Assembly: GCF_001194135.2 (NCBI RefSeq)
Contig: NC_068991.1
Location: 7,757,806-7,814,371 of the forward strand
Length of the DNA stretch: 56,566 nt
Reading direction: 5' to 3'
Source: Octopus bimaculoides
Lineage: Eukaryota
Shown here: piece by piece, positions 1-56,566 of the stretch
How the letters are laid out: each line of letters starts with the position of its first letter
How positions within the stretch are numbered: position 1 is the stretch's first letter
Made by a program: the position numbers and the translations under genes
Notes under the pieces: generated by a model
The model's input: the letters and a program-made list of their open reading frames with translations, nothing else
Database searches by the model: none
Told to the model about the DNA's origin: nothing

Positions 1-325
1 GGTACGTGTAAAGACATTCGAGCGAGATCATTGCCAGTGCCGCTTGACTGGCTCCTGTGCAGGTGGCACGTAAAATACACCATTTTGAGCGTGGCCGTTG
101 CCAGTACCACTTGACTGGCCTTCGTGCCAGTGGCACGTAAAAGCACCCACTACACTCTCGGAGTGGTTGGCTTTAGGAAGGGCATCCAGCTGTAGAAACT
201 CTGCCAAATCAGATTGGAGCCTGATGAAGTCATCTGGTTCACCAGTCCTCAGTCAAATCGTCCAACCCATGCTAGCATGGAAAGCGGACGTTAAACGATG
301 ATGATGATGATGATAATGATGATGA
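1..325 (+). mobile_element. (ATG)n-tailed RTE-related retroposon 3' end. Other copies near 1281, 4997, 7803, 16040, 23970, 26500, 28020, 31530, 34820, 38570, 41590, 47730, 55085
   Basis: Recurring ggaagggcatccagctgtagaaactctgccaaatcagattggagcc...catgctagcatggaaagcggacgttaaacgatgatgatg in both orientations. Confidence 0.8.
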
Positions 326-3118
326 CGATTGAAATAAAAGGGAATGCTAGAAATTTTCATTTTTGTATGTTTTGTAAGATTTTTGATATGAAATTGTGTC
401 TCAAAACTGATATACTTTGGAGGGGTCACTGTGCCCATATTTTTATCATCCTTTGATGCATTTTGATATATCATCAGTGATGTTTTCTGGGCGGAGGGAG
501 GTCATTAGATGTTTCAGGGTCTTCCAACATCAGACACCCTCATTCAGGTGACCCAACCGAGGTTGATCCAGGGTACACACACACACACTCGCAGATACAC
601 TCCCTCCCCCACACTCACAACCCACACAACCATCACATGATGTCTAGACAAGGGTACACACAAACACACTCAAAGATACGCCCCCTCCCCCACACCTATC
701 CACCCACATACACAGACCCCCTCCATACACACAGCCAACATATTACAACCATCACATGATGTCTAGACAAAGGTACACACAAACACGCACTCAAGGATAC
801 GCCCCCTCCCACACACACGCACATATGCACCCCCACTCCTCCCCACACACATGATAGCCTTCTTTCAGTTTCTCTTTACCAAAACCACTCACATACTCTG
901 GGCTATAGTAGAAGACACTTTCCCCAAGATTCTGTGCTGTGGGATTGAACTCACGACCATACGGTTTACAAGCAGGCATCTTAACCACATAACCACAATA
1001 TCGAAAAACACACTTCATCTGCTTTGACCAAATCCAAGATTTTTAATTACAAAAAATTCTTTCTTAGGGTCTCAGAAAAGATATATATAATTAATTAATA
1101 AAGTTCTCTGAATATAATTTATCTGACAAGATATAACAATACAGTATAGAGATTCTCCCCTACAGAAAGACACCTGCTCCTGTCCCTTTATCACACTCTA
1201 ACCTCTTAACACCTGCCGCAAAGCCACCTCGCTCAATACTACTCACTACCTCAGTTTAGGGGTCGTGTTTAACAAGTTACTTGGTGACCTCATTAGTGTC
1301 AGTGACACATAAAATGCATGTAACACACTCTACAAAGTGGTTAGCATTAGGAATGGCATCCAGTTGTGGAAACCATGCCAAAGCAGACACTGTGGAGCTG
1401 GGTACAGTCCTATGGTTTGCCAGCTCCTGTCAAACCATCCCAACAAATGCCAGCATAGAAAAAGGGATGTTAAATGACAATGACTTTGGCGGTGGTGGTC
1501 AGCTTTCAATTTAAGTGGCTAGTTTAATTATTTACAAGAATTTATATGAACATTGACTTAGTATAGAACAACAAAAATGCAAAGCACCATAGCAGCACCA
1601 AACTGGACAAATTGCTTTATTTTACTTTAGCTGGTTGATCTGAGTTTCGAGCCCTGTGCCTTTTTATCTCTTTGAGAACGACTAAACAAGACCCCCCTCC
1701 CTCCACACACAGTATATAAGATTTGAACTATACCCTTGTATCAAATTAACAAATAAAAAGACTTATATAGCTATTGGTGTTTCATAGCCCAATCTTATAT
1801 ACTATATCTTCTCTTCTTTCCCTATAAGGCTCAGCTAATAATTTTGATTCCAGATATTTTGTTGCTAGAATCGAAATAGTTTTACACATGTTTTGTTACT
1901 GTCATTCAGAGGACTACTATAACTTTCAACCAGTAAACAGAGCACAATAGCAGAAATATTTTCCAAGTGAATGTAGAAATGAATTGTATTGTCATCCCTT
2001 AATCTTGACTCACCAACCCCTTGCTATTTTAGTGGGCTTTTTTTTTTTATATCATTCTTTTCAAAGGAAACTCTCAAGGGTTTAAAAAAAATTTTTTTTT
2101 TATTGAAGTGAAATACTGCAGCTTGTCTCCTCTTTTGCCTGTTTTTCTGACTGCCTCTCCATTTATCAACTTTAGTCCTTTTCTCTTGTACATTAGCCTT
2201 CCTCTTCTTTTGCCTCTTGCACTCACTCACTCTCTCTCTCTCTCTTATCAGCTGCCTTGGTATTTATAGGGCAAACGTGTGAAAACACACACGCATAGTT
2301 GATTTGATAATGTATAATTATATTTATGAAAGTTAAAAAAAAAATAGAATATAAGAAATTAACATACTAGCTAAAAAAAAATTATAAAATTTTGTGAATA
2401 TTTTATTTTAAAACCATCAGATTGGCTGGAATATAGAGGCAAGGGTGCTAAACCGGAACTATTCCTGATAATCTAGAATTCTTTTACTCTTTTACTTGAT
2501 TGCAGCCATGCTGGAGCACCACCTTTAGTCAAACAAATCGATCCCAGGACGTATTGTTTGTAAGCCTAGTACTTATTCTATCAGTTGCTTTTGCCGAACC
2601 ACTAAGTTATGGGAACATAAACACACCAACATCGGTTGTTAAGCGATGGTGGAGGTACACACACACACACATATATGATGGGCTTCTTTCAGTTACCGTC
2701 TACCAAGTTTACTCGCAAGGCTTTGGTTGGACCAAGACTATAGTGGAAGACACTCGCCCAAGGTGCCACGCAGTGGGACTGAACCTGGAACCATGTGGTT
2801 GGTAAGCAGGCTATTTACCACACAGCCACTCCTGCATCTATCCATACACCCAATTTTTTTTTTTTCCTTGTTTCAGTCATTGGACTGTGACCATGCTGGA
2901 AGCACTTCATTGAAGGGCCTTGTCAAAAAAATTGATACCATTACTTACTTTTTTTCTTGAATCTGTTACTTATTCTACTGGTTTCCTATCAAATGACTAA
3001 GCTATAGAGATGTAAACAAACCAACACCAGTTATCAGGCAGTGGGGAAGGTCATACGTATACCCAAAGACACACAAGCACATATACATACATACATACAT
3101 ATGTGTGTGTATATATAC

Positions 3119-3149
<31 letters not shown>

Positions 3150-3801
3150 AATATATATATATATGTATGTATATGCATGATGGGCTTCTTTCAGTTTTCA
3201 TAAGCCAAATCTCTTCACAAGGCATTGGTTGGCCTCAGGTTATAGAAGGCACTTGCCCAAGGTTTCACTCAGTGGGACTGAACCTGAAAACATGTGATTG
3301 GAAAGCAAACATTTTACAACAGAGCCATGCCTGGAAAAGCTCTCTCGTTCTATAATTAATCAGTTATTAGCCTGTTCATTAACACTAAGAGAGTTAATTA
3401 ATATTTTTAGATATCTTTCTTTTTATGGAAAAGAATTTTTAAAAGCTAAACATCGTTAAAAATAACATTTATTACTTCTAATTATAATTTCAGTTTTTGT
3501 TTTTTTCAAAGGGAGGGTCCGTCTGTTCTGTCTGTAGACTACAAAACTTATGTAGAAGCCGGAAAGTGGAAGTGGGCATGTAAGGAAAGACGTGGGGTTA
3601 ATATTTCTTTTGAAGAGTCAAAGATTTTTAATTGGTGATTTAAAAGAATGATTCAATTTTAGTTGGAAAGAATATTTTGTGCAACATTTCGTGCATTGAA
3701 CTCGGAGGAGGGTGATGCGTGTTTTACACACATATACATGTGTGTACATATATATATATATATGTGTGTGTTTGTGCACATGTGTGTGTGTGTGTGTGCT
3801 T

Positions 3802-3854
<53 letters not shown>

Positions 3855-3862
3855 TATATATG

Positions 3863-3894
<32 letters not shown>

Positions 3895-3970
3895 CACATA
3901 CACACACACATATATGTGTGTATGTATATACATGTATGTATGTATACATATATGTATGTATGTATATATG

Positions 3971-4001
<31 letters not shown>

Positions 4002-5501
4002 GAATGAATGTATGTATGCATGTATGTATGTGTGTGCATGTGAACATACACACATGCATACATATACATACATATATATATATTTGGATAGAGAAAGAGA
4101 GAGAGATAGAGAGAAAGAGATGCAGAAATGGAAGGAAAACAGAAGAGACTCAAGGAGACCATGACATAAATCCAGAGAAAGCAGGGGGGAGGAGCAGGGG
4201 TGGGGGGGACAACGGGCAGAGACTAAAGGTGCAAACCACGCAAACACGGGAGGAGAAGTGAGAGAATCCGTGAACAAGGGAAAAGATGAGAAAAGTCTAG
4301 AGATAGAAATTAAAAATAGAATAAGAGATGAGATGAGATATTGATTTGTTATATAAGCACAAGTCTTCAGATGTTTATAGCAGAAGAGAAATGTGATTGT
4401 GAGATGTANNNNNNNNNNNNNNNNNNNNNNNNNNNNNNNNNNNNNNNNNNNNNNNNNNNNNNNNNNNNNNNNNNNNNNNNNNNNNNNNNNNNNNNNNNNN
4501 NNNNNNNNNNNNNNNNNNNNNNNNNNNNNNNNNNNNNNNNNNNNNNNNNNNNNNNNNNNNNNNNNNNNNNNNNNNNNNNNNNNNNNNNNNNNNNNNNNNN
4601 NNNNNNNNNNNNNNNNNNNNNNNNNNNNNNNNNNNNNNNNNNCAAATTGACCCCAGGACTTATTCATTGTAAGCCTAGTACTTATTCTATCGGTCTCTTT
4701 TACCGAACTGCTAAGTTACGGGAACGTAAACACACCAGCCTCGGTTGTCAAGCGAAGTTGGAGGGGGGGGGGGGACAAACACAGACACACAAATATACAC
4801 ACACACATATATATATATACATATATACGACGGGCTTCTTTCAGTTTTCGTCTACCAAATCCACCCCCAAGGCTTTGGTCAGCCTGAGGCTAAAGTTGAA
4901 GACACTTGCCCAAGGTGCCCTGCAGTGGGACTGAACCCGGAACCATGTGGTTGGTAAGCAAGCTACTTACCACAAACATTTTTGAAGGAGCATGGTGTAT
5001 TCATTATCATCATCATCATCATCATCAACATTCAACATCTGTTTTCCATGCTGGCATGGGTTGGACAGCTTGACAGGAACTGGCAGTGCCAGAGGCCACA
5101 CCAGGATCCATGGTCTGTTCTGACTTCATTTCTATGGCTTGATGCCCTTCCTAATACCAGTCACATTAATGAGTACACTGGGTGCTCATAATTAATATAA
5201 AATTATATCATTTACTGTATATTTTTAATTGTTATGATGAAATCAAAATATATGCTGAGATAGAGATTGATAAACAAAAGTAATTATATGCTTGGATGTT
5301 TAAACAGATTAGAGAAGTGGATATACATGTTTATTCAGGCTGTTCTAAGACAAATTTACATCCTCCCCACCACCACCACCACCAATCACCATATACATAT
5401 TTACTATTTTATGCCCTATTCATTTGTATAGTATAGTTCCACTTGAATAAAACTTTTATCAAAAGAAACAAGCTTTTTGTTTACTTTGTTGTATTGTTTA
5501 G

Positions 5502-5658
5502 AATCCACAATGATATCAATCTTAACTGTAACATTAATCATTGCAAAGAATTTGGCAAAAACTGCATTGTAAGAGAAACAGATGAAAGCAGCCTTCATGT
5601 TGAGTCGGCAGATTTTGAGTCTCTGAAAGAGTTGCAAATGGCAATGAAAGAACTTTGA
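5502..5658 (+). CDS. Possible terminal exon of an unidentified upstream gene (IHNDINLNCNINHCKEFGK...ESLKELQMAMKEL*)
   Basis: Good T-rich acceptor (ttgttgtattgtttag), non-repetitive protein-like composition, stop. No homology recognised. Confidence 0.25.
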
Positions 5659-6379
5659 CGAACAAACAAACTGATTGACTGTTTAACCAACTCGTTAAAC
5701 AAATGATCGATTAGTTAGATAGATACTTAACCAATTGACTAATAAGAAAGAAGTGAAATCAAACCTGTACATGTGTTATTATTATTGGCGTATTGACTCT
5801 CTAAAATTTGTTTCAACACACAAATTCAAACCAAGAACCTTGAAACTATTTTGTAATCAAATGAACTTATTCCATATACATAAGCACCCATAAACATTAA
5901 ATAAGTGGCCTCTACTTAGGAATTTATCTGTCATAAAGCATATCCAAGCAAGTGGCCTTCTGTTATTTCTGAGCCAAGAATGTTAATCTGGTGATCTTGG
6001 CTTTGCTGTCACACAAATAAATACTATTAATCTATGCAACTCCTTTCTTTAAGAGTGCTTTGATTATAGAAGGAGGTCATCCAATAATGAAGTGTTCCTT
6101 GATAATAGAATGAGCTTCATCTGCTCTTTCATTGAAAAGTAAAATATAAAGCAAAGACATTGATAAATGCATTAACCCTTTCGTTAGTCCACATTACTTC
6201 ATAAGGAGCGTAGGGCTGGCTTCCCAGTTTCTCTGGCGTATATATTCTTTCCTGGATGGGACACCAATCTGTAAGCAAGATTGTTAAGTAGACTGGAGCA
6301 ATAAAAAATAAAGTGTTTTGCTCAAGAACACAGTGCATCGCCCAATCCAGGAATCGAAACCACAATTTTATGATCATGA

Positions 6380-7020
6380 GTCAATCAATCAATCAATCAA
6401 TCAATCTATCTATCTATCTGCCTGTCTATATACCTAACTATCTACCTACTTATCTACCTAATCAATCAATCAATCAATCAGTCTATTCATCTGTCTGTTT
6501 ACCTAATCAATCAATCAGTCAATCAACCTGTCTATCTATCTAGCTGTCTGGCTATCTATCCATATACCTATCTACCTAATCAATCACTTGATCACTCAAT
6601 CAATCAACCTGTCTGTCTGTCTACGTATATATCCATCTACCTGTCTACCCACCTACATGTTTGTTGTTTAACTGTCCATCAATCAGTTTCTATGGCTATT
6701 TGGCTGTCCATCCATCCACCCACCCATCCATCCATCCATCCATCTATTCACACATCTAATCTATTTGTCTGTCTGTCTATCTGTCTGTCTGCTTGTCTGT
6801 CTATCTGTGTGTCTGCCTGCCTGTCTGTCTATCTGTGTGTCTGCCTGCCTGCCTGCTTATCTGCCTGTCTGTCTGCCTGTCTGTCTGTCTATCTGTGTGT
6901 CTGTCTGCCTGTCTGCCTGTCTGCCTGCCTGCCTGCTTATCTGCCTGTCTGTCTATTTGTGTGTCTGTCTGCCTGCCTGTCTATCTGTGTGTCTGTCTGC
7001 CTGCCTGCCTGCCTGTCTCT
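6380..7020. repeat. Compound tetranucleotide microsatellite block (ATCA, ATCT, ATCC, TCTG/CCTG)
   Basis: Direct reading; source of several spurious ORFs. Confidence 0.95.
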
Positions 7021-7194
7021 GAAATCAGGAACAGACCATGCAGCTTCTTAGCAAACATGCCAGTTCTTGTGATGAGGAGATAAGTAGACATGTCTTTCTT
7101 GAGTGAGTTAAATGCCATGGCGTGGTATGACTGTCTTTGAACTAGTATTTATGAAACAGAAATGGATAGTCTGATAAACATCTTAGGAAGTAGA

Positions 7195-7195
<1 letters not shown>

Positions 7196-7264
<69 letters not shown>
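7196..7264. repeat. (AAT)n microsatellite. Many more (TA)n, (CA)n, (AG)n, (ATG)n, (CAA)n tracts occur, e.g. 3745-4085, 7490-7560, 13095-13285, 24560-24630, 27945-28055
   Basis: Direct reading. Confidence 0.95.
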
Positions 7265-7266
<2 letters not shown>

Positions 7267-7518
7267 GAAATAACAAAGAAACAGAAAATAAACTTTTGGC
7301 AAACAAACTGAGTTAAACAAACAGAAAGAAAAATATTGATGAAATATATGAAAGAAACTATACAATAACAATCAATACAGAACAAATAGTTGTTCTATAT
7401 TGATTATTGAATTCAACAGAACCATGGAACTAAATTAATGTGAAAACTAAGAACTGATAAACTGAGTCATCTGTAATACAGCTAACTATATGAGAGAGAG
7501 AGAGAGGGGGGAGAGAGA

Positions 7519-7563
<45 letters not shown>

Positions 7564-8011
7564 CATGGCAACTGAGACAGCTAATCAGTTTAATTAGTCC
7601 TTTCTTTTTTTTTGTAAGAGTAATGAAACAAACAATAACATAAAAACAAAAAGGAGAATGCTGAAGATCACTGAAACTATTATTATTATTATTATTATTA
7701 TTAGAAAAGACCTTGAAATTTCTAGAGATGAAGAAGTCAATATATTAAACATACTGCATGTGTGTGTGAATGTATATGTGTGTATGTGTGTGTGTATTTG
7801 TCGTCATTTAACATCCACTTTCCATGCTAGCATGGGTTGGACGATTTGACTGAGGACTGGTGAAACCAGATGGCTACACCAGGCTCCAATCTGATTTGGC
7901 AGAGTTTCTACAGCTGGATGCCCTTCCTAACTCCAACCACTCCGAGAGTGTATTATATATATATATATGTATGTATATATGTATGTGTATATATATGTAT
8001 ATATATATATG

Positions 8012-8066
<55 letters not shown>

Positions 8067-11000
8067 GTGTCTCTATCTATCTATCTATCTATCTATCTGT
8101 CTGTTTCTCTACCTACCTACATATCTAACTACCTAATCAATCTATCTATCTGTCTGTCTATCTATCTTTCTGTCTGTTTATCTGTCTCTCTATACACATG
8201 TATTGTATCCTTGAGCAAGACACTTCATTTCATGTTGCACAAGTCCACTCAGATTGTAATGTAGTAGCATCCTGTTCATGGGGAACGTTGTGATTTAAGA
8301 CACTTATACACCATTGAAAGAGGCTAACTGGCCCTATGAGTCCTAGGACCTGAGACAGTCTATGTCCGGCGGCTGATGCTGATCACAATGAATGCTAGTA
8401 GGTGCCACACCTTTCATGTTGCAGACTTTTCATATTTAGCAGGTCTAGCTGTCAACATCAGCTGATAGTGAATAACACCTTATATGAATGCATAACTGCA
8501 TTCTCTTCTCTGCTTTCTCTCGTCTGTTACGGTCTGTGCCTCTGTGTGTGCCCTTCTCTGGTCTCCTTTTTTTACCCACTCCGGAACAAATCTGATTGGA
8601 CAGATCTGTGGTGACGTCATCACTAAGAAGTTCAGGGATTGTTTAATGTAGAATTCTATTGGTTAGATTTTTGCTGATGTCATCACTTAATTTACCAAAA
8701 TTCTGACCGTTCGTTTTCAAAGATTTTCCTGATTGGAAACCAAGTCCTAGGTTCAAGTCAAAGTATAGGCTTGTTTTAATTGTAATTAATTACAAGAAGA
8801 CAATTCTCAACAATACAAACTTCAAAGACAAAACATAACAAACGAGTATTAATTAGTTCTTAGACTGACCGATTGCATGTGTACATGTGTACGTGTGTGT
8901 GTGTGTGTGTGTGTATGTGTGATAAAGCATTGCATAAGAAGGATTAAACTTGAAAGCTTCATCTCCACAATACTCCATCCATTTCCAAACAACACTAAGG
9001 ATGGAAATGAATTCAGCATTATAAGCTAACCACTGCTTGACAACTGGTACTGATGTGTTTACACCGCCATAACTTAGTGGTTCAGCAAAAAAGATTGATA
9101 GAATAAGTATCAAGCTTAAAAAATAAGTACTGGGGTTGATTTGTTTGAGCAGAATTCTTCAAGGTAGTGCCCCAGCATGGCCACATTCTAATGACTGAAA
9201 GAGGTAAAAGTTAAAAAGATAAAAGCTGACACAACCTTTGTTATGGATTGACTGAATCCTTAGAGTGCTGGACAAATGCCTTACAGCATTTAGTCACAGC
9301 CCTTTGCAGTCTGAGTTCAAACCCTGCTAAGGTCAACTTTGTCCTTCTTTTTGATGGGGTGAAAAGAATAAGGTACCAATCAATTATAGGGGTGAATTTA
9401 ATTGGAAATCTTCATAATTCTTTAACTCCATGTGAAGCTTAGGACATAAGAGATTTCCATCTGTTTTCATCCTTGGCAACTGATTGCAGTTTTCCTTAAG
9501 TGCAGCTGCCTGCCAGCACTCTGGTTTCTATGGACCTTTCCCTTATTGATTTGCTCTGGTGGGAGAAGGTTATTTCCATGTCTATCACTGGACAGCACTG
9601 CCCGATCACTATTCAATAGTGTACCCTCAGATTTATAGTGACATACTTATTTTGAAACTTCACTTTAACATTATTACAAATTAATGACCCCCCAGAATAT
9701 CCTGAAACACCACCAGGCACTAAAGCCTGGTGGTTCTATATGGTAGGCTTTCTTTCAGCTTTCACTAAGTTGCTTTACAGTCTCTGTGGATTACCTCAAC
9801 TTAATCCCCAGAGACTGTTCTGTTGTGCTTCAGTAATATTGTCAAAATTGATAGAGCTGATTGTTAACCCTATGCCTATTGCCCTCCACCTTTCGCAACT
9901 GGGTTTCAGACCAGCTGTGGCAGAGTTTTAATCAACTATACTCTCTTCCGAATATGTATGGCCTTGTGCCAATATTAGAAATCAGTTATGCCATCTTCCA
10001 AAGATGGTAAAGTAGCAGAATGGCAAATTGCCAGAATCAAATATTTAACTTCATTTAATTTTGTTCTTTATTTTCTAGGTTCAAAGTCTTCCTGTAATCA
10101 GTTTTGCTTTTCATCCCTCAAAACCCATGACATATACTGGATCAATTTAACTGGGTAGACATTATTTCACGATTGTTGTCCCCTGTTTTACCCTCTTCTG
10201 ATAGGTTGTAGTACATCTGAACACAATATACATTAAGTTCATTATATTATTTCTTCTACTGTGTCCTAGTGACAATGTGAGAATATTATTCAATAATCAA
10301 TGACTGTTTATGTAATAATTATATCAGGATATAATGCAGACACCTTAAAATAAATCATTTGTTGTAGCAACAATATTTAAGATAATTGAACTAAAAAATC
10401 TCCATTCAAGAGGTGAATATAAAAAATACATACATTTAAAAGTATTAATAAATTCACTGCTCCTATTATTATAAATTATATGCTGGCCTGGTGCCAAAAT
10501 TAGGGCAATTATCATACCATCAAATACAATATCTCTAACTCTTATCTATGTTTCAGTCATTGGACTACAGCCATGTGCTGGGGTACGGCTCTGAAAAAGA
10601 TTAGTTAAGCAAGTCAATATTAGTACTTAATTTTTAAAGTCTGGTATTTATTCTATTGATCTCCTTTTGCCAGACAGCTAAGTTTCAGGCACATAAACAA
10701 ACCAATACAAATAGTGGTAGAGGGTCAAACACAAATGTAAACATGCATACATGCATGTGCATGCACACACACACATATGCGTTACAACATCCGGTAAATG
10801 GAACACTTGTGCACCTGTACAGGTAATGTCAATTTGATGACGAGAGTGAGATTATGTCAACACAAACATTTGATCACTACAAACAAATCATCTGTGTGGT
10901 TGTTAAGAAAGAAACTGCAAGACGCTCATCTATTATCTAACGATGGAAGAATCTATAATACACACACACACACACACATGTTGTGTACAAATGATTGTGT

Positions 11001-12071
11001 GGGTGCAGATGTAAGTGTGTTTGTGTAACAAGTATATACACATATACCATGATGATGATGATGATAATCATCATTTTTACATCTTTTTCATGCTGGCATT
11101 TATGAGACATCATTTTGCAATCTAGAGTCCCTTTTTGATGCTAACCCTTTTAGTTGCCCCTTACAAAATCCAGAGGGATAAGGGTATTGAGCACCTGTTC
11201 TAAAATCCAAGATATACACAGTATGCATAAGCATGGCTGTATGGTAAGAAGCTTGCTTCCCAACCACATGGTTCTAGGTTCAGTCCCGCTACATGGCACC
11301 TTGGGCAAGTGTCTTTTACTACAGCCTCAGACAGACCAAAGCCTTGTGAATGGATTTGGTAGACGGAAACTGAAAGAAGCCTATCATATATATTTATGTG
11401 TGTGTGTGTGTGTGTTCTGTGTGTTATGTTCTATGTGTGTGTCCTATGTGTGTATGTGTGTGTGTGTGTGTGTGTGCTCTGTGTGCATGTGTGTGTGTGT
11501 GTGTGTAGAAGCAAAAACACAATGCATATGATATAGTTTGATACAGTGTCTATGTGAGCACACAATCTGCCAGAAATAGCAGCCGAATCTCCTGCAAATA
11601 TGACCCTATCATCTTAATTAAGGAGAAGGACGCAGTCGATAATGTATTCATATTTACACTACGCCCATAAACAGATGACATGGGCATGGTTGGAACATCT
11701 TTGAAGATAATTTTGCTCAATCAGAGTTCAAACAGGTTTAAACTGTAATGGTTTCGTGAGTTCAAATCTGTTGGTTGTGTTTCATTGTGTTTCTGTGTAG
11801 AACATTATATCATAATACTGCCACCGTCCACTTTGGAAAAAAAAGTCAATAAAAGGCTGGCAAAGCATTGATACACCTTTTGTTATGTAAAGTTAAATAC
11901 ATAATGGAATATATAGTTCAGTCGAGTGAACAGAATGAATAAACATTTATCTTCTATTGATGCATAGATATGTATAAGTGTGTGGGTGGATGGCTGGTTG
12001 AGTGTGGTGTATGTATGTATCTGTTTGTGTGTGTATGTGTGTGTATGTGTGTCTCCCTCTCCCTCTGTCTC

Positions 12072-12123
<52 letters not shown>

Positions 12124-12322
12124 CCTGTCATTTGACTGCAGCTATGCAGGAGCACCGCCTTTGGTTGAACAAATCAACCCTGGACTTATTCTTTGTAAGC
12201 CTGGTACTTATTGGTAGCTTTTGCCGAACTGCTAAGTTACAGGGATGTAAACACACCACCATCGGTTGTCAAGTGATGGTGGAGGGACAAGCACAGACAA
12301 ACACACACACACACATAAACAG

Positions 12323-12562
12323 TTTCTTATTTCTTTACTGCACACAAGGAACTACACACAGAGGGGACAAACAAGGACAGACAAGCGGATTAAGTCGATT
12401 ATATCAACCCTAGTGCATAACTGGAACTTATTTAATTGACCCTGAAAGAATGAAAGGCAAAGTCGACCTCGGCGGAATTTGAACTCAGAATGTAACGGCA
12501 GACGAAATACCGCTAAGCATTTCGCCCAGCGTACTAACATTTCTGCCAGCTAGCTGCCTTTG
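12323..12562 (-). mobile_element. tRNA-derived SINE (family B) nested in a family-A SINE, candidate 9-bp TSD acagtttct. Other copies near 9240, 16860, 27730, 28530-28910, 29880, 35180, 41020, 53390
   Basis: ggcagctagctggcagaaatgttagtacgctgggcgaaatg...gagttcaaattccgccgagg head; TSD at 12319-12327 and 12563-12571. Confidence 0.8.
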
Positions 12563-12774
12563 ACAGTTTCTGTCTACCAAATTCACTCACAAGGCTTTGG
12601 TCGGCCCGAGGCTATAGTAGAAGACACTTGCCCAAGGTGCTACACAGTGGGACTGAACCCGGAACCATGTGGTTGGTAAGTAAGCTACTTACCACACAGC
12701 CACTCCTGCGCCACAGGCCATCAAAGAATGGCCACTGTGTTTCATTGTTGGCTGCAATCTTTTCATGTCAAATT

Positions 12775-12860
12775 CTTGATCACAGTCTCCAGATCCACAC
12801 TCGGCCACTGTCAGAAAATACAGCAAATCTGGACTCATCATAGAATATGACGGAGTCCTC
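12775..12860 (-). mobile_element. Tc1 transposase fragment (first catalytic Asp)
   Basis: DSVIFYDESRFAVFSDSGRVWIWRL*, matching V.FSDES.F. Confidence 0.65.
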
Positions 12861-13088
12861 GGTAATCAATGTAGCATAAAACGAAAATTGTGAAAATGGA
12901 ATTTGGCTTAAATAACTATATACTTTACAGTCTGTATTGAGTACTGCCTTCACCATTTGGTGAGAAAATGTAACACCTGAGTATCATCACCATCACCATC
13001 ACCATCATCATCATCATCATCATCATTTAGCTTCTATTTTCCATTTTCCATGCTGGCAGGAACTGGGGAGCTGCAGGACTGCCACAAG

Positions 13089-13121
<33 letters not shown>

Positions 13122-13148
13122 ATACATATTTATATACACACACATACA

Positions 13149-13289
<141 letters not shown>

Positions 13290-14831
13290 GTGGCTAATAT
13301 TTTAATATAAATGATATTTTGTCTCATAATTGTGCTTATAATGTAAAATATGTGTGTCTGTGTATCCTTACATACATGCATATATATATAACCATATATT
13401 ATATATAAGTATAGATATTCATATATACTACAGACATCCAAGCTAATAAAGCTTCTCGTTAGTAATTTAACCTGTACATTGTGACGATTAAATCATGTCA
13501 TGTCCCCTCGCAAATTCCTTTCAGCTTTAAACCGAAGAAGTTAAATATTTCATGATTTAGATATAAAGATTATCTTTCCCCTAAAATCATGGCTGTATGA
13601 CTACAGTTGAGAACATTGAATGGCTTAGAAAGTTCAAAGCCAGATCAGCACAGCAAGATATTCTAAAATCATGATATTTCAAAGGTTTAGGACCTGTGCG
13701 TAATGGACACAAGAAATTTTCTTTGATCTCGCTTCATTGTCAGATAATATTGTTTATGGAGAATTGACTGGGTTTGGGTCAACTCCATAAGAACTACACC
13801 AACAGCGACCACACCTATAACAGCTACACATGTACTACAAATATATTGACTAATATAACATATGGTACACACATCGAATTGATTTTTATATAACATGCAT
13901 TTGTTACATGTATTGATTTCATAAATAACATTTTCTGTTAGAAGTCTATCTGGTTTTAGATGTAACTTGCTTATAATGTCATGGTATTTTTGGAAAGACC
14001 TATGCTAAAATCATTTCCTGTTGTCTTCTCCAGGCAGGAATGAAGCCCAACGATTCAGAGAAATAGTAATTGCAACTCAATTCTCTATTTCTCTATTTTT
14101 CAGTGACCCAATTGATGAGAATGAGGTAAAACAATTTTCTGAAATTGAATGTGGGTCACAGACTCAACTTACAAGGATCCTGATAGTACAAAGCTGTCTT
14201 AACAGCTTTATAGGCCACCAGGCAAAACAATGCACTGGGGACCCCACATATACAACCACAGCTGTCATAGGGTCCCTAGACATGAGCTAACAAAGGATCC
14301 TATTCATGGTCGGTTGGCTTGCTAGAAACAGCAACCAAATCTCCTTCAAATCATACCCTACCATCTTAAAAGACAGAAGAACACATTGAATAGTGTAACC
14401 CACAATTTGGCAGAAAAAGGTAGGACAATCGCTGATAGATTACCTTTGATCACATGCATGCTCAGTCAAGTTACGTGGAATTAAACAACTACTGAGAATG
14501 TTTGTTTGTTTTCCAGTAACCCAACAGAAAATTTAAACAGAGCTGCAATCTCATTTAAAAACTGCTAATTCTGTTGAACTCATTCTGCTGCTTACTCTGA
14601 TTGATAATAACAATTAGGTGGACTGAACCAACAGGATTTATGCATTTGATGGTTTATAAGGCACACATGCTTATAAGATGCACCTAAATTTTAGCAGGCC
14701 CTCTCTCGGAACACCTTTTAACATTGATCCAAATTTTGGTATTATCTTGAAAGATTTCCATGGACATTTATTTGGGAAAGAAGCGTGCTATCAAGTCTAG
14801 TAATTACATAAAATTTATATATATATGTGTG

Positions 14832-14864
<33 letters not shown>

Positions 14865-14989
14865 GTATATATATATACATATATATACATATATGTATAT
14901 ACATATATACATGCATACATACATGCATACATACATGCATACATACATACATACATGCATGCATGCATACATGCATGCATGCATACATA

Positions 14990-15240
14990 GACATCAACAT
15001 GAGGAATATTGGTGGAGCTTTCCCATCACAACTTCTACCAAGTGCAAACATAACTGACCAAATATTGTTGTTTGGAAGAGACAAGGTAAGTGTGTAGAGT
15101 CATAGAGGTCAGCTGTCCACCTGATGCGAATATCTTTTTGAAAATCAAAGACGATAACTGTGGGCAATTGCTCTGAAACCTTCAGCTTCTATATTCAGAT
15201 TATAAATTCACATTTACATCAATAATAATAGAAGCGTAAT
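14990..15240 (+). mobile_element. Degenerate non-LTR retrotransposon, restriction-like endonuclease region (R4/Dong/NeSL-type)
   Basis: Frameshifted EYWWSFPITTSTKCKHN*PNIVVW...CRVIEVSCPPDANI...LL*NLQLLYSDYKFTFTSIII, matching the PD..D/ExK REL pattern. Confidence 0.7.
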
Positions 15241-15927
15241 CAATACCAGCATCAATTATTTGAAATTGAAGGAAGGAGCTGGTTTCTAACAATGTCACAA
15301 AGCACCAACATTGGAATGTAGATAACAAAGACAATGTCACTGAACTTGAGAAAAGTCTTACATATTTCTATTGTTCCACTTCAAGATTGTATTAGTAATG
15401 ACCCTGTTAGATGGTTGATTTCTTCTTCTGCAAACATTAGCTTTTACAGATTGCCACTTAGAGGCATTTACAAACAAAACCAGGCACACCAATTATTCTG
15501 TCAGCTCACTACCTTAAATTCATTATGAATATTAAGGTTTGATAAACCCCACTACATCACCAAATAAACACAAGGGAAATCGTTTCAGTGGGCAGTGACC
15601 TTCAGTGGAACATCCTCATTCATTTAATTCTCTATCACTCATTCTGTCATGATATAAATAGGCATCATGGTGAGGTGGAGTTCAACACTAAACAATTGAC
15701 CTAAATTTTATTCAATACTCTATAATAATTTATGAGAGTTTCATTAGCTTTTACTGCTAAAAAGGAGAAGACAGAATCACTCAAGTTTATCCAACCATGA
15801 ATCACTTGTGCTTATTGCATCCACCTCAACTCATCTTTAATCATCTGTCACACTCTGATACACCTACCTACCTACCTACCTACCCATCTTGTTTGTTCCT
15901 CTAACCTATTTCTTTCACTCTCTCTCT

Positions 15928-15959
<32 letters not shown>

Positions 15960-17029
15960 ATTCTCTCTTCAGCAAGACACATACTTCTGTCCTTCTATCA
16001 CACTTTCTCTTCCCTCAATACTATATCCTACACCATTCTTGCCATGCAAGTATTTGGTAACCTCATTAGTAATGGTGCCACGAAAGAAAAAAAGCACCCT
16101 ATCCACTCTGTGAAGTAGTTGTCATTGGGAAGGGCATTCAATTATAGAAACCATGCCAAAGCAGCCATTAGAGCTTGATGTACACCTCTGGCTCATCAGT
16201 TAATGTCAAACCATCCAACCCATACCAGCATAGAAAAAGGGACATGAAATGACGATGATGATGAAGATAATTATGGTGGTGGTGGTGGTGCTGCTGCTAA
16301 TGATGATGATGATGCTGTTGTTGTTGTTGTTCCAAAGACCTTAATAAATTATGGAAGATTGCTTGCTATAAAGTATATTTTCAGAACTTGCCAACGACAC
16401 TCAGCATTTACCAAAAGTTGGTAAAATGCCAACCGAAATGACTAACAGCACTTCGTTTTGTTCTTCAATGTTCTGGTTTCAAATACCAGTAACAGCTATC
16501 TTTGCCTCTCAGTTCACCTGTCTCATTAAATTAGGAGCCAGGTACGTACATGTGTCATTTCGACTGACTATACACCCCTGCCCCAGACACAAATTTGTAG
16601 CTTTGTGATAATGAGTGGAATCAATAATTAATAAGTTTATTGCTTTGATGAACGGCAGTCTTACCACCTGGCATAACTGCTCTAACCGCTTTTTAATTAG
16701 ATATTGAATTTTCTTGTGTTACTCTATCAACATGAGTTGATAACAAAAAATTTTAATTTATGAGATTAAAATTTGTTAACCTGTTAGCACAATTGTATAT
16801 TATTCATTACAACAAGATATACATCAACTGAATTAACAAAGTAATCTTTTCTAATTTTTGGCATTGGGCCAGCAGTTTTGAGGGGAAAGTCGATTACATA
16901 AATCCCAGTGCTGAACTGGTACTCTGTGTTATTGACCCTGAAAGGATGAAAGGCAACGTCAACATCAATGGTATTTGAACCCAGGACATAAGCAGGGAAA
17001 GATGCCCCTTAACATTTTGTAGGCATTTT

Positions 17030-17150
17030 CAAAATGAAACTGGACCTCTTACTGTCAAGTGTCCCAGATGAACCAACTTCACAGCCGGAAGTGCAGATGA
17101 GGGCAGCAGCATCAAACTCCCCCGTGCACCAAACGCCAATTTCTAAAAAG
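17030..17150 (+). mobile_element. CR1/L2-group LINE 3' remnant
   Basis: FKMKLDLLLSSVPDEPT...RAAASNS, same motif class as 37390-37620. Confidence 0.55.
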
Positions 17151-20100
17151 AATTAGTGAAGTAAAACTAGGTAGCAACACCAAATGGTGGTGCCCCAGCA
17201 TGACCACAGCTCATGAGCTGAAACTAGATCAAATCAAATCATAGCAACTTATGCTTTGATTATATTCATATTTGTATCAAAACTGATTTTGGACTTGGAA
17301 TGCAATTGCCCTTTCCATTGCTGACTATACAAATGACAGTGGAGGCGCAATGTCCCAATGGTTAGGGCAGCGGTCGTAGGATTGCGGTTTTGATTCCCAG
17401 ACCAGGCGTTGTGAGTGTTTATTGAAAGAAAACACCTAAAGCTCCACAAGGCTCTGGCAGGAAGTGGTAGCAAACGCTGCTGTACACTTTCACCACAACT
17501 TTCTCTCACTCTTTCTTCCTGTTTCTGTCGTACCTGTATTTCAAAAGGGCCAGCCTTGTCACAATGGCATCAAATTCACCTGTACATCCTATCTTTTTCA
17601 ATCCTCAGCAGAGTCAAACGGAGTTGTAAATTTATTCTGGTCCTCTTTGACATCTTTCTTATCCTTATTCCTGGTCTAGATTTGTACAAAACTTTTTAAA
17701 GAAGAGATAAAATGAACTCAATCAACCTCAGTAAGTCAAGCTGTTCTCTTGACTGGACTGAAGCCAAAGACAACCCTGCCGCATTGAGAAAAGAACCTAA
17801 ATACTGCAAAGCATTTCATAAGCCTTGTTCTCTACCGTTTCTACTACTCCTCTGCCTTAATAGTCCACAATATATGGGAAATCAATGCAGTCTTTTTAAA
17901 CAAATAAATGGCAATTGAAGCTATTAATGAGATCAATACAACATATCAAATATGACATAACTGTATATCTGTGCTTTACAAGAAAGTTAAGTTTAATTGG
18001 TTGTTGTTGCTTAACTCCAGGTCTTCCCTGACCAATTAGAACTCTAATTAAAGGTATGTAGGATATATACAAAGGATTCATGACCAGAGATTGAAACCTC
18101 AATCTTCATGCTTATTTCCATTGTCCTCACACTGAGCATTTAAAATCTGTTAGTTTAACTTATTAAACTTGCCGTCATCGTTGGCTATACAGAAGTGAAC
18201 GAATTCATTCAATTCAAATTTCAGTGACCTATTTCAGCTTTAACACAGGTATTTATTCACAACACCTGTGAAATAACATCAGCTCCTTCTGCGATTTCAG
18301 ACAGTTTACTGTCATTTTTAACACCTAAGCTGAAGTTCAGTTTTCACACACACACACACACACAAACAAACATATTTTGTGTGAGCTTTGCACCCTTTAC
18401 TTTCCTTGTTTCCACACACTTAGTGGCAAACTTCTATGGGGACAGAACAAGAGATTTTTGATGCAAACGATCAGTTAGCACTCAACAAACCTTTGTGTTT
18501 TCTTCCAAATCGTTGCAGTTGTGTAACTACATAACTATTGAATAAAATCTGTAATAAGCATAGCCTGTCTTTCCATTCATTTCTTTATACCCAGAAATTG
18601 TTAACTTGTTACAAGAATTCCCGCTATGACCATCTTGTCTTGCTTGTACATCTGAAATTACATACATAACCCCTAGGCAGAAACTACCTTGTTGTAATCA
18701 GTAGGGTTCTGATATCAACAAGATAATAAATATACTTAAGGAGTTGACTAGAGAGATTACATCATGTAAATGTCAACCGTGCGTAGGTCTTTTGGAGGAA
18801 GACAGTTGAAGTCAAGAAGGTAGACTTACTTTATAAGTGTCATTTAGATAACTACACAATGAAACTGTCACCCCAAAATATATTAAATATACATCGAATA
18901 GTCCAGCCAACGATGGAGCTTTTATGTAGCCAGTGGACCTTTTAGAAGTACAAGTTAAATTCCAGCAAATCACATCCTAAAAGAGCACAGACAATGTAGT
19001 CCTAGCTATACATATAAATAAATTTTTTTAAATGAGAGGTTTAAGGTTAGAATGCTTTTGATAATACATCTACTTGATTATATCTGACCTGGAATTAAAT
19101 AATAACTTCAAAATGTTAAACAATCCAGAGATCTATCACTAACTTACTTCACTCATTTCAGACATGCTGAGACACTGCCTAAAACGGGTTCTTAACCTCA
19201 TAGCCATGTTTGTACCTAAATGTTAACAATGCTAACAAATTAATCCCAACTTATACAAGTTGGCAAGATATTTAACCCTTTAGCATTCAGATTACTCGTC
19301 AAATGTAATGTTTATTTATTCACGTTGTTTTAAATTAATCAAGCAATGTATTATAGCTTTGAGCTTTCGATGATGTGATTGTTTATTCTTAGAATGACAT
19401 TGTAGGGTTGGTGTAAGGTCAGATCTGGCCAGTTTGAACATAAAATGGATAAAATATTTGAGCTAGATGTGGCTGGATTAAGTGCTCAAATTCCACCGAG
19501 GTCGACTTCGCCTTTCATCTATTCAGGCTCGATCGCACCAGTTAAGCACCGAGATTGATGTAATCGACTTAGCCCCTCCCCGCGAAATTACTGGCCTTGA
19601 ACCAAAATTTGAAACTGCTATTTAGCTAATTTTTGGAATATAAATTAACGTGAAATTTAAATTAAAATCGCTTTAAAATAGAGTTTGTAGCACAGAATCA
19701 AAGCAGTTTGGGAGAGATTAGTAACATTCTATAACAAGTGTAAGGGAGGTAACTGTGAGTATTTATATTTACGGTTACAGATTAATGAGGATCCTAAGTT
19801 TGTCCAGCATCTTGGGTGAGAACCATTGCGACTGGTTTCACTAAATACATCATTAAAACTTAATTTTAATGTAAAAACACATCCCGTCCACAGAGAAAAG
19901 ACAAAAGTAGCTACGGCTGAATTTGAATTCCAAATGTTGAAGGAAAGCATTAAATATTGTAAGGCGTTCTACTGTTTCAGCTAATTCATCAGAGCAGATT
20001 TCTAATTGGTAACTTGGCATTATTGTATGAAGGACAAATTACATCCTTTTACAAGATTTGGTCTCGTTTATCTACAACCCGAGTTCGAATTCCATCACAG

Positions 20101-20330
20101 TTGACTTCACTTTTCGTCTCAGTGATGCCAACCAAATAAGCACTTGTGCTGAATCGACATAAGTGACCTTATATAAATACATATCTCCCGAGAATTAAAC
20201 TAAACTGTGGGCTATATTTGCTGGAAAAACCAAATGGATTATTTAACGATATATCCACATCACGGGAAGAAGTCGAAAATCAAAGGGAAGAAAAAACAAA
20301 CGGTGAGAGAAAGAAGAAAACAAAACGGCT

Positions 20331-21114
20331 CTACTTAAATACAGAGGTCCCGATGCATCGCCTTAACGATATGTAACGGGAGTGAAGAAAACGTACACCA
20401 CCCGTTTTCGGCCTAACAAAAATCCTAACCCTTAACCCTATCCCAACCCTAACCACCGGGTGTACGTATTCTGTACTTTCGCCCGAAATGTTTTTACAGT
20501 GCACACTCGCTAGGGTTAGCTTTTAGGTTTAAGGCTACGTAGATGCGTCGGGATCTTTGTATTTAGAGAGTACCATTAAGAGACCTCTGTATTTAAGTAG
20601 TACCAACAAAACTTACAATAACAAAACAAAAATAGTGAACGTGTGAGGGGAAAATATAGGAGAGGAAGATTGTTTAGTATGAGAGAGAATGTGTATGAAA
20701 AAGAATGCGATAGACAGATGAAGAAGAAAAAGAGTGAGAGAAAATTAATTGTTACATATAAACAGAGAAATAGATATAATCAGGAAAAGGTCGAAAGAAA
20801 ATTTAACAAACTATGCAACTGTTAATCTTCAGTTCTTTTTGATTTCGACTTCAACTTTATTTTTTCTATTTGCTAAAGGGTTAGCTAATAAACTATTACA
20901 CTGGCGAGATAGGTGTGATAATTGCTCAGTACACTTTCGGAATAGCTATCTCTACCTCATGGTGAAGAGAAAAAGGGCGGTATTACTGAAATACAGAAGC
21001 CCCGACGCATCCACTTAACGATATAAAGGGGGTGGGAGGGTAACCCTAATCCTCAAAGTAACACTAACCCTAACGAGTGTGCACTGTCCGGGACCTCTGT
21101 ATTTAAGTAGTATT
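20331..21114. mobile_element. Two related short TIR elements with internal (TAACCC)-like repeats
   Basis: TIR ctacttaaatacagaggtcccg / cgggacctctgtatttaagtag at 20331, 20548-20604, 20979 and 21089-21114. Confidence 0.6.
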
Positions 21115-21372
21115 AAAAGGGCAAGGATATGGTGACTGTTTTCTTCTGTGAAAGAAATTTTTTTTATCTAAAGCATTTATTTTTTCTGCATTTTTGTCTT
21201 CCAATTCCGTGCCCTTTTCCCGTAAACTTTTGAGTGATAGTTATTCCGAAAGTCCACCGATTGACTATTACACTTATTTACACTATAGGTGTAACAGTTT
21301 ATTTACTAATCCTTTAGTAAGTAATAAATTGGCTGTCTATAATAGGAAAGTACCCCCATATATATATATATA

Positions 21373-22096
21373 TATATATAAAATATATAGTTTTAGGGAA
21401 AATAACCAAGTTTCAAGAACTCATCGATGAAAATCCACTATCACATATAGAAAAATTAATATTTAAAATCTATTATTCAATTGATTTTTAATTATAATTA
21501 AATAAACGTCTTTAGCTTTAAATAGTATAGCTTTAACTATTACACCGGTTAAATATGTACTAATTTTATCTTCATTATTATTTTAAACTTAAACTTCGTT
21601 CAAATTGTATGTAAAACAATGATAATTTATGTAAGATGTTTTTTGTATATAATATACATGTTATTATAATGGATGAAGGGATGATTATTGAATGGTTATT
21701 ATTTTGATATTATGATATTTTTAATAATTTTTCTATCTTTATATAATAAGTATTTCATATTAATTCATTTGGTACTTATTGTTGGTTGAGATATATATAT
21801 ATATATCTAATTATTGTTCTACTTACGATCTGACGAGTAGCTATATTTTTGAATAGAATTTATTTTCGATAATTTCAATTGATTTTAATCGATTTAAATT
21901 TCTTTCCTATTTGAAAATTAGTTATGAAACACGTGTAATCTTTTTATTATATTTATCTTATGATATTTACTTTACTTTATATTATACTCATTTATTGTGC
22001 TTTTAAATATTCATTTTTCTATATGTGATAGTGGATTTTTATCGATGAGTTCTTGTAACTTGGTTATTTTCCCTAAAACTATATATTTTATATATA
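21373..22096. mobile_element. AT-rich foldback element with ~95-bp inverted arms
   Basis: 21373-21468 and 22001-22096 are reverse complements with about 4 mismatches; flanked by TA runs. Confidence 0.65.
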
Positions 22097-22179
22097 TTTT
22101 ATCTGTAAAGCTCAATTTAATTTTAATTTTTTATAAATTGATTTTAATTGAGTTTTTACCTGTAATTTGGATTTTGTCC

Positions 22180-22223
<44 letters not shown>

Positions 22224-22519
22224 GCAATATTTGATTCCAAATAAAGAAAATTTATGGCTTGATTGAAATATTACATGCCAAAATTTATTACACACAATGC
22301 CTGAGATCATCCTGAAATAACGCCCGTTTTTATTTGTGAATATTTTTTGATAAATATGGTTTTTTAATCAGTTGTTTGTTGAAAAAAGTTATCACTTCAT
22401 TTCAACTATTGCTACAACTGTTGAAACAAGTCATCAAATAAAAGATTTTATAGCTTTGAAGACAACACTAAATAAGTGAAGAGATGTAAATAAACAATCA
22501 AGGGGGGAATAACTCTACA

Positions 22520-22533
22520 GTTTCCATGGAAAC
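22520..22533. promoter_or_regulatory. RFX X-box (perfect palindrome GTTTCCATGGAAAC)
   Basis: Exact 14-bp palindrome matching GTNRCC-N(0-3)-RGYAAC-type RFX consensus, 32 bp upstream of the likely ATG of a cilia/sperm-flagellum gene (LRGUK). Confidence 0.8.
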
Positions 22534-22564
22534 GCACGCTTTGCCTGCTTATTTGCTTGCAAAT

Positions 22565-22660
22565 ATGGAAGCTAAGACCGTGAAAAGTTGTACGATGCGG
22601 GATACTGCGATAGAGATCGATGAAGAGACTTCAACGAGTGAGGAAGCAGAAGTTATCGAA
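22565..22660 (+). CDS. LRGUK: LRGUK putative first coding exon (MEAKTVKSCTMRDTAIEIDEETSTSEEAEVIE)
   Basis: ATG right after the X-box, acidic N-terminus like other LRGUKs, donor GAA|gtaact, phase 0. Start codon uncertain (22526, 22565 or 22595 are in frame). Confidence 0.6.
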
Positions 22661-22707
22661 GTAACTCTCAATCTTAAGCTTTATTTTATTTGTCTATCAA
22701 AGAAAAC

Positions 22708-22740
<33 letters not shown>

Positions 22741-24144
22741 CCGAGATTTGCTCCGACGCGCGTGCATTATGTGTGTGTAGAGAAAGAGAAAAGTCAGTGA
22801 ATGTGTTCTCAAATTATTTTAAAGACTTGTTTGTTTGTTTTTTTAATAAATTATTTACATCCAATTATTTTCCCATTTATTCTGATTTTTTGGGGCCCCA
22901 GAACGTTATTTAACCTTTATTTTGCCACAGTAAACACCAGCTTAGAATCTCTATCATTTACATAACTCAGTGTATCTCAGTTTGACTTAATATACAGTAA
23001 GTACATTTATATACCCGAGTTACATATCTGAAGTAATGCACCCACCAACTTGTTCCTCAGTCTACTAACTCGGCAAGCTTTATCGACTGAGTTTTGGAAT
23101 TGCTGTCTCTCGAAGTACCATACCTCATTAGAAACGGAAATGGAATGGTTTGGAATGAGGAAGGTTGCGAAAAAATTCTTTTAGAAATCATAATTTCTGT
23201 TTCATGAAACAGAAAACATGTCCTTAGTATAGCTAGAATTCCATCCCAAAGATGGCCCGTCTCTTTAGGGCCAGAAGATATTTCAGTCCCCATCAGCTTG
23301 TGACATTCTTTAAGCCCTAAGTGGGGCTCATAATGAGGTACTGCACCTACGTCTGAGATGGCGGTTACTGCTATGCACATTGACATCCTGGATCACATCC
23401 AGTGAAGGATCACTCTGCTGATTGGTATCCAACACTAATGGATACTCTTCAACCCCAGCTCCACAAGTATGCTCTTTCCTCTCTCCCTCCACCCCCATCT
23501 CTCTCTTTTTTTTATAATGGATATAATGGTATCTGCTCCTTGGAGCTGGCAGGTTTCATAACTTCCATCACTCAGGCACCCCCCATCCCACTTCTCTCTC
23601 CTCTCATCTCCTTTGTTGCATCTACCCCTACTTACCCAGCACTATCCACTATAATCCTTTTGCCTTGTAACATCAACCTTCTAGAATTCACTCCCCACCC
23701 ATGCCTTTTCTGCAGGAATTGACCTACAACTGTTGAAACTGAACATTAATACCATCGGTCTCACCTATCTCAAAGAGAAAGCAATGGGCTCTGTCCCATC
23801 CTCCAGACTCAGCAAGTAAATATGTGTGTGTATTTATTATATCAAAACTCTGCATCGACCATCCACTTTTGTTTTTTTAAACTTATCTGTCCATTCTATT
23901 GAGTTCTATATTAAATAATGTTTGTGCTACATAAAAGATATTTTCAATAGGCTTTATAAGCTATACATCACACTCTGAGTGGTTGGCGTTAGGAAGGGCA
24001 TCCAGCTGTAGAAACTCTGCCAAATTAGATTGGAGCCTGGTGTAGCCATCCGGTTGCACCAGTCCTCAGTCAAATCGTCCAACCCATGCTAGCATGGAAA
24101 GCGGACGTTAAACGATGATGATGATGATGATGATGCTATAATGT

Positions 24145-24420
24145 ATGTGTGTAAGGAGATTAGCACGAAAAGACAATTCCGTTGACTCTACAGTTCCTCA
24201 CCTGGTCTGTGAAGTCTGTGGCCACATATGTATGCCTTGTGTAGGCCTGGAGAGCCGCCAGAGAGGCCACACAGAAAGACCTGTTACAAATTACAATTTT
24301 CTTGCTGGGGCCAACCTCACATGCACTGTCTGCCAGAACACATGTATAAATCAGGTAGGTTTATCTAGGTACATGAGGGTGCACAGAGAAAATCATCAGA
24401 ATGATCCAGAACACTCAAGA
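24145..24420 (+). mobile_element. RTE-type LINE 3' remnant with C2H2-like motifs
   Basis: CEVCGHICMPCVGLESRQRGH and CTVCQNTCINQVGLSRYMRVH resemble the CxxCxRxCxSxIGLxSHxRxH tail of RTE ORF2; intronic, no splice context. Confidence 0.55.
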
Positions 24421-24554
24421 AGTCAGAAGAATTTGTATGAATATTGAACCTGCAACAAGTTCTGTAAGTTGCTGGCAGCATTCAAGAGCCATTGTTATTC
24501 TTACAACATGTAATTCTGTAATACATTTTATTTAGTCAGCCATAAGTCGGCAAT

Positions 24555-24615
<61 letters not shown>

Positions 24616-24901
24616 TATAGATATATATATGTATGTATGCATGCTTGCTTGTTTGCTCATTTGTTTGTTCTCTCTTCTAATTTTAATTATTTGAAGTCTT
24701 CCTCAGAAGAAGGAGTAGGTTTCTAACAAAAATACAAAATTTCATCTTTGGTATGTGTGTATGCATGTACATATGTATGTATATAGATAGTTAGGTAGAT
24801 ATGTATAATATGTGTGTGATTAATTTGTAGATTTATTTATTTTCTGCACAATAAAATATTGTTCAATAACAATGGTTTTCTAATTTTCTCTTGTTTTTCA
24901 G

Positions 24902-24938
24902 TTATCAAAAGATGAGCAGATTATTATTGAGAGAATAT
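24902..24938 (+). CDS. LRGUK: Possible 37-nt LRGUK micro-exon (LSKDEQIIIERI+T)
   Basis: Strong acceptor ttttctcttgtttttcag and donor T|gtaaga, in phase with exon 1. It ends in phase 1 while the next identified exon starts in phase 0. Confidence 0.4.
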
Positions 24939-25457
24939 GTAAGAATTTATCAGATCTTATGAATATTCAGAAGTCATTTTGTGGTCAGCTGCAGTACTCA
25001 GCATTTTACGGAATTGTAAATATAAAGATAATCCTTGTTCAATTTTTCTTTTTTTATTTTTATGTGTGGGAGGCTTCGGTCTACTCTATTGCCAACTGTA
25101 GATCAACTATCAGAGATTCATTTTTTTAAAATGGAAATTAATAGCAAACATTACTGAAGATTATTGTTGCATTTCTTCATTAATAGACGGTTCGCACAGA
25201 CAGACAGACTTAGAATGACTGAAACGAGTAAAAGATAAAAGATAAGAAAACTATTGTGAACTGTACAAAGTTAGCATTTTGAAAAGCTGAATTCACACCT
25301 TTTAGCTAAATCTTTAGTCGCTTGACCTAGCAAAAAGTACAAGTTTTGATGTGTTTGTATGTATTTGTGTGTTCAAGTTTTTTTCTTTCTTTCTCAGAGA
25401 TAGAAATAAAAATCTTTTCAATCATTTATTTTTAAAACTTTTTTTTTAAATACATAG

Positions 25458-25539
25458 GACTTGGAACTAAAGAATATTGAACCACTGAAACCATATAGTT
25501 ACCTTCAAAAAATTGATGTTTCCAATAATCACATATCAG
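25458..25539 (+). CDS. LRGUK: LRGUK LRR exon (DLELKNIEPLKPYSYLQKIDVSNNHIS)
   Basis: tacatag| acceptor, G|gtaag donor; SDS22-like LRR resembling LRGUK 'YVHLQKLDLSANKIE'. Confidence 0.85.
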
Positions 25540-26955
25540 GTAAGAATGCAAAAATAAATGGGTTCTTTATTCCACAGCAGATGATATTAAATGATATTAA
25601 AATATTTTCCTATCACAATCCCTCAAATTCTTATGTAGATGTAAATTTCTTGTTAGTTTTACTAAATTCGATGACTGGCCTAACCAAATTCAATGACTGG
25701 CACCTCTGCCAGTGGAGTGCTAAGAGCACCGTCCGACTACGATTTCAATTGGTTTGATGGGTCTTCTCCGCAAGCACAGCATATTGCCGAAGATCTCGGT
25801 CATTTGTCATTGCCTCGGTGAAGTCCAGCACTCAGAAGGTACTTTTTATGCGCCAGTTACATGACACCAACGTAAACCATCACATCATTGAAATCTCAAA
25901 GCTACGAGATAATGTGTGACTAATTGAAGACAACGTGAATAAATAATAATACATTTGATAGAATAATCTAAATGTTAAAGGGTTTAGGGAACCAAAATAA
26001 GGGTTTCAACCTATATGACATGAATTTTCTTTTCTTTCCTTTCTCTGATCAGTCTCAGAGATTCAGCAAAAATATTCAATTCTGCTCTGCTCTTATTCCT
26101 CTGACAATACCATGAAAGATAAATGAATAAAAACATGATCATGCAGAGGTTCGTATTAAAAGGTGCTTCTTGACCACATGGTTCCAGGTTCAGTCTCACT
26201 GAGGGACAACTTGGGCAAGTGTCTTCTACTATACCCTTGGGCTGACCAAAACATTGTGAGTGGATTTGGTAGACGGAAACTGAAAGAAGCCCATCACATA
26301 TGTTTGTGTGTGTGTGTGTGCTCATACATCTGTTTGTGTGTGTGTGTGTGCTCATGCATCTGTTTGTTTGTCTTTGTATTTCTCATCCCTCTGCCACTTC
26401 ACAACCTGTATTGGTTTCTTTACATCACCATGACTTAGCAGTTCAGCAAAAGACGCTAATGGAATAATTACCAAACTCAAAAAGTCAATCATCTTTAGCA
26501 TCATCATCATCATTATCATCATCGTCGTCGTTTTAATGTCCCTTCTTCCATGTTCAGACAGGTCAGGCAGAATTTTCTACAGCTGGATGCCCTTCCTGTC
26601 ACCAACCCTCACCTGTTTCCAAGGGAGGTAATATTTCCCCGTAGCCAGACCAGACATGTTTTCATGGAAGAGTGGAAACGTAGGACACTGCTCACATGAC
26701 AGTGAGTTGACACTCACAATACCCATGTGACATCAAGGCAGGGAGACAGTAACACACACACACACACACACACACAACAGGCTTTTTTCAGTTTCCATCT
26801 CCCAAATGTATTCTCAAATCTTTGGTCTGTTATAGCAGAAGACACATGCCCAAGATGTCGCACAGTGGGATTGAACCTGAGAATGAATGATTGAGAAGCA
26901 AACTTCTTATCACACAGCAAAGCCATCAGTTTACATCCATAATAAAACCTGGGGT

Positions 26956-26988
26956 TTAGGGTTAGGGTTAGGGTTAGGGTTAGGGTTA
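26956..26988 (+). repeat. Interstitial telomeric repeat (TTAGGG)5
   Basis: Direct reading. Confidence 0.9.
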
Positions 26989-27964
26989 AAAATACTTCGA
27001 TAGCTTAATGTAAAAACATTTCTTGTGTAATATATATATATATATATATACTAACATGCAAGAGTCACAAGTTGTAAATTGGGTCAGATGTTTGATTGAA
27101 CAACGAATGAAATAGTTCAACCATGTATTGAACTTACATTGTAGATTCATTCATCATATTTTATTTGATTCTATAAAGCTAGACTGTATATTGATTGAAA
27201 CTTTCTCCCCGCCTCTCTATCTCTCCCTTGGCCAAAAATTGAAAAGATTGTATTCTTTATTTTTATATTTTTTTAATCTCAATTTTACAAGGCCTCAAAA
27301 GTATTTTCCATTTACTTGTTATTTTTTACATTATGATAATGTTCAGACATAGTCAGATATAAATCATAGACTGTTTTTTTGGGGGGGAGAGGTAATGACC
27401 AGGTCTTATGTGCCGTTTGTTTTCAATCAATATTTACATTGACAACCATCTGAGCAGCTGAAGAACTTGCTGAATAATGTTTTTGGTTGTTCTTTTCCTA
27501 ATGCAATAAAAGGAAAACGGGGCAGGGGAAAAAAATCAATTTTAGGGCTTTTGCATTCTTATTAAAATCAATCACCCTTTCACTATCTGTACTCATATTT
27601 AATCAATATCATTTCCTCATGAAATCAATATCGTTTCTGTTACTTTTCATTTGGTTGGGCTCCAAATATCTATCTGTAAATTTCACTTTTCTTTTCAACA
27701 ATGTAAAAATAACAACCATTTCTATTATATGCACACAAGGCCTGAAATTTTGGGGGGAGTGGGCCTAATTGATTGCATTGACCCTAGTGAGTGATTGAAA
27801 CTTATTTTATTGACCCCGAAAGGATGAAAGGCAAAGTTGACCTCAGTGGGATTTGAACTCAGAACATAAATACAGGTAAAATGCTGCTAAGCATTTTGTC
27901 CAGCATGCTAACAATTCTGGCAGCTCACCATGTGAATAATGATAATAATCATAATAATAATAAT

Positions 27965-27995
<31 letters not shown>

Positions 27996-28018
27996 GCAAC
28001 AACAACAACAACAACAAC

Positions 28019-28051
<33 letters not shown>

Positions 28052-28298
28052 TATTAACGTCCGCTTTCCATGCTAGCATGGTTTAACTGAGGACTAGCAA
28101 GCCAGGAGGCTGTACCATGCTCCAATCTGATCTGGCAAGGTTTCTACAGCAGGATGCCCTTCCTAACGCCATAATAATGATAATAATAATAATAATTTCA
28201 GTTTTTTCAGTTATTTCATTACAAAATAAAAAGCCTCTGATGAACATATGTAAAATGTCAACAGATTTATATATAGAAAACTTCTGTTTAATTTTCAG

Positions 28299-28481
28299 AT
28301 TTGTCTCCACTCATAAATTTAGAACATCTCATTATACTAAATGTATCGAATAATCTGATTTATGAACTTTCAAGCTCCTATCTTCCAAACACTCTGAAGC
28401 ATGCTGATTTTTCTAGAAATCTGATTGAAGAAATCTGTGACTTCCAGTACCATCCCAAGTTGACATCTCTGTATCTTGATT
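28299..28481 (+). CDS. LRGUK: LRGUK LRR exon (DLSPLINLEHLIILNVSNNL...HPKLTSLYLD)
   Basis: ttttcag| acceptor, phase 1 joins previous exon (G+AT=D); LRR text KHADFSRNLIEEICDF resembles LRGUK KKADFSHNQISEICDL. Confidence 0.92.
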
Positions 28482-28993
28482 GTATCCTTTTTCCTCTTCA
28501 AAAAATTCCTGTACCCTATATTGGGTAATAATGGCTTCAAATTTTGGCACAAGGCCAGCAGTTTTGGGGAAGTGGGAAAGTCAATTACATTGACCCCAGT
28601 GCTTAACTGATACTTAATTTATCAACCCCAAAAAGGATGAATGGCAAAGTCGACCTCGGTGGAATTTGAACTCAGAATGTAAAAGCAAACAAAATCCTTT
28701 CTACTAAAGGCCCAATGCCTGGAATTTGGTGGGGAGGGAGATGGTTGATTTCATCGACCACAATACTAAACTGGTACTTATTTTATCAACCCCAAAAGGA
28801 TGAAAGGCAAAGTTGACCTCAGTGGAATTTGAACTCAGAATGTAGCGACGGGCAAAATACTGCTACGCATTTTGCCCGGCTTGCTAATAATTCTGCCAGC
28901 TCGCCACATTAATACTCCGAATTTATATTTTTCTGAAAAAACCATATATATATATATATATATATATTTCTTTTTTCCTCAACCTAAAACTAG
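28482..28993 (+). other. U12-type (minor spliceosome) GT-AG intron
   Basis: 5' splice site GTATCCTTT; branch point TTCCTCAAC at 28975-28983, about 10 nt before AG; no polypyrimidine tract between branch point and AG; junction restores frame (T+AT=Y). Confidence 0.85.
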
Positions 28994-29118
28994 ATAACAA
29001 AATAAGACGCATCAAAGGTTTGCATCAATGTGAACGTCTCCATTCATTAAGTCTTGCTTACAATATGATTTCACGAATTGAGAACCTTGAGTGTTTGCCT
29101 TTGCAGTATTTAAATCTG
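28994..29118 (+). CDS. LRGUK: LRGUK LRR exon (YNKIRRIKGLHQCERLHSLSLAYNMISRIENLECLPLQYLNL)
   Basis: In-frame LRRs, donor CTG|gtaatg. Confidence 0.92.
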
Positions 29119-30103
29119 GTAATGTATAAGTTAGAAGCACAATATTCTTCTGACTTTTATTTCCTTCTAAGTCTCAGTTCAGCATTTGAAATGTCAGCTG
29201 TTAAAATGAAATTGACAAAAAGAGTTAAAAGCATTGTAGCTTGCTTGAAGCATTTGTGATAAAGAAGTAAAATAACAAAATAATGAAACTGTTGAGCTTT
29301 TTTAAACTTTGAAAAGGAAAAAGTTTAATGACATTTATATATTTCAGTGGAGTGAAGGTGCATGGCCTTGTGGTTAGGGTGTTGGTCTCATGATTACAAA
29401 ATTGTGGTTTCAATACCTAGACCAGGCAGTGCACTGTGTTCTGGAACAAAACACTTCATTCCATGTTGCTCAAGTTCACTCAGCTGTAAATGAGCAACCT
29501 TGTGATGAACCCAGAGCCATGTAAAGGCATGGGCACATTGGATGGGACTTTACCGGTCTAGGGGCCTAATTGTGATTTGGGCCACATTGGTTGGTTGCCC
29601 AGGGACATCACAGGTCTAGGGGCCTAATTCTGATCTATGTATATTGTTGCATGCTGTCAATAAAAAATACTGTAGGGCCTAGGGCATTGATTTTCCCAGG
29701 GGCCTCAATGGTCTATGGGTCCAATTCTGATTTGGTCCACATTGGGTGGATAGAATAAGTACTAGGCTTGCAAAGAATAAGTCCTGGAGTCGATTTGCTC
29801 CACTATAGGCGGTATTCCAGCATGGCCACAGTCAAATGACTGAAACAAATAAAAGAGTAAAAGAGAATATATAAGGGATGAAACGAAGAGTCAGCCTCAG
29901 CAGGATTTGATCTCAGAGCATAAAGATGGACAAAGTTCCACTAAGCATTTTGCCCAGTGTGCTAATGATTCTGCCAGCTTGCTTCCTTAGAATCTGCTAA
30001 TAATGGTTGGGTTTCAAATTCTGGCACAAGGGCCAGCAATTTCGGCAGAGAGAATAAGTTAAATGCATCAACCTCAAAGTTCAACTGGTACTTATTTTAG
30101 CGA

Positions 30104-30438
30104 NNNNNNNNNNNNNNNNNNNNNNNNNNNNNNNNNNNNNNNNNNNNNNNNNNNNNNNNNNNNNNNNNNNNNNNNNNNNNNNNNNNNNNNNNNNNNNNNN
30201 NNNNNNNNNNNNNNNNNNNNNNNNNNNNNNNNNNNNNNNNNNNNNNNNNNNNNNNNNNNNNNNNNNNNNNNNNNNNNNNNNNNNNNNNNNNNNNNNNNNN
30301 NNNNNNNNNNNNNNNNNNNNNNNNNNNNNNNNNNNNNNNNNNNNNNNNNNNNNNNNNNNNNNNNNNNNNNNNNNNNNNNNNNNNNNNNNNNNNNNNNNNN
30401 NNNNNNNNNNNNNNNNNNNNNNNNNNNNNNNNNNNNNN
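30104..30438. other. Assembly gap hiding part of an LRGUK exon; other gaps 4409-4641, 40212-40781, 47060-47235, 48655-49078
   Basis: N runs. Confidence 1.
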
Positions 30439-30467
30439 AAAACTTGGAAACTCTTGTCAATTTAAGG
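30439..30467 (+). CDS. LRGUK: LRGUK LRR exon, 3' part only (NLETLVNLR); 5' part in N-gap
   Basis: Fits expected LRR 'GLEDLKALQ'; donor AGG|gtgagc, phase 0. Confidence 0.75.
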
Positions 30468-30988
30468 GTGAGCTACAAACATATAATTAATTAGTTCTTT
30501 GTGTGTGTGTGTGTGTGTGAGATGATCATCATTTAATGTCTACTTTCCCATGCTTGCGTAGATCAAACAGAATTTGTTAATGCAGATTTCCTATGGCTAG
30601 ATGCCCTTCCCGTTGCCAACACTTAACTGTTTCCAAATAAGGTAATATTTTCCAGTGGCTAGTCATGTTTTTCATTCGAAAACTAAAAAATTAACAACCT
30701 TGCTTGTATGATGATGATGATGATGATGATGATGCTTGTTTGCAGCCATCACATGAATATCAAGATGAGAGTACACGCAAGCACGCGCATAATTACGTAC
30801 ACGCACAAACGTATATACACACACATACATGTAAGAGAGAGAGAGGACTGAGGAATAAATTATTATCATATGAACTGCATTAGCTTGCATCTGTTTCTGC
30901 TATCAGATGTGGTGGACTCATAAGTTGAGTGCCTGAATAACATAACTTCATCAGTGCCTTAAATAGGAAGTGAAATTTCACTTCATAT

Positions 30989-31268
30989 TTAACCCTTTCG
31001 TTACCAACTCGGCTGGAACCGGCTTCGGCTCTGGCACAATGTCTTGTTTTCATCAGTTCTGAATTAAAATCCTCCACCTACTTACCACACAGCCACTCCT
31101 GTGCCTGACAGGCTTTTTCCAATTTCTATCTACCAAATCCACTCACTAACCTTTGGTCAGCTTGGGACAGCTATAACAGAAGTTATTTTACTAAATTCTT
31201 TGTTATATTTAAAGTAATTGAAAGAAACACAGAGCATCTCAAAATAAATACGGTAACAAAAGGATTAA
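30989..31268. mobile_element. TTAA-flanked piggyBac-like MITE; related ends near 19272 and 42113
   Basis: TTAA-CCCTTTCGTTACC ... GGTAACAAAAGGA-TTAA imperfect TIRs. Confidence 0.6.
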
Positions 31269-32009
31269 GGCACTGATGAAGCTATAGGATGTTATTCAGG
31301 CACTCAACTTATGAGTCTACCACATCTGATAGCAGAAATAGCTGCAAGCCAATAAAGTTCATACGATAATCATTTATGTCTTTTTTTTTTTTTTTTTCCC
31401 TAATACTGCTCTCTATTCAGCTAACCCTTTGCTCTGAAACACACATATATTGAGTTCTACACCAGATTTTTAGTCATACAATGCCTAAGCAAAACATTAT
31501 TACACACGTGTGTGTGTGTGTGTGGACAGTTTGGCCAGAGCTGGTAAGTTGAGGGACTGCACCAGACTCCAGTCTGATCTGGCCATGTTTCTACAGCTGG
31601 AGGCCCTTCCTAATCCCAACCACTCCAAGAGTGTATCAGGTGCTTTTATGTGTCACCAGCAGGGGTGCTGGCTGCATGGCACCAGTATCTGACAAGACTA
31701 CGATTCCTCTTGGCGTAATGGATCTTCTTCTCAAGCACAACATATTGCTGAAGGTCTCAATCATTTGTCATTGCCTCTGTGAGGCCCAACACTCAAAAGG
31801 TTAAATCTCGCCTTTCATACCTACCCTACAATGTCATTTTAAAAATAGACAATCACATCATCAGAATCTTGACGACATGAGAAAATGTACAATTAATTCA
31901 AACCAATGCGGATAAATAAGTATTAAATTTGACAGAGGAATCTGAATACCATTGGGTTAATACATGAATTCTATGTAAAATCATATATTTTGTGTTTTCA
32001 TGTTGACAG

Positions 32010-32099
32010 GAAGTGAATCTCTCGAGCAACAATATATCCAGTTTGAATGGTCTGCAAGGACACCATGTTCTCGAAGTTATAAATGTTAATAATAACAAG
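32010..32099 (+). CDS. LRGUK: LRGUK LRR exon (EVNLSSNNISSLNGLQGHHVLEVINVNNNK)
   Basis: gacag| acceptor, AAG|gtaacc donor, 90 nt phase 0/0. Confidence 0.92.
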
Positions 32100-32124
32100 G
32101 TAACCCAATATATGCTCTTTTACT

Positions 32125-32317
32125 CTTTTACTTGTTTCAGTCATTTGACTGCGGCCATGCTGGAGCACCACCTTTAGTCGAGAAAATCGACCCCAGGACT
32201 TATTCTCTGTAAGCCTAGTACTTGTTCTATCGGTCTCTTTTTGCCGAACTGCTAAGTTACGGGGATATAAATACACCAGCAAAGGTTGTCAAGCGATGGT
32301 GGGGGGGACAAACACAG

Positions 32318-32364
<47 letters not shown>

Positions 32365-32525
32365 CATATATACGACGGGCTTCTTTCAGTTTCCGTCTAC
32401 CAAATCCACTCACAAGGCTTTGGTTGGCCCGAGGCTATAGTAGAAAATACTTGCCCAAGGTGCCACGCAGTGGGAACGAACCCGGAACCATGTGGTTGGT
32501 AAGCAAGCTACTTACCACACAGCCA
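32125..32525 (-). mobile_element. Near-full-length tRNA-derived SINE (family A, central AC/AT microsatellite). Other copies near 2483, 2865, 4642, 8880, 11232, 12118, 26160, 26770, 40782, 51616
   Basis: A/B-box-like head (ggctgtgtggtaag...ggttccgggttc), accttgggcaagt CORE-like segment, gaaacaagtaaaagagtaaaaga tail; many copies in window. Confidence 0.85.
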
Positions 32526-32751
32526 CAATTTCTATCTACCAAATCCACTCACTAACCTTTGGTCAGCTTGGGACAGCTATAACAGAAGACATTTTCCCCA
32601 ATGTACCATACAGTTGAATTAAACCTGAAACTACATGATTAGGGAACAAGCTTTTTAACCACTAACCATATCTGTGTACATATAAAAGCTAATGAAAGTA
32701 AACATCTGTACTGTTTATGTTTGTTATTTTAGTTTGCCATCTTCTTTCCAG

Positions 32752-32919
32752 ATAAAATCCATTGATGAAATCTTACATATAAATGGCCTTCTGTTGCTTC
32801 GCATTTTTACCATTCTTAAAAATCCAATTGAAGACTTTCCTAACTTCAGTAAAATCATCTTATTTCATATCCAACGACTTCTGGAACTGAATGGTTCTCC
32901 AGTTTCTATCCACGATAAA
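32752..32919 (+). CDS. LRGUK: LRGUK last LRR/LRR-cap exon (IKSIDEILHING...LELNGSPVSIHDK)
   Basis: tttccag| acceptor, AAA|gtaagt donor, 168 nt; LRR-cap pattern NPI...Y/F...I...L..L.G..V. Confidence 0.9.
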
Positions 32920-33131
32920 GTAAGTTTGCATTCATTTCAACATTTCTTTTTTAAGTTCATGTTATTAACACTGTAAGAAGGATGGCCTCTAAAACCCAGT
33001 ATTTTCTTCTGATATATAAATGCACGTACACATCCATGTCTGTTTGAAGTTAAACTAGAAATGGCCGAATGTCTTGCTCACTGAAATTGTATTTAGATAT
33101 GATAAAATTAACACATTGACTCGTTTTTCAG

Positions 33132-33238
33132 GTGGAAGCAATCAATATGTTTTCTCCTTCTCTTGAAGTTGTTACGAGCAATTCTCATATGATACAAACT
33201 ATGTATTCGTTTCTGGCTTCAAATAAAATCCGCAACAT
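33132..33238 (+). CDS. LRGUK: LRGUK linker exon (VEAINMFSPSLEVVTSNSHMIQTMYSFLASNKIRN)
   Basis: tttttcag| acceptor, AT|gtaagt donor; resembles LRGUK VSAVNKYDPPPEVV. Confidence 0.9.
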
Positions 33239-33304
33239 GTAAGTGAATTCAACATCTTTAATTCATACCATTTCTTGGTCACAATAATAGTAATATTCAT
33301 TGTA

Positions 33305-33480
33305 TTTCAGTTCTATATCTAAGAGATGAGGAATTATATACATTATTTCCATTTGATGGATATTTGTCCTCATCTTGTTTGTTGTTAACACATTTCAGCT
33401 GATATACCCTCCAGACTTCATCAGGTGTTTTGGGGAAATTTCGAACCTGGGTTCTCATTCCTAAGGTATTTTTAATGTTG
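33305..33480 (-). mobile_element. Penelope-type terminal-repeat fragment with degenerate hammerhead core
   Basis: 33308-33365 closely matches 56208-56272 at the Penelope 5' end; minus strand reads AACAC-CTGATGA-stem-GAAA-TGTGTT. Confidence 0.65.
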
Positions 33481-33603
33481 TTGTTATTATTATTATTATT
33501 ATTATCCAGGTCACTGTCTGGAATCAAACTCGGAATATGGCGTAGTGGTTAAGAACATGGGCTACTAACCCCAAGATTCCAAGTTCGATTCCAGGCAGTG
33601 ACT

Positions 33604-33646
<43 letters not shown>

Positions 33647-33988
33647 CAACAACAATAAACCCCATAAACAGGGTTTGGTTGAATTGATGGATGGCAGGAT
33701 AATGGATGAGCTGGTGCATAAGAAGTCAATTTCTCACAGAATTCCTAATGACCTACAATTCCAAGGAACTCCATTTGAGAAACTGTCTAAGATATGCTAG
33801 TATGGAAAACTGATATTAACTGGTAATGATGCTCCATTTCAAATCACTTTTCCTGGGCTATTATGGGTATAATTGAAGTAAGAATACTTACAAATGAGTC
33901 ACACATTTTGATCATTGGAAACTTACCACCATTTTGTCACTTAACACTATTTAATCTATTAAAATCCAATTTTAATATTGATTTACAG

Positions 33989-34108
33989 AACACTTGCCAA
34001 TATCAAAGAACAGTACCCTATAATAGCATTGGTAGGGCCTGAAGGAAGTGGCAATAGATTGCTTGCTATGAGACTAGCAGATGATTTTCCAAAACACTTA
34101 GGATTTGG
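33989..34108 (+). CDS. LRGUK: LRGUK guanylate-kinase-like exon with P-loop (YPIIALVGPEGSGNRLLAMRLADDFPKHLGFG)
   Basis: tttacag| acceptor, GG|gtaagt donor, phases consistent. Confidence 0.92.
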
Positions 34109-34189
34109 GTAAGTTGTTTATATTCCTTTGACCTCTCTTTATATTATTGATGTGTTTATTTTTATGTTATGGCTTTGGATGTAAGTCTC

Positions 34190-34500
34190 TCTCAAAGAGA
34201 GACTTACATCAGCAGGATTGCTGCCTTCTATAATGGTACATACTTCTTTTGTGTCTGTCCCAAACATTATCTGGACTGTTGCTTTTACACTTGACAGATC
34301 TTTTGACACTTGACAGGTGTTTTGACGGGAGTGTTCCACCAGTATTCTTTGTGTTGATGCTTGTGTATGTCTCCAGTAAATGCAGATCCTCTATATTTAG
34401 TCAATATAGAGTACTTCTCCAACGCAGAACTATCCAACATGGACAGGTAGGCCTTACAAACAGCATAAAGAAACCAGCAATGGGATGCTGAGGCTTTCAT
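34190..34500 (-). mobile_element. Second degenerate REL-type LINE fragment, in LRGUK intron
   Basis: EYWWNTPVKTPVKC...PD..VWD...KEVCTIIEGSNPADVS; visibly homologous to 14990-15240. Confidence 0.65.
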
Positions 34501-34572
34501 CTAGCAATGAACTGACAATGGCTCAATGGAAAGATCAAATTACTATTGATTTTGTTTTATTTTTTGTATCAG

Positions 34573-34669
34573 AATTACAGAAACAACTAGAATCATATAT
34601 CCCGGAGAAGTAGAAAACATGGATTTCAACTTCATTACTGTCAATGCTTATCAGAAGAGTGTTGAAAAT
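34573..34669 (+). CDS. LRGUK: LRGUK GK exon (ITETTRIIYPGEVENMDFNFITVNAYQKSVEN)
   Basis: TTR...GE...D.F GMP-binding-region pattern; gtatcag| acceptor, |gtaagt donor. Confidence 0.92.
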
Positions 34670-35842
34670 GTAAGTTTATTTCCAATGATTCTCTTCCAAT
34701 TGACAAGTTATTTACTTTAGTGCATTATTAACAAAAAAAAAAGACAAATACAAAACAAAAAAGAAAAATATCAACTAATACGAGCTCTTTGCTGTGTTCC
34801 AGTACAAAATTCTTAATTATCATCATCGTAATCATTTAACAACTGTTTTCCATGTTGGCATGGGTTGGATGGTTTGACCAGAGCTGGTAAGACCGAGGAT
34901 CACACCAGGATCCATTGTCTCTTTTGGTATGTTTTTTACAGCTGGATCCATCTCCTCATGCCAACCACTCTACAGAGTGTACTGAGTGCTTTTTACATGG
35001 CACCGTTACCATTACTTCTTCATGGGACCAGCACCATTGCCTTTTACATGGGACCGGCACCATTGCCTTTTACAATTTGAAGAATTTTGGATAAAATGAA
35101 AAATAAGGATAACTCAACAGAATTTATTGGAAAACATAGGCAAACAAATTAAAACTTTACCAATATTTATTTAATATAAGGCAGCGAGCTGGCAGAAATG
35201 TTAGCACACCGGGCGAAATGCTTAGCAGTATTTTATCTGTCTTTACGTTCTGAGTTCAAATTCTGCCGAGGTCAACTTTGCCTTTCATCCTTTCGTGGTC
35301 AATAATTAAGTACTAGTTGCATACTGGGTCGATCTAATCGACTGGCCCCCTCCCAAAAAATTTCTGGCCTTCTGCCTAGAGTAGAAAAGAATATAAATTG
35401 CATTCGGGTAAAATAAAGTAGAAAAGAATATTTATTTAATATGCTAAGAAGTTGACTGATGGATCTCAACTTTAATAAATATAATAAATTGAGGTAACTG
35501 TAAAGATAATTTATGAACACCCTGTATATAATGAGCCAATGAGGGAACCTCTACATGGTCACTTGACCTGCCAGAAATAGGAACCAAATCTCCCTTGAAT
35601 CACACTCTACTGGCTTAAATAAGGGAAGAACACATTTAGATAATGCAGTCATACATACTCCTAAACAGACTGGATGGTCATTGCTGGAATGCGTTGAAAC
35701 ACAAATCTTCTCAATCAAAATTGAGTTAGGGCTAGATAACAACATAAGAGACCAAGAGGAAATAACGCATAAAGAATGCTAAGTGAAACCTACTGGCCAT
35801 GGTATAACTGAAGTTTCTCATATGTTGCGTTGTATTATACAG

Positions 35843-35956
35843 GGTGAATATCTGGTAACAAATAAATATGCTGATGATTATTTTGGAATGAAAAAAAACA
35901 CATTGGAAAACCTTGCAGAAGAAAGAAAAGCATGTATCACTCATATGCAGTTAGAG
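35843..35956 (+). CDS. LRGUK: LRGUK GK exon (GEYLVTNKYADDYFGMKKNTLENLAEERKACITHMQLE)
   Basis: atacag| acceptor, GAG|gtaagt donor, 114 nt. Confidence 0.92.
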
Positions 35957-36252
35957 GTAAGTTCTAGGAAGCATATTGTTATTTTGTTTGTATCAACTTA
36001 CTGTTTGTATTCATTAATTTTTGTAACATCATCTGTAAAATCATGTATTCATATATGTGTGTGTGTGCGTGTACAAGGGAATGCTAAAAAGTTTCTGGCT
36101 TTGGGGTAAAAGAAAATATGCCATCGAATATGACAACTCATATCCATAATAGGGATAGATAAAACAAAATCCTTTATTGTGGAAAGAACTCCAGCGATAA
36201 GAAAAGCTGAAATTACAATGAAAATGTCTTTTATTTTCCATTGATATTTCAG

Positions 36253-36454
36253 GCAATGGTAAGCCTCCAAAATACTGTCCTAATGCCTCAGTTTATCCTA
36301 ACTTTGCAAACATCAGAAACAGCTCAGAATGAATACATGCGAGCTTTAGGTGTCTATTCTGAAACTGATATAAAAAGAGCTCTGCAAAGCCGAGAAGATC
36401 TAATTGAATACAACCAAAATCACGCTGGATCTTTTTGTCATTTTATTTCAACAG
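36253..36454 (+). CDS. LRGUK: LRGUK GK exon (AMVSLQNTVLMPQFIL...NQNHAGSFCHFIST)
   Basis: atttcag| acceptor, G|gtaaaa donor. Confidence 0.9.
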
Positions 36455-36898
36455 GTAAAATGAAAATTTGTTGTTTTATTTCTAATTCATGTTACTATAA
36501 ATTTGTGATATTCATAGATAAGTATTTGGTCTGGAAAGATCAGACCAGGTGTGTTTTCTGTGTGCTGTAAGCATGGGTTTCCTTGAGAAAACGCCTTTAT
36601 TTTACCTCTTAGCTTTTACTTGTTTCTGTGGCTATGCTGAGGCACCGTCTTCAAGGGTTTAGTAGAACAAATTGACCCCCAGGACTTATTTCTATCAGCC
36701 TCCTTTGCCAGACGTAAACAAACCAACACTGGAGGACAATTTGTTTGACTGAACCCATCAAGGTGGTTATTCAGCATGGCTGCAGTCCAATGACTAAAAC
36801 CAGTAAAAGACAAAAGATTAAAAAAAAAAAGATAGCAACACTGAAATATTTTATCTACATTGTATAAATAAAAAAAAATTTAATGTCATATCTTTTAG

Positions 36899-37053
36899 AC
36901 TCTTTAGAAATTGCCTACAAAACACTGCAAGATTATATTAAGCAATGGATATCATCACCCAGAAATATTTATGATGAAACACGAACAACTCCATTATGTC
37001 ATGCAATCAGCTCTTCAGAAAATTTGTTTGTTGCTCAACAGAGAGGTCCCGTG
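36899..37053 (+). CDS. LRGUK: LRGUK GK C-terminal helix exon (DSLEIAYKTLQDYIKQW...QQRGPV)
   Basis: cttttag| acceptor (G+AC=D), GTG|gtgagt donor; DxLExAYxxL GK end motif. Confidence 0.9.
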
Positions 37054-37389
37054 GTGAGTATTATTGTTGGGGGTGGTCATTCATAAGAATAAGTGAACTG
37101 AGAATAAGGTATTGAATTATTTCTGACCACAAGGTCAGTGGTTCGAGTTTTTATCACAGCTATTCTGTTCTTTGCTTAGACAAGATGTAATACTTTTTTT
37201 GGTCTAATTCTGAGAAAAATACATTGGTTGTCTTTTATTAGACTTGTAAAGCCAATCTAAAGTAAACTTAGTTGTAAAACACTTACTCCAACAGTTCTTC
37301 CTGATTGTATTGTTAACTTTGATAGGTTTCGGCCAGTGTAGGCCCAGACCATGTCTAACTTAATAGCACCACTTGGTGAAGTCTTTTAG

Positions 37390-37620
37390 TCATATATGGT
37401 GCACCATGGCCCATTCTTGCAAAGAGTTATTATTGTTGGAGACAGAACCAGGTGTAGTAGGTTGGTCTGGGATTTTTTGAAGAAATTTGTCCAGTGAATT
37501 TTTGAATTTTATGGGATCCGTTTCCGTTTTGCCGTATTTTGTTATGGTATTAAAGGGAGCTGGACTGGTTGAGGTACAGTAGTTGTGACGTAATGTTATG
37601 TGCCCTGAGTTTGATTTTTG
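37390..37620 (-). mobile_element. CR1/L2-group LINE ORF2 C-terminal remnant
   Basis: LRHN...PFN..TK...FKNSLDKFLQKIPDQP..PG...NNSL motif. Confidence 0.65.
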
Positions 37621-38284
37621 TATGGGCAGATAGCACAGGGGCCAAGTCTTGGATGGGATTTTAAGATTGATGCCAACATCACTTGCGCAATATTGATGGA
37701 ATATTTTCCGCATCACACAAATGATGCCACGCTCCTAGCAGCATTAGAGAGAGTAGAGATTGAGTTTATTTTTAGTTCTCCTTCATGTGGCTCGCTCCCA
37801 GTGACCATCTTTATGGCAGCGTGTGGCTCATTATAGCTCCGTTCCTGTGAGGTTCATTACCTCTGGAGATAAGATAACAGGTGAAGTTAGACTGGGATAA
37901 GAGTCCGCTGTGAGCTGCCAGCTTCGCAGTGTTTCTCAGCGTAAGCAAGAAGGAAGAAAGAGAGAGAATGTCTTAATTCTCCTGTTTAAGTAGTCGTTGC
38001 TGATGAGAGTCTCGCTGTCATCTTGCGCATGGCAAATGGTTACAAGTGAGATCTCGCCCCTGTCTCGGACATGGTAATGGCTACCGGCAAGATCTCAGAA
38101 AATGGTGCTGGCTTCTTGTGCCTCGCTACAACTTTTAACTCATTAAACAAAATCAATTTGACTATTCCGTCAGTTAATTAATCTCCTATTGCTTTGGTTC
38201 ACCAAAGTTATGAACAAAAATACATTTTTGTTAACTAAAATACTCAAAACGGAATATGTTTCTATTTTTACTTCTTAATTAAAG

Positions 38285-38370
38285 GAAGAGGAATCGGTGA
38301 AAAGACGTCGGCTTGCTGGCAAACAAATAGTGAGAGCAATTGTACCAACATTCTTTGAACAAATTGAACG
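38285..38370 (+). CDS. LRGUK: LRGUK penultimate exon (EEESVKRRRLAGKQIVRAIVPTFFEQIER)
   Basis: taaag| acceptor, CG|gtaaat donor; provides the phase 0-to-2 bridge needed to join the last exon. Confidence 0.8.
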
Positions 38371-39076
38371 GTAAATACATTATTTAATTTAGTAATATAA
38401 AGTGATGTAGCCATCCATAGTGCCAGTCTTAGGTACATAAGAGATCCTAAGGGTATATAGTATACTCTTAGTAGAGTAAAAATAAAATAGTAGGGAGGTG
38501 AAAGCGTGGCTGTGTGGCAAGAAGCAGGCTTCTCAACCACATGGTTCTGGGTTCAGTCCCACTGCAGTGGCTTGGATGCTTTTTATGTGGTACCAAAACC
38601 CATAGAGATACTTGGCCGCACCAGTAGGACAACTAAGAGTAGAGAGGTGGTTATGGCCACAAAGGGCATGCCTGTATTTATGGGTGGCCATGACTTTACT
38701 TCACTTAGCTTGACATGTCTTCTCAAGCACAGCAAATTACCAGAAGTCTCAGTCCCTTGTCATCTCCTCTGTGAGGCTCAACTTCTGAAGATCATTTCGC
38801 ACCATTTTGTCCCATGTCTTCCTGGGTCTACTCTTTTAAAAGGTTCCCTCTAGAGTTAGAGACTGGCACTTATGCAGCTGTCCTAACCCATACGCATCAC
38901 ATGGCCACACCAGCACAATGCCAAACCATGTTTACAATCTACTTTCAATTCCCGCTTAAAACAATTTTACATGGCTTTCATTACATCCCACTTCTCCATC
39001 CCTCTAAACCTAAAACCTTGAGCTTCATCGAAAGAAATCACTATAAAAAAATAAAAGCATGTGTTTTGTATTTCAG

Positions 39077-39602
39077 GTCGTCTAGCATGGATATAGATGA
39101 AGAAGTGAGATCTCGAAGAAATTCCAGAACAGGAACACTGAAAGACTTCAAAGCATTACAAGTTATTCAGGGAGATTCAAGAGGACTACTAACAGATCTC
39201 GAGGAAGTTCCAAGTGAAATCGTGAGAAGAGCATCAATAGAATTTGAAGAATTAGAGAAATTCCACAGAGGTTCCAGGAGAGGAACAGCATTAAATCTAG
39301 AAAAAATAGTGGACATTCATGGTGATTCCAAGAGATGTTCAGGCTTTTTAGTAAATAGTGTAGAGACAAATGGAACACTGAAAAACCTGACATCTAGGCC
39401 TGACATATATATTAATGACATAAATGTTAATTATGATAAATTAACTCAATCAGTTGATAAATATGACAACAAAACCAAATATTCTGATACTTATCTTGAA
39501 GAAGTGGCAAAAGCTAAATCATTTAGTGAAAGTAATGTAACAGGTCGACTGGGTTCATCCAAGCTTTCAGTTGTGCCCCCAATACAGACTTCTACGACTT
39601 GA
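39077..39602 (+). CDS. LRGUK: LRGUK terminal coding exon (SSSMDIDEEVRSRRNS...PPIQTSTT*)
   Basis: tttcag| acceptor, open to TGA 39600-39602, AATAAA at about 39690. Confidence 0.8.
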
Positions 39603-41275
39603 TGTAATTGTTATTAAGAAAGGATAATTACTCAGAAAAAAAATCTATGTTACAAATTTTGACATTTTTTCATTGTAAATAGCATTGGCAATAAAAGGGA
39701 CTTAAAATGTGTCATATCTTCAACAATTCTTCATTCTAAAATACAATCAGCAGAATTTCTGGAGACTGGAAACGGTGATGTTTAACCTCGATTCAGCAAA
39801 GCTATGATCCTGGATTCTACATGCAAAGTTGTTTTAAATATTATGTACTTTAATGCACTAAAACACCCCCACCCCCCGCCTGTATGCACTGCTCAAATTG
39901 GAGTACGTCTAATATACATACATCAGATCTATTTTAAAACGGGGGCACCAGTATTTTCTTAACGAAACACTTTGAAACTTGGGACACTGGTAGAATGTGT
40001 CATATAAAACATCTTTTACTCTTAGTCTTCTTAACAGAAAAAAGGAATTTGCAAGTTATTCCATGTTAAAGTTGTCGTATTTCTGTAATTTCAACCAATT
40101 ACTGACGTCTATTCAGCTGAATAGAGTTACTGCTGGGCGGTCATAAAAATGTTATTCCCTGTGACATATTTCATCCGGTTTAATCGTAATTTATACGCAT
40201 ATATTGTTTATNNNNNNNNNNNNNNNNNNNNNNNNNNNNNNNNNNNNNNNNNNNNNNNNNNNNNNNNNNNNNNNNNNNNNNNNNNNNNNNNNNNNNNNNN
40301 NNNNNNNNNNNNNNNNNNNNNNNNNNNNNNNNNNNNNNNNNNNNNNNNNNNNNNNNNNNNNNNNNNNNNNNNNNNNNNNNNNNNNNNNNNNNNNNNNNNN
40401 NNNNNNNNNNNNNNNNNNNNNNNNNNNNNNNNNNNNNNNNNNNNNNNNNNNNNNNNNNNNNNNNNNNNNNNNNNNNNNNNNNNNNNNNNNNNNNNNNNNN
40501 NNNNNNNNNNNNNNNNNNNNNNNNNNNNNNNNNNNNNNNNNNNNNNNNNNNNNNNNNNNNNNNNNNNNNNNNNNNNNNNNNNNNNNNNNNNNNNNNNNNN
40601 NNNNNNNNNNNNNNNNNNNNNNNNNNNNNNNNNNNNNNNNNNNNNNNNNNNNNNNNNNNNNNNNNNNNNNNNNNNNNNNNNNNNNNNNNNNNNNNNNNNN
40701 NNNNNNNNNNNNNNNNNNNNNNNNNNNNNNNNNNNNNNNNNNNNNNNNNNNNNNNNNNNNNNNNNNNNNNNNNNNNNNNNNAAACACAGACACACACACA
40801 TACATATACACACATATATGACGGGCTTCTTTCAGTTTCCGTCTACCAAATCCACTCACAAGGCTTTGGTCGGCCTGAGGCTATAGTAGAAGACACTTGC
40901 CCAAGGTGCCACACGGTAGGACTGAACCCAGAACCATGTGGTTCATTAGCAAGTTACTTACCACACAGCCACTCCTACACCTATACAATGCAAGACCTGA
41001 TACCGTTTGATTGACCCAGAATAAACTTAGGAACTTGAGCATATTGAACAAAATGCTTAGCAGCATTTCTTCCACCACTTTACATTCTGAGTTCAAACTC
41101 CACCTAGGTTAACTTTGCCTTTCATTTCTTCAGGATTGATAAAATAAAGTACCAGTCATATACTGGGGTCGATGTAATCAGCTCAAAAGTTGCTGGCCTT
41201 GAAATTGTGGGTAGATGGACAATTCGTTGACAGACAGTTGGCCAACAGACAACTTACAGACAGGACAATTGTGTG

Positions 41276-41401
41276 GCATGGTGCAGAGTCCTGTTGCCAG
41301 ACATAGGGTGTTCCAGCAGCCACCCTCTTGACCCAGGGCAGCACAACCTCCTCCAGGCACTTGATGTAGGCCTCTGTGTTGAGTCTGAGGCCGTGTGGGA
41401 A
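41276..41401 (-). mobile_element. Tc1/mariner transposase fragment (second catalytic Asp)
   Basis: FPHGLRLNTEAYIKCLEEVVLPWVKRVAAGTPYVWQQDSAPCHT. Confidence 0.8.
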
Positions 41402-42490
41402 TCGTCGACGAATTGTCTGCACGTAGAAATTCTATAAATGACTGGAATCCCATTCTGGAGGAATAGTGTAACCTCAGTCACTTACAGCAGATAACCTGCC
41501 TCATGAGTCCTAGGGGCTTGACAAAAAAAAAAAAAGCAAAAGTTAAATTATATGAAAGGCAGAGCTCAGGTGAGCTGAACCAGTAGTTGGGTGTTAATGT
41601 TACTGCTCGAGAAAACATGTCAAGCCAAGTGAAATCATAGTTGTAGCTGATGCTGATGTCGTAAGTGGCACGTAAAAAGCACCCATTACACTCTTGGAGC
41701 ATTTGGTGTTAGGAAGGGCATCCAGCCATAGAAACCATACCAAATCAAACTGGAACCTGGTGCAGCTCTCCGGCTTACCAGCTTCAGACAAAGCGTCCGA
41801 CCCTTGCCAAAAACGCTTTCCTTAGAAAGCGGATGTTAAATGATGATAATGGCGATTGATGTTTACAGGAAAGCAATTGTATTGACGTAGTCATGAAGGC
41901 TTCAGATAACTCTGTCAAATGTAATGCTTATTTATTCACATTGTTTTGAATGAATCATATATTATCTTGTAGCTTCAAGGTTTCAATGACGTGATAGTAT
42001 ATTTTTATCTGATTTTGTTGGGTAGGTGTGAGAGGCTAAATTTGGCCAGTTTTTGTATAAAACACATGGGAAATTAGGGCTAGTTACAGCCAGTTTAAAT
42101 GCTAAAGGGTTAAGGTAAGTGGAAGGACATGAATATATGGGAACAAATAATCAAATCAGATCTAAAAATGATGGGCTGTGCAGATGAGATGAAAAAATTT
42201 TGGAACAAGTGTTAATGTGATACCTGGCTGACACATCCAACCCATTATCAACAACAGAAAAACAAACAGCAAAAAAAAAGTGTTTAATTGATGTAACTAA
42301 TATTTTAAACACCAAAGAAACTCTAACTTGGAAATTGAGATGTTTTTTTTCATCACAATTCTTTTGTGATGTATTTTAAGTAGAATACATAAATCACATT
42401 AAACACAAAGGTTAGTAAATTAATTTACATTTGTAATTAATTTAGATTTTTAATTTTAATAAATTTGTAGAATCTATTTAAAGGTTCTTT

Positions 42491-44749
42491 TCAAAGTAAA
42501 TTCATTTTTCTTTGTTTTAAAACAAATTTCTCAATAATATTTTGATATTTTTCAATCACAGAGGATTGCAGTCCATGACACCGAGAAAGAACGTGTTTAG
42601 TTGTAAAGTCTAATGAAGGTTTCGATGTAGAGGGGTTATTTTCAACTGGGTTTTTATCCTGTTCAATAAAACTAGATACCAGCCTCTGACGTTGATTATT
42701 ATACTGCTTTGTCATTTTACAATTTCCATTGCTTGACAAAGCGCACAAATTGGAATAAAAACTTCTCGGTTCAATCCTAACGTTGTCGACTTCTTTGGGT
42801 CTCTTAGAGAGTCTAGAATAGTCTTTTAAATGTTGCCCAACAGAAAATGGCCGCTTGCGTTTCTTTGAAGAAACACTTTCTTTTTTACCTGTGTTTTCCT
42901 TTACTACACCTGGTTCGTTTAAATCATATATTGTCGACATATTACTGTCGGATGATGAATTGCCACAATTTACAGATTCAGCAACCAAGTTTTCTGAATC
43001 ACGTATTATTTCATCATCAATGTCCTCAGTTTCTTTCTCTCTTTCGTCTAAATTATTGTTTACTGAGACTTCATTTAACTGTTCTAGCATTGGTAACTGC
43101 TCTCTGCAGTTTGCAGCAGTTTTTGATATTTTAAAAGGCTTTTCTGACCGTTTGCCATTATTTGCATTCGTTCTGCAAATATTTTCAATTACATTTAGAT
43201 CAAAAAGTGGAACTGAAGCCTCCTGTTCTTCACTATTATCAGAAGACTGTTGCGACTGATTTTCAAATAAAGAAATTTTTTCAGCAAAATTTTCTTTTGA
43301 AGAATCAGGTATTTCTGAATTCCTTCCAATGAATTTGTTTTGTTTATTACTCTTAGTTGGAGTCTTCATAATTGAAATTCCTGTTACTATATCTTGTATG
43401 TCACAGTCAGAATTCCTGTTTACTATATTTAGGGAAGACATTTGTAAAGCTTCTACAGTCTTACTATTAGAATCAGTTTTAGAACTGTTCGGAGAATTCT
43501 CTGAAACTGATGTAATATTTTTATGGTTTTCTTCATTTATTTTTGGTTCTAAGTGATCGCTTTTCTCTTTTGGGTTTTGAGATGATTTTATGGGAGATTC
43601 AAAAACAACTCCTTTGGGAATACGACGTCTTAGGACAGATCTTTGGATTTTCTTTTTTACAGCTGATGACCAAATTTTTTTGGCATTATCTCCAGGAATA
43701 GGTAGAATGGGGTTTTTGAGAAAAGTTGGCATGGTATATTTTTTGATGGGACTTGTGGAAAGGTATTGATTAAAACAACTCATATCTGCACGATGAGACA
43801 GTGAAATTTTAAATGGTCCTTTTGCGTTTGCACTAACAATTGGAATTATTTGCTTGGGATTAATTCTTTTAACAAATTCTACAAGCTCTGGGTATGAGCT
43901 ATGATCTGAATAAGGTATCACATAGATATCATTTTGGTTGCAATATGGAGAACCATCAAGCCCTTCATAAAGTGCCGTTGGAAATATTGCAACTGTTGGT
44001 TTTGCTAATTTATCTAAATACTTCTCTGTTACTAAGTAAAACGGAACAACTCGTAGTCGGCATTCGTGTTCAACAGTATCAATTTGAAAAACATCAGGGG
44101 TTTCAATAAGTTCAAAATATTCAAACATTTTCTGAGGTACAGCAATAAATTCCTGAAAATGCTTTGCAATTTCAATGAGTAAATTTGGTTTACCTAAACT
44201 GCTCATACCGAAAATGATATCATGTCCTGGATAATAGCTGATCAATTCCATAATCCAGTCTGTTGCTTGAGTACGAGTTTGAAACTTACATTTTGGATCA
44301 CAAAAAGTATTGTCAAGATATAAAGTATCGACACTATAGTTAAGTGAAGACAAATAAGAGTCAGTTATTACCTTGGGTTCATATCGAAAGTCACCAGTAT
44401 AAAGCATACAACCAAAGTAACCTTGAAATAAGAGCATAACTGACCCAGGACAATGATTAGCATCAATTGCTACGACAGTAACTATTTCAGAATTTGTAGA
44501 GTCGATGGGAATTAAAACCGGAGTGTCTAGCTCCAAGGGGTGAATTAATTCTTGAGCAATACTAAATTTTTTACAAATGAGGTCTCCTGTTACTTTGGAG
44601 CAGTAGATTGGTTGATTCCAAGAAGATGTGAGGCCGACTGTATGGTCACTGTGAAAATGTGTCAGGAAAAATAGTTTAGCATCAGGACATTTACGAATCT
44701 GCCAGAAATCCACAGCAATGGGAGTACCTTTAATAATGTGTCCATTCAT
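42491..44749 (-). CDS. DCLRE1B: 5' exonuclease Apollo/SNM1B (metallo-beta-lactamase + beta-CASP), 752 aa, single coding exon
   Basis: MNGHIIKGTPIAVDFW start typical of Apollo; motifs HFHSDH, DANHCPGS, YTGDFR, LYLDNT, PYSDHSS. A 3' splice site (ttttcttttggttccaag) lies 9 nt upstream of the ATG, so the 44782 ORF start is intronic. Confidence 0.95.
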   Translation of the reverse strand: MNGHIIKGTPIAVDFWQIRKCPDAKLFFLTHFHSDHTVGLTSSWNQPIYCSKVTGDLICKKFSIAQELIHPLELDTPVLIPIDSTNSEIVTVVAIDANHCPGSVMLLFQGYFGCMLYTGDFRYEPKVITDSYLSSLNYSVDTLYLDNTFCDPKCKFQTRTQATDWIMELISYYPGHDIIFGMSSLGKPNLLIEIAKHFQEFIAVPQKMFEYFELIETPDVFQIDTVEHECRLRVVPFYLVTEKYLDKLAKPTVAIFPTALYEGLDGSPYCNQNDIYVIPYSDHSSYPELVEFVKRINPKQIIPIVSANAKGPFKISLSHRADMSCFNQYLSTSPIKKYTMPTFLKNPILPIPGDNAKKIWSSAVKKKIQRSVLRRRIPKGVVFESPIKSSQNPKEKSDHLEPKINEENHKNITSVSENSPNSSKTDSNSKTVEALQMSSLNIVNRNSDCDIQDIVTGISIMKTPTKSNKQNKFIGRNSEIPDSSKENFAEKISLFENQSQQSSDNSEEQEASVPLFDLNVIENICRTNANNGKRSEKPFKISKTAANCREQLPMLEQLNEVSVNNNLDEREKETEDIDDEIIRDSENLVAESVNCGNSSSDSNMSTIYDLNEPGVVKENTGKKESVSSKKRKRPFSVGQHLKDYSRLSKRPKEVDNVRIEPRSFYSNLCALSSNGNCKMTKQYNNQRQRLVSSFIEQDKNPVENNPSTSKPSLDFTTKHVLSRCHGLQSSVIEKYQNIIEKFVLKQRKMNLL

Positions 44750-46450
44750 TATGGTTTCCTTGGAACCAAAAAGAAAAAACAAATGAAATTAGAAAAAAAT
44801 AATGAATGAAGAAATACTTAAGCAAATAAATAGGATTAAATTATTTTTACTTAATGATTTTTACTTAATGATTAAGAAAGTACAAAATAAACAAACGAAG
44901 TTAGTTCAAGTATGCTTAAGACGTACGTTAACTTCTAAACACAACTTCACTGCAGCTAACCGTGGAGAAAAATTTCTTAGTTATAGTAAAAGTGTAAACA
45001 CACCATTGTCAGCTCAGTGGTGTCCTCTGTTGGACCCCTTGATGCATTTCTGGCTCATTATGACTTCAGTTGAGGTTACCAAAGAAAGATAGTCCTGAGC
45101 TGATCAGAAAGCCATAACTTTATGAGTCGGTCAATACTTGTGACTGATTTGCATTTGCAGACTACTCAGTCAAAATAAATATCTAATATTAGTACAGAGC
45201 AGTGATGAGAAACAAACAAACTTTAGATTACTTCAAATATGTTTGGGACATATTTTAACTTCTAAATGCAACTTCACTGCAGTTAACCATAGAAAAAAAT
45301 TACATGCTTATACTTATGTATTTATTTAGACCGGGGGTGGGGTCTGAAAGCATAAATTAGTCACTAGTATTAATAAAGCTGCTATGTCTTTCTTGTCTGA
45401 TACTAACTTAAAAGCCGCACTCCATGTGGACTTTTAAGCTAGCTCCTGCAGCGGGCTAAATAGGTTTGCAGCCCAAAACTAACGAGTGCTAAATAGCTTG
45501 ACTATAAAAATGTCTATAGTAACTATGTGGCCTGGTGGGTTTGATCAGAGGTTAAGGACAGATGAGAAATAATTCTGTAATGCAATCATTCTATTGTTCC
45601 AGTCCCAAGTTGAGCTCCAACTGCTGGCCAATTTGTCCCAAAGTTCTAATCTCGACATAAAATTAATGAAACGAATGTCATTTATCTCCCTCTTGAACTC
45701 TGACATCATCTGACAAACACCAACGAAGATGGTGTGAATCAGCCAAGCTTTACCTGCTAAAAATGTTATAACAAAAATATCTATTTTTTCAGAAAGTTAC
45801 GAGGAATCGAAGTCAAGTTGTGTGAATTATCCGAAATTTCTCTCCCCATCTCAGAAAATGTTTCCACAAATAACCATCTGAAACGTATCTCTGGAAAATT
45901 TCATTGCAAAAATAAAAAAAAGGCATTTTTCAAAGGGTTATGAAAAATAACGAAATCGACAGAGGAGGAGGAACAGATCTGGGTTACACCGAAAATTGTA
46001 AAAGCCTATGTTTATATCAATACTTTGACAAATTGTTTTCTGGTTTGCACGCGACAATCTCTTACGCAATGTTTAGCTTTAATCCATTAATATTGTATTT
46101 TATTTTTATTAATTAAAATATTTAACTTTTTCAAAAGCAACAGTTAAGCATTTATTTATTCCGTTCGCTTCCTCCGAATATCCAAATCTATTTTCGTATT
46201 TTCACGAATTGTTTTGGTTTTATTGTCAAGCTTGCAAAATATATACCAAAAGCCAAATATCGCCAATCTTTTTCTTTTTTTCTTTTATCATTTGTTCTTA
46301 ACTTGACAAAAGTCGAGTGGAACTGTTAGAACTGAATTTTATACAATATATGGTAAACAGAATTATAAGCCTTATCCTATTTACAAAATTTCAATCACCA
46401 CCGTTTCCTATTTCACGCAGAATTCGCACATCCAAATATATATATATATA

Positions 46451-46657
46451 ATGTAAAATACAGTGTACATTTAATACACATTAGAGATGCCCATAAAAGG
46501 ACATCTGACCCGCTAGAAAGAACAGCCAAAGCTCTACACCACAAAATAGGGATAATTTCCATATTTTGTGGTAGAGCTTTGGCTGCTCTTTCTAGCGGGT
46601 TAGATGTCCTTTTATGGGCATCTCTAATGTGTATTAAATGTGCACTGTATTTTACAT
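46451..46657. repeat. Near-perfect hairpin, ~96-bp arms and 13-nt loop
   Basis: 46451-46548 vs 46562-46657 reverse-complementary with 3 transitions and a 2-nt indel. Confidence 0.9.
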
Positions 46658-48139
46658 GAATAATATATAGTCTGTTGACTAATTACACCACTGGTAGTAA
46701 ATTAAATTTCTTAATTTTTTGCTACTCTTAGACTTATACATATTTATATATATATATATATATATATACATAATACGTACACACATTGAGAAAAGGTGTG
46801 TTTATGTTTCAACAGTATTCACTTAATATCTCATCTTTTAGCTCATTATTTATAATAGCTTACAGTAAAAACTCTTAACAAATATTAGCTAAAATAAAGT
46901 ATTATATTCCGTAAAATCCTTGACAAAACATAATTCAACTGATACTAGAGATATAGGAAGACAGGAGCTTAGGTGTAAAACTGGTTGTTTACCTTTCAAA
47001 TAAGTGTATCAACGTTAAGTCTCCAGATAAACATATTTACAATAAGCAAAACAAGGTTTNNNNNNNNNNNNNNNNNNNNNNNNNNNNNNNNNNNNNNNNN
47101 NNNNNNNNNNNNNNNNNNNNNNNNNNNNNNNNNNNNNNNNNNNNNNNNNNNNNNNNNNNNNNNNNNNNNNNNNNNNNNNNNNNNNNNNNNNNNNNNNNNN
47201 NNNNNNNNNNNNNNNNNNNNNNNNNNNNNNNNNNNCCCTAAATTCTTCATTTTAACTTTTTTCAGAAATTTTTTTTTTTTTTTTCAAAATATACGGAAAA
47301 ATACGGAGATTATGATTTCGAAAAAAATTTCCAAAAATTTTTCTAATTAGGGATAGGATTAGGGTTAGGGTTGGGTTACAGAAAAGAGTGAAAAATGAAG
47401 AAATTGGGTGGGAGGAGTAGCGGAAAAAATTTCAAAATTCTGGTTTTTGGCAATTTTCAGGAATCTCCGTATCCGAAAAGGTAGGTTTTTGGGAAAAAAA
47501 AATTTTTTTTTAAATTTGCGAGAAAATGGGTCGTTGGGGGTCGAAAGGAAGTCTTTCCATGGCTAACTATCAGGTGGGCCTTACAACAAAAAATTTTCTG
47601 TTAGGCGCGCCATTCAGAAAGTCCCACAGGCCACACGTTGGCTATGGCTGCTCTGCGCAATCTACAAAATTGTGCATTGACTCCTCTTTTGAACTATGGT
47701 CTTCCCCCTATAGCAGACAGAGCATATATCATAATCATCATCATCGTTTAACGTCCCCTTTCCATGCTAGCATGGGTTGGACGATTTGACTGAGGACTGG
47801 CAAGCCAGAAGGCTGCACCAGGCTCCAATCTGATTTGACAGCCTTTTTCATGAAGTATTAATTTCAGTATCAGCAGTTGAACTGTTAATGCAACCATGAT
47901 GTTTTAATGGTCTGATGACCTAGCTTTCTTTATTTGCATTAATTTGTGAATATACAATTGTATTGTATAATGCATGAAGAATGTTTGAAACAGCTGTAAC
48001 CTTATAAAAGCTACATGGTTAAATGGATCTATATTCACCTCTATCACCTCCTGACTTTATATGTTTTATATGCTCCTCACAGAATAGTTCCATTGTACGG
48101 ATTTTCTGGGTTTTGAGTTACATAGACACTTCATATTAT

Positions 48140-48654
48140 ATTACTCTACTTCGCCTGTCTTTACGTTCTGAGTTCAAATTCCGCTGAGGTTGACTTTGCT
48201 TTCCATCCTTTCGAGGTCGATAAATTAAGTACCAGTTGCGTACTGGAGTCGATCTAATCGACTGGCCCCCTCCCTCAAAATTTCGGGCCTTGTGCCTAGA
48301 GTAGAAAAGATTATATTACCCTATTTTTTGAAGGCGGTGAGCTGGCAAAATTGTTAGTATGCTGGGTAAAACGCTTAGTAGCATTTTGTCCGTCTTAAAG
48401 ACGTTCTGAGTTCAAATACTGCCGAGGTCGACTTTGCCTTTCATCCTTTCGGGGTCAATAAACTAAGTACCAGTGGAGTACTGGGGTCGATGTAATCGAC
48501 CAGTCTCCTCCCTCAAATTTTCAGGTCTTGGAACTATAGTAGAAAGGATATTATATTATCCTTCTTTTTGAATCGTTAGCACGCCAGGAAAAATATTAAG
48601 CGGCATTTCGTCCGTCTTCGTGTTCTGAGTTCGAATTTTGCCGAGGTTGACTTT
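48140..48654 (+). mobile_element. Three head-to-tail family-B SINE copies ending in an N-gap
   Basis: Repeated gttctgagttcaaat..gccgaggt.gactttgcctttcatcctttc unit three times. Confidence 0.8.
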
Positions 48655-49807
48655 NNNNNNNNNNNNNNNNNNNNNNNNNNNNNNNNNNNNNNNNNNNNNN
48701 NNNNNNNNNNNNNNNNNNNNNNNNNNNNNNNNNNNNNNNNNNNNNNNNNNNNNNNNNNNNNNNNNNNNNNNNNNNNNNNNNNNNNNNNNNNNNNNNNNNN
48801 NNNNNNNNNNNNNNNNNNNNNNNNNNNNNNNNNNNNNNNNNNNNNNNNNNNNNNNNNNNNNNNNNNNNNNNNNNNNNNNNNNNNNNNNNNNNNNNNNNNN
48901 NNNNNNNNNNNNNNNNNNNNNNNNNNNNNNNNNNNNNNNNNNNNNNNNNNNNNNNNNNNNNNNNNNNNNNNNNNNNNNNNNNNNNNNNNNNNNNNNNNNN
49001 NNNNNNNNNNNNNNNNNNNNNNNNNNNNNNNNNNNNNNNNNNNNNNNNNNNNNNNNNNNNNNNNNNNNNNNNNNNNNNATGCAAACAGGAAAAATTGAGT
49101 ATATGTATATTTTTATTAATATTTAGCAGAAGTGCAAGAGTGACTCAAGGTCCGAGAGTGTTGTGCATTGGCATTCATATATGTTTGTGAAGTTTAGCAA
49201 AACGTGAGGAAAGCTAAGCTACTATAGAAGTTCTTTATATTACTGCCATAATAGAACTATTTCTCAAACCTAACTACAACTATCTAATAAGTTCGTTTAA
49301 ATAACAGTTGTACCTACACACGCGCGCGCGCACACACACTGATACAGAGGGGAAAAATTAACGAAAGCGGGACGGGAGAACGTAGTTAGCAAAATGAATT
49401 AAAAAAAACAAAAACGTCATTGGGCTTATGGTCTTTTTTTAAAACATAAATTTCGAAAGATCAAATTCACTCTGACAGACATATTCACTGAGTATACTCT
49501 AAATACTATTTTATGTTTAATAAATTCCTGTTTGATACAGACTGTGTTACCTAAAGATGATTAAGGTAACATTTTCCAAATAAGAAATATAGATACGTTG
49601 TGCAAGTGCTTATTATATGCACTTAGGCGTTGAGCTCTATTCGCGGAATGTATGTTTATATTGTAAATAGTCATATTTGAGCTCTATAGAGAAATGGAAA
49701 GAAGCCGAATTTCAAAGTGATAATGAAGAAACCTTCAAATAATTCATTCAGATTTATAATGTCGTTTATTGATGGAAGTTTGGTAAAAAACGAACAGAAA
49801 TTCCGTG

Positions 49808-50008
49808 ATGGACAGCGCACTTTCCTACTTCGCTCAGTATCTGTGCAACTTGGAGAAATTTGATGAATTCAAAAATTGGCTTGATAACTTGATCAAGTCT
49901 AAACCATTGTTATTTGAAGAGCTAAAAGAGGACGAAGATTTCATATTTTGTATTATTAGTTTACGAATTCACGAAGAAAAATTCTGCGAAGCTTTTGAAC
50001 TAATTGAG
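49808..50008 (+). CDS. SIX-domain/TALE homeobox gene exon 1 (MDSALSYFAQYLCNLEKFDEFKNWL...EKFCEAFELIE)
   Basis: 67 codons, GAG|gtaagt donor; resembles the first half of the SIX domain (..L.RFL....NESVL.A.A...FH.GNF.ELY.ILE). Confidence 0.8.
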
Positions 50009-51935
50009 GTAAGTCTTATCAGCTTATAATGACATTAACATTTTTTTTTAATGTTCAAATGATGTCTTTGGCAATCGGGACGAAATGGAGAAATCAGTTG
50101 ATGTCTCTAGTGTCGTTCTCATAGAAAACTTCCCATTATCAGCTTGATACTATAATGATATTGTTCCTGCCCATTAGTTACATCGATGCAAATTAGCTTT
50201 ATTAATAATATTCTCCCGATTTATTTGAAACTAAGGTGCTCGCTCATTTAAAAATGGCGTACATCTTCTTTCAATGTATGTTTCTTGTAACTAAAATATC
50301 AACACTTTTCTAATTTCCTCGCTCAATTTAAACATTGCAAACTGATTTCTTCCTATTGCTCTTCAAATTGTGACGATCAAGTCGTTTTTATTCGGGTTTT
50401 AAAAAAGCATTTTGTTTATATTAATTTAAAAATTGCTTTACGTTTCTTTTACATAATGAGAAACTGGGAGCCTCCTATGGCGATTTCTCAGAATCCTGTC
50501 CAATTCATTATTCGTTTTTATTCACTAATTAAAAAAAAAAAAGGTCCCTCATTGCAACTTCTTATGGTAATAGTATTTAGCGTTCCTAAATAAATAGAAC
50601 ATTCTCTCATTCTTTTGCGTTTCAATCTTTTATTTGTCTGCGGCCATGGTGAGGGGCACCTGCCGCAAATGTTTAGTTGACCATATTGAACCCATTATTT
50701 AATTTTTCGATATCTATTTGTTGAACTGCTAGATTACGGGGCATAAAGAGACAAAACATAAACAAAGGCACGTATACACACACCTACACTAAACCTCAGA
50801 ACTCCTTAACCAAACAATAATGTTGGCGCATATTCTTTTTCATTTATTGCCTGTGATTTCCATATTGCTTTCTTACTGAGACAACAAAATAATATTAACG
50901 ATTAATGATTTTTAAAACGCATGAAAGGCAATTTAGTCCCACCGCCCAAGAGAGCATTCTTGTAGAATCGAGTTGGAAATTATTTAGTCTGCTAAAAACC
51001 GTAATTTCTTGTGATCTCTATGTTTTAAGTATCGTAGATTACGAATCTATAAAAGCTAATTTAAAAAAAAAGACATTTTAAACATCTAAGATTATGATTC
51101 CTTAAAATTACGTGTAACAATTCTGAAGAAAAGAAATCGAAAAAGAGTCAAAACTGAAAAATTATGGAAGGAGAGGGAAATCTTCCTTTTTTGCAGATTC
51201 ATAAAAATTACGGCTTTTGGTGTCCCGCATAATTTCCGACGCTATTCTACAGAAAGACCACCCCCTAGCAAATAAATTTGTGTCTACGAATTCTTTAAGA
51301 CTCAACAGAGCAATCGAACTATTTCACCCCTGCGTAACAACACACTGGTATTGTATTCCTCCGCCGCTAGCTTTTAAAGGGTAGAGGAACGCAGTACCAG
51401 TGTGTTGTTACGCAGGAGCGAAATAGACTACCCTGCTACTAGGTCATGTCCTGACTTCGTGATTTGGGAATATTTTGTAAAACGACTAAGAACGATTGCA
51501 ATGTTTACAATTCAAATTGTGTGGGAGTGCTTCGTATGTCGTAATGGAAAAACAAATGAGTGAAAAATAATTGAATTGATGCGAAATATTTTTCCAATTT
51601 CAATTTGCTGGTCTCGGCGCAGGCGTGGCTATGTGATTAAGATGCTTGCTTCCCAACTATGTGGTCTTGGGTTCAGTCCCACCGTGCGGGTCTTGGGTTC
51701 AGTCCCACCGTGTGGTCTTGGGTTCAGTCCCACCGTCTCACAATGCCTAAACGAAATATCAAAACACAACATTGGTATATGTATAGAATAGAGTCGGAAA
51801 AAGCTTTGCAGTATTTTATTAAATTAAGATGTGAGTTTTATTGTAGGTTGTAATTACTGTAGAAGAGTACGGGTTGACAAAATAGTCTGTACTTGGTCGT
51901 TTGACTTGCTAGAAATAGCAGCTAAATCTCCCCTA

Positions 51936-52217
51936 GGCGATCTTTCGGTACTAGATCCCGTAACTTCCGGTCGTTGTGCGCACGCATACTGAATACATTA
52001 TCGTATAGTGTGTTTATGTTTTTAAATGACTTGAAAATATGAAAACACAACATTAAATAGAAAAAAAAAAATGAATGGCCCACTAAACTCAAACCTTCTC
52101 CCCTCAGATTCATACAGTTCCCAAACTTTAAACACATAAACATACTATACGATAATGTAATCAATATGCGTGTGCACAACGACCGGAAGTTATGGGATCC
52201 AGTACCGAAAGATCGCC
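51936..52217. mobile_element. MITE-like element with ~90-bp TIRs in intron 1 of the SIX/TALE gene
   Basis: 51936-52026 is the reverse complement of 52127-52217 with few mismatches. Confidence 0.7.
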
Positions 52218-52582
52218 CTGTGAAACCATGTCCAGCCATGGGGAAATATCTTGTTTGAAATAGGTGAGATTTGGTGATAGGAAAAGCATCATGGATCTAG
52301 TCGGTTTGGCTGCCAGCATCTATTCTGTTCGAACTGATTTCATATTCAGTGTAATGATACACTTTTATTGGCTAATGAATGATGTAAAAATCATTTTCGC
52401 TATAAATCAATAAATAACTAGTTATTAGCAATTTGATAATTTTAGCCAATTGTAAGCCACATTCATGCCTATTTCCATAGTAACAAGCAGAGCATGAGAA
52501 CTCTTTTGTCTCTTCTTTCTGAATTCAGCCAGTTTTCGTTTGTCGTTATTGCATACTTTTTAAGAAATGATTTCTTTTACAG

Positions 52583-52704
52583 AATGGAAAATTTACAAAC
52601 CCAGAAAGATTTATTTCACTTTGGGATAAAGCTCACTATAAATTAAAAGAAAAAGAAAAAGGTTATCCGTTAACCTCGCTTCTGCGTTTCAGGAGCAGAA
52701 AAAA
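52583..52704 (+). CDS. SIX-domain/TALE homeobox gene exon 2 (NGKFTNPERFISLWDKAHYKLKEKEKGYPLTSLLRFRSRK)
   Basis: ttttacag| acceptor, AA|gtaagt donor; LWxKAHYxxxEKxxGxPL...YRxRxK hallmark of the SIX domain. Confidence 0.9.
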
Positions 52705-53099
52705 GTAAGTTATGTTGTCTATTTCCTTTTGGCATTTTGATACTTGTTTCTGAATCTCTCCAGGTCATTGCTCGCTGAGATGTAACAGATTCTTACTGAG
52801 GTATGCAAACAAGGTAGGCATAGGCTGTTTTGGGGAGTGGATTTCTTCGAGAGAGAACATGAGAAAATAATCAACCCCAGTACTACTGGATTGGTACTTT
52901 AGTTATCAACCTCAAAAGAATGAAACACAAAATTGACCATGGAAGGATTTGAACTTGGAGTGCTCACAGTCAGATTGAATACCATAAGGCATTCTGGCTG
53001 ATGTTCTAATAATACTACCAAGGCACCATGTATGCACATGCACCAGTCCACATATATATTTATACATATACACACATATTTAGTATATAAAATGATGTC

Positions 53100-53340
53100 C
53101 TATGCAAGGGGTTGGATTGAAGAGAGGAAAACACAGCAGAACTGGTGGAAAGCATCTTCAAATGCAGTCACTGCCTTTAAGACTGCTACTCCCATGTGAG
53201 CCTGTGCAGCCACAGCAGACACTCTCGTGTGAGCCTGTGCAACCACAGTAGACACTGCACTGCTATCAACAGCTGACACAAAATTCTCCAGACACAGATC
53301 CATGGTCTTTGGTTTTTCAAAACCAACAGTTTCCATAAAC
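53100..53340 (+). mobile_element. RTE-type LINE 3' remnant with internal ~33-bp duplication
   Basis: FKCSHCL*DCYSHVSLCSHSRHSRVSLCNHSRHC frame. Confidence 0.55.
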
Positions 53341-53916
53341 AGACAGATAAATAGATATAGATAGTAGTACATGATGATAGTTTCAAATTTTGGTACACTG
53401 CCAACAATTTAAAGGGAGGAAAATAGGTGATTATATTTATTCCAGTGTTCATCTGGTACTTATTGTACTTATTTTATTGATCCTGAAAAAAGTGAAAGGC
53501 AAAGTTGACCTTGGCGGAATGTGAAATCAGAATGTTAAGAGGTGATTTTGCAATTGTAATATACCATAAAAGCTTCTTTTTTTTTTCCGCAATGGGAACA
53601 GTTAAACTCTTCCTTTCAATCCACTTGAAACAGTTTTTGATGACAAATATTAACCCAACTCTACTAATTGTTCTGCGGCCCTTTACCAGTTCTGTCTTTT
53701 TTGTTACAAAATGGTGTAACACAATATAGAACACAACTGTAGGATCTGTTATTACTGTGCGATATAAAATGGAGAAGTGATGTATTGTACAATATAGGAA
53801 TTTGAAATCATTTATCCTTTTGTCTTTCAAAAACTATCATTTCTTCCTGTGGTTTTAAACACCATATGACAATTCTACAGTAATATTAATTGATTTTTTT
53901 GTTCTTTTTTGACTAG

Positions 53917-54806
53917 ACATCCACCACCTAAAAGTATTTGTCCAAGTGGTAAGAGGCCTTCAAGTAACTTACCTGAACATGCTCGTCAAACATTAAAACA
54001 GTGGTTTGATAAACATGCTGATTATCCTTATCCAAACGAAAATGAAAAAAAACAATTGGTGGAACAGAGTGGTTTGATATTATCTCAAGTGAAGACTTGG
54101 TTTGCCAATACCAGACGTAGAAAAAAGATAACAGCACCAAAATCAAATTTAAAATATGGAAAGATTATGAAAAATTACCATCAGTATAATTGCTCCTCAC
54201 AAATATTAACTGATGATGTTCATTATGCTTTAGATACTTCTATGAAGAAAGTTGGGTTGTATCCTGATGAAGAGAATGTTGGTCAGATAAAGATGGCTAA
54301 TAAAAAACTACAGGACCAGTGTTTGTTTAAAGTTGAAGAATCTGGAAATATTTATAAAGAAGATGATATTATTTCAAAAGAGATAGAACAAAATAAAGAA
54401 CATGGTTACTGCTTAGAAAATAAAGAAATGAAAATCAAGTCAGACACAGAAGATTCTCATGAAACAAAGCAATTAAATTCAATATTATTTGAAAATGCTT
54501 ATCTTGTTTTACAAACCCAAAACTTTGACATTCCAAAAGAAAACAATTTTTGTCACTTTGTTTCTGAGCAGAATGTAGATACTGTCGGAAATGCTTGTAA
54601 TACTTATAACTTACCAATAGATGGTGAATATCCCGATAATTTGAACATCCTTCAGAATTGTGCAGAAATTAAAAGCATTGAAAATGATTTATTTCCAAAT
54701 GAAAGCAGTGAAGCTGTTACTTTTATTCCAAATGACACAGTTTTGATGCCAAATATTAACCCAACTCTGCCAGTCACTCTGTGGCAATTGCCACTTCTAC
54801 CTCCAG
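53917..54806 (+). CDS. SIX-domain/TALE homeobox gene exon 3: homeodomain (~53948-54136) plus Asn/Glu-rich region; unspliced reading ends at TAG 54850
   Basis: gactag| acceptor in phase with exon 2; WFDKHADYPYP TALE loop, QVKTWFANTRRR helix 3; donor G|gtttga at 54807. Confidence 0.9.
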
Positions 54807-55567
54807 GTTTGAATTTATTCTATTTTAATATTTCTTGTAATATATCTTAGTCTTTGATTCAAATAAACAATTTACTTCCCTTAAAAAGTGGTAAACTTAT
54901 TTACAAAATATTTTTTCATGTTTTTCATTCAGTTTTATTTCTCTCAGTGCTTTTTCTTTAGATCTCTAAGATTTTTCCTCATTTAACCTTGATTAAGTTC
55001 TTTTCCTGGATCAACTACCTTTCATCTTCCGGGAGGCAGGGGGCGATGAAATAAGAACCAGTCAAGAGCTCATTATCCTTCTCCTCTTCATCATCATTTA
55101 ATGTCTGTTTTCCATGCTGGCATAGGTTTGGACAATATGACAGGAATTGGCAAGGCCAGTACCCACACCAAGTTCCATAGTCTGATTTGGCTTGGTTTCT
55201 ACAACTGGATGCCTTTCCTAATGCCAACCACAAATTGAACTGGATGCTTTTTACGTGGCACCAGAGTTGATATAATTGCTTATATCTCTCACTTCAAATT
55301 TGGGATCTTGTGTCTGTGGGATATGAGCTGTTTTGACACAGACCTTTTGGCACCACCTATTTTGGTGGCATTTATTCAGTGCTGACTTATTTGACATCTA
55401 CATTATGCATAACTGATTTACACAAACATTTACTTTCATTAAAAATAAACACTACTACTAATAAATATTTTGCTAAATTTCATGATCCTTTTAGTAAAGT
55501 ATTTATTTACTCCATATATTTTTCTCATTGCTGTCTTTTATATTGTCACATTTTGCTCAATATCTAG

Positions 55568-55851
55568 ATTGCCTGATGCCTTTTACCAACCAGAATATCA
55601 CCACAAACTCAAATTGGCAGACACCTGACAATTGTAAATTTATTTCTGACCTTAACAATACTTCATTTATTCACTGTGACCAAACCTCTCAATGTGCTGA
55701 TAGTAAGCAGTTCGTTCCTGATACACCCAGAAAAAACAGCCAACAGACAGAATATGATGTTTCAGATAATGCAAGGAACATGATGTCACATGAAATGTTG
55801 AATAATTCACATCAAGATAACGAAGATCCAAATATACATAATATAAAGTAA
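55568..55851 (+). CDS. SIX-domain/TALE homeobox gene probable exon 4 (DCLMPFTNQNITTNSNW...EDPNIHNIK*)
   Basis: atctag| acceptor, G+AT=D restores a 94-codon open frame; ends at TAA 55849-55851 or at overlapping donor AA|gtaagt. Confidence 0.6.
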
Positions 55852-56204
55852 GTAGTTTTCAATCAATTTCTTTTTTTAATTTTTTTTATCAATTTCATTA
55901 ACATCAAACCGTCTAGGTTTAGTAGTTAGGTTGTTACACTCACAACCACAAGATTGTAGCTTTGATTCTCAAAGACAACTACAACAACAACAACAAATTC
56001 AGACTTTAAAAAAAAATGTAAGAAAACTGAAGAAAACTTTACACATTATAGGTGGTGCCTTGTGTTCTTGAGCAGAACACTTCATTTCACATAACTCCCT
56101 TCCATTTACATGTAGATGAGTAACCTCTGCGATGGACTAGCATCCTATCCAGTGGGAAAGGTTGTGATCTCATTCACTTATACACCATGGAAACAAAGTC
56201 CTAG

Positions 56205-56566
56205 TACAGTTCTATATTTAAGAGATGAGGAATTATTTACATTATTTACATTATCTACATTTGACGGATATTCAAATGTGAAAGCAGTGATTAATGTAAG
56301 TAGCCGACGTCTGGAAGACTCCGAAGAAGCCGTACTGAACAAAGGTCTCAACTTTGTGACAACCATCAAGCGCATTCCATACTTGGACATAATAGCCCCT
56401 ATTGAAGAGATAGCGGTAAAGATACCGAAAGCTCAGGGAGATGAACTAAGGTGGAAGGTGAGACAGGTACTGGAGAAAGCGAAACTTCCCAAACCAAACA
56501 TCACTAAGGAAGAAAAGTTCGCTATCAAAAGGCTACAAGGAGACAGTTCCATCATAGTTCTCCCAG
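56205..56566 (+). mobile_element. Penelope-like retroelement ORF, N-terminal part, runs off window
   Basis: Stop-free frame VINVSSRRLEDSEEAVLNKGLNF...PKPNITKEEKFAIKRLQGDSSIIVLP, the typical pre-RT segment of Penelope elements (followed by ADKG). Confidence 0.85.

What the first reader, a model, noticed from the sequence alone, without database searches (positions are those of the whole stretch)
49808..55851. Hybrid homeobox gene: SIX domain joined to a TALE-class homeodomain (ANHX-like) in a cephalopod
Seen: exons 49808-50008, 52583-52704 and 53917-onward splice in frame with canonical sites. They give a SIX-like domain (LWDKAHY..EKEKGYPL...RFRSRKKHPPP) directly followed by a homeodomain. Established: SINE/SIX homeodomains have a short loop (WYxxNPYP) and Lys50; TALE homeodomains have three extra loop residues. 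Here the loop is WFDKHADYPYP (TALE length) and helix 3 is WFAN (Ala50, as in IRX/MKX). The linker PPPKSICPSG and WFANxRRR recall mammalian ANHX, usually treated as a lineage-restricted oddity. Inference: an ancient ANHX-type SINE/TALE intermediate, or a spiralian novel-TALE gene that kept or gained a SIX domain. It could recruit EYA/Groucho partners to non-SIX DNA sites. The ORF track shows only the homeodomain exon, so the fusion is easy to miss.
Basis: partly seen in the sequence, partly recalled or inferred. Interest (0 to 1): 0.85.

Follow-up and report, generated by a model that had tools for sequence, protein, structure and literature searches.

The report
Octopus ANHX/Six-X homeobox gene
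The window holds a real, spliced and expressed octopod gene whose protein joins a SIX-type domain to a TALE-type homeodomain. It belongs to an old, animal-wide gene family that has been described three separate times under unrelated names: ANHX in mammals, Six-X in jellyfish and TALE-XIII in molluscs and worms.

Summary
Exons 49808-50008, 52583-52704, 53917-54806 and 55568-55847 have GT/AG borders, and RNA contigs from two or three related species show all three junctions. The protein passes Pfam SIX1_SD (53 bits) and Homeobox_KN (59 bits). Its homeodomain loop is three residues longer than in SIX1-6, and helix 3 reads WFANTRRR. An AlphaFold model (pLDDT 95.6) matches SIX1 overall and MEIS/EXD in the homeodomain.

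One correction: the gene does not end at 55851. The donor at 55847 is used, and two more exons lie beyond the window.

It is not unique. The same architecture, the linker motif FRxR[KQ][KR]xPPPxx[IV]CPxG and two intron positions recur in Argonauta (syntenic), Saccoglossus, Nematostella and tamarin ANHX. Architecture and motif also occur in bivalves, gastropods, an annelid, a nemertean, a priapulid, a scorpion, sea urchins, amphioxus and corals; a sponge relative has the architecture.

Parts of this family are already published, apparently without being linked: csSix-X (2012, already called an Irx/Six hybrid), Cgi_TALE5/TALE-XIII (homeodomain only) and ANHX (mammals only).

The octopus gene is a new member of a known but under-recognised family. 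DNA specificity and EYA/Groucho binding are untested.

The parts
49808..50008 (+). Exon 1. It holds the start codon at 49808 and aa 1-67, the N-terminal two thirds of the SIX domain (predicted helices 1-5). It ends ..ELIE|GTAAGT, a phase-0 intron.
   Evidence: Sequence and translation. An RNA contig joins 50008|52583 in X1. X5 covers 49813-49973. An X8 contig from organism C ends at 50008 and runs on for 22 letters. The same phase-0 intron position occurs in Argonauta, Saccoglossus, Nematostella and tamarin ANHX.
52583..52704 (+). Exon 2. It holds aa 68-107 plus two bases of codon 108, the C-terminal part of the SIX domain (..LWDKAHYKLKEKEKGYPLTSLLRFRSRK). The donor is AAA|GTAAGT, a phase-2 intron.
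   Evidence: The X1 contig carries 45 nt of exon 1, the whole of exon 2, and 5 nt that do not fit the intron. The X6 contig joins 52704|53917. The X8 contig covers exactly 52583-52704, with 96 nt before it and 8 nt after it. The phase-2 intron one codon before xPPP is shared with Argonauta, Saccoglossus, Nematostella and ANHX.
53917..54806 (+). Exon 3. It holds the linker, the whole homeodomain, and about 220 aa of fast-evolving C-terminal sequence. The donor is CCAG|GT.
   Evidence: X5 and X6 contigs begin at 53917 joined to exon 2 and end at 54806 joined to 55568. The same junction is seen in X1 and X3. Against a sister species, dN/dS is 0.22 for linker plus homeodomain and 1.27 for the tail.
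53918..53950 (+). Family-specific linker HPPPKSICPSG (aa 109-119). Canonical SIX proteins have [11 protein letters not shown] at this place.
   Evidence: Alignments. The tamarin ANHX equivalent is [11 protein letters not shown].
53948..54136 (+). TALE-length homeodomain of 63 aa, G119-A181.
   Evidence: Pfam Homeobox_KN scores 59 bits against 29.7 for Homeodomain. The alignment with human homeodomains shows three extra loop residues. A TALE HMM scores 72.7 bits against 43.3 for a SIX HMM. Foldseek gives rmsd 0.4-0.7 A to MEIS and EXD homeodomains.
54008..54034 (+). Loop between helices 1 and 2, DKHADYPYP (aa 139-147), which carries the three-residue extension and the PYP motif.
54098..54121 (+). 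Recognition helix core WFANTRRR (aa 169-176). It has Ala50, Asn51, Arg53, Arg54 and Arg55. It matches IRX TWFANARRR except at position 52.
55568..55847 (+). Exon 4 (aa 405-497, with split codons at both ends). The donor AAA|GTAAGT is used, and the coding sequence continues beyond the window.
   Evidence: The X6 contig covers 55566-55847 and carries 21 more letters that are not in the window. Argonauta aa 431-519 align here, and its exons 5-6 have no counterpart in the window.

Best explanation
Identity. The locus is the 5' four exons of the octopod orthologue of an ancient, animal-wide homeobox family. The family's protein has a SIX domain, a linker FRxR[KQ][KR]xPPPxx[IV]CPxG, and a TALE-length homeodomain with helix 3 reading WFAN(A/T)RRR. 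Members have been published separately as mammalian ANHX, cnidarian Six-X and spiralian TALE-XIII/Cgi_TALE5.

Shown here:
- The gene is spliced as proposed and transcribed at a low level in a minority of RNA libraries.
- Both domains are intact and modelled with high confidence.
- The homeodomain is under purifying selection, while the C-terminal tail evolves almost neutrally.
- The family is distinct from the canonical SIX1/2 and SIX3/6 proteins (full length) and, on the homeodomain only, from SIX4/5. The SIX domain and the homeodomain give the same split, so this is not a recent domain shuffle.

Inferred mechanism:
- It is a sequence-specific nuclear transcription factor.
- Positions 47-55 of the homeodomain (TWFANTRRR) are IRX-like rather than SIX-like (SIX has NWFKNRRQR). 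It should therefore read IRX/MKX-type ACA-core sites, not the SIX TCAGGTTTC/MEF3 site.
- The SIX domain should supply a cofactor surface. The hydrophobic face of helix 1 is kept at the positions equivalent to SIX1 V14, V17 and L21. Whether the partner is EYA, Groucho or something else is unknown.
- A germ-line role is a lead from relatives only. ANHX is a testis and spermatogonia marker, and csSix-X is expressed in gonads.
For: Gene structure and expression:
- Exons and reading frame.
- All junctions are seen in RNA contigs of organisms A, B and C.

Domains:
- Pfam SIX1_SD at 53 bits and Homeobox_KN at 59 bits.
- The best solved-structure sequence hit is SIX1 (4egc) across both domains, E 1e-19, followed by the PKNOX1, MEIS and TGIF homeodomains.
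- AlphaFold model with pLDDT 95.6. Foldseek's top hit is 4egc_A over 181 columns, and the homeodomain matches TALE homeodomains at 0.4-0.7 A.

Family:
- Hits covering both domains in Argonauta, five bivalves, four gastropods, Owenia, Lineus, Priapulus, Centruroides, Saccoglossus, two sea urchins, Branchiostoma, Nematostella, Craspedacusta, corals and Sycon. Every member scanned with Pfam (the 10 best hits plus Sycon, Saccoglossus, Nematostella, Diadema and Lineus) has SIX1_SD plus Homeobox_KN; the rest rest on single alignments spanning both domains.
- The signature motif is present across the family.
- Tamarin ANHX, rebuilt from genomic DNA with GT/AG borders, passes SIX1_SD (30.0 bits; cut-off 27.4) and Homeobox_KN. 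BLASTP against the octopus protein gives E 3e-18.
- Two intron positions and phases are shared by octopus, Argonauta, Saccoglossus, Nematostella and ANHX.
- A DRMBL gene lies just upstream on the opposite strand in both the window and Argonauta.
- Bootstrap support for the split between canonical SIX and the family is 99.7%, 92% and 91%.
- dN/dS is 0.22 for the homeodomain.

Literature:
- csSix-X as a hybrid gene.
- Cgi_TALE5 and TALE-XIII homeodomains match my hits P0007 and P0011, both of which carry a SIX domain.
- ANHX was left unclassified and found only in mammals. It was grouped with the SIX class by clustering.
Against: - ANHX is very divergent. It is 34% identical to the octopus protein over 105 aa. 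Its loop is only one residue longer than in SIX, and the PYP motif is lost. Its SIX domain is as far from the family as from canonical SIX (0.21 against 0.20 identity). Its membership therefore rests on the linker, helix 3, the introns and a neighbour-joining split, not on a resolved clade.
- Relationships inside the family are unresolved, with bootstrap values mostly below 50.
- No full-length SIX4/5 was in the tree.
- The homeodomain-only tree does not separate the family cleanly from TALE or SIX.
- Intron positions of canonical SIX genes were not checked here.
- Nothing in this work tests DNA binding, cofactors or the tissue of expression. Three deep RNA runs from 2026 show no exon coverage.
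Confidence: 0.8

Rival explanations
1. Mammalian ANHX is not an orthologue. The invertebrate Six-X/TALE-XIII family is real and ancient, but ANHX arose separately in mammals from a SIX (or other) gene and converged on WFAN and the PPP..CP.G linker.
For: The ANHX SIX domain is equally distant from the family and from canonical SIX. Its loop is only one residue longer than in SIX. In the homeodomain-only tree it sits near SIX and the sea urchins. No non-mammalian vertebrate member was seen among the named hits. Zhong and Holland found it only in mammals.
Against: It shares the linker motif, WFANxRRR and two intron positions with identical phases. It falls on the family side of a 99.7% split. Sea urchins and one coral show the same two-residue loop shortening inside the family. 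Amphioxus and the ambulacrarians have members, so the gene was present in deuterostome ancestors.
Confidence: 0.12
2. This is a spiralian-specific 'novel' TALE gene (TALE-XIII) that captured a SIX-domain exon by shuffling.
For: Spiralian surveys filed the homeodomain as a lophotrochozoan TALE clade, or as 'n.d., only in oyster'.
Against: The same two-domain architecture, linker and introns occur in Nematostella, Saccoglossus and a mammal; architecture and linker also occur in a priapulid and a scorpion, and a sponge relative has the architecture. The SIX-domain-only and homeodomain-only analyses give the same split.
Confidence: 0.03
3. This is a fast-evolving cephalopod paralogue of a canonical SIX gene (Six1/2, Six3/6 or Six4/5) that independently gained three loop residues.
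For: Automatic annotation calls its relatives 'SIX1', 'SIX2-like', 'SIX6-like' or 'sine oculis'. The best solved-structure hit is SIX1.
Against: It lacks the diagnostic ETSY, ETVY or QKTH motif, lacks Lys50, and has a different linker. It is excluded from the canonical group at 99.7%.
Confidence: 0.03
4. This is an artefact: exons of two genes joined by eye, or a decaying pseudogene.
For: No single contig spans exons 1-4. One X6 contig retains the last 93 nt of intron 1. Expression is low, and the C-terminal tail has dN/dS of about 1.3. The ancestral upstream start codon is out of frame.
Against: Overlapping RNA contigs chain exons 1-2-3 (X1, X8) and 2-3 and 3-4 (X5, X6). The reading frame is intact. 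The homeodomain has dN/dS of 0.22. The Argonauta orthologue is collinear and syntenic.
Confidence: 0.02

Closest known systems
Mammalian ANHX (anomalous homeobox, LOC647589; Zhong & Holland 2011)
   Same: A SIX1_SD hit followed by a homeodomain with WFANxRRR. The linker is [14 protein letters not shown] against RKKHPPPKSICPSG in octopus. There is a phase-0 intron after ..LLE (octopus ..LIE) and a phase-2 intron in the codon before xPPP.
   Different: The ANHX loop is only one residue longer than in SIX and lacks PYP. ANHX has an extra intron inside the homeodomain. Identity is 34%. ANHX is published as mammal-only and unclassifiable. Human ANHX is testis and spermatogonia specific; the octopus tissue is unknown.
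Cnidarian Six-X (Craspedacusta csSix-X JF819724; Nematostella XP_001633591; Hroudova et al. 2012)
   Same: The same two-domain architecture, linker, TALE-length loop and TWFANARRR. Identity is 43% over aa 16-179 (P0017). The Nematostella gene shares both intron positions. The authors already called it an Irx/Six 'hybrid gene'.
   Different: It was described as conserved within Cnidaria, with no link to ANHX or to bilaterian genes. Nematostella has extra introns in the homeodomain.
Spiralian TALE clade XIII / Cgi_TALE5 (Paps et al. 2015; Barton-Owen et al. 2018)
   Same: The oyster Cg_TALE-XIII_5 homeodomain is about 49% identical to the octopus homeodomain (31 of 63 residues, my own count from the sequences). 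It is near-identical to my Saccostrea hit P0007, and the Patella TALE-XIII homeodomain matches P0011. Both hits carry a SIX domain.
   Different: It was classified from the homeodomain alone, as a lophotrochozoan TALE clade or as 'n.d.'. I found no mention of its SIX domain in either paper. Cephalopods were not sampled for the TALE tree. Clade support was described as marginal.
Canonical SIX/SINE class (SIX1/2, SIX3/6, SIX4/5)
   Same: The SIX-domain fold (Foldseek top hit 4egc_A) and the order of the two domains.
   Different: Canonical SIX proteins have a 60-aa homeodomain, Lys50, helix 3 NWFKNRRQR, the linker [11 protein letters not shown] and the ETSY/ETVY/QKTH motif. The tree separates them at 99.7%.
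IRX and MKX (TALE class)
   Same: The three-residue loop extension, PYP, and a recognition helix TWFANARRR or NWFANARRR. IRX gives the best score against the family homeodomain HMM, 80 bits.
   Different: Pfam finds no family other than SIX1_SD and the two homeodomain models, and a SIX domain lies upstream instead. The N-terminal arm also differs.

Membership tests
SINE/SIX class | A SIX domain of about 110-120 aa immediately N-terminal to the homeodomain | tested here: met
   Pfam SIX1_SD covers aa 9-113 at 53.2 bits (cut-off 27.4). phmmer against SIX1 (4egc) gives E 1e-19. The AlphaFold model's top Foldseek hit is 4egc_A, E 3e-7.
SINE/SIX class | A 60-aa homeodomain with Lys50 (WFKNRRQR) | tested here: not met
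   The homeodomain is 63 aa with Ala50 and WFANTRRR.
SINE/SIX class | [quoted passage not shown] | tested here: not met
   The motif position reads RPSS. The gene is excluded from the canonical group at 99.7% bootstrap. Six4/5 was represented by the homeodomain only.
TALE class | Three extra residues between helix 1 and helix 2 | tested here: met
   Alignment with human SIX and TALE homeodomains. Homeobox_KN is matched over its full profile, positions 1-40.
TALE class | A small residue at position 50, and NARRR-type helix 3 | tested here: met
   Ala50 and N-T-R-R-R. A TALE HMM scores 72.7 bits against 43.3 for a SIX HMM.
TALE class (canonical families IRX, MKX, MEIS, PKNOX, PBX, TGIF) | The family-specific flanking domains (MEIS/PKNOX N-terminal domain, PBC domain, IRO box) | tested here: not met
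   Pfam finds only SIX1_SD, Homeobox_KN and Homeodomain in the 405-aa product. The IRO box has no Pfam model, so it was not scored separately.
ANHX / Six-X / TALE-XIII family | SIX domain, linker FRxR[KQ][KR]xPPPxx[IV]CPxG, and homeodomain with WFAN(x)RRR | tested here: met
   The octopus protein reads RFRSRKKHPPPKSICPSG ... WFANTRRR. The consensus comes from 23 members.
ANHX / Six-X / TALE-XIII family | A shared gene structure: a phase-0 intron in the SIX domain after ..L[LI][EK], and a phase-2 intron in the codon before xPPP | tested here: met
   Octopus, Argonauta, Saccoglossus and Nematostella, and tamarin ANHX. Whether canonical SIX genes lack these introns was not tested; attempts to fetch genomic loci for them failed.
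ANHX / Six-X / TALE-XIII family | Orthology supported by a tree and by synteny | tested here: inconclusive
   The family side of the split has 99.7% support, but the branching inside it is unresolved. Synteny was shown only with Argonauta, through the DRMBL neighbour. Synteny with deuterostome loci was not examined.
SPILE (spiralian TALE expansion, Morino et al. 2017) | Placement in the SPILE clade, and early cleavage-stage expression | not tested
   Barton-Owen et al. list TALE-XIII among the non-SPILE TALE sequences of their regeneration transcriptome. Oyster TALE5 is expressed after the trochophore stage, unlike the early TALE genes. I built no tree with SPILE genes.

The most novel reading that the evidence does not exclude
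ANHX, Six-X and TALE-XIII form one pan-metazoan orthology group. This group would be a fourth ancient SIX-domain family that keeps the ancestral TALE-type homeodomain. On that reading the canonical SIX (SINE) class is a derived TALE lineage that lost the three loop residues and switched Ala50 to Lys. The family might also have a conserved germ-line role from cnidarians to humans.
Probability: 0.3. Interest if true: 0.8.

Novelty: new member of a known kind. Interest (0 to 1): 0.58.

Why it matters
The octopus gene is an ordinary member of its family. Following it up shows that three sets of 'orphan' homeobox genes, in three separate literatures, share one architecture, one linker motif and one gene structure. 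The three sets are:
- human ANHX, published as unclassifiable and mammal-only;
- cnidarian Six-X, published as a hybrid of unclear origin;
- spiralian TALE-XIII/Cgi_TALE5, counted among lineage-specific TALE genes.

If the orthology holds under proper phylogenetics, several things follow.
- Animal homeobox classification gains an ancient family that sits between the SINE and TALE classes.
- One supposed lophotrochozoan TALE clade, whose oyster member was thought to be oyster-only, is removed from the list.
- The old question of how the SIX class relates to TALE genes becomes testable with a living two-domain representative.
- Human ANHX gains tractable invertebrate models.
- Automatic annotation of these genes is inconsistent (SIX1, SIX2-like, SIX6-like, IRX-5, mucin-2-like, uncharacterized) and could be corrected.

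Tried and rejected
- The word-indexed protein search was too insensitive. With the protein it returned one hit, an unspliced ORF of the homeodomain exon from a sister species. With the family profile it returned seven. With the human ANHX homeodomain it returned only exon fragments. The exhaustive HMMER search was what revealed the family.
- Two nematode hits, P0158 and P0159, proved to be canonical SIX proteins (SIX-domain scores 123-129 bits, WFKNRRQR) and not family members.
- A Homeobox_KN hit alone does not prove TALE class, because canonical SIX homeodomains also hit it partially. I relied on the loop alignment instead.
- The homeodomain-only neighbour-joining tree cannot place the family relative to TALE and SIX, so I make no rooting claim.
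- I tried to fetch genomic loci of canonical SIX genes to compare intron positions. Three were not on record and one was a transcript contig.
- Three deep RNA runs from 2026 (X10-X12, about 6% sampled) and two 2015 runs (X23, X24) show no exon coverage. Tissue names are coded, so the site of expression could not be read.
- The supplements of Paps et al. 2015 held no matching homeodomain string. The Hong Kong oyster paper does not mention TALE-XIII.
- Literature searches for ANHX, 'anomalous homeobox', 'Six-X' and SIX domain with TALE found no paper joining the three names.
- I considered the upstream ATG at 49759 as the true start and rejected it for this assembly. It is in another frame that closes after 34 codons.

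Full report

These are the ATG at 49808, GAG|GTAAGT at 50008/50009, cag|AAT at 52583, AAA|GTAAGT at 52704/52705 and tag|ACA at 53917. Joined, they read in one frame.

The product hits Pfam SIX1_SD (aa 9-113, E 4.9e-14, 53.2 bits against a cut-off of 27.4). It also hits Homeobox_KN over the whole profile (aa 137-176, E 4.2e-16, 59 bits). The generic Homeodomain model scores only 29.7 bits.

Among solved structures the best sequence match is human SIX1 (4egc), E 1e-19. That alignment runs through both domains and needs a three-residue gap in the SIX1 loop. The next matches are TALE homeodomains: PKNOX1, MEIS and TGIF.

I aligned the homeodomain with human homeodomains taken from the supplement of Zhong & Holland 2011. 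The octopus loop (WFDKHADYPYP) is three residues longer than in SIX1-6 and the same length as in IRX, MKX, MEIS, PKNOX, TGIF and PBX. Residue 50 is Ala, as in IRX and MKX.

An AlphaFold2 model of aa 1-180, built with a 23-sequence family alignment, has mean pLDDT 95.6 and pTM 0.77. It has seven helices in the SIX domain and three in the homeodomain. Foldseek against the PDB puts SIX1-EYA2 (4egc_A) first, over 181 columns with E 3e-7. The homeodomain part superposes on MEIS and EXD homeodomains at 0.4-0.7 A.

**2. Are the exons joined in RNA?**

Run X4 covers introns and exons evenly at a depth of about 10-18, so it is DNA. Runs X1, X5, X6 and X7 (organism A) cover only exons and repeats, so they behave as RNA.

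- An X1 contig of 174 nt carries 45 nt of exon 1, all of exon 2 and 5 more letters that do not fit the intron. It joins 50008|52583.
- An X6 contig of 509 nt joins 52704|53917 and runs 294 nt into the homeodomain exon. An X5 contig of 803 nt begins 38 nt before 53917.
- X1, X5 and X6, and X3 from sister species B, join 54806|55568.
- In species C, X9 is DNA and X8 is RNA. The X8 contigs break exactly at 50008, 52583, 52704 and 53917. One of them carries 96 nt before exon 2 and 8 nt after it.

Exon 3 ends at 54806 and exon 4 begins at 55568.

One correction is needed. An X6 contig leaves exon 4 at 55847 (AAA|GTAAGT) with 21 further letters that lie nowhere in the window. The TAA at 55849-55851 is therefore intronic, and the gene runs off the window. 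The Argonauta orthologue has two more coding exons, aa 520-587.

The X6 contig also retains the last 93 nt of intron 1. That stretch has an in-frame stop, so it is most simply read as incompletely processed RNA.

**3. What is it related to?**

An exhaustive HMMER search of 1.84 billion representative proteins gave 17 hits below 1e-30.

The best hit is a hypothetical protein of the octopod *Argonauta hians* (67% identity over aa 1-191). Its gene is collinear with the window, exon by exon. It has a DRMBL (SNM1-type) gene just upstream on the opposite strand, as does the window at 42491-44782. It is the orthologue, and the window comes from an octopod.

Beyond that, single alignments spanning both domains at 33-49% identity come from many groups (names):

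- Bivalves: Mytilus, Mizuhopecten, Sinanodonta, Saccostrea, Mercenaria (a sixth, Mactra, at 33% identity, was not scanned with Pfam).
- Gastropods: Gigantopelta, Elysia, Nucella, Patella.
- An annelid (Owenia), a nemertean (Lineus), a priapulid (Priapulus) and a scorpion (Centruroides).
- A hemichordate (Saccoglossus), sea urchins (Diadema, Lytechinus) and amphioxus.
- Cnidarians: Craspedacusta, Nematostella, Desmophyllum, Montipora.
- A calcareous sponge (Sycon).

Every member scanned with Pfam (fifteen proteins) has SIX1_SD plus Homeobox_KN.

The members share a signature that canonical SIX proteins lack:
- Family: ..FRxR[KQ][KR]xPPPxx[IV]CPxGxRx[TS]xxLPxxAxxxLxxW[FL]xxHxxxPYP[ST]xxEKxxLAxxxGLxxxQVKTWFANARRR
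- Canonical SIX: ..[74 protein letters not shown]

The source databases name these proteins inconsistently: 'SIX1', 'SIX2-like', 'SIX6-like', 'sine oculis-like', 'IRX-5', 'mucin-2-like' or 'uncharacterized'.

**4. Is mammalian ANHX one of them?**

The human ANHX homeodomain is printed in the supplement of Zhong & Holland 2011. It reads [60 protein letters not shown].

Searching with it returned only exon fragments. One of them, from the tamarin *Saguinus oedipus*, led to 20 kb of genomic DNA (L001). In that DNA I found four exons with GT/AG borders. They encode:
- MQSF...AARQLLE
- [42 protein letters not shown](R)
- [41 protein letters not shown]
- [26 protein letters not shown]...

This product passes SIX1_SD (30.0 bits; cut-off 27.4) and Homeobox_KN (36.2 bits). 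It aligns to the octopus protein at 34% identity over 105 aa, E 3e-18.

The first two ANHX introns match the octopus introns 1 and 2 in position and phase. One is a phase-0 intron after ..LLE (octopus ..LIE). The other is a phase-2 intron in the codon before NPPP (octopus HPPP). Argonauta, Saccoglossus and Nematostella have introns at the same two places with the same phases.

ANHX differs in three ways. It has a third intron inside the homeodomain. Its loop is only one residue longer than in SIX. It has lost the PYP motif. Sea urchins and one coral show a similar two-residue shortening of the loop.

**5. Trees**

I built a neighbour-joining tree on 181 aligned columns of SIX domain plus homeodomain, with the loop-indel columns dropped. 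It had 25 family members, including tamarin ANHX and Sycon, and 17 canonical SIX proteins.

- The split between canonical SIX and the family has 99.7% support in 300 bootstrap replicates.
- The SIX-domain columns alone give 92%, and the linker-plus-homeodomain columns alone give 91%. The two domains tell the same story, so there is no sign of a recent fusion.
- Inside the family only octopus plus Argonauta (100%) and a few other close pairs are resolved.
- The ANHX SIX domain is no closer to the family than to canonical SIX (0.21 against 0.20 identity).
- No full-length SIX4/5 was available. Human SIX4/5 homeodomains group with SIX1/2/3/6.
- The homeodomain-only tree leaves the family between TALE and SIX.

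HMM scores are clearer. The octopus homeodomain scores 72.7 bits on a human TALE model and 43.3 on a human SIX model. The family model scores IRX highest, at 80 bits.

**6. What was already known?**

Three literatures hold pieces of this family.

(a) Hroudova et al. 2012 cloned csSix-X from *Craspedacusta*. This is my hit P0017. They noted its relative in Nematostella, XP_001633591, which is my hit P0044. They pointed out the WFAN helix, 'typical of Irx', next to a SIX domain. They called it a hybrid gene and proposed either an Irx-Six fusion or descent from an ancient atypical ancestor. They found expression in gonads and at the mouth opening.

(b) Paps et al. 2015 listed oyster Cgi_TALE5 as a TALE gene of undetermined family, expressed after the trochophore stage. 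Barton-Owen et al. 2018 placed it with Patella, Capitella, Lingula and Spirobranchus sequences in a new clade, 'TALE-XIII', built from homeodomains only. The printed Cg_TALE-XIII_5 and Pv_TALE-XIII homeodomains are near-identical to my Saccostrea (P0007) and Patella (P0011) hits, and both of those carry a SIX domain.

(c) Zhong & Holland 2011 found LOC647589 (ANHX) only in mammals and could not classify it. Paps & Holland 2018 list it with SIX genes in a clustering table. In humans it is testis specific and a proposed spermatogonia marker.

I found no paper in the searchable library that joins these three names or reports a cephalopod member. That is absence from one library, not proof of absence.

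**7. How it most likely works**

Shown here:
- The transcript is spliced and of low abundance.
- Both domains are intact and confidently folded.
- The linker and homeodomain are under purifying selection. Against a sister species, dN/dS is 0.22, from 7 synonymous and 7 non-synonymous changes.
- The roughly 220-aa tail evolves almost neutrally, at 1.27.

Inferred:
- It is a sequence-specific transcription factor.
- Homeodomain positions 47, 50, 51, 54 and 55 (T, A, N, R, R) equal those of IRX and differ from SIX (N, K, N, Q, R). From what is established about these positions, an IRX/MKX-like ACA-core site is more likely than the SIX MEF3 site.
- Helix 1 of the SIX domain keeps hydrophobic residues at the positions equivalent to SIX1 V14, V17 and L21 (alignment). 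In SIX1 that helix binds EYA. A cofactor-binding role is therefore plausible, but the partner is unknown.
- A germ-line role is suggested only by ANHX and csSix-X.

**8. Verdict**

The interpretation (a SIX-domain plus TALE-homeodomain gene of ANHX type, and ancient) is supported.

The gene is a new member, and apparently the first cephalopod one, of a family that is known in fragments. The wider point is that ANHX, Six-X and TALE-XIII look like one pan-metazoan family. This is moderately interesting and needs proper phylogenetics. The claim that the family is a SINE/TALE intermediate, and the claims about EYA or Groucho, remain open.

Noticed in passing
window 49759-49863: An upstream ATG at 49759 lies in a different frame from the main ORF. 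It encodes MSFIDGSLVKNEQKF..., which resembles the N-terminus of the Argonauta orthologue (MTSFIEESFFKKEF...). That frame closes after 34 codons. One base fewer in the A6 run at 49785-49790 would join it to the main frame. Either the start codon moved to 49808 in this species, leaving an overlapping upstream ORF, or there is a one-base indel. The DNA run X4 agrees with the window over 49700-50385.
   Followed up: partly
window 42491-44782 (- strand): A single 763-aa ORF has an HxHxDH motif and a Pfam DRMBL hit, so it is an SNM1/DCLRE1-type DNA-repair metallo-beta-lactamase. It is transcribed away from the homeobox gene. The same neighbour in the same orientation lies upstream of the Argonauta orthologue (L002 4913-7378).
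   Followed up: partly
window 51500-52500, 52900-53700, 54900-55300, 56035-56290: The introns and the 3' flank hold very high-copy repeats. Word depth reaches 63,000 in the DNA run X4 and 214,000 in RNA-like runs. Many chimeric joints and loose ends occur at 53493, 55088, 55123-55128 and 55231. These look like interspersed elements that are also abundantly transcribed.
   Followed up: no
window 56263-56566: An open frame runs off the end of the window (..SRRLEDSEEAVLNKGLNFVTTIKRIPYLDIIAPIEE..). It has steady RNA depth of about 75-320 in X5-X7 and several fixed differences, but no Pfam hit. It is probably part of a transcribed repeat or retroelement.
   Followed up: partly
window 52490-52582: One RNA contig (X6, 509 nt) is spliced at 52704|53917 but retains the last 93 nt of intron 1, which contains an in-frame TGA at 52568-52570. 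This could be partly processed RNA or a minor transcript starting inside intron 1. Such a transcript could not encode the SIX domain.
   Followed up: no
window 38814-39602 (+ strand): A 262-aa ORF with no Pfam hit. It may be an exon of another gene lying between the assembly gaps.
   Followed up: partly
window about 4100-4600, 30100-30460, 40210-40810, 47060-47300, 48600-49100: Runs of N (assembly gaps), flanked by microsatellite-like TA/CA-rich sequence that produces spurious long ORFs.
   Followed up: no
related proteins P0030/P0043 (Branchiostoma), P0081/P0149 (sea urchins), P0090 (Sycon): Residue 50 and loop length vary within the family. Amphioxus has Gln50 (WFQNTRRR). The sea urchins have Thr or Ser at position 50 and a loop two residues shorter. 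The sponge has WLANARRR and a loop one residue longer. DNA specificity may not be uniform across the family.
   Followed up: no
human homeodomain table (Zhong & Holland 2011 supplement) compared with ANHX: ANHX shares the string VYNWFAN with the HNF-class homeodomains HNF1A, HNF1B and HMBOX1. This is probably convergence, but nothing here explains it.
   Followed up: no
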